A stretch of DNA of 32,000 bases, from assembly GCF_016127575.1 (NCBI RefSeq), contig NZ_CP066018.1, forward strand, positions 780,001 through 812,000, in the 5' to 3' direction. Positions 1 to 32,000 of this stretch are shown here, piece after piece (position 1 is the first letter of the stretch; every line of letters starts with the position of its first letter). A program made the translations under genes and the position numbers. This stretch comes from Cupriavidus necator. Its GTDB lineage: Bacteria > Pseudomonadota > Gammaproteobacteria > Burkholderiales > Burkholderiaceae. The notes beneath the pieces are model-generated. The model searched no databases and was not told the DNA's origin. It saw nothing but the letters and a program-made list of their open reading frames with translations.

Positions 1-511
1 GGGCACGGCCTTCATCCAGGCCGTTCTGGCCGGCATCGGCCTGTGGATCGCGGGCGTGCCGGGCGCTGCCATCCTTGGCTTCGTGACCTTCTTCCTGTCG
101 GTGATCCCGGTCGGCCCGCCGCTGGTGTGGCTGCCGGCCGCGCTGTGGCTGTACCACACCGGCGCCACCGGCTGGGCCATCTTCCTGGTGGTATGGGGCG
201 TGGGCGTGGTCAGCATGGCTGACAACATCGTCAAGCCGCTGCTGATCAGCAAGGGCACCGGCATGCCTCTGATCTGGATCATGCTGGGCGTGCTCGGCGG
301 CGCGCTGGCGTTCGGCTTCCTGGGCGTGTTCATCGGCCCGACGCTGCTGGCAGTGGCCTATGCGCTGCTGCGCGACTGGACCATCGGCTCGCAGGCAGAG
401 GTAAAGCAAGACCTGAAGCAGAGCGAGGCACTGGCGGCCGCGCCGCCGGCGCCGGCCGTGGTCGACAACCCCGACGTCCCGCCGGCCACGACCGGCAAGC
501 ACCCCGGCTGA
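1..511 (+). CDS. AI-2E family transporter (PerM/YdiK-like permease), C-terminal part; 5' end outside window
   Basis: The frame of ORF 56..511 stays open back to base 2 (GTAFIQAVLAGIGLWIAG then VPGAAILGFVTFFLSVIPVGPPLVW...). It has several hydrophobic TM segments and an ADNIVKPLLIS motif typical of AI-2E permeases. Its stop TGA 509-511 overlaps the next ATG. Confidence 0.75.
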   Translation, partial: GTAFIQAVLAGIGLWIAGVPGAAILGFVTFFLSVIPVGPPLVWLPAALWLYHTGATGWAIFLVVWGVGVVSMADNIVKPLLISKGTGMPLIWIMLGVLGGALAFGFLGVFIGPTLLAVAYALLRDWTIGSQAEVKQDLKQSEALAAAPPAPAVVDNPDVPPATTGKHPG

Positions 512-1200
512 TGGCAGGACACGACGCGCCCGGCGCGCCCGCCACCCCGGACCTCTCGCCGGCCATGCTGCACCGGCTGGTGGCATGCGAATACTGTGAC
601 GCGGTCTACGAACGCACGCCGATCTCGCCCGGCGAGCGCGCGCTGTGCCTGCGCTGCGGCGGCCAGCTCTACCGCGAAAGCCGCCGCCAGTATCAACGGC
701 TGCTGCCGCTGGTGATCACCGCGCTGATCCTGTTCCTGGTCTCAAACGCCTACCCGATCGTCGAGATGGACCTGCAGGGGGTCCGCACCCAGACCACGCT
801 GCTGGGCGCCGTGCAGGCCCTGTACACCGACAAGATGGGGCTGGTGGCGGCACTGGTGTTCGCCACCACCATCCTTTTTCCTCTGTCCGAAATGCTGATG
901 ATGGCCTATCTGCTGGTGCCGATGGCGCAGCATCGCATGCCCGCCGGTTTCGACCGCATCGTGCGCGGCATCCGCCAGACCCGGCCCTGGGGCATGATCG
1001 AAGTCTTCATGATCGGCGTGCTGGTCACGCTGGTGAAGCTGTCCAGCATGGCGCGCGTGCTGCCCGGCATCGCGCTGTGGTCGTTCGCGGCGCTGGTGAT
1101 CGTGCTGGCGGCGATGTTGTCGTTCGATCCGCGCGACCTGTGGCGCCATCTGGAAACACCCGATGACAACGCCGCGGCCGCGGGCGAGGAAGGCCGATGA
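511..1200 (+). CDS. pqiA: PqiA-family (paraquat-inducible protein A-like) inner-membrane protein, first of two
   Basis: N-terminal zinc-ribbon-like CxxC...CxxC (CEYCDAVY...CLRCGG) followed by TM helices. It is translationally coupled (ATGA) to the next pqiA-like ORF and sits in a pqiA-pqiA-pqiB-pqiC gene order. Confidence 0.8.
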   Translation: MAGHDAPGAPATPDLSPAMLHRLVACEYCDAVYERTPISPGERALCLRCGGQLYRESRRQYQRLLPLVITALILFLVSNAYPIVEMDLQGVRTQTTLLGAVQALYTDKMGLVAALVFATTILFPLSEMLMMAYLLVPMAQHRMPAGFDRIVRGIRQTRPWGMIEVFMIGVLVTLVKLSSMARVLPGIALWSFAALVIVLAAMLSFDPRDLWRHLETPDDNAAAAGEEGR

Positions 1201-1949
1201 CGGAACAGCCGCAACCGCCGACGCAGCGTCCCCGCCAGCCAGGCGGCCGCCTGGCCCGCCCGCGCCAGCTGGCGCGCGAGGTGGTGGCCGAACTCACCGA
1301 CGACGACGAGCGCAGCCCGCTGCCGCAGGTCCCGACCGCCAGCCGGCTGGGCCTGCTGTCGTGCCACGCCTGCGACCTGGTCAGCCCGCGCACACTGGAG
1401 GGCGAGCCCTGCCCGCGCTGCGGCGCCACCCTGCACCATCGCAAGCCCGACAGCCTGGCGCGCACCTGGGCTTTCCTGCTGGCCGCCTTTATCCTCTATA
1501 TTCCCGCCAACGTGCTGCCGGTAATGGTGACCCAGTCCATCCTCGGCACGCAGCAGGACACCATCCTGTCCGGCGTGATCTACCTGTGGCTGTCCGGCTC
1601 GCACATGCTGGCCGGGCTGGTGCTGATCGCCAGCATCATCGTGCCGCTGCTGAAGATGGTGATCCTCACCTTCCTGCTGCTGTCCGTGCATTTCCGCTCG
1701 ACCTGGCGGATCCGGCAGCAGACCCGGCTGTACGGGCTGGTGGAGGTGATCGGCCGCTGGTCGATGCTCGATATTTTCGTGGTGGCGCTGCTGGCCTCGC
1801 TGGTGCGGGCCGGGGCGCTGGCCACCATCATCCCAGGCGGCGGCGCCATGGCCTTCGGCGCGGTCGTGGTCATGACCATGCTGGCCTCGCTCAGCTTCGA
1901 TCCGCGCCTGCTGTGGGATTCGCTGGAAGACAACAATGCCCGACACTGA
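1197..1949 (+). CDS. pqiA: PqiA-family inner-membrane protein, second copy
   Basis: CHACDLV...CPRCGA zinc-ribbon-like motif plus TM helices (FLLAAFILYIPANVLPVM...). It overlaps both neighbouring genes. Confidence 0.8.
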   Translation: MTEQPQPPTQRPRQPGGRLARPRQLAREVVAELTDDDERSPLPQVPTASRLGLLSCHACDLVSPRTLEGEPCPRCGATLHHRKPDSLARTWAFLLAAFILYIPANVLPVMVTQSILGTQQDTILSGVIYLWLSGSHMLAGLVLIASIIVPLLKMVILTFLLLSVHFRSTWRIRQQTRLYGLVEVIGRWSMLDIFVVALLASLVRAGALATIIPGGGAMAFGAVVVMTMLASLSFDPRLLWDSLEDNNARH

Positions 1950-3591
1950 CAACCAAGCCTCCACACCCTCGGGTTCGCCCCCGCCGGCACCACCGGGCCT
2001 GCCGCGGCCAGAACGCCGGCGCCGCGCGCGCTGGCTGCCCTCGCTGGTCTGGCTGATCCCGATCGTCGCCGCGGTGGTCGGCATCTCGCTGCTGGTGCAT
2101 ACGCTGACCTCGCGCGGGCCGGAGATCACGGTCACCTTCCGCACCGCCGAGGGCCTGACGCCCGGCAAGACGGCGGTGCGCTACAAGGACGTCGACATCG
2201 GGCTGGTCAAGTCGGTGCGGCTGGCACGCGACCGCTCGCACGTGGTGGCGTCGATCGACCTGACCAAGGACGCCGAGAACTTCGCCGTGGCCGACACCCG
2301 CTTCTGGGTGGTGCGCCCGCGCTTTGCGGCCAGCGGCGTGTCCGGGCTGGAGACGCTGCTGTCGGGCGCCTATATCGGCGTGGACGCGGGCAAGTCGAAT
2401 GAATCCGCGCGCGACTTCAAGGGGCTGGAAGTGCCGCCGGTGGTGACCACCGATGCCTCCGGCAAGCAGTTCGTGCTGCGCGCCTCCGAGCTGGGCTCGC
2501 TCGATATCGGCTCGCCGGTCTACTACCGGCGCGTGCTGGTGGGCCAGGTGGTGGCCTACCAGCTCGACCCCAATGGACGCGACCTCACGCTGCGCGTGTT
2601 CGTCAACAAACCCTATGACAAGCTGGTTACCGCCGACACACGCTTCTGGCATGCCAGCGGCGTGGACCTGAAGCTCGATGCGGGCGGGCTCAAGCTGTCG
2701 ACCCAGTCACTGGTGACGGTGCTGCTGGGCGGCGTCGCCTTCCAGGCGCCGGACCACACCACCGCCACCGACGCCGCAGCCGAGAACACGCAGTTCCTGC
2801 TGGCCAACGACCAGGCCGAGGCGATGAAGGAGCCGGAAGAACTGGCGCCCACGCTGGCGGTGCTCAATTTCGACCAGTCCGTGCGCGGGCTGTCGCCGGG
2901 TGCACCGGTGGATTTCCGCGGTGTAATCGTGGGCCAGGTGCGTTCGATCGGCATCGAGTACCAGCGCGACAAGAAAGCGTTCCGCATGCCCGTGGTGGTG
3001 GAGCTGTACCCGTCGCGCATGGGCTTCCGCGAACGCGATGTCGAAGACCGCGAGCGCGCGCGCAAGATCATCCAGGGGCTGCTGCAGCGTGGCATGCGCG
3101 CGCAGCTGCGCACCGGCAACCTGCTCACCGGCCAGCTCTACGTGGCGCTCGACTTCTTCCCGAAGGCGCCGCCGGCCAAGGTCGACCTGGACGCGCCGAT
3201 CCCGGAATTCGCCACCACGCCTGGCACCTTCGACCAGCTGCAGGCGCAGGTGGGCGATATCGTCAACCGCATCGACAAGGTGCCGTTCGACCAGATCGGC
3301 CAGGACCTGCGAACCACGGTGGCCAGCCTGAACAGGACACTGGCAACCGCCGACAAGCTGGTGCAGCAGCTCAACGGCGACGTTGCGCCGCAGGTGCTGG
3401 CCGCGCTGCAGGATGCGCGCAAGACGCTGACCGCGGCCAACGGCACGCTGGCCTCGGACGCGCCGCTGCAGCAGGACACGCGCCGCATGCTGCAGGAGAT
3501 GACGCGCACCGCCACGTCGCTGCGCACGCTGACCGATTACCTCGAACGCCACCCTGAAGCGCTGCTGCGCGGCAAGCCGGAGCAAGAATGA
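1936..3591 (+). CDS. pqiB: PqiB-like MCE/MlaD-domain intermembrane transport protein
   Basis: N-terminal TM (WLPSLVWLIPIVAAVVGISLLV), then three MCE-type repeats (GLTPGKTAVRYKDVDIGLVKSV; LDIGSPVYYRRVLVGQVVAY; GLSPGAPVDFRGVIVGQVRSI) and a helical C-terminal tail. Confidence 0.85.
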   Translation: MPDTDNQASTPSGSPPPAPPGLPRPERRRRARWLPSLVWLIPIVAAVVGISLLVHTLTSRGPEITVTFRTAEGLTPGKTAVRYKDVDIGLVKSVRLARDRSHVVASIDLTKDAENFAVADTRFWVVRPRFAASGVSGLETLLSGAYIGVDAGKSNESARDFKGLEVPPVVTTDASGKQFVLRASELGSLDIGSPVYYRRVLVGQVVAYQLDPNGRDLTLRVFVNKPYDKLVTADTRFWHASGVDLKLDAGGLKLSTQSLVTVLLGGVAFQAPDHTTATDAAAENTQFLLANDQAEAMKEPEELAPTLAVLNFDQSVRGLSPGAPVDFRGVIVGQVRSIGIEYQRDKKAFRMPVVVELYPSRMGFRERDVEDRERARKIIQGLLQRGMRAQLRTGNLLTGQLYVALDFFPKAPPAKVDLDAPIPEFATTPGTFDQLQAQVGDIVNRIDKVPFDQIGQDLRTTVASLNRTLATADKLVQQLNGDVAPQVLAALQDARKTLTAANGTLASDAPLQQDTRRMLQEMTRTATSLRTLTDYLERHPEALLRGKPEQE

Positions 3592-4193
3592 TGAAGCGCC
3601 TTCCTATCACCAGCCTCCTCGCCGGCGCGCTGGCCGCGGCCGTGCTGGCCGGGTGCGCCTCGCCCGAGCCGCGCTACTACACGCTGGCGCAGGGCGCGGT
3701 CGCGCCGCTGCCGGCCACGACGACGCCGGCATCGACCAACACGCTATGGCTGGAAGTCGCGCCAGTGCGCGTGCCGGAGCGGCTCAACCGCCCGCAACTG
3801 GTGGTGCGCGATGGCGGCGACGCCGGCCTGCGCCTGCTGGACCTGGCGCGCTGGTCCGCGCCGCTGCCCGACGAGCTGCGCGACGCGCTGTCGCAGCGCC
3901 TGCAGGCCACGCTGGGCGCGGTCGACACCTACCAGCAGGGGATGTCCGACGTGCAGCCGCTGTACCGGATCACCACGGAAGTGCTGCGCCTGGATGCCGA
4001 CGTGGGCCAGCGTGCCGGCGCCACCATCAACTGGACCGTGCGGCGGCTGCCTGACGGCAAGGTGGTCAGCGGCCGCACCCAGGCAGAGCTGCCGGCGCCC
4101 GGCGCAGTCGATGGCGTCGTGGCGGCGTACCGCGAGATCGTCGCCACCACGGCGGCCGATATCGCGGCCGGGGTGCTGTCGCTGCAGCGCTAG
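3588..4193 (+). CDS. pqiC: PqiC/YmbA-like ABC-transport auxiliary lipoprotein
   Basis: Signal peptide with lipobox LAGC (AAVLAGCASP). Size (~200 aa) and position directly after pqiB fit the family, and its start overlaps the pqiB stop (ATGATGA). Confidence 0.7.
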   Translation: MMKRLPITSLLAGALAAAVLAGCASPEPRYYTLAQGAVAPLPATTTPASTNTLWLEVAPVRVPERLNRPQLVVRDGGDAGLRLLDLARWSAPLPDELRDALSQRLQATLGAVDTYQQGMSDVQPLYRITTEVLRLDADVGQRAGATINWTVRRLPDGKVVSGRTQAELPAPGAVDGVVAAYREIVATTAADIAAGVLSLQR

Positions 4194-4750
4194 TCGTCGC
4201 CCCACGCGGCCGCGTCGCGCTCGCGGCGCGCGGCCGCTTCAGCCGCCCGCCGGTGAATCGCCTCGGCCATCGCCGCCAGGCACTCGGCCGCCCCACCCTG
4301 CACCAGCTTCGCCGCACACGCCAGCATCAGGTTCTTGCCCAGCCCGAAATCCTCCACCACGAAGCCGCGCGCATCCAGCGGCGCACCATCCTCGTCGGTG
4401 GCCACGGTGACGCGCTCGCGCAGCGTGCCCGCATCCGCGCTGTAGGCCCAGACCGGCTTCTGCAGCGCCACCGCAAAGCCCACCTCGAACGCGGTGCCGG
4501 AATCCGGCTCGCCCGGTCCGCGGAAATCGTCGAGGTTGGCCATCACCATGTCGGCGCGCCGCAGCAGCGCAAGATTGGCGTCATAGATCCAGCGCGCGGT
4601 GTCGGCGCCCGACAGGCCATCGGGCGCGGATTTGTCGAGCGGATACAGGCCGCTGAAGCCGTGCGCCGCGCACAGCGACTTGAGGTGCTCGCCCCAGGCG
4701 CGCGCATCCTTGCGAAAGACGTCGAAGCCAGCCAGGTAGATGGTTTTCAT
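4190..4750 (-). CDS. nucleoside 2-deoxyribosyltransferase family protein
   Basis: Start chosen at the internal ATG (MKTIYLAGFDVF..., cat at 4748-4750). YLAGFDVF...DSGTAFEVGFA is the typical Rossmann-like N-deoxyribosyltransferase pattern. The 42 upstream codons of the 228-aa ORF look non-coding. Confidence 0.65.
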   Translation of the reverse strand: MKTIYLAGFDVFRKDARAWGEHLKSLCAAHGFSGLYPLDKSAPDGLSGADTARWIYDANLALLRRADMVMANLDDFRGPGEPDSGTAFEVGFAVALQKPVWAYSADAGTLRERVTVATDEDGAPLDARGFVVEDFGLGKNLMLACAAKLVQGGAAECLAAMAEAIHRRAAEAAARRERDAAAWGDD

Positions 4751-4928
4751 GGCACGTGAAGTGGGGCAACAGGGATCAGGATCGCAGCATAACCCGCCGC
4801 CCGCGGGCGCGATACCACCGGCCTGCATGAACATCGCGCAACTTGCGCGCGCACGCTTTGCCAGCTCCCTGCGCATGAGGGGCCCCTTGCGCTACCATTG
4901 CCCGTCCCCTCCTTGCATCCCGCATCCC

Positions 4929-5870
4929 ATGCCTGCTCCCCAGATCCTCCAGGTCGGCCCGCTCGCGCCGCGGACCAATGCCACCCTGCAGCAACACTAC
5001 GGCGCCGCCGCGCTGTGGCAGCAGGCCGATCCGATCGCGTGGGCGCGCAGCGAGGGCCAGCAGGTGCGCGTGGTGGTGACCTCGGCGCGCCACGGCTGCA
5101 GCGCGGCGCTGATCGATGCGCTGCCGCGCCTGGAAGCCATCGTCAGCTTCGGCGTGGGCTATGACGCGATCGCGCTGGATGCGGCCCGCGCGCGCGGCAT
5201 CCAGGTCAGCAACACACCCGACGTGCTCAACGACTGCGTTGCCGACCTGGCCTTCGGGCTGCTGCTGGACGCGGCGCGCGGCATCGCCCATGGCGACCGC
5301 TTCGTGCGCGCCGGGCGCTGGCCGCAGGGCAGCTTCCCGCTGACCACGCGCGTGTCGGGCAAGAAGCTCGGCATCCTCGGGCTGGGCCGCATCGGCGAGA
5401 TCGTGGCGCGCCGCGCGCAGGGCTTCGACATGGAGATCGCCTACAACAACCGCCGCCCGCGCGAGGGCGCGCCGTGGCGCTTCGAGCCGGACCTGAAGGC
5501 GCTGGCGACATGGGCCGACTTCCTCGTGGTGGCCACCGTCGGCGGGCCGTCGACGGCCGGGCTGGTATCGCGCGAGGTCATCGACGCCCTCGGGCCCAGG
5601 GGCATCCTGGTCAATGTGTCGCGCGGCAGCGTGATCGACGAGGCGGCAATGGTCGAGGCTCTGGTTGACGGGCGCCTGGGCGGCGCCGGCCTGGATGTGT
5701 TCCAGGACGAGCCCAACGTGCCGCCCGCACTGATGGCACTGGACAATGTCGTGCTGGCGCCGCACATGGCCAGCGGCACGCATGAAACGCGCGCCGCCAT
5801 GACCGCGCTGACGCTGCAGAACCTGGATGCATTCCTGGCTGACGGCAGAGTGCTGACGCCAGTGCTGTAG
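4929..5870 (+). CDS. D-isomer-specific 2-hydroxyacid dehydrogenase (glyoxylate/hydroxypyruvate reductase-like)
   Basis: Start at ATG 4929 (MPAPQILQVGPL). NAD-binding GILGLGRIGEIVARRA, VNVSRGSVIDE and APHMASGT catalytic-region motifs are present. Confidence 0.85.
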   Translation: MPAPQILQVGPLAPRTNATLQQHYGAAALWQQADPIAWARSEGQQVRVVVTSARHGCSAALIDALPRLEAIVSFGVGYDAIALDAARARGIQVSNTPDVLNDCVADLAFGLLLDAARGIAHGDRFVRAGRWPQGSFPLTTRVSGKKLGILGLGRIGEIVARRAQGFDMEIAYNNRRPREGAPWRFEPDLKALATWADFLVVATVGGPSTAGLVSREVIDALGPRGILVNVSRGSVIDEAAMVEALVDGRLGGAGLDVFQDEPNVPPALMALDNVVLAPHMASGTHETRAAMTALTLQNLDAFLADGRVLTPVL

Positions 5871-5941
5871 ACGGCTACCGCCGTGCCTATACTGGATGCA
5901 CCGGCTCCAGCCCACTCTGCGGGCCGGCGTCAGGAGGCATC

Positions 5942-6136
5942 ATGGCACGCAAGTTTATCGATTGCCGCGAGTTCCCGAGCGACACCCACTGCACGGTGGC
6001 AATGAGCGCCGACAGCGAAGACGAACTGCTCGAAGCCGCGGTCCAGCACGCGGTAGCGGTGCACCAGCATCAGGACACCCCTGAGTTGCGCACCCAGTTG
6101 AAGTCATTGTTCAAGGATGGCATGCCGCCGGCGTGA
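5942..6136 (+). CDS. DUF1059-like small protein
   Basis: 64 aa (MARKFIDCREFPSDTHCTVAMSADSEDELLEAAVQHAVAVHQH...) with AGGAGG 6 nt upstream of the ATG. The family name is recalled from similar small proteins. Confidence 0.6.
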   Translation: MARKFIDCREFPSDTHCTVAMSADSEDELLEAAVQHAVAVHQHQDTPELRTQLKSLFKDGMPPA

Positions 6137-6251
6137 AACCGGCACGGCTGGCGCCCGGGGGCGCCGGCTCCCACCACTGGGGCTCATTCGCAGTCCCTGA
6201 TACAGCACTTAAGCCACGTCGAATACCCATGACGGCCGTCATGGCGCATCA

Positions 6252-6284
6252 TTGACGTAGCGCTATATACAGACGTATATTGCG
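6252..6284 (+). promoter_or_regulatory. modA promoter overlapped by a ModE operator
   Basis: TTGACG (6252-6257), an 18-nt spacer, then TATATT (6276-6281). The inverted repeat CGCTATATA-cagacg-TATATTGCG (6261-6284) matches the E. coli ModE motif TATAT-N7-TAYAT (TATAT 6264-6268, N7, TATAT 6276-6280). It lies ~65 nt upstream of the modA ATG. Confidence 0.7.
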
Positions 6285-6347
6285 CGTGACAGTCCACCCG
6301 CACAGGCCTTGCCACACGTGCCGGCTGGCCGATTCCCGAGGATTCCG

Positions 6348-7121
6348 ATGTCTGCCCTCCGTTCCTGCCGCCGCGGGTTCCTGCTGGCCGCTTGCGTCGC
6401 CACGCTGGCGCTGGCCGCGCCGCCTGCCTTTGCCGCCGACCTGGTGGTGTCCGCGGCATCCAGCCTGACCAATGCCTTCAAGTCGCTGGCCGAGTCGTTC
6501 GAGCGCGCCCATCCCGGCACGCACGTGGTGCTGAACTTCGGCGCGTCCGACGTGCTGATGCAGCAGATCATCAAGGGCGCGCCGGCCGACGTGTTTGCCT
6601 CGGCCGACCAGGAGGCAATGAACAAGGCCGAGGCCGAGAAGGTGATCGCGCCGGCCTCGCGCCGCAACTTCGCCGCCAACCAGGTGGTGCTGATCGTGCC
6701 CGCGGACAGCAAGCTGGCCATCGCCTCGCTGCAGGACCTGACCCGCCCGGAAGTGAAGCGCATCGCCTACGGCAACCCGGCCTCGGTGCCGGTGGGCCGC
6801 TACACCCGCGGCGCGCTGGAAGCGGCCGGGCTGTGGGACGCCGTGGCCGCCAAGGGCGTGCCGGCGCAGAACGTGCGCCAGAGCCTGGACTACGTCGCGC
6901 GCGGCGAAGTCCAGGCCGGCTTCGTCTTTGCCACCGACGCCGCGGTGATGCCGGACAAGGTCAAGGTGGCCGTGCGCGTGCCAAGCCGCACGCCGGTGAC
7001 CTACCCCATCGCCATCACCGGCCAGACGCGCCAGCAGAAGGAAGCGGCGCAGTTCGTCGACTACGTCGCCTCGCCGGAAGGCCAGGCCATCCTGTCGCGT
7101 TTCGGCTTCCAGAAGCCCTGA
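6348..7121 (+). CDS. modA: molybdate ABC transporter substrate-binding protein
   Basis: Start at ATG 6348 with a signal peptide (MSALRSCRRGFLLAACVATLALAAPPAFA). SAASSLTNAF...FGASDVL...ADVFASAD motifs are present, followed by modB and modC. Confidence 0.9.
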   Translation: MSALRSCRRGFLLAACVATLALAAPPAFAADLVVSAASSLTNAFKSLAESFERAHPGTHVVLNFGASDVLMQQIIKGAPADVFASADQEAMNKAEAEKVIAPASRRNFAANQVVLIVPADSKLAIASLQDLTRPEVKRIAYGNPASVPVGRYTRGALEAAGLWDAVAAKGVPAQNVRQSLDYVARGEVQAGFVFATDAAVMPDKVKVAVRVPSRTPVTYPIAITGQTRQQKEAAQFVDYVASPEGQAILSRFGFQKP

Positions 7122-7139
7122 CGGAACGCTGCGCGCACC

Positions 7140-7850
7140 ATGGACGCCGTCTGGGTACCGCTGCTGCTGTCGCTGAAGGTGGCCGGCTGGGCCACCGCGC
7201 TGAATGCCGTGCTCGGCGTCGGCGCGGCCTGGGCGCTGGCGCGCTGGCGCTCGCCGCTGCGTGACGTGGTCGATGCGGTGCTGACGCTGCCGCTGGTGCT
7301 GCCGCCCACGGTGCTCGGCTATTACCTGCTGGTGCTGGTCGGGCGCCGTGGCGTCTTCGGTGAGTGGCTGGCGCGCCTGGGCATCGAACTGGTCTTCACC
7401 TGGCAGGGCGCGGTGCTGGCCTCCACCATCGTCGCCTTCCCGCTGGTGCTCAAGTCAGCGCGCGCCGCCTTTGAAGGCGTGGACCATCAGCTGGAAAACG
7501 CCGCCCGCGTGCTGGGCGTGCCCGAAGCCGGCATCTTCTTCCGCGTCACGCTGCCGCTGGCCGCGCGCGGCATCATCGCCGGCGTGCTGCTGGCCTTTGC
7601 CCGCGCGCTGGGCGAATTCGGCGCCACGCTGATGATCGCCGGCAACCTGCCCGGACGCACGCAAACGCTGTCAGTCGCCATCTATGAGGCGGTGCAGGCC
7701 GGCGACGACAACACCGCCAACCTGCTGGTGCTGGTGACCTCCGTCACCTGCGTGCTGCTGCTGGTGGTCGCCGGGCGCCTGGTGCCGGCCGCCGCGCGCA
7801 ATCCCGCTGAACTCTATGAACGCCGGCGCCTGCGCCCGCGCATCCGCTAA
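7140..7850 (+). CDS. modB: molybdate ABC transporter permease
   Basis: Multi-TM permease with an EAA-loop region (ARALGEFGATLMIAGNLPGRTQTL) in modABC context. Confidence 0.9.
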   Translation: MDAVWVPLLLSLKVAGWATALNAVLGVGAAWALARWRSPLRDVVDAVLTLPLVLPPTVLGYYLLVLVGRRGVFGEWLARLGIELVFTWQGAVLASTIVAFPLVLKSARAAFEGVDHQLENAARVLGVPEAGIFFRVTLPLAARGIIAGVLLAFARALGEFGATLMIAGNLPGRTQTLSVAIYEAVQAGDDNTANLLVLVTSVTCVLLLVVAGRLVPAAARNPAELYERRRLRPRIR

Positions 7851-7863
7851 GCCGGGACCCGCC

Positions 7864-8586
7864 ATGAGCATGCACGTCAGCATCCGCAAGCAGATGGTCT
7901 CGGCCGACCGCCACTTTGCACTGGATATCGATTTCGATTCGGCCAGCCGGCGCATTGCGCTATTCGGACCCTCGGGCGCCGGCAAGAGCCTGACGCTGCG
8001 CGCCATCGCCGGCCTGCTGGCACCGGACAGCGGCCGCATCGTGCTGAACGGCCGCACGCTGTTCGATGCCGACGCCGGCATCGACGTGCGCCCGCAAGAG
8101 CGCCGGGTGGCCTACCTGTTCCAGGAATACGCGCTGTTCCCGCACCTGACCGTGGGCCAGAACATCGCTTTCGGCCTGTCGCGCGGCTGGCGCAACCCGC
8201 GCCGCGGCGCCGTGCATCCGGAAGCGCAGCGCTGGATCGACGCCTTCGGCCTGGCCGACATCGTCGGCAACTACCCGGCGGAGATCTCCGGCGGCCAGAA
8301 GCAGCGCGTGGCACTGGCGCGCGCGCTGGTGGCGCAGCCCGACATCGTCTTGCTGGATGAACCCTTCTCCGCGCTCGACCCCGCGCTGCGCGCGCGCATG
8401 CGCGCGGAGTTGCGCACGCTGCAGGCCAGCCTGGATGTGCCGATGCTGGTGATCTCGCACGATCCCGCCGATGTCGAGGCGCTGGGCGACCACGTGCTGG
8501 AAATCCGCGAGGGCCGCATCTTCGGCAGCGGCACCAGCCGCCACCATCCGCCGGTCTACGCGCCGGTGTCGGCGCACGTGGCCTGA
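7864..8586 (+). CDS. modC: molybdate ABC transporter ATP-binding protein (short form, no C-terminal TOBE/Mop domain visible)
   Basis: Start at ATG 7864 (MSMHVSI). Walker A GPSGAGKS, signature ISGGQKQRVALARAL and Walker B IVLLDEPFSALD. Only ~240 aa. Confidence 0.85.
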   Translation: MSMHVSIRKQMVSADRHFALDIDFDSASRRIALFGPSGAGKSLTLRAIAGLLAPDSGRIVLNGRTLFDADAGIDVRPQERRVAYLFQEYALFPHLTVGQNIAFGLSRGWRNPRRGAVHPEAQRWIDAFGLADIVGNYPAEISGGQKQRVALARALVAQPDIVLLDEPFSALDPALRARMRAELRTLQASLDVPMLVISHDPADVEALGDHVLEIREGRIFGSGTSRHHPPVYAPVSAHVA

Positions 8587-9095
8587 GCCGCGCGCAGCAG
8601 GTCGACGTAAGCGCCTTCAATCAGGTTGGACGCGGGAATGCCCAGCCGCGCCAGCAATGCGTGGGCTTCGGCCACGCCGTTCTCCAGGCGCTCGTCTTCG
8701 GCCAGCACCACTTCCAATTCCAGGAAATCGCCAAGGTCCTCGACCCGGTCCAGGTGCACGCGCGTGCGGCCAGCCAGGTACAGCGTGCGCAGCTTGCGCA
8801 CCCGCCCGCCCTCGCCATGCGCCGCGGCCAGCGCCGCGCGCAGGGTATCCGGCGATCGCGTCGGCGACAGGATATAGAAGCTCTCCTTCGGCCCCGCCTC
8901 GTCGGCACGCGCATAGAAGATCAGCTCGCCGCGGTCGGGCGCAATCTCGCGCAGCTTGAGCCGGCCGTTGACACAGGGGAAGAAGGTATCGTCCTGGCGG
9001 ATGTATTCGGGACCGCTGTCGGCCAGCGCTGCCGCATGCGGCAACACGGCTTCGATACTGTCAATGCGGGCCTTGATCTCGACGTTTCCTGGCAT
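8556..9095 (-). CDS. CYTH-domain protein / class IV adenylate cyclase-like
   Basis: Start at ATG 9095 (MPGNVEIKARI...), the ExExK-type N-terminal motif of CYTH/CyaB proteins. ~180 aa. Its 3' end overlaps the convergent modC by 31 nt. Confidence 0.65.
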   Translation of the reverse strand: MPGNVEIKARIDSIEAVLPHAAALADSGPEYIRQDDTFFPCVNGRLKLREIAPDRGELIFYARADEAGPKESFYILSPTRSPDTLRAALAAAHGEGGRVRKLRTLYLAGRTRVHLDRVEDLGDFLELEVVLAEDERLENGVAEAHALLARLGIPASNLIEGAYVDLLRAAQATCADTGA

Positions 9096-9113
9096 GCGTC
9101 TGTCTCCTTGCAA

Positions 9114-9713
9114 TCAGCCCAGCAGCAGCCGCGCGGCAATCACCCACATGGTGATGCCGATCACCACTTCCAGCACCTGCCACGCACGCGACCGCGCAAA
9201 CACCGGCCGCAGCAGCGCCGCGCCATAGCCCAGCGAAAAGAAGAACAGGAACGACGCGGTCATGGCACCCGCGGCGAACTCGCGCGCGTTCCCTGCGAAC
9301 TGCGTCGACACCGAACCGATCAGCATCACCGTATCGAGATACACATGTGGATTGAGCCAGGTGAACGCCAGGCACACCGCCAGCGCGGCCCCAAGCGGCC
9401 GCGGCGCGGCGTCGCTGGGATCCAGCACCGCGTTCGAGCGCCACGCGGCCAGGAAGCTGCGCGCGCCATACCAGATCAGGAAAGCCGCGCCGCCGTAGCG
9501 CATCGCCGCACCCAGCCAGGGCAGCTCGCGGATCATCACGGCAAAGCCGGAAACGCCCAGCAGGATCAGCAGCGCATCGGAAAGCGCGCACACCAGGCAG
9601 ACCCAGAACACATGCTCGCGCCGCAACCCTTGTCGCAGCACGAAAGCATTCTGGGAACCGATGGCAAGAATCAGGGAAAGACCGAGGGAGAAGCCGGCCA
9701 GGGCGGCGTGCAT
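9114..9713 (-). CDS. LysE/ArgO family amino-acid exporter
   Basis: 199 aa with six hydrophobic segments. N-terminus GFSLGLSLILAIGSQNAFVLRQG is typical of LysE/ArgO. Confidence 0.85.
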   Translation of the reverse strand: MHAALAGFSLGLSLILAIGSQNAFVLRQGLRREHVFWVCLVCALSDALLILLGVSGFAVMIRELPWLGAAMRYGGAAFLIWYGARSFLAAWRSNAVLDPSDAAPRPLGAALAVCLAFTWLNPHVYLDTVMLIGSVSTQFAGNAREFAAGAMTASFLFFFSLGYGAALLRPVFARSRAWQVLEVVIGITMWVIAARLLLG

Positions 9714-9809
9714 TGGATGTGGAACGGCTGTTTTTTTGGGTGGCTATTATTGCACGCCGGGGGCAGCCGCCATGCCCGCCCATCTTCCCATTCCTGCCGC
9801 AGGACTACC

Positions 9810-10604
9810 TCACGCCACTACACCCAGGATCACGCTTGACGCCTTGAACACCGCCAGCGCAGCCACCCCCACCTGCAGCCCCAGCGCTTCCACACTGCCA
9901 TTGGTCACGATCGCCGCAACCGTACCGCCGCCGTCGAGTTCGATCACCACCTCGGCATTCACCGCACCCGGCATCACGCGCGACACCACGCCCGGCAGCT
10001 GGTTGCGCGCCGACAGCCGCATCCCCGGATCGGGCAGCCCCACCAGCACCGAAGATGCCTTGATCAGCGCAAACGCCTCCGCGCCCTCGGCCAGGGCCAG
10101 CGTCTCGACGCTTTCATGCGTGATGGTGGCAACGATCTGCTGCCCGCCGGGCAGTTCCAGCACGACCTCGTCATTGACCGCGCCGCCGCGCACGCTGGCC
10201 ACGCGCCCGAACAGCTTGTTGCGTGCACTGGTCTTGATCATCATTCGCCTCATCAGGTGGATATCGTCGGCCGCCCCCTCGCCCAAGAGCGACAGCTGTG
10301 CGACAAAGCGCTGGTGTTCGCCTTCCAGCGCACGATAGGTGCGGATCAGTTGCTCGCCGCGCGCGGTCAGGTGCGTGCCGCCGCCGCCCTTGCCACCGGC
10401 GGCGCGCACCACCAGCGGCTCGCCCGCGCTGTTGTTCATGGCATCGATGGCGTCCCACGCGGCCTTGTAGCTGATGCCGACCGCGCGCGCGGCTGCGGTG
10501 ATCGAGCCGTGTTCGCCGATGGCGGCGAGCAGCGCGATGCGGTCCTTGCCGCCCCAGTCTTGCGAGCCGGAGCGGAACCAGATGGCTCCCTGAAGTTCAA
10601 GCAT
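9810..10604 (-). CDS. modE: molybdate-responsive transcriptional regulator ModE (HTH + two Mop/TOBE domains)
   Basis: HTH region GSITAAARAVGISYKAAWDAIDAMN. Two C-terminal repeats begin SARNKLFGRV... and SARNQLPGVV... (Mop/TOBE di-domain). Confidence 0.85.
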   Translation of the reverse strand: MLELQGAIWFRSGSQDWGGKDRIALLAAIGEHGSITAAARAVGISYKAAWDAIDAMNNSAGEPLVVRAAGGKGGGGTHLTARGEQLIRTYRALEGEHQRFVAQLSLLGEGAADDIHLMRRMMIKTSARNKLFGRVASVRGGAVNDEVVLELPGGQQIVATITHESVETLALAEGAEAFALIKASSVLVGLPDPGMRLSARNQLPGVVSRVMPGAVNAEVVIELDGGGTVAAIVTNGSVEALGLQVGVAALAVFKASSVILGVVA

Positions 10605-10613
10605 GGATGTCGG

Positions 10614-10630
10614 GTGCCGGTGGCCGGCAC
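10614..10630 (-). terminator. GC hairpin between the DUF3141 gene stop and the modE start (possible terminator/attenuator, no U-tract)
   Basis: GTGCCGG-TGG-CCGGCAC, a perfect 7-bp stem with a 3-nt loop. On the minus strand it ends 9 nt before the modE ATG. Confidence 0.3.
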
Positions 10631-10688
10631 CGCAATGGAGTCCGAGACGCGGCTATGGTAATCCGAATTGCGGATCGGTCCGGCGCAC

Positions 10689-12974
10689 TCAGTCCTGGTG
10701 CGCGGCCTCATCCCCCTTGGCTGAGTCGGCAACCTCGCGCGGATGACCCGTCCCCATCACTTCGGCGACTTCGCGATAGCGCCCCAGCCGCTCGCCTGAC
10801 AGCGGGCCGCCGACCGTCATCACGCGATGCGCCGCCACCATCAGCTTGCGGCGGGTCTCGCGGTCCGGCACCAGTGCCGGCAGCGCCCGGATCGCGCGCT
10901 GCGGATCCAGCCTGACGATAAAGCTCTGCTGGCGCACCGCGGTCTTGAACGCGGCCAGGTCGGCCTGGCCGCCGGATTGCCCGGTGGCTTGCTGCTGTTC
11001 GCGCGCGATGCGACGCAGCAGGTTGAACGGCCGCTCCTCGATGGCGCTGGGGCGATCGGCAACGTAGGCCAGCACGCGCACAAAGGCCTCCAGCGTGCCA
11101 CCCTGCCCGATCGCCGCCTCGGCATCATGCAGCCGGCGCGCGGCCAGCTCCTTGCGCAGCGCCACAGTCACGGGCGACTCCAGGTTGACCGGCGCCGGCG
11201 CGCGCAGCCCCACCAGCGCCGCCATCGCCGGCGAAGCGTAGATCGCCTCGAAGGCCCGCTCGTACCAGGCATCGCGCAGGTCGCGGAACTGGTCGAGCGC
11301 GCTGACGATCTGCGCCGAGGCCGCGTGCTCCAGCGTCAGCAGCGGATTGTCCGCCGATACCGGCGCGCGATGCTCGCGCACCAGCGGCGCCAGCGCGCCG
11401 ATCCACGCCATCCATGGGTTCACGTCGGTCGCCAGCTCGCGCTCCAGCCGCGCGGGACGCAGCGCGCGCAGCCACTGCGCGCTCAATTCGTTGGACATGG
11501 CGCGTACCCACGGCGAGGCGAAGGTGTCGTAGATATGCTGGTTGACCTCGGCCACGCGCCGCACCACCTCGAAGGCGCGCTCGTCGTCGCGGCCGTCGTC
11601 CAGCGCCAGGATGTCGGCAATGCCGCGGCGCTCGAAGCGCATCAGGTAGCGCCCTTCGACCAGGTCGCGGTGCCGCAGGTCGGGCGCGACGTCTTCGATC
11701 TTCGCCTCGTACAGGCCCGGCGGCAGCACGTCGATCAGGTCCAGTGCGCAGAACAGTTCGCTGTGCTCGCGGTTGGCCACGCCCGCGGAGACAAAAATGC
11801 CGAGGTGGCCCACGGTCGGGTGCAGGCAGTAGACGATCACCTGGTCGTTGGCGACCAGTTCCTCATCGCTCGCGTACAGGTCCGGGATCCAGTTCAGCGC
11901 CTGCTGCGGCGGCGTAATGTTGTCCCCCCAGGAGGCAAAGATGATCACCGGCGAGCGCACGTTGCGCAGGTCCACCACGGTCTTGCCGTCGGTGCTGCGC
12001 ACCTCGCCCGCGGTGAGCCGGTTGCCGACGAACAGCTTCTGCACGATCCAGTCGATCTCGGCGCGGTTCATCAGGAAGTGGCCACCCCACCAGCGCTCGA
12101 AGTCGAGGAAGCGCGGGCCTTCGGTGTCGGCCTTCGCATAGACGTCGTAGAGCTTCTCCCACAGTGTATTGGCGGGATTGAGCTGTTCGAAGTTCTCCAC
12201 CAGCCAGGCGCCGTCGAAGCGGCCATTGCCCAGGTCAGCAATCAGCGAGGCCAGCCACGAACCGCCCAGCAGGCCGCCGCTGTAGCGCATCGGGTTGCGC
12301 CCGCGCACGCCGGACCAGTACGCCAGCGGCGCGCCGGCCAGCAGCAACGGGCCGGTGCGCTCCGGCGCCACCGCGGCCAGCATCATCAGCGCCCAGCCGG
12401 CCTGGCAGTTGCCGATGATGAAGGGCTTGCCCGGTGCATCCGGGTGGCGCTCGCCAACGATCTGCAGGAAGGCAGCCTCGGCGCGCGCCACCGATTCGAT
12501 GGTCTGGCCCGGGCAGGGCTCGTAGAAGAAGGTGATGAAATAGCACGGATGACCGGTGCGCAGCGCGATGCCGATCTCGCTGTCGGCCTTGAAACCGCCG
12601 ATGCCCGGGCCGTGGCCTGCGCGCGGGTCGATCACCACGAAGGGGCGCAGGGCGGGATCGGTCGGGCTGTCCGCCGGCGGCACGATGCGCAGCAGCGCGT
12701 AGTTGGCGGGTTCAGGCAGCTGGCGGCCATCGGCCAGCAGTTCGTGCTCGAACACCAGCACGGGCGGCATGCCCTCAAGCTCATGCTCGGCGGACTCGTT
12801 GCCGCGCTGGCGCAGGATGTCGAGCAGCAGCACGGTGCGCTGCCAGGCGTCCAGGGCGTATTCCAGCGCCGGCTGTGCCAGTGCCGCGAACGGGTTGGCG
12901 TGCGCGGACAGACTGGTAGCGGTCGAGGTGGCGCTGCTGTCCCGCGGCAGGTCGGCGCGTTCGCGTGCGGTCAT
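10689..12974 (-). CDS. DUF3141-type alpha/beta-hydrolase-fold protein (PHA-synthase-related family)
   Basis: Start at ATG 12974 (MTARERADL) with GGGGAG 7 nt upstream. 761 aa. The family assignment is by recollection of the N-terminal ALEYALDAWQRTVLLLDILRQRGN... pattern and of the usual neighbourhood with pta/ackA. Confidence 0.65.
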   Translation of the reverse strand: MTARERADLPRDSSATSTATSLSAHANPFAALAQPALEYALDAWQRTVLLLDILRQRGNESAEHELEGMPPVLVFEHELLADGRQLPEPANYALLRIVPPADSPTDPALRPFVVIDPRAGHGPGIGGFKADSEIGIALRTGHPCYFITFFYEPCPGQTIESVARAEAAFLQIVGERHPDAPGKPFIIGNCQAGWALMMLAAVAPERTGPLLLAGAPLAYWSGVRGRNPMRYSGGLLGGSWLASLIADLGNGRFDGAWLVENFEQLNPANTLWEKLYDVYAKADTEGPRFLDFERWWGGHFLMNRAEIDWIVQKLFVGNRLTAGEVRSTDGKTVVDLRNVRSPVIIFASWGDNITPPQQALNWIPDLYASDEELVANDQVIVYCLHPTVGHLGIFVSAGVANREHSELFCALDLIDVLPPGLYEAKIEDVAPDLRHRDLVEGRYLMRFERRGIADILALDDGRDDERAFEVVRRVAEVNQHIYDTFASPWVRAMSNELSAQWLRALRPARLERELATDVNPWMAWIGALAPLVREHRAPVSADNPLLTLEHAASAQIVSALDQFRDLRDAWYERAFEAIYASPAMAALVGLRAPAPVNLESPVTVALRKELAARRLHDAEAAIGQGGTLEAFVRVLAYVADRPSAIEERPFNLLRRIAREQQQATGQSGGQADLAAFKTAVRQQSFIVRLDPQRAIRALPALVPDRETRRKLMVAAHRVMTVGGPLSGERLGRYREVAEVMGTGHPREVADSAKGDEAAHQD

Positions 12975-13251
12975 TCCACTCCCCTGGTTGGCGCCCCGTC
13001 CGGCGTATCCGCGCGCTTGGCGGCGCGGCCGAAGTGACGCATGTTGCTTTGCAACAAAACCAAGCGTACCAGCCGCTGCCCTGCGGTGCAACCCAGAGAC
13101 TGGTTGCGCGCAATGCCACACTGTTAGCGCGCCGCGCGGTCATCGACTGGAAAGAATCGTCGCCTATACTGGCGCAGGGCACTTTGCGCACCGCAGCAAT
13201 CGCGCACCCGCGCGCGGCCGGCGGGCTGCGCACCGGGCGGCGCCTGTCGCA

Positions 13252-13447
13252 AGGGAAGCGGGCAATATGCTGGCCAAGCAGCTGACCTTCCTGGCCGGCG
13301 CCGAAGCCGCCGGCATCGTGCTGGGCGCGCGCGTTCCCATCATCCTCACCAGCCGGGCCGACAGTGTGCGCGCGCATCGGCAGCTGCGCCATTGCCGTGC
13401 TGCTGGCCCATGCGCGCCGCAGCGCCGCAGCCGCGGCGCAGGTCTGA
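13252..13447 (+). pseudogene. pta: 3' remnant of a phosphate acetyl/butyryl-transferase (pta) gene, 5'-deleted and frameshifted
   Basis: EAGNMLAKQLTFLAGAEAAGIVLGARVPIILTSRADSVRA is a PTA_PTB C-terminal motif. After gcgcgcgc at ~13368-13375 the conserved tail (RIGSCAIAVLLAHARRSAAAAAQV, stop TGA 13445-13447) continues only in the +1 frame. Nothing Pta-like lies upstream. Confidence 0.55.
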
Positions 13448-13494
13448 GCCATGCCCGTGCAGCCCTTGCGCAACCACTTGGGAGTCCATCCAGC

Positions 13495-14730
13495 GTGCCC
13501 GCCATCCACCCCGCCGTGCATCCCGTCATCCTCGTTGTCAACGCCGGCTCATCCAGCGTCAAGGTCTCGGTCTACGCCGTGCCCGACGCCGCGCATGGCA
13601 ATGCCGACATCAACCCGGTGCTGAGCGCGCACGGCCAGATCGAGGGCATCGGCGTGGCGCCGCGCCTGACCGCGCGCATGGTCGACGGGCGCGTGGTCGC
13701 CGACGAGACCTTCCCGCAGGCCCAGGTGGCCGACCACGACGCCGCCTTCCGCCTGGTGCGGCTGGTACTGAGCGTGGGCCTGCGCGACAACCCGCCGGTG
13801 GCGATCGGCCATCGCGTGGTGCATGGCGGTGCCGACTATGCGCAGGCCGTGCGCATCGACGACGAGGTGATCGCAAAGCTGGAAGCGCTGGTGCCGCTGG
13901 CACCGCTGCACCAGCCGCACAACCTGACTGCAATCCGCGCGGTGCGCGAGGCTGTGCCGGACCTGCTGCAGGTGGCCTGCTTCGACACCGCCTTCCATGC
14001 CGGCCACGACGTGCTGGCGCAGCTGATGGCGCTGCCCTACGCGTACTACGAGCGCGGCATCCGGCGCTATGGCTTCCACGGGCTGTCGTACGAGTACATC
14101 GCGCGCCGGCTGCGCCAGGTCGCGCCCGACCTGGCCGAGGGCCGCGTGATCGTGGCCCACCTGGGCAACGGCGCCAGCCTGTGCGCCATGCGCGACGGCC
14201 GCAGCGTGGAAAGCACCATGGGCCTGACCGCGCTCGACGGCCTGCCCATGGGCACGCGCTGCGGCTCGGTCGATCCCGGCGCGCTGCTGTGGCTGGCGCA
14301 GCAGGGCATGAAGCCGGCCGAGATCCAGACGATGCTGTACCAGGAATCCGGGCTGAAGGGACTGTCAGGCGTGAGCAGCGACATGCGCGCGCTGCTGGCC
14401 AGCGATGCGCCGCGCGCGCGGCTGGCGCTGGACTTCTACGCCTACCGCGCCGCGCAGGAGATCGGCAAGCTCGCCACCACGCTGGGCGACCTTGACGCGC
14501 TGGTGTTCACCGCGGGCATCGGCGCCAACTCGCCGCCGGTGCGCGCACGCATCTGCGAACACCTGGCGGGGCTGTTCGGCATCGCGCTCGACGGTGGCGC
14601 CAACGGCGAGAACAGCCAGCGCGTCAGCCGCGACGACAGCCGCGTGCCGGTGCTGGTGCTGCCGACCGATGAAGAAGGGATGATTGCGCTGAACACCGCC
14701 CGCATCCTGCGCGAATGCGGGCAGCTCTGA
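13495..14730 (+). CDS. ackA: acetate kinase
   Basis: GTG 13495 with GGAG 10 nt upstream (GTG 13516 is an alternative). Motifs VVNAGSSSVKVSVY, HRVVHGG, FDTAFH, YGFHGLSYEY, AHLGNGASLCA and FTAGIGANS. Confidence 0.85.
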   Translation: MPAIHPAVHPVILVVNAGSSSVKVSVYAVPDAAHGNADINPVLSAHGQIEGIGVAPRLTARMVDGRVVADETFPQAQVADHDAAFRLVRLVLSVGLRDNPPVAIGHRVVHGGADYAQAVRIDDEVIAKLEALVPLAPLHQPHNLTAIRAVREAVPDLLQVACFDTAFHAGHDVLAQLMALPYAYYERGIRRYGFHGLSYEYIARRLRQVAPDLAEGRVIVAHLGNGASLCAMRDGRSVESTMGLTALDGLPMGTRCGSVDPGALLWLAQQGMKPAEIQTMLYQESGLKGLSGVSSDMRALLASDAPRARLALDFYAYRAAQEIGKLATTLGDLDALVFTAGIGANSPPVRARICEHLAGLFGIALDGGANGENSQRVSRDDSRVPVLVLPTDEEGMIALNTARILRECGQL

Positions 14731-14731
14731 G

Positions 14732-15553
14732 TCAGCCTGCCAGGTAGTGCCCGCGCAGCTGCGCGACGTCCACTTCGAGCGCGTCGCGCAGGTAGTTGTC
14801 GACGCTGCCCCAGCCCGCGTCGATGGCCCGCATCGACGCATCGAGATAGCTGGCGCGGACTTCCAGCAGCGGCGTCATCACCGCGGGGGCCACGCCAAGC
14901 CCGGCCATGCGCGCCAGCGCAGTCTGGTTGAACTGCGCATTGCGCTGGTTCGACTCCAGGTAGTTGGCCAGGATATCGTCCTGCGCCACGCCCAGCGCCG
15001 CCAGCAACAGCAGTGCGGCAAAGCCGGTGCGGTCCTTGCCGGCGGTGCAGTGGAACAGCAGCGTCTTGCCGCCTTGCGCGGTACGCATGAAGCCGGCAAA
15101 GGCCTCGCGGTAGCGCACCGGGAAGTCGCCGTAGACCTCCAGCATGAAGGCATCCATCTGTGCCGGCGTGCTGGCGCGCAGGCGCGGCATCAGCACATCC
15201 ATCGCCATGCTGCCCTCCAGCACCGGCGCCGCCACCCAGTGGAAGCGCTGGCCGAAGGCGGCCTCTTCAGGCGACTTCTCGCCGGGCGAACGGAAATCCA
15301 CCACCATGTCGAGCCCGAGCGTCTGCAGCCGCTCCAGGTCCGCCGCGCTGGCCAGCGCGGGGTTGCCGCTGCGGTACAGGCGCCCCTGGCGCACGCGGCG
15401 TCCGCCCGCGCCGGCCAGGCCGCCCAGGTCGCGCGCATTGCTGATGGTGTCGAATGCCAGGTCATGCCGGCCCTGCACGCTGGCCGCGGCCGGAGCCTGC
15501 GGCACGACGGCATGGGCGGACAGGCATCCTGCGCGTTGAAGCCACTTGATCAT
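14732..15553 (-). CDS. protein-tyrosine phosphatase family protein
   Basis: Start at ATG 15553 (MIKWLQ) with AGGAAAG upstream. CX5R active-site loop HCTAGKDRTG, and an NARDLGG...YRSG N-terminal pattern. Confidence 0.8.
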   Translation of the reverse strand: MIKWLQRAGCLSAHAVVPQAPAAASVQGRHDLAFDTISNARDLGGLAGAGGRRVRQGRLYRSGNPALASAADLERLQTLGLDMVVDFRSPGEKSPEEAAFGQRFHWVAAPVLEGSMAMDVLMPRLRASTPAQMDAFMLEVYGDFPVRYREAFAGFMRTAQGGKTLLFHCTAGKDRTGFAALLLLAALGVAQDDILANYLESNQRNAQFNQTALARMAGLGVAPAVMTPLLEVRASYLDASMRAIDAGWGSVDNYLRDALEVDVAQLRGHYLAG

Positions 15554-15603
15554 TGTTCTTTCCTGATTGTCCTTGCGATGCAGGCCGATGCTGTGCCGGC
15601 GCT

Positions 15604-15849
15604 TCAGCGCGCGCGGTACGCCGGCACATGCCAGCGCAGGTGGCAGCCGGCGATATAGCGCCGGTCCAGCCGCGCCACCAGCTTCCACACCGTCAGCGCA
15701 CTGGCATCGATATCGACCCACGCCCACGGGTGCTTCGGGTCGCCCGCTTCCACCAGTTCCACCGAACGGATCTTCGCATACCGCGCCAGCGCCTCGCGCA
15801 GTGCCGCCGCGTCCAGGCCTGCTTTCAGTCCACGTACTAAAACCTTCAT
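15604..15849 (-). CDS. small hypothetical protein, RRM-like (possible RNA-binding)
   Basis: Start at ATG 15849 (MKVLVRGL) with GGAG 6 nt upstream. 81 aa. Only weak resemblance to small bacterial RRM proteins. Confidence 0.4.
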   Translation of the reverse strand: MKVLVRGLKAGLDAAALREALARYAKIRSVELVEAGDPKHPWAWVDIDASALTVWKLVARLDRRYIAGCHLRWHVPAYRAR

Positions 15850-16283
15850 GGTCGGCTCCAATTATTTCAGATCACTCCCGCTCATGCATCACCCGGCCGG
15901 GGCCATGGTGGCGCGCTTGCGCACACACCGCCGCCAGACCTTATGTGGCGAGCTTCTCACTGGTATGACGCCTGCGGCGGCGCGGGTATCCATTGATCAC
16001 ACGTGGACTTGATCTTGCTCATGGCGGGCGGAAATAGCTTGGAATCGCCCTCGACAGGGCCGGCTGCCGGTCGGAAAATTCCTATCATGTCGAACGCGGC
16101 GGCCACGCCAGCAGCGAGGCCGCTCCGGGCACACCGCACACGGATGCCGTCTCGCGACCGACACCTGCCTGTCCTGCCGGCCGCGCTGTGCCAGCGCCGG
16201 CGCGCCGCACTGTCTGCCGAGAGCCGTCCGAGCCAGGTGCACCCGGGTACCGAGCAGGATCACCAACCAAAAGGATGCCGGCA

Positions 16284-17825
16284 ATGACAGATACTTCCGC
16301 CTCCCCCCCTTCCGCCCCTTCCGCCCCTTCCGCCCCTTCCGCCGCGGCTGCACAGGCTGTCGTGCCGGCGCCGAAACTCACGCTGCACTGGGGCCTGTTC
16401 GCCGCCGTTGCTGCGCTGCTGGTGGTGCTGGCGATCCCGCAGCCCGAGGGGCTGACCGTCGCCGGCCAGCGCATGCTGGCGATCCTCGCCTTCGCCATCG
16501 TGGTGTGGATCACCGAGGCGGTGTCATATGAGACCAGCGCCATCATGATCACCTCGCTGATGGCGGGGCTGATCGGCTTTGCGCCGACCGTCAACGACCC
16601 CTCGGTGCAGTACGGCACCTCGAAGGCGCTCGGCATGGCGCTGGCGGGGTTCTCCAACACCGCGCTGGCACTGGTCGCCGCGGCGCTGTTCATCTCCGCG
16701 GCGATGACCGTGACCGGGCTGGACCGGCGCATCGCGCTGGTGACGCTGTCTGCCATTGGCACCAGCACGCGCCGCATCCTGATCGGCACGATCGCCGTCA
16801 CCATCGCGCTGAGCCTGGTGGTGCCCAGCGCCACCGCGCGCAGTGCCTGCGTGGTGCCGATCATGATGGGCGTGATTGCAGCGTTCGGCGTCGACAAGAA
16901 GTCCAACATCGCCGCCGGCATCATGATCACGGTGGCGCAGGCCACCAGCATCTGGAACGTCGGCATCCAGACCGCCGCGGCGCAGAACCTGCTGACGGTG
17001 GGCTTCATGGACAAGCTGCTGGGCGAGCGCATCACCTGGCTGCAATGGCTGATCGCGGGCGCGCCATGGGCCATCGCAATGTCGGTGGTGCTGTATTTCC
17101 TGGTGCGCTTGCTGCTGCCCGCCGAAACCGACGCCATCCCCGGCGGCAAGGAAGCCGTGCAGCGCGAGCTGTCGGCCCTCGGCCCCATGAGCGCGCCGCA
17201 GAAGCGGCTGGCCGCGGTATCGCTGGGCCTGCTGCTGTTCTGGGCCACCGAAGGCAAGCTGCACAGCTTCGATACCGCCACCGTGACCTTCGTCGGCCTG
17301 GTGATCCTGATGATGCCGCGCATCGGCGTGATGGACTGGAAGACCATGCAGCAACGCACGCCGTGGGGCACGCTGATCGTGTTCGGCGTCGGCATCAGCC
17401 TGGGCACGGCGCTGCTGTCCACCAACGCCGGCCAGTGGCTGGGGCAGTTCGTGGTCACGCATTCCGGACTGGCGGCGCACGGCGCGCTGCTGGTGTTTGC
17501 GATCCTGTCGGCCTTCCTGATCCTGATCCACCTGGGCTTTGCCAGCGCCACCGCGCTGACCGCGGCACTGCTGCCGATCCTGATCGCGGTGCTGCAGACA
17601 CTGCCCGGCGACATCAACCGCGTGGGCATGACCATGCTGCTGGGCTTTACCGTCAGCTTCGGCTTTATCCTGCCGATCAACGCGCCGCAGAACATGGTGT
17701 GCCTGGGCACGGAAACCTTCAACGGCCGCCAGTTCGCGCGCATCGGCATCCCCGTGACGATCATCGGCTACGCCATGATGCTGCTGTTCGCAGCCACCTA
17801 CTGGCGCTGGCTGGGCTGGGTCTGA
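16284..17825 (+). CDS. DASS/SLC13-type anion (di/tricarboxylate or sulfate) transporter
   Basis: Start at ATG 16284 (AAGGA 8 nt upstream). ~513 aa and very hydrophobic. LAILAFAIVVWITEAV, ...PSATARSACVVPIM... and ...ILPINAPQNMV... hairpin-type motifs are typical of the family. Confidence 0.8.
   Translation: MTDTSASPPSAPSAPSAPSAAAAQAVVPAPKLTLHWGLFAAVAALLVVLAIPQPEGLTVAGQRMLAILAFAIVVWITEAVSYETSAIMITSLMAGLIGFAPTVNDPSVQYGTSKALGMALAGFSNTALALVAAALFISAAMTVTGLDRRIALVTLSAIGTSTRRILIGTIAVTIALSLVVPSATARSACVVPIMMGVIAAFGVDKKSNIAAGIMITVAQATSIWNVGIQTAAAQNLLTVGFMDKLLGERITWLQWLIAGAPWAIAMSVVLYFLVRLLLPAETDAIPGGKEAVQRELSALGPMSAPQKRLAAVSLGLLLFWATEGKLHSFDTATVTFVGLVILMMPRIGVMDWKTMQQRTPWGTLIVFGVGISLGTALLSTNAGQWLGQFVVTHSGLAAHGALLVFAILSAFLILIHLGFASATALTAALLPILIAVLQTLPGDINRVGMTMLLGFTVSFGFILPINAPQNMVCLGTETFNGRQFARIGIPVTIIGYAMMLLFAATYWRWLGWV
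16308..16343 (+). repeat. in-frame 9-bp tandem repeat (CCTTCCGCC x4) encoding (PSA)4
   Basis: Read directly: cct tcc gcc repeated four times in codons 9-20 of the transporter gene. Confidence 0.95.
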
Positions 17826-17838
17826 GGAGGTACGAACC

Positions 17839-18888
17839 ATGAAGATCTCCCTCACCAGCGCCCGCCAGCTTGCCCGCGACATCCTCGCCGCGCAGCAGGT
17901 GCCCGCCGACATCGCTGACGACGTGGCCGAGCACCTGGTCGAATCCGACCGCTGCGGCTATATCAGCCACGGCCTGTCGATCCTGCCCAACTACCGCACC
18001 GCCCTCGACGGCCACAGCGTCAACCCGCAAGGCCGCGCCAAATGCGTGCTGGACCAGGGCACGCTGATGGTGTTCGACGGCGACGGCGGCTTCGGCCAGC
18101 ACGTGGGCAAGTCCGTGATGCAAGCAGCGATCGAGCGCGTGCGCCAGCATGGCCACTGCATCGTCACTCTGCGCCGCTCGCACCATCTCGGCCGCATGGG
18201 CCACTACGGCGAGATGGCGGCCGCCGCCGGCTTTGTGCTGCTGAGCTTCACCAACGTGATCAACCGCGCGCCGGTGGTGGCGCCGTTCGGCGGCCGCGTG
18301 GCGCGGCTCACCACCAACCCGCTGTGTTTCGCCGGCCCGATGCCCAACGGGCGGCCGCCTCTGGTGGTGGACATCGCCACCAGCGCGATTGCCATCAACA
18401 AGGCCCGTGTGCTGGCCGAGAAAGGCGAGCCGGCGCCCGAAGGCAGCATCATCGGCGCCGACGGCAACCCCACCACCGACGCGTCAACCATGTTCGGCGA
18501 ACACCCCGGCGCGCTGCTGCCCTTTGGCGGCCACAAGGGCTACGCACTGGGCGTTGTGGCCGAGCTGCTGGCGGGCGTGCTGTCCGGCGGCGGTACCATC
18601 CAGCCAGACAATCCGCGCGGCGGCGTGGCCACCAACAACCTGTTCGCGGTGCTGCTCAATCCCGCGCTGGACCTGGGCCTGGACTGGCAGAGCGCCGAGG
18701 TCGAGGCGTTCGTGCGCTACCTGCACGACACACCGCCGGCGCCGGGCGTCGACCGCGTGCAGTACCCCGGCGAGTACGAGGCCGCCAACCGGGCGCAGGC
18801 CAGCGACACGCTAAACATCAACCCGGCCATCTGGCGCAATCTTGAGCGCCTGGCGCAGTCGCTCAACGTGGCCGTCCCCACGGCCTGA
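17839..18888 (+). CDS. Ldh_2 family (malate/L-lactate/ureidoglycolate-type) NAD(P)H oxidoreductase
   Basis: GGAGG 7 nt upstream. ESDRCGYISHGLSILPNY, RSHHLGRMGHYGE and FGGHKGYALGVVAELLAG are typical Ldh_2 motifs. Confidence 0.8.
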   Translation: MKISLTSARQLARDILAAQQVPADIADDVAEHLVESDRCGYISHGLSILPNYRTALDGHSVNPQGRAKCVLDQGTLMVFDGDGGFGQHVGKSVMQAAIERVRQHGHCIVTLRRSHHLGRMGHYGEMAAAAGFVLLSFTNVINRAPVVAPFGGRVARLTTNPLCFAGPMPNGRPPLVVDIATSAIAINKARVLAEKGEPAPEGSIIGADGNPTTDASTMFGEHPGALLPFGGHKGYALGVVAELLAGVLSGGGTIQPDNPRGGVATNNLFAVLLNPALDLGLDWQSAEVEAFVRYLHDTPPAPGVDRVQYPGEYEAANRAQASDTLNINPAIWRNLERLAQSLNVAVPTA

Positions 18889-18946
18889 AGGTTCCGCCTG
18901 CGGCGGGACTCGCACCCTGCCGCACACGGCTGGCACAATACGTGCC

Positions 18947-19642
18947 ATGAAAAGACTCTGGTCCGCCTTCATCAAGCTGCTGGTGCTCGCCGTGATCGGC
19001 GGCGCGCTGCTGGCTGCCATCGCCATCCTGGCCGCCAACCGGCAGCTGCCGTCGCTCGACGCCCTCACCGCCTTCCGCCATACGCCCGACTACGTGCCCA
19101 TCGGCAAGATCCCGCGCGAGCTGACCGGCGCCGTGGTGGCGATCGAGGATGAGCGCTTCTACGTGCATGACGGCATCGACTACATCGGCGTCGTCCGTGC
19201 CGGCGTTGCCAACCTGTCGGACGAGCTGTCGCAGGGGGCATCGACCATCACCATGCAGGTGGCACGCAATTTCTACCTGTCGCGGGACAAGACCTATACC
19301 CGCAAGCTGTACGAGGTGCTGCTTTCATACCGGATTGAAAAGGCGCTGACCAAGGACGAGATCCTGGAGTTGTACATGAACAAGATCTACCTGGGCCAGG
19401 GGGCGTACGGCTTTGCCGATGCGGCGCGGACTTACTTTGGCAAGCGGCTGGATCAGTTGACGCTGGCTGAGTGTGCGATGCTTGCCGGGCTCCCCAAGGC
19501 GCCGTCGGCTAATAATCCGGTGGCGAATCCGAGGCGGGCGCGGCAGCGGCAGGTTTATATCCTGCAGCGGATGCTGGAGCTTGGACGGATCTCGCGAGGA
19601 GAGTATGACGGGGCATTGCTGGAGCCGTTGAGGCTGAGGTAA
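18947..19642 (+). CDS. stand-alone GT51 peptidoglycan glycosyltransferase (PBP1A N-terminal-module-like)
   Basis: Start at ATG 18947 with an N-terminal TM. GT51 motifs EDERFYVHDGID, GASTITMQVARN, RKLYEVLLSYRIE, KDEILELYMNKIYLG and GLPKAPSANNP. It ends after 231 aa with no transpeptidase domain. Confidence 0.8.
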   Translation: MKRLWSAFIKLLVLAVIGGALLAAIAILAANRQLPSLDALTAFRHTPDYVPIGKIPRELTGAVVAIEDERFYVHDGIDYIGVVRAGVANLSDELSQGASTITMQVARNFYLSRDKTYTRKLYEVLLSYRIEKALTKDEILELYMNKIYLGQGAYGFADAARTYFGKRLDQLTLAECAMLAGLPKAPSANNPVANPRRARQRQVYILQRMLELGRISRGEYDGALLEPLRLR

Positions 19643-20422
19643 GCCGTCGGTAATGGCGCTGGCAGAAAATTCCCCCCTGGAGGAAGGATCAGAGTCCGGC
19701 CACGATTCGGCGAATGGAAGCAACGCCGTCAATCTCGATAGCGCAGTGGGCAGCGGACTGCCAAACGCTGCCAAGGCTGCCATCGCGCAATAGGCCCGGG
19801 GGCCAGTCGTCTCGCGTTGACTTTGGCCCGATAACGCCGTCGCCTGAAGCGCCAGGCCGGGATGGGCCAGCCGCCTGAGCGAACGCTGGGCACGCTCACG
19901 CCAGCCTGGCCGATGGCGGGCCCAGAGGGCATCGACCGCCGCGGCCAGGCCGGTGCGGTCCGCCGTGTGTGTGTGGCCGTGCACGATTTGCACCAAATCG
20001 GTAAGCCACTGTGCGGGCGCGGCAAGGATATGACCGGCCCATTGCGCGCTCGCGGCCTGCCAGACCACCAGCGGATAGCGGCGCCCAACCCGGTCATGCG
20101 ATGCAGCCAAGACACCGAGCAGGTAGCTGCTTTCGCTGGGAAACTGCAGGCCGCACGGCCGCAGGATGAAGAGGCATGGTCCAGACGGGCGCAAGCGGGA
20201 CTGAACCGAGAGACTGGGCGGGGTCAGGTGCAGCCAATGCCGGACGCCGCCGCCCGCGGAATGCGACGCCGCCCTCGCCAGGAGTTCGTCGTCCCGATGA
20301 TCGAACCAGCTCCGCCACGCCTGCACCTGGTCCAGCGGCGCATTGTGGCGAACAAAGTCTCCCAGCGCTGGCAGCTTGCCGAAAATCGACGGCGCCGTGA
20401 TCACCCGGATCTCCCGGGACAC
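19325..20422 (-). CDS. tagF: T6SS-associated protein TagF (DUF2094-like) with an unusually long C-terminal tail
   Basis: N-terminus ...PSIFGKLPALGDFVRHN is the TagF signature. Start is GTG 20422, or GTG 20404 which overlaps the tssM stop as GTGA. There is no stop codon until 19325-19327, inside the convergent GT51 gene. Confidence 0.65.
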   Translation of the reverse strand: MSREIRVITAPSIFGKLPALGDFVRHNAPLDQVQAWRSWFDHRDDELLARAASHSAGGGVRHWLHLTPPSLSVQSRLRPSGPCLFILRPCGLQFPSESSYLLGVLAASHDRVGRRYPLVVWQAASAQWAGHILAAPAQWLTDLVQIVHGHTHTADRTGLAAAVDALWARHRPGWRERAQRSLRRLAHPGLALQATALSGQSQRETTGPRAYCAMAALAAFGSPLPTALSRLTALLPFAESWPDSDPSSRGEFSASAITDGLPQPQRLQQCPVILSSRDPSKLQHPLQDINLPLPRPPRIRHRIISRRRLGEPGKHRTLSQRQLIQPLAKVSPRRIGKAVRPLAQVDLVHVQLQDLVLGQRLFNPV

Positions 20423-23400
20423 TGGAAGCCCTGCAGCAGCCCGGTGGTCCAGGGGTTGGCGAGGCTGCCGGTATTGATATCGAGCTTCGCCCTGCGGCCG
20501 TCGAAGTCATATTCGGCCATGAAGTGGCTGGCGCTAGCGGAGCCGGCGAGCCTGCCCTTGGCAATCACCCGCATCAGGGCCCACGGGCCGTTGGCGGCCA
20601 GCGTCGAGGTATCCGGACGAATCCGGGGGCTGGCAGTGATCTCGGCCCCTTGCCCGCCCCGCGGTCCCGGCCAGGTCACCTTGAGCGGGATGACCGGACC
20701 GTGCACGTAACGCTGGCTCTGTCCGTCGAAGTCCATGTTCAGCTCGACGATTTCGGGATCGAGTTCCACCACCTTCAGGTCGACCTTCCAGGCCATCTTC
20801 TTCGCTCCCGGATCCCGGAAGAACACTTCCCGGATTTCCCTGGCGCGCTGGAACGGCACCAGACTCGGGCCAGCCACGGGCGGCACGTCGGGGGCGGTCA
20901 GCTTGTAGCGCCAAGGCGAGATGGTGGTATCCACGTGCGGCGCCAACACCTTCTGGAAAAAGTCGTCCAACACTCCGCCCGCGGCGAAGACGCGTGCAAA
21001 GTCTTCCGGGTCCACGTCCTGCATCGACGTCGGCGTGAACGGATACTTGCCGTCGATGGCGCCGCGGCAGCTCTCGCCGATGACGGCGTCCATCTGCGCA
21101 ATCAGGATATCGCCAACACCCTTGTTGACGTCCCTGGCGCCCTGCACGACCAGGTCGGTCAGCACCGCCTTGAAGGGCGCCGGCAGCTTCGCCGCCTCCA
21201 TGCGCAACTGCTCGCCTGCATCCGCGGGCGGCGGCAGGTTCCGGGTGCTCAGCGCGTTATTGGCCACTACCAGACTGGTGTAGTAAGCATTGACGATGCC
21301 GGCAATCGTATCCAGTTGCGGCTTGCCGGCGGTGTCCCGCGCGCCTGGCGCCGCCGCGTCGGCCTGGCCGGTAACCACTTCGCGCAGCGCGGCGAAGCGG
21401 TTATCGACCAGCTCGCGTTCCTGACGGGCCTCGGCACGCACGCTCAGTGCGCTGGCTTTGTCGGCCTTCTTGTCCAGCGCTGACAACGCCTTCTCCGCAA
21501 GGGACTTTTCCTCGGGCTCGAGCGTGCGGCTGAGCGTCGTTTCTTGCACCGCGGCCCTGCCCAGCCGGGCAAGCGGTGAATCCGGCGCGGCAAAGTTGCG
21601 CAGGATCTCCAGGTCAAAGGCCAGGTTGCTTCCCGTCACGGTCCGGATGTCACCCAGAAACTTCTCCCAGTTCCGGGCATATTCGCTCAGGTAAAGGCGC
21701 CGGATCTCGCGCGTGAGCGGATCATTGCCCGTGAGCCGGCCGACGGCATTGTCAGCCGTTTTTTTTTGAGCGCCAGGCCCTGTTCCACGCCCCATCACCC
21801 AAATGTCGACCGCCTGCGCCCTGGCGACAAACTCCGGCAAACGGACATTGAACAGGTCGTGGTAGCCGGCATAGGTAAAAAGCCCCGGAATACCGCGCTC
21901 CAGCGGCTCGCCGCTGGCCCGGGTAAAGACCGTGCCGGCCTGGGGACCGACCGCGCGCACCAGCGTGAAATCCTGCGGTGCCTCTTCCATCATGGCCGCC
22001 TTGGCGCGGTCATACAGGCGTTCGACCGAGGTATCGCTGTCCAGGAAATCGCGCGCCGAGCGGATCAGTGCCTCGTTCTTTGCGTAGGGCGACAAGACCG
22101 GCCGGCTGCCATCGAGCAGGCTGTCCAGATGCTCCAGCACCGCCACGCGGCCACCAAAGGCATCCGCCCCGTTGCCCGTCGCCCAGTCGCTGCGCACCCA
22201 GCTACGCACGTCGGATGCGTTGAACTTGTCCTTGTCATGCAGCATCAGGTAGACCCGCAGCGTGTCGTAGGCCTGCTTGGCGTCGCGCTGACTGACCGCC
22301 GTTGACAGCACCGCTTCGACCCGGCGCACCAGGTACGGCACCAGCAGGTTGTCCTGCAACCTGGTATGGGTCAAGGTCGCGGCGCCCAGCACCGGCACCA
22401 CGCTGTACAGGCCATAGCGCCAATCAGCAGAAGGATTGACCAGATCCAGGCCGGCGTAGGCAGGCAGGTCGCGGGCCGCTCCCAACACCTCCGGCATCGC
22501 ATCAGGCTGCGGCTTCTTGTAAAACGCCGTTACCGTGGCGGCCAGCGCCTTGGCTTTCTCCTGCACCACCGCCAGATAGCTGCGATTGTCGCCAAAGCTC
22601 GTATAGAGCGCTCCGGCTAGCCACAGGGAAATGACCAGCACCAGCGCATGGCCAAACAGGCGCAACAGGCGGAAGCGGAACTCCCAGCGCAGGTTCGGCT
22701 TCACCAGGTGCGCCTCGGGCACGATGATGCGCTTGAAGACGTCCTGCAGGAAGTAGCTGCGGTTGCCGGTTGACTTTTCCGCGACGGCGGCGTCCTGGGC
22801 GCCAGACTTCCCGTTGCCACGCACCCGCCGGATCACGGTGCTCGCATCCGCGACGATCGCTTCCCCGGTTTGCGCCGCACTGGTGAAATACACGCCGCGC
22901 AACATGGAATTCCGCTCGGTGTCGTCATAGCGCGAGTCAAGGAATACCTGCTCCAGCATCGCGACAAGCGGCTCCGTCACGCTCGCGAACTCGTCGCTCA
23001 GCGCGTAGAGCGCCCGGCGTCGGGCCAGATCGAACTCCTCATACAGCCGTCCGACCTGCCCGGCTTCCAGCCGCTCCACCAGCGCCCACATCTCCTCACG
23101 GCACTGCGCAACAACATCGATTGCTGGCTGTCCCCGCCGCCGCTTTCCCGCAACCGGAAAGGTGAACCCCAAAGGCTGGGCACGGCCTTCGCTGGTCAGG
23201 TACTGGCAATAGTCCGTGAAGCCGGCAAGCTGATCGACCTTGGTCACCAGCACGTAGACAGGAAACTGGATGCCCAGTTCCTCGCGCAGTTCGGCCAGGC
23301 GCGCCCGAATCCTGGCCGCTTCGATCACCCGCTCCTCTTTGGAGTGCCAAAGCAGGTCCTCCACGCTGATCGTCACCAGCGCGCCGTTGATCGGGGCGCG

Positions 23401-24222
23401 GGCGCGATATTTTCGCAGCAGGCCGAGGAATCCCTTCCATTCTGCCGGGTCGATCGCCGAACCCGCTTCCTGCGCCGTATAGCGGCCTGCCGTGTCGATC
23501 AGAACCGCCTCATTGGTGAACCACCAATCTGCCTGCTCGGTGCCATCCCGTGCGCGAGCCGCCGCACTCATCTGACCCGCGATAGGGAATTGCAGTCCGG
23601 CGTTCAGCAACGCCGTCGTCTTGCCGGCCCCCGGCACGCCAACCATCATGTACCAGGGCAGTTCATAGAGGTAGCGGCGGCCTTCGAACAGGCGACCGAC
23701 CCGGCTGCCGCTACGCATGCCCTTGAGTTGTCGCAGGGCAGTCTGAACCGCCGTGTTCAGCCTGGCGATTTCATCCTTGGCCACAACCTCCTCGCGCTTC
23801 CCGCCAAAGTTCAGCAGGCTCTCGACAAAAGTCTTGTCCGTGCGTGCGCGCTGCCAAAGCAGGTACAACACATAGCCGACGAACACGAGCACAATCGCCG
23901 CGATCAGCAGAATGCGGACTGAGCTCGGCTCCAGCGGATGGCTGGCGCCAATCGCAAGCAACGGCCCCGCATGCCAGATCAGCAGACACAGCGCGGCGAG
24001 GCCTGTCGTGGAGACCGGCCAGCCAAGCAACCAGAACAGCGTCGTTGCCAGCAACAGCACCATGAGCGTGACGCGCGCGCCGATGCCCGCCAGCGGATGC
24101 ATGCTACTGAACCCGAGCAGCGGCCCGATGAACCAGATAGCTGCCGCGACCATGAGCACGGCAATGAGCGCGAGCGTCTGCCGGGAGAACAGCACAGCGC
24201 CGATACGTTTCAGAAATTCCAT
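20401..24222 (-). CDS. tssM: T6SS membrane-complex subunit TssM (IcmF)
   Basis: 1273 aa. N-terminal TM helices, Walker A GVPGAGKTT, ...VLIDTAGR..., a further TM (LFGHALVLVISLWLAGALY) and a long periplasmic C-terminal region. Context is tssJ-K-L-M. Confidence 0.95.
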   Translation of the reverse strand: MEFLKRIGAVLFSRQTLALIAVLMVAAAIWFIGPLLGFSSMHPLAGIGARVTLMVLLLATTLFWLLGWPVSTTGLAALCLLIWHAGPLLAIGASHPLEPSSVRILLIAAIVLVFVGYVLYLLWQRARTDKTFVESLLNFGGKREEVVAKDEIARLNTAVQTALRQLKGMRSGSRVGRLFEGRRYLYELPWYMMVGVPGAGKTTALLNAGLQFPIAGQMSAAARARDGTEQADWWFTNEAVLIDTAGRYTAQEAGSAIDPAEWKGFLGLLRKYRARAPINGALVTISVEDLLWHSKEERVIEAARIRARLAELREELGIQFPVYVLVTKVDQLAGFTDYCQYLTSEGRAQPLGFTFPVAGKRRRGQPAIDVVAQCREEMWALVERLEAGQVGRLYEEFDLARRRALYALSDEFASVTEPLVAMLEQVFLDSRYDDTERNSMLRGVYFTSAAQTGEAIVADASTVIRRVRGNGKSGAQDAAVAEKSTGNRSYFLQDVFKRIIVPEAHLVKPNLRWEFRFRLLRLFGHALVLVISLWLAGALYTSFGDNRSYLAVVQEKAKALAATVTAFYKKPQPDAMPEVLGAARDLPAYAGLDLVNPSADWRYGLYSVVPVLGAATLTHTRLQDNLLVPYLVRRVEAVLSTAVSQRDAKQAYDTLRVYLMLHDKDKFNASDVRSWVRSDWATGNGADAFGGRVAVLEHLDSLLDGSRPVLSPYAKNEALIRSARDFLDSDTSVERLYDRAKAAMMEEAPQDFTLVRAVGPQAGTVFTRASGEPLERGIPGLFTYAGYHDLFNVRLPEFVARAQAVDIWVMGRGTGPGAQKKTADNAVGRLTGNDPLTREIRRLYLSEYARNWEKFLGDIRTVTGSNLAFDLEILRNFAAPDSPLARLGRAAVQETTLSRTLEPEEKSLAEKALSALDKKADKASALSVRAEARQERELVDNRFAALREVVTGQADAAAPGARDTAGKPQLDTIAGIVNAYYTSLVVANNALSTRNLPPPADAGEQLRMEAAKLPAPFKAVLTDLVVQGARDVNKGVGDILIAQMDAVIGESCRGAIDGKYPFTPTSMQDVDPEDFARVFAAGGVLDDFFQKVLAPHVDTTISPWRYKLTAPDVPPVAGPSLVPFQRAREIREVFFRDPGAKKMAWKVDLKVVELDPEIVELNMDFDGQSQRYVHGPVIPLKVTWPGPRGGQGAEITASPRIRPDTSTLAANGPWALMRVIAKGRLAGSASASHFMAEYDFDGRRAKLDINTGSLANPWTTGLLQGFQCPGRSG

Positions 24223-24234
24223 GCCTGACCCCGA

Positions 24235-25512
24235 TTACGGCGTTACAACGATTTCGACCCGGCGATTCCTTGCCCGGGCGGCTGGCGTCTTGTTGTCGGT
24301 AAGCGGCTCCGAATCGCCCTTGCCAATCGCTTCGAGCCGATTCTTTGCGACGCCCTTGCTGGCCAGGTACTCTGTCACGGTCGCAGCACGCTCTTCCGAC
24401 AGCACCTGGTTTGACGGGTACTTCGCCGTCTTGATGGGAACGTTGTCGCTGTGGCCGACCACGGTCACCTTGCCGGATACCTTGTTGATTTCTCCGGCAA
24501 CCTTGTCCAGCAACGGCAGGACCTTGTCGCTGACCTCGGCGCGGCCACCGCCGAACATGTCATCCCCGCGGAACGTGACGGCACTGCGGGTCGCATCCTC
24601 CTGTACGCTGATAACCCCACGCGCAATCTCATCCTTGAGCAACTCGGCGAGGCGCAGCGCCTTGGGCGGCTCCGGCGGTGTTGCCTTGCCGATGGCGAGG
24701 ATTTGCTGTTCGAGATCGTGGGTGCGGAACAAGAGTTGGTACTTGTACCAGGCGAACTGGCCAAAGACCGCCAGTGCCAGCACCGACGCCGTGACCCACA
24801 CCGGCACTGTGCGAAGCAGGCTGAGGCGCCCGGCGTCCGCGCCGCGCCAGTGTGGCGACAGGTCGCGCGGCACGCTTTCGCGTGCCGCGCTGATCAGGTG
24901 CAACAACCGCTGCCGAATGGCGTCGAGCTGGCGATCGCCATCGGCGTGGCCAGCATAGCGGCCAAGGAAGCCGAGTGACAAGATGTGATAGATCACCTCG
25001 ATCACGTCCATGTGCTCTGCGGCGGAGCTCGCCAGCCGCCCCAACAACTGGAACACCTTCTCGCCGCCATCGTTTTCGCCATGCAGCTGGATCAGCAAGC
25101 TGTTGTTCGCCCAGGTATGGCGCCCCCATGGCATGCCATTGGCAGCCTCATCCAGCGCCGTGCACAGACAATACTGTGCAGCCAGAACGTGCTCGCGCCG
25201 AATATTGGCGCGCTCGCAGACTGCCTGAAAATCTTTCGCTTCCCCCACCAGAATTCCCTTCAGTGCAGCCGCCTGATCCTGTCGCAGCGATGTCGGCATG
25301 TCGGCCAGTGCGCGCAACAGCGGCCGCGCTGCCGCAAGCAAGGGATTGGCCTTGCGGCTGATCTCTTCCACCCGCTGCTCAACGGACTTGCGCGCGTCGT
25401 TCTGGCTGCTCGCCTCCGCTGCGGCGCGTGGGCTCGCGCGATCTCCTGCCTTGGCAGGCTGTGCTGCTTGCGAGTCCAATTGGGGATCACTCGACACAAG
25501 TGGCTTGCTCAT
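24235..25512 (-). CDS. tssL: T6SS TssL (DotU) fused to a C-terminal OmpA/MotB peptidoglycan-binding domain
   Basis: Start at ATG 25512 overlaps the tssK stop (ATGA). DotU region (NPLLAAARPLLRAL...), TM (VPVWVTASVLALAVFGQFAWY) and an OmpA-like end (VVGHSDNVP...LSEERAATV...NRRVEIVV). Confidence 0.9.
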   Translation of the reverse strand: MSKPLVSSDPQLDSQAAQPAKAGDRASPRAAAEASSQNDARKSVEQRVEEISRKANPLLAAARPLLRALADMPTSLRQDQAAALKGILVGEAKDFQAVCERANIRREHVLAAQYCLCTALDEAANGMPWGRHTWANNSLLIQLHGENDGGEKVFQLLGRLASSAAEHMDVIEVIYHILSLGFLGRYAGHADGDRQLDAIRQRLLHLISAARESVPRDLSPHWRGADAGRLSLLRTVPVWVTASVLALAVFGQFAWYKYQLLFRTHDLEQQILAIGKATPPEPPKALRLAELLKDEIARGVISVQEDATRSAVTFRGDDMFGGGRAEVSDKVLPLLDKVAGEINKVSGKVTVVGHSDNVPIKTAKYPSNQVLSEERAATVTEYLASKGVAKNRLEAIGKGDSEPLTDNKTPAARARNRRVEIVVTP

Positions 25513-26852
25513 TGCCGCACTCCCCACAGTTCCATACGCAACTCAGGAAAGGTCCCCGCTACGTGCAGCGCCAGCCCACCGTACTGCGCCACCTGGTCCC
25601 AGAGCGGGTGCTGCTGGGACAGTTCAAAGTAGACATGGCCAGCATTGAACGGGATCTGCCGTGGCGGCACCGGCAATGACTGCAGCGGAATTCCAGGAAG
25701 ATGGGACCGAACCAGTTCCGCCAACCGCGCAGACGGCCCCACCTTGGTCTGGGCCGGAAACTGCTGCTGCAACAGATCCGCCGGAACCTGCGCGGTCACC
25801 GCCAGCACAAAGGTCGCGAAACGGCCGATCTCGCCCGGATCGAGCACCGCCGTTCGGATCCCATGTGACTGCTCCGTGATTTCAATCCGCTGCGCAGCGC
25901 GTTCCAGCACCACATTGAGCAGGAAGCGCAGGTCGTCAACCAATGGCTTCAGGCAAAGATGCGGAGCATCGTGCCGATAAGCCGCATGCTCAGCCGGCCG
26001 ACGGGTCTGGGTGCGCACGAACGTCGACAGTTCCCCCGACAATGCCGCCAGGTGCAGGTACAACACCTCTGGCGACGCGGCCTTGGCCTTCAGCAGGTGG
26101 GTCAGAATCGGCTCGTACCGGTTCAGCAATTGGAGGATCAGGTATTCCGATACTTCGGCAGCATCCCCGCCCCGCATAGTGGCAGCAGACAGGCGCTCGG
26201 CCATCGCATCGGCCCTGAGATGCAGGAGGCCGTGGATTTCGGTAAGCCATGTTTGAAGCAATGCACTGGCCGTGTAGACATTGACCGGCGGAATCAGCGC
26301 TGCATCCAGTCTGGCACTGCCATCGGCGCGGATTTCCGTCACTCTTGTCAACGGCAGGCCAAGCCAGGACTCGGAGAGTTCCTTCTCCGGCAAAAGCCGA
26401 AGACGCAAGTCTGCCAACTGCACCAGTTTTGGTCCCTGTGCGATCGAATTCGCATCCAGCAATTCCTGCTCAAAGGCACGGTATCGCGCCAGGGAATCCG
26501 TGGCATCATCGAAATTCGTTTCTTCCGCATTTGGCGTGCGGATCGGCACCGCCAGACAGATGATCTGATTCAGGTGCTCGGCCTGAAGCGCAAGCGGCGC
26601 CGGCACTGCCGTATGTGCCGGAGCGTCAAAGGGCGTACCGTCCTGGAAGATTCCAGCGGCACTGGAGACCACCAGCTTACCCAGCGAGAGCGCTTCAGCA
26701 TCGATCGAGAAATGGTGAAAGCCCCAGAAGAACGGGCTGAGCGCGGCGCTACGCTTGTGCGCGTAGTGTTCCAGATAGCGCTCCTGCTGCTGAAAGAGTT
26801 GCGGGCGCAGGAACAGTCCCTCGCTCCAGACGACCTTGTTGTACCAGCTCAT
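25509..26852 (-). CDS. tssK: T6SS baseplate subunit TssK
   Basis: Start at ATG 26852. MSWYNKVVWSEGLFLRPQLFQQQERY is the canonical TssK N-terminus. 447 aa. Confidence 0.9.
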   Translation of the reverse strand: MSWYNKVVWSEGLFLRPQLFQQQERYLEHYAHKRSAALSPFFWGFHHFSIDAEALSLGKLVVSSAAGIFQDGTPFDAPAHTAVPAPLALQAEHLNQIICLAVPIRTPNAEETNFDDATDSLARYRAFEQELLDANSIAQGPKLVQLADLRLRLLPEKELSESWLGLPLTRVTEIRADGSARLDAALIPPVNVYTASALLQTWLTEIHGLLHLRADAMAERLSAATMRGGDAAEVSEYLILQLLNRYEPILTHLLKAKAASPEVLYLHLAALSGELSTFVRTQTRRPAEHAAYRHDAPHLCLKPLVDDLRFLLNVVLERAAQRIEITEQSHGIRTAVLDPGEIGRFATFVLAVTAQVPADLLQQQFPAQTKVGPSARLAELVRSHLPGIPLQSLPVPPRQIPFNAGHVYFELSQQHPLWDQVAQYGGLALHVAGTFPELRMELWGVRQ

Positions 26853-26856
26853 GGAT

Positions 26857-27396
26857 TCAATCAGGTTTGGAAATTGTGATGGTCTGCTGGTCCAACGAGA
26901 CTTGCAGCTTGACCTTGCGTGCCGGAATTGCCATGCGGTACCACGCAGCGTCCGGCGCCGGTGGCAGTTTGTAGACAGATCTCCAGGTGGCTTTGCCAAG
27001 CTCCCTGTACCCGACCAGAATGCCGATGGCTTGCGTGTCCGGATTGAGCTTGCGCTCGATGTCGCGCGACTCGCCGGGCCGGAGGATGAACTCGTCTCGT
27101 GCCAGCAGATCCTGCGTCAGCAGCGTCTTGTCCGACTTCTCCAGCGAGTAGTAGTCCGCATTCTCAAACGCGCTGTCGGTCTTGAGTTCGTAGACCCGAA
27201 CCAGGACCGGAGAGGGCCTGCCCTTGTCGTCAGGGTTGACGGTATCTTTGGCGGATACAGCCAGATCCAGCTTCATCTGCTCGCGCTGGGCCGGTGCTGT
27301 GGAGCAGGCCGAGCCGAGGACCGATGCTGCGAATAGGCCAAGCAGCGACACGCTTCTCGCCATCCTGTGCCGTATCAAGAGAGCCTTGCGAGTCAT
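26857..27396 (-). CDS. tssJ: T6SS outer-membrane lipoprotein TssJ
   Basis: Start is ATG 27396 (ATGA overlap with the PAAR stop) or ATG 27363. Signal peptide ends ...VLGSAC. VRVYELKTDSAFENADYYSL is the typical TssJ core. Confidence 0.8.
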   Translation of the reverse strand: MTRKALLIRHRMARSVSLLGLFAASVLGSACSTAPAQREQMKLDLAVSAKDTVNPDDKGRPSPVLVRVYELKTDSAFENADYYSLEKSDKTLLTQDLLARDEFILRPGESRDIERKLNPDTQAIGILVGYRELGKATWRSVYKLPPAPDAAWYRMAIPARKVKLQVSLDQQTITISKPD

Positions 27397-27653
27397 GAGC
27401 CCACCCGCGCCGACACCGAGCCAATCAGTACCGCGCCGCAATCCGTCATATCACCGCTGACCGCACCTGGCACGCCATCGACCTTGTACAGGCCTCTTAC
27501 CTGCGAAATGCGGCTTATCCCATGCAAGGGACAACTGACTGCATCCCCCTGACGTGCGATAGGGCGACCGTTGATCTTGCGGTTGGGCGAGCCTGCCAGC
27601 ACGACGCCGCCATGCGTGTGACCATCGCCAACGACAACAATGGAATCTGCCAT
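27393..27653 (-). CDS. PAAR-domain spike-tip protein
   Basis: 86 aa from ATG 27653 (MADSIVVVGDGHTHGG...GDAVSCPLHG...GDMTDCGAVLIG) with GGGAG ~12 nt upstream. An in-frame upstream ATG at 27785 is possible but would start inside the lipoprotein-gene stub. Confidence 0.8.
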   Translation of the reverse strand: MADSIVVVGDGHTHGGVVLAGSPNRKINGRPIARQGDAVSCPLHGISRISQVRGLYKVDGVPGAVSGDMTDCGAVLIGSVSARVGS

Positions 27654-27667
27654 TGATATATCTGCTC

Positions 27668-27798
27668 CCAGGTAAATGGCGTACATACTGCAATGGGCCG
27701 GTGCAACTCTTCCGATGAGCGGGCCAGCAGGAGCGCCCCGACGAAATCCTCGTTGGTGGCAAAGCGTGTTCATCCAATTGACCATTGTTCTCATCCCC
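27668..27798 (-). pseudogene. degenerate 5' stub of a third copy of the tandem lipoprotein gene
   Basis: Minus-strand GGGGATGAGAACAATGGTCAATTGGATGAACACG...GGGCGCTCCTGCTGGCCCGCTCATCGGAAGAG aligns with the RBS, start and lipobox region of copy 1 (GGGGATGAAAGAACCATGGCCACTCGCATGAACAAG...GCGGCGCTCCTGTCGGCCTGTTCATCGGGAAAG). It carries indels, and the lipobox Cys is lost. Confidence 0.45.
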
Positions 27799-29358
27799 TC
27801 AACGCCCATCCGTCTGCTTGCCGAACCACGGGTAGTAGGCAGTTGTCCTGCCCCGAGCCCGCGGCCATTCCTTGGGAGGTTCGCGCTTGGTCCAGCCTGG
27901 CGGTGGCGCCACCAGCACCGTCCACGCATCGTTGGGATCCACCACGCTGGTCACGACTGCGCTATGCCCGGTCTGGTCCGCATACGCGACCGCATAGGCA
28001 ATGTTCAGCCCCGCGCTGGCCGCGCGGGCCGGGCCCACCATATGTTCCGAGACGCTGCGGAAGTCTTTCAACTGGTCCAGGTCCGGCCACTGCTGGTGCA
28101 CCGCCGCACGCAGGGGCGCAAGCACTGTGGTCACATTGGGCGCGCGCCGGTCCATGTCGTGGTAGACGCGGTCGACCGGATGCTCCTGCGGCACTTGCGC
28201 TTGCACGGCTTGCAGCAGGCCCTGCCACGCGCCACCAGGGGTAGCTGCCTTCGCTCCGACGCCGCCCTCGTGCTGTTGCGGGGTGTACAGCGCCGCCAGC
28301 GGCGCATAGCCCCAGTCCGCGCTGGGATGTCCCAGGATCAGCAGCACCGAATTTTCGTTGGTCTGCTCGCCTTTCGGGTAGTTGGGCGCGTCCATGGTGT
28401 ACACCCACACCGTCTTCTTCGGGTTGGCGTTCAGGTAGGCAATCGCCGCCTGCAGGTCATAGAAGCCCACGGCTTCCTCGCCCGCCATCACCGTGACATT
28501 GGCCAGCTTTGGTTCGGGGAAGATCTTCAGGCTCATCGCCTCGGCCGCGCTATAGATTTCCATAAAGAACAGCCGGCGCGCTGCGTTAAGCGTGAAGGTG
28601 GGCAGGCCAATCACCATGTCGCTATCATGGGACAGCCCCCGTACCGGACTGCCCCTGTCGTCGTAAATCTTCACGAAGAGGTCATACATGCGCGCCTCGG
28701 CGTGCTCCTCATTCTCCGCCAGTATTGAGGGGGCCGGCATGCCAAGCCGGATATGTTGAGCGAGTTCGTCTAGGCCGTTCAGATACCGATTCGACTCCTT
28801 GATATAGGTCGGTGTATTGATCCACGCCTGCGACATCCCGGCAAATACTCGGATGTCGGCAAAGTCCGGCCGTCGCGTGCCGTTCCGGATCGAGTAGAAG
28901 TAATTCGCGTTGACCGCCGTGTGGTAGCCCAGTGGATAGAGCGGCTCACGGATCAGGGCATCAAGGGCTTTCCAATAGACCGGATTGGGATTGTCATTCT
29001 TCCAGACCGGGTTGACCCCGCGGACGAGCAATCCCGGCGCGTCACCGAGCTTCAGATGCGGGCTGTCCGTATCAGAGGGGTTGCGGTCCGCCATTCCCTG
29101 CGCCCACAACAGGTTCCAATGGGTCGGGTAGTCCTTCCACATCAGCGGATTCATCCACTGCACCCCAAGTACATACGCTGCCGGCGCGTTGGGGCCGCTC
29201 GCGAGTGTGCGCGCAGCAAGTGGATACGGCGACGGATCTCGGTGATAGTTGGACATGGGCTTTCCCGATGAACAGGCCGACAGGAGCGCCGCGACGGTGG
29301 CGCCCACCATGACAGCAATCGCGCGCCGTACGGCTACCTTGTTCATGCGAGTGGCCAT
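27799..29358 (-). CDS. T6SS-linked lipoprotein, paralogue 1 (candidate periplasmic immunity protein; possibly DUF2875/Tli3-Tla3-like)
   Basis: 519 aa. Signal peptide with lipobox LSAC (Cys29), Ser at +2. RBS GGGGA upstream of ATG 29358. It lies between an effector-like gene and PAAR and is paralogous to the next gene. Confidence 0.6.
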   Translation of the reverse strand: MATRMNKVAVRRAIAVMVGATVAALLSACSSGKPMSNYHRDPSPYPLAARTLASGPNAPAAYVLGVQWMNPLMWKDYPTHWNLLWAQGMADRNPSDTDSPHLKLGDAPGLLVRGVNPVWKNDNPNPVYWKALDALIREPLYPLGYHTAVNANYFYSIRNGTRRPDFADIRVFAGMSQAWINTPTYIKESNRYLNGLDELAQHIRLGMPAPSILAENEEHAEARMYDLFVKIYDDRGSPVRGLSHDSDMVIGLPTFTLNAARRLFFMEIYSAAEAMSLKIFPEPKLANVTVMAGEEAVGFYDLQAAIAYLNANPKKTVWVYTMDAPNYPKGEQTNENSVLLILGHPSADWGYAPLAALYTPQQHEGGVGAKAATPGGAWQGLLQAVQAQVPQEHPVDRVYHDMDRRAPNVTTVLAPLRAAVHQQWPDLDQLKDFRSVSEHMVGPARAASAGLNIAYAVAYADQTGHSAVVTSVVDPNDAWTVLVAPPPGWTKREPPKEWPRARGRTTAYYPWFGKQTDGR

Positions 29359-29373
29359 GGTTCTTTCATCCCC

Positions 29374-30939
29374 TCAACGCCCATCCGTCTGCTTGCCGAA
29401 CCACGGGTAGTAGGCAGTTGTCCTGCCCCGCGCCCGCGGCCATTCCTTGGGAGGTTCGCGCTTGGTCCAGCCTGGCGGTGGCGCCACCAGCACCGTCCAC
29501 GCATCGTTGGGTTCCGCCACGCTGGTCACGACTGCGCTATGCCCGGTCTGGTCCGCATACGCCACCGCATAGGCAATGTTCAGCCCCGCGCTGGCCGCGC
29601 GCGCCGGGCCCACCATATGTTCCGAGACGCTGCGGAAGTCTTTCAACTGGTCCAGGTCCGGCCACTGCTGGTGCACCGCCGCACGCAGGGGCGCAAGCAC
29701 TGTGGTCACATTGGGCGCGCGCCGGTCCATGTCGTGGTAGACGCGGTCGACCGGATGCTCCTGCGGCACTTGCGCTTGCACGGCTTGCAGCAGGCCCTGC
29801 CACGCGCCACCAGGGGTAGCTGACTTCGCTCCGATGCCGCCCTCGTGCTGCTGCGGGGTGTACAGCGCCGCCAGCGGCGCATAGCCCCAATCCGCGCTGG
29901 GATGTCCCAGGATCAGCAGCACCGAATTTTCGTTGGTCTGCTCGCCTTTCGGGTAGTTGGGCGCGTCCATGGTGTACACCCACACCGTCTTCTTCGGGTT
30001 GGCGTTCAGGTAGGCAATCGCCGCCTGCAGGTCATAGAAGCCCACGGCTTCCTCGCCCGCCATCACCGTGACATTGGCCAGCTTTGGTTCGGGGAAGATC
30101 TTCAGGCTCATCGCCTCGGCCGCGCTATAGATTTCCATAAAGAACAGCCGGCGCGCTGCGTTAAGCGTGAAGGTTGGCAGGCCGATTACCATGTCCGAGT
30201 CATAAGGGAGCCCCCTTCTGGGCTGACCGTCATAACCGGCATAGTTCTTCACAAAATAGTCCGCCATACGCTCATCGGCATGCTCTTCGTTCTCTGCCAG
30301 AATCGACGGTGCCGGCATTCCCCAATCGATCTGCTCTGCCAATCGGTCCCGGCCATTCATGTATCGATTGGACTCCTTGATATAGGTGGGTGTATTGATC
30401 CATGTCTGCGGCATGCCGGCGAACACTCGGATGTCGGCAAAATCCGGCCGTCGCGTGCCGTTTCGGATCGAATAGAAGTAGTTCGCGTTGGCCGCGGTGT
30501 GGTAGCCCAGTGGATAGAGCGGCTCACGGATCAAGGCGTTAAGCGCTTTCCAGTAGACCGGGTTGGGATTGTCGTTCTTCCAGACTGGGTTGACGCCGCG
30601 GACAAGCAGCCCCGGCGCATCACCGAGCTTCAGATGCGGGCTGTCCGTATCGGACGGATTGCGGTGCGCCAGTCCCTGCGCCCACAGCAAATTCCAGTGG
30701 GTCGGGTAGTCCTTCCACATCAGGGGATTCATCCATTGCACGCCAAGCACATATGCGACTGGGGCGTCAGGGCCGCTCGCGGGCACGCGCGCAGCAATTG
30801 GATACGGCGACGGATCTCGGTGGTAGGTAGACATGGGTTTTCCCAATGAACAGGCTGACAGCAGCGCCGCAGTGACGGCTCCCGCGATGGCCACGGCTAG
30901 CCGGTTGGTGTGCTGTTTGAATCGGTCAGTGGTGTTCAC
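29374..30939 (-). CDS. T6SS-linked lipoprotein, paralogue 2 (candidate immunity protein)
   Basis: Start is proposed at GTG 30939 (GGGAGGG 5 nt upstream), giving 521 aa with lipobox LSAC, colinear with paralogue 1. The ORF-track start at 31113 would add 58 residues overlapping the effector gene. Confidence 0.6.
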   Translation of the reverse strand: MNTTDRFKQHTNRLAVAIAGAVTAALLSACSLGKPMSTYHRDPSPYPIAARVPASGPDAPVAYVLGVQWMNPLMWKDYPTHWNLLWAQGLAHRNPSDTDSPHLKLGDAPGLLVRGVNPVWKNDNPNPVYWKALNALIREPLYPLGYHTAANANYFYSIRNGTRRPDFADIRVFAGMPQTWINTPTYIKESNRYMNGRDRLAEQIDWGMPAPSILAENEEHADERMADYFVKNYAGYDGQPRRGLPYDSDMVIGLPTFTLNAARRLFFMEIYSAAEAMSLKIFPEPKLANVTVMAGEEAVGFYDLQAAIAYLNANPKKTVWVYTMDAPNYPKGEQTNENSVLLILGHPSADWGYAPLAALYTPQQHEGGIGAKSATPGGAWQGLLQAVQAQVPQEHPVDRVYHDMDRRAPNVTTVLAPLRAAVHQQWPDLDQLKDFRSVSEHMVGPARAASAGLNIAYAVAYADQTGHSAVVTSVAEPNDAWTVLVAPPPGWTKREPPKEWPRARGRTTAYYPWFGKQTDGR

Positions 30940-32000
30940 CGAGCCCTCCCTGCAGAACTTGCCCGCCGAAGGCTGGGTCACGCTCGGTGGGTCGGTGATG
31001 CTTGTTTGCGGAAGGTGTCTGTGAGATGCGGTTGTCCGAGCGCTCATCATCCATACCAAGCGCTCTCGGAACATCAGCTTTGTAATCCTTTTGACTCTCC
31101 AGCCGATCTCCATTTATCCGACCAGAACCGTAGTACCAACTCCATTCCTTCATCTGATCGTCTTCCCGGTCACAGCGCCTCCAGTCCGCCAGTTGCCTCA
31201 GCCACTTCATCTCCGCCTCCGGCATCATGCAGATGCCCACATCAACGTCATAGGCGAGCACCTTCTCGCAGTGCACCGGATTGGTCAGGATGGTCGAGTG
31301 GTTCGTAGCATTCAGATCCACCGCGTATTTCAGGAAATACCCGCGCTTGTCTGCATCGAACTCGCGGAATTCCGCATACTCGTCCCCCGCAAGGTCCCCG
31401 CCATCCTTCATCTGCTCAATGGCCGCCTCATAGGGATCGTCAGCCTTGCGTCGGGCAAGCTGACGCACGCTGGCATTGTGTTCATAGCGCAGCGCCGCTT
31501 CGTCGCTGTAGTCCGCCGCGCCCTGCCCCGCGCTCCGGTACTTGTCGTAGATGTCGTCGCTCCTGCCTGCCGGATTGAGCGCATCCGTGTGCGACTCGGG
31601 TCCCTGGTTGAAGATCCCTTCCACTGTCCCGGCTTTCGCGCTTTGCCCACCATCGTCAGGCGCCCGTTTGTCGGGGTGATACAGGTGGATGGCCCGCGGC
31701 GCGATGGCCTCCTTCACTGCCGGGGCATTGATCGGCACGGTCCAGCCGTCCGGTGGGTCGGCGTTCACGGGCACATAGTTGACATGCCCGAACGTCGTCA
31801 CCCTTAGCAGGGCGAAGGCCATTTCATAGATTCCACCGAGCGCGGTCGCACCAAGCTTTTCTCCGAAGCCGCGCTGGTCGTCCTGCCATACCCGCGTCAG
31901 ATGAAAGCGCAGTGGCAATGGCTTGCGGTACCAGAATGCCTTCCCATCGCCCTGGATCGGATCGACCTTCGACGGGTTACCTTTGTCGTAATAGACGAAG
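30926..32000 (-). CDS. C-terminal ~357 codons of a large T6SS effector-like protein (Tle3/DUF3274-like tail); 5' end beyond window
   Basis: The frame is open from base 32000 (FVYYDKGNPSKVDPIQGDGKAFWYRKPLPLRFHL...) to TGA at 30926. The segment ...LNATNHSTILTNPVHCEKVLAYDVDVGIC... recalls the DUF3274 C-terminal domain of Tle3-type phospholipase effectors. It is followed by exported lipoprotein genes and PAAR. Confidence 0.5.
   Translation of the reverse strand, partial: FVYYDKGNPSKVDPIQGDGKAFWYRKPLPLRFHLTRVWQDDQRGFGEKLGATALGGIYEMAFALLRVTTFGHVNYVPVNADPPDGWTVPINAPAVKEAIAPRAIHLYHPDKRAPDDGGQSAKAGTVEGIFNQGPESHTDALNPAGRSDDIYDKYRSAGQGAADYSDEAALRYEHNASVRQLARRKADDPYEAAIEQMKDGGDLAGDEYAEFREFDADKRGYFLKYAVDLNATNHSTILTNPVHCEKVLAYDVDVGICMMPEAEMKWLRQLADWRRCDREDDQMKEWSWYYGSGRINGDRLESQKDYKADVPRALGMDDERSDNRISQTPSANKHHRPTERDPAFGGQVLQGGLGEHH

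Follow-up and report, generated by a model that had tools for sequence, protein, structure and literature searches.

A Tle3 effector and two probable Tli3-type immunity lipoproteins in a type VI secretion cluster of Cupriavidus necator

The window, which is the whole stretch of 32,000 nucleotides of DNA analysed here, contains a type VI secretion system (T6SS) cluster of Cupriavidus necator. Two paralogous lipoprotein genes are placed in it between the tail of an effector-like gene and a PAAR gene. The earlier note, made from the sequence alone, had read the region as a T6SS cargo module of a Tle3-type lipase with exported lipoproteins, and this reading was supported by the full-length Tle3 adjacent to vgrG, by the lipoboxes and by the constant linkage to tle3 described below. 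All the elements that it had listed were found on the minus strand where it had placed them (Table 1).

The module probably forms the cargo section of a single long T6SS operon with the order hcp-tli4-like-vgrG (these outside the window)-tle3-tli3a-tli3b-PAAR-tssJKLM-tagF. The minus-strand reading frames are backed by a GC3>GC1>GC2 pattern, and the long plus-strand ORFs displayed the pattern of antisense shadows. The TGA of PAAR overlaps the ATG of tssJ in the ATGA at 27396-27393, and this coupling, like the succession tssJKLM-tagF, agreed with the earlier description in both sequence and domain matches. An alternative ATG at 27363 is also possible for tssJ. Signals for a promoter or a terminator in the 145 nt gap between lipoprotein 2 and PAAR were not above chance. 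The full-length tle3 and the gene calls for TssK, TssL and TssM were taken from L001, an assembly with the same locus.

Table 1. Features of the C. necator module and its neighbouring genes, with positions in the window.
Feature	Position	Strand	Remarks
Tle3 effector tail, 3' part	30926..32000	-	357 codons + stop, open frame past window edge
Lipoprotein 1, proposed tli3a	29374..30939	-	521 aa, GTG start, type-1 patch
Predicted type II signal peptide, lipoprotein 1	30850..30939	-	ends in lipobox LLSAC, Cys30; Ser at +2
Hypervariable patch, lipoprotein 1, type 1	30184..30396	-	about aa 182-252
Lipoprotein 2, proposed tli3b	27799..29358	-	519 aa, ATG start, type-2 patch
Predicted type II signal peptide, lipoprotein 2	29272..29358	-	ends in lipobox LLSAC, Cys29; Ser at +2
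Hypervariable patch, lipoprotein 2, type 2	28609..28818	-	aa 181-250
Apparent gene-conversion tract, 3' ~770 nt of lipoprotein 2	27799..28566	-	98.5% nt identity to 29374-30141
PAAR spike-tip protein	27393..27653	-	86 aa; Pfam PAAR_motif E=1.1e-21
TssJ outer-membrane lipoprotein	26857..27396	-	Pfam T6SS-SciN E=6.5e-41; TIGR03352 E=2.3e-41
TssK	25509..26852	-	447 aa; PF05936 / T6SS_VasE on gene called in L001
TssL with C-terminal OmpA-like domain	24235..25512	-	425 aa; PF09850 DotU + PF00691 OmpA (L001)
TssM	20401..24222	-	1273 aa; IcmF-related domains (L001)
TagF-like ORF after tssM, end of T6SS cluster	19325..20422	-	Pfam TagF_N E=5.7e-16

The part of the effector inside the window includes the catalytic His, in a TNHS motif, and a weak Tle3_C/DUF3274 region, which by itself scored 22.1 bits (E=1.3e-4), just under the Pfam cut-off of 23. 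The complete protein, a 782-aa Tle3-family phospholipase to whose C-terminus the tail is identical, was recovered from L001:7666-10014 and matched Pfam PF24322 Tle3 with E=3.7e-91, so that the resemblance of the tail to Tle3-type lipases, first noticed by eye, was upheld. With this match the protein also has homologues among T6SS toxins, the lack of which, coupled with an absence of toxicity, the earlier note had named as an argument against its own reading. Extension past position 32000, proposed there as a search for a GxSxG motif and an upstream vgrG or hcp, revealed the motif CHSQG, a vgrG directly before tle3, and hcp further upstream. In an alignment to the crystal structure of Tle3 from adherent-invasive (AIEC) E. 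coli, 8BOZ_A (E=6.6e-41; PMC9860674), the CHSQG, NPHD and TNHS motifs fell on the catalytic Ser265, Asp377 and His574; the Ser and the Asp lie beyond the window edge. Judged by sequence, the effector can be assigned to Tle3 without ambiguity, and its Ser/Asp/His triad is intact. Such an alpha/beta-hydrolase phospholipase would ride on the VgrG/PAAR spike and, once shot into the periplasm of Gram-negative neighbours, degrade membrane phospholipids there.

The two lipoprotein genes begin as the earlier note had recorded. The GTG start of lipoprotein 1 at 30939 overlaps the effector stop (TGA, 30928-30926) by 14 nt and has a strong Shine-Dalgarno sequence, GGGAGGG, in front of it; a gap of 15 nt separates the stop of lipoprotein 1 from the ATG of lipoprotein 2. 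The proteins are 90% identical over 517 residues; each has the sequence AALLSAC followed by Ser at +2, and neither has any Cys other than that of the lipobox, leaving the mature protein Cys-less. Lipoprotein 2 was 100% identical to the database entry 'Lipoprotein [Cupriavidus necator]'. Of the 20 family members whose N-terminus is complete, 18 have kept the lipobox Cys, and lipoboxes or N-terminal TM helices also occur in more distant relatives. Both proteins would thus leave the cytoplasm by the Sec/Lol route and be lipid-anchored to the envelope on its periplasmic side. In E. coli, a lipoprotein without Asp at +2 is sorted to the outer membrane, and by this rule both are predicted to reside there.

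The earlier note could not assign the 520-aa family by eye. Pfam and NCBIfam were equally silent on the two lipoproteins, including for DUF2875/Tla3_C and for the thiolase and ketosynthase models in Pfam; the domain search proposed there identified the effector as Tle3, and on the lipoprotein side only intermediate sequences passed Tla3_C. A family profile detected 117 relatives among 1.8 billion representatives. Two of its strong matches, P0036 (E=6.4e-74) and P0048 (E=4.9e-44; named 'DUF2875 family protein' by NCBI), scored 30.6 and 33.3 bits against Pfam Tla3_C, over the gathering score of 24.8. Direct hhalign comparison of the close-family profile with Tla3_C fragments was not significant (probability 0.3, E=0.18), and a widened family profile matched 8yz3_A with E=3e-11. 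The AlphaFold2 model of lipoprotein 2 was confident, with a pLDDT of 85.7 and a pTM of 0.87, and for this and a second AlphaFold2 model the top PDB match was Tla3, 8YZ3 (E=3.3e-8 and 8.1e-11, TM 0.43-0.52), with ketosynthases next in the ranking. Through the intermediate sequences and the moderate TM-score, the lipoproteins appear to be remote homologues of P. aeruginosa PA0259. As modelled, they are thiolase/ketosynthase-fold pseudoenzymes without the nucleophilic Cys, with Tla3 (8YZ3) as the closest solved relative, and the family has thereby been given a fold.

Each of the nine loci examined had a family member immediately downstream of tle3. The arrangement tagJ-tle3-lipoprotein-tssE is one of those observed, and single-copy loci occur in Pandoraea, Ralstonia pickettii and Ralstonia satellite islands. 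The lipoprotein is in some of the nine the only partner gene of tle3, and three-gene vgrG-tle3-lipoprotein islands inside purine-catabolism genes contain no other candidate partner. C. taiwanensis has a third lipoprotein copy behind an internally deleted tle3 (residues 1-52 fused to 568-758). Lipoprotein identity and Tle3 identity co-vary across genomes, and conservation is higher in the lipoproteins than in the toxin, which is not what fast-evolving immunity proteins usually show.

This conservation, together with the size of 520 aa, is unusual for immunity proteins, and the lipoproteins might have another role in the envelope, for example as a repair enzyme with lipids or lysophospholipids as substrates or as a factor, structural or accessory, in the membrane complex. 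The thiolase/ketosynthase-like fold, ordinarily found in proteins that handle acyl chains, is compatible with such a role, as are several invariant His, Asp, Glu and Asn residues and the proximity to PAAR and tssJ. We nevertheless regard it as very improbable, as the Cys-less mature protein is missing the thiolase-type nucleophile, and the genes are linked to tle3 and not to the T6SS core, the satellite islands being far from any core cluster. The variation in copy number, the copy beside a decayed tle3 and the dimorphic patch described below are moreover typical of immunity genes.

The role of PA0259 itself is disputed. Berni 2019 described it as the cytoplasmic adaptor Tla3, which starts at a downstream ATG and binds VgrG2b as well as the DUF3274 domain of Tle3, with PA0261 as Tli3 (PMC6560169). 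In Wood 2019 it is the exported immunity protein Tli3, which protects only with its signal peptide and whose homologues include proteins with lipoprotein signals or TM helices (PMC7376260). If the C. necator lipoproteins were Tla3-type adaptors or chaperones that load the Tle3 C-terminal domain onto VgrG, immunity would be encoded elsewhere, for instance by the Tli4-like lipoprotein, a different exported protein whose gene lies upstream of vgrG in the C. necator strain. The deposition of 8YZ3 as an 'adaptor protein' and the title of the Pfam model matched by relatives, 'Type VI lipase adapter protein Tla3, C-terminal', point in this direction, as does a Met 6-8 residues past the lipobox Cys in nearly all family members, where gene callers often start. 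The two members without that Cys count against the immunity reading. Loading, however, needs a cytoplasmic protein, and both genes have a canonical, widely conserved lipobox behind an upstream start with a strong Shine-Dalgarno sequence (-11.6 and -8.4 kcal/mol, against -4.2 and -4.3 kcal/mol at the internal Met). The minimal islands hold no other gene to supply immunity, none of the other eight loci has the Tli4-like gene, and in AIEC, Tle3 and VgrG bind to each other directly, with no adaptor between them (PMC9860674). An adaptor role is in our judgement very improbable.

The module is thus probably composed of a Tle3 effector and two Tli3-type immunity lipoproteins of the PA0259 type (Tli3 in the sense of Wood 2019). 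Both lipid-anchored proteins most likely protect the producer; each would bind incoming Tle3 and block the enzyme, as an immunity protein and not as a cytoplasmic loading adaptor. The architecture had earlier been described as different from the P. aeruginosa model, which holds for the model of Berni but not for that of Wood, which it fits. The signal-less adaptor copy that the earlier note did not see is not an absent third gene, since both lipoproteins are homologous to the very protein that was named Tla3.

The tandem pair may have arisen by an old duplication, with most of the sequence kept alike by gene conversion. The 3' tract of about 770 nt, with pS=0.04 compared to pS=0.38 in codons 36-180 (sliding identity), bears the marks of recent gene conversion between the two genes. 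In the hypervariable patch, nucleotide identity between the paralogues drops to 0.68 (pS 0.73, pN 0.21). Three genomes contain one type-1 and one type-2 patch each, with homogenised flanks and with the order swapped in one; the type-1 patch is 93-99% conserved in the two other genomes at whichever gene position. Only one copy might be functional, the other being a redundant or decaying duplicate without a distinct role, and the 98.5% identity of the 3' halves, which implies much redundancy, and the single-copy loci would be in line with this. We find it unlikely, as both ORFs are intact with their own Shine-Dalgarno sequence and lipobox, as pN/pS of 0.10-0.28 in the diverged parts indicates purifying selection, and as both patch types are kept in the three genomes, even with swapped order, beside Tle3 proteins that are 88-91% identical. 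Two functional immunity proteins could instead use the patch of about 70 residues, held in two versions, for two binding specificities, possibly towards the resident Tle3 and variant Tle3 of competitors, or towards Tle3 in two of its states or on two of its surfaces.

Thiolase-superfamily condensing enzymes (FabH/FabF, PKS ketosynthase and chain-length factor) have the duplicated alpha/beta/alpha/beta/alpha fold in common with the lipoproteins, whose models gave hundreds of Foldseek matches to them at E<=1e-3 and 10-14% identity. Unlike these enzymes, the lipoproteins are exported, lack an active-site Cys and match no Pfam thiolase or ketosynthase model. The Tle3 of AIEC E. coli is a clear homologue of the C. 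necator effector with a conserved triad, and its Tli3 is an outer-membrane lipoprotein encoded beside tle3, as proposed here; the mechanism modelled for the pair is 1:1 binding, in which a loop enters the catalytic crevice (PMC9860674). AIEC Tli3 was not among the 50 fold-search matches listed for the lipoprotein models, and no Tli3 was matched among PDB sequences; the C. necator proteins would therefore be an unrelated answer to the same problem.

PA0259 (8YZ3; Pfam DUF2875/Tla3_C) shares with the lipoproteins the thiolase-like two-lobed fold, at about 14% identity in the structural alignment, and with lipoprotein 1 the position directly downstream of tle3 with a start at or overlapping the tle3 stop. 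The C. necator proteins differ in their length, which exceeds the 431 residues of the chain listed for 8YZ3 by about 90, in having an unambiguous lipobox where the start codon of PA0259 is disputed, and in forming a tandem pair with a dimorphic patch; a PA0261-like gene between vgrG and tle3 is absent. In the sister genus, the Ralstonia atlas describes clusters of 'VgrG, Tle3, one-or-more Tli3, PAAR' (PMC11481896 supplement). Of these, aux2 and aux9 of the Ralstonia solanacearum species complex, the latter with a DUF2875 protein (PMC11481896), share gene order and variable copy number with the C. necator module, a likeness seen in cluster order and description. They are satellite clusters, whereas the C. 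necator module forms part of the main T6SS cluster, where vgrG and PAAR-tssJ flank it. The cassette is an ordinary bacterial weapon module, and its lipoproteins, which carry no annotation, are distantly related to a Pseudomonas protein of disputed role.

Translation of the open reading frames recovered every feature that the earlier note had listed in this region, all of them on the minus strand. The start of lipoprotein 1 overlaps the stop of tle3 by 14 nt, the ATG of lipoprotein 2 lies 15 nt past the stop of lipoprotein 1, and the PAAR stop and the tssJ ATG overlap as ATGA, as had been described. The two lipoproteins are paralogous, as claimed, with 90% identity between their products, and the lipobox reported for both copies reads LLSAC followed by Ser. 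It is preceded in both N-termini by a basic n-region and a hydrophobic core, and its Cys is the sole Cys in either protein. The identity of TssJ was backed by Pfam and NCBIfam, and those of TssK, TssL and TssM were taken from the Pfam domains of called genes in L001, a C. necator contig which carries the same locus and reaches past the window edge. A TagF_N domain was present in the TagF-like ORF. The GC content by codon position favoured the minus-strand frames, and the plus-strand ORFs 27676-28728 and 29845-30849 were ruled out as genes, since their codon-position GC marked them as antisense shadows. A promoter and terminator scan of 27300-32000 gave signals at chance level only, which is consistent with one operon and provides no evidence for separate transcription units; two 'terminators' within the lipoprotein genes were one duplicated coding sequence. 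In two genomes closely related to this one (L010:7643-8065 and L011:7632-8051), an extra gene of 139-140 aa without a Pfam match separates PAAR from the second lipoprotein gene. It is missing here, since the interval 27654-27798 is only 145 nt long.

Coordinates of the tle3-lipoprotein module (positions refer to the window unless a contig is named)
Feature	Position	Strand	Remarks
tle3, 3′ part	TGA 30928-30926	minus	frame open for 357 codons up to the window edge
Lipoprotein 1 ORF	29374-30939	minus	GTG at 30939; 521 aa; GGGAGGG ahead of start
Internal Met36, lipoprotein 1	30832-30834	minus	weak SD
Lipoprotein 2 ORF	27799-29358	minus	ATG at 29358; 519 aa
Internal Met35, lipoprotein 2	29254-29256	minus	weak SD
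PAAR gene	27393-27653	minus	Pfam E=1.1e-21
Deleted tle3, C. taiwanensis	L005:9671-10399		in-frame fusion of residues 1-52 and 568-758; lacks catalytic Ser and Asp

An exact-protein look-up with lipoprotein 1 led to L001, the source of the full-length tle3 past the window. The earlier note had proposed looking beyond position 32000 for a hydrolase domain and an upstream vgrG or hcp, and L001 contained a CHSQG hydrolase preceded by both genes. The gene order in L001 is clpV, tssB, tssC, hcp, a 35-aa ORF, a 364-aa Tli4-like gene, vgrG (873 aa) and the 782-aa tle3, giving the linkage hcp-tli4-like-vgrG-tle3-...-PAAR-tssJKLM, and the C-terminus of the 782-aa protein is the tail seen in the window. 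A domain scan proposed for all three proteins was productive for one of them: the full-length effector matched the alpha/beta-hydrolase domain Tle3 of Pfam (PF24322; E=3.7e-91, 306 bits) over residues 35-366, all outside the window, and neither lipoprotein had a match in Pfam or NCBIfam. The Tle3_C/DUF3274 domain (PF11678) stayed below its cut-off of 23 bits: the window tail scored 22.1 bits and the whole protein 20.4, and only profile positions 68-127 of 174 were matched. The full-length effector aligned with AIEC Tle3 (8BOZ_A) at E=6.6e-41. In this alignment CHSQG at 225, NPHD at 347 and TNHS at 657 correspond to Ser265, Asp377 and His574 of 8BOZ_A, which are the published catalytic triad (PMC9860674); only the His of the effector's triad falls within the window. 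The effector belongs to Tle3, a family of T6SS phospholipases, and its catalytic residues are intact.

The lipoproteins belong to a small family. PDB sequence searches with a single lipoprotein and with the close-family profile gave chance-level matches only. A search of 5.8 billion proteins returned only 33 clusters, and the named ones were all from Cupriavidus, Ralstonia and Pandoraea, under names like 'lipoprotein', 'hypothetical protein' or 'virulence factor'. The A1 profile, built from 29 close relatives, detected 117 proteins among 1.84 billion representatives, 66 of them at E<=1e-10. DUF2875 (PF11394) was found neither in the window proteins nor in the 29 close relatives (E<=10) or 32 distant relatives (E<=0.01). 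Tla3_C (PF20995) had no match in either window protein; it was matched weakly by 8 of the 29 close relatives (best E=0.0037) and by 9 of the 32 full-length distant relatives, and three intermediates passed its gathering score (P0048, 33.3 bits; P0180, 31 bits; P0036, 30.6 bits). Two of these were also detected by the A1 profile, P0036 at E=6.4e-74 and P0048, a Derxia gummosa protein named 'DUF2875 family protein' by NCBI, at E=4.9e-44. The A2 profile, which includes the intermediates, matched 8yz3_A across the C-terminal lobe (E=3e-11). Transitive sequence homology to PA0259 of P. aeruginosa was thus found through P0036, P0048 and A2. When A1 was aligned with Tla3_C fragments by hhalign, the match lacked significance (probability 0.3, E=0.18), so direct profile-profile support is not claimed; the Tla3_C alignment used was built from partial proteins only, obtained by a search with a 139-residue 8YZ3 fragment that was meant to fetch full-length PA0259 relatives. 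We conclude that the lipoproteins form a branch of the PA0259 superfamily which is divergent and unannotated and lies outside the Pfam families in their present limits.

Structure prediction pointed in the same direction. The first AlphaFold2 model had a pLDDT of 68, and a second one from a deeper alignment reached a pLDDT of 85.7 and a pTM of 0.87. The two models are independent, and the best PDB match of both was the Tla3 crystal structure 8YZ3 (E=3.3e-8 and 8.1e-11), with moderate TM-scores (TMq 0.43-0.44, TMt 0.51-0.52), followed by hundreds of ketosynthase and FabH structures. The literature library searched held no paper on 8YZ3. The fold is predicted to be thiolase-like because of this top match and the many ketosynthase and FabH matches behind it. 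Thiolase and ketosynthase enzymes have a nucleophilic Cys in the active site, whereas the C. necator lipoproteins are without one, because the mature protein holds no Cys, and no conserved Cys column was present outside the signal peptide in A1. A difference was also apparent from AIEC Tli3, the partner in 8BOZ, a lipoprotein with about 270 aa and three stacked beta-sheets, whereas the C. necator lipoproteins have 520 aa and an alpha/beta model. None of the 8BOZ chains was among the 50 fold matches listed, nor was there a PDB sequence match to them, and the lipoprotein family appears to be unrelated to AIEC Tli3.

The literature on PA0259 is contradictory as to what such a protein does. According to Berni et al., PA0259 is Tla3, an adaptor that is translated from the fourth ATG, resides in the cytoplasm and binds the DUF3274 domain of Tle3 and VgrG2b, and the immunity protein in their model is the upstream gene PA0261 (PMC6560169). 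According to Wood et al., PA0259 is Tli3, which protected prey only with its signal peptide present, whereas PA0261 neutralises the VgrG2b metallopeptidase; they also note lipoprotein signals or TM helices in DUF2875 homologues (PMC7376260; PMC6899460). Both C. necator lipoproteins have strong SD sites ahead of upstream starts with canonical lipoboxes, the lipobox Cys is retained in 18 of the 20 family members with complete N-termini, and distant relatives have lipoboxes or N-terminal TM helices. Predicted export and adjacency to a tle gene, the general marks of a Tli protein, thus occur together. The cytoplasmic localisation of a Tla3 in the sense of Berni et al. would not be expected for proteins with predicted lipoprotein signal peptides and strong SD sites, and the family fits the exported immunity protein of Wood et al., as far as its sequences tell. 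Ser was observed in place of the lipobox Cys in P0013 and P0016 (L002:8001-9596), reading LLLAAS and LLLTVS, with the hydrophobic segment retained. P0016 is the widespread copy of Ralstonia satellite islands (23 contigs). P0016 might instead rely on a different Cys (LAAAC) or be exported by a type I signal.

Genomic contexts obtained by exact-protein look-ups placed a family member directly after tle3 in 9 of 9 loci, from C. necator, two related Cupriavidus, C. taiwanensis, Pandoraea, R. flatus, R. pickettii and Ralstonia satellite islands. A contig scan seeded with a single Tle3 sequence gave no confirmed relatives, its patterns being over-specific. The order in R. pickettii is tagJ-tle3-lipoprotein-tssE, and the satellite islands hold vgrG-tle3-lipoprotein alone amid purine-catabolism genes, so nothing else there could supply immunity. 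Lipoprotein identity tracked Tle3 identity across the genomes. C. taiwanensis has three lipoprotein copies, and an internally deleted tle3 sits between the second and the third; a partner gene that outlasts a decayed toxin is typical of immunity genes. The export signal, the linkage to tle3, the co-divergence, the retention beside a dead toxin and the direct binding of VgrG by AIEC Tle3 without an adaptor (PMC9860674) all favour immunity, and the lipoproteins are in our view probably Tle3 immunity proteins. The mechanism assumed for them is taken from the complex of AIEC Tle3 with Tli3: each would bind incoming Tle3 stoichiometrically in the periplasm.

Another exported protein of the locus was considered as the cognate immunity protein. 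The Tli4-like lipoprotein lies outside the window between hcp and vgrG (L001:3920-5014) and has 364 aa, a lipobox LTTGC and Pfam matches to Tli4_N (E=7.7e-14) and Tli4_C (E=1.8e-28). Since none of the other eight tle3-lipoprotein loci contains it, its candidacy was judged unlikely. No Tle4 gene was found in the L001 locus, and the Tli4-like gene may be an orphan whose product confers immunity to Tle4.

The adaptor role could also be combined with immunity, if one gene gave two products: from the upstream start an exported lipoprotein for immunity, and from an internal Met a signal-less cytoplasmic form serving as a Tla3-like loading adaptor. Such a Met is found 6-8 residues past the lipobox Cys in nearly all A1 members. 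Eight A1 entries lack a signal peptide in their annotation (P0008, P0020, P0022, P0024, P0025, P0026, P0028 and P0029), and in all of them this Met is the start that the gene caller chose, as it is in the second copy of L007 and the first copy of L010. In the window, this Met is preceded by a weak SD only, which speaks against two products, and in the cases checked an in-frame upstream start restored the signal peptide. The second R. flatus copy, whose annotation begins at the internal Met, was rejected as truly signal-less, since translation from an in-frame ATG farther upstream adds a signal peptide whose lipobox reads AVAC, and the first L010 copy behaved in the same way. We regard two products from one gene as improbable. 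Were it true, it would reconcile the two conflicting P. aeruginosa papers, the thiolase-fold protein would be a dual immunity and adaptor factor, and the two patch variants described below could mean a division of labour between the paralogues.

The tandem copies differ very unevenly along their length. Nucleotide identity between lipoprotein 1 and lipoprotein 2 was 88% over codons 36-180 (pS 0.38), 68% over codons 181-250 (pS 0.73, pN 0.21) and 98.5% from codon 251 to the end (pS 0.04). By this contrast between codon regions, the pair is an old duplication in which recent gene conversion has homogenised the 3′ approximately 770 nt. The divergent patch of about 70 residues exists as type-1 in lipoprotein 1 and type-2 in lipoprotein 2. 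In three related genomes, the window strain, L010 and L011, with Tle3 proteins 88-91% identical, one copy of each type was present, and L010 has the gene order of the types reversed. The between-genome identity of the patch was 93-99% for type-1 and 74-89% for type-2, and the patch flanks resembled the within-genome paralogue. That both versions of the patch have persisted in the face of concerted evolution suggests that there are two specificities. The patch was modelled by AlphaFold2 as helices 197-204, 217-228 and 246-250 with short strands 230-232 and 238-240 (pLDDT 73-94). Kept as two alleles against gene conversion, it is a candidate for the region that sets the specificity of an immunity protein with a thiolase fold.

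Some further observations were made elsewhere in the window. The TagF-like ORF (19325-20422, minus strand) matched TagF_N in its N-terminal part only, and the translation of its C-terminal third resembles that of non-coding DNA. It overlaps by about 318 nt (19325-19642) with the 3′ end of a convergent Transgly (mtgA-like) ORF (18842-19642). TagF was not called by the gene caller on L001, and tagF may be frameshifted or read-through. Over positions 1-19000, most 1-kb bins had a G+C content of 0.68-0.71 and the lowest ones 0.65-0.67; the housekeeping genes of this left part encode DUF3141, acetate kinase, Y_phosphatase3, a Na/sulfate symporter, Ldh_2 and Transgly. Over the T6SS cluster (19000-32000) G+C was 0.59-0.66, with a minimum of about 0.60 from tssK to the tle3 cargo, and this drop suggests that the cluster or its cargo was horizontally acquired. 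The maximal ORF 12703-14730 (plus strand, 675 aa) had its acetate kinase domain confined to residues 275-662, which puts the probable true start a long way downstream from the first possible one; overlapping-ORF artefacts of this kind are typical of the high-GC left part.

Compared with catalogued clusters, the C. necator module has the same gene order as aux2 of Ralstonia solanacearum, where VgrG, Tle3, one or more Tli3 and PAAR follow each other, and in aux9 a DUF2875 protein comes after Tle3 (PMC11481896 supplement). By its gene content the locus would be a standard T6SS effector-immunity cassette. Given the catalogued Ralstonia order and the lipoprotein-type homologues of Wood et al., the kind of system is already known and the novelty is modest. 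New here are a family that current domain libraries miss, its predicted thiolase-like pseudoenzyme fold, distinct from AIEC Tli3, the maintained two-allele patch, and clean evidence, by comparison of loci and sequences, on whether such proteins are Tli3 or Tla3. The family, of about 30 clusters, is invisible to Pfam and NCBIfam, and annotation by fold or remote homology would give it the label 'Tla3 adaptor', at odds with its conserved lipoprotein signal. It is a natural test case for immunity versus adaptor function in PA0259-type proteins, and the unambiguous export signal, together with its position as the sole possible Tle3 partner in several loci, favours immunity for at least this branch.
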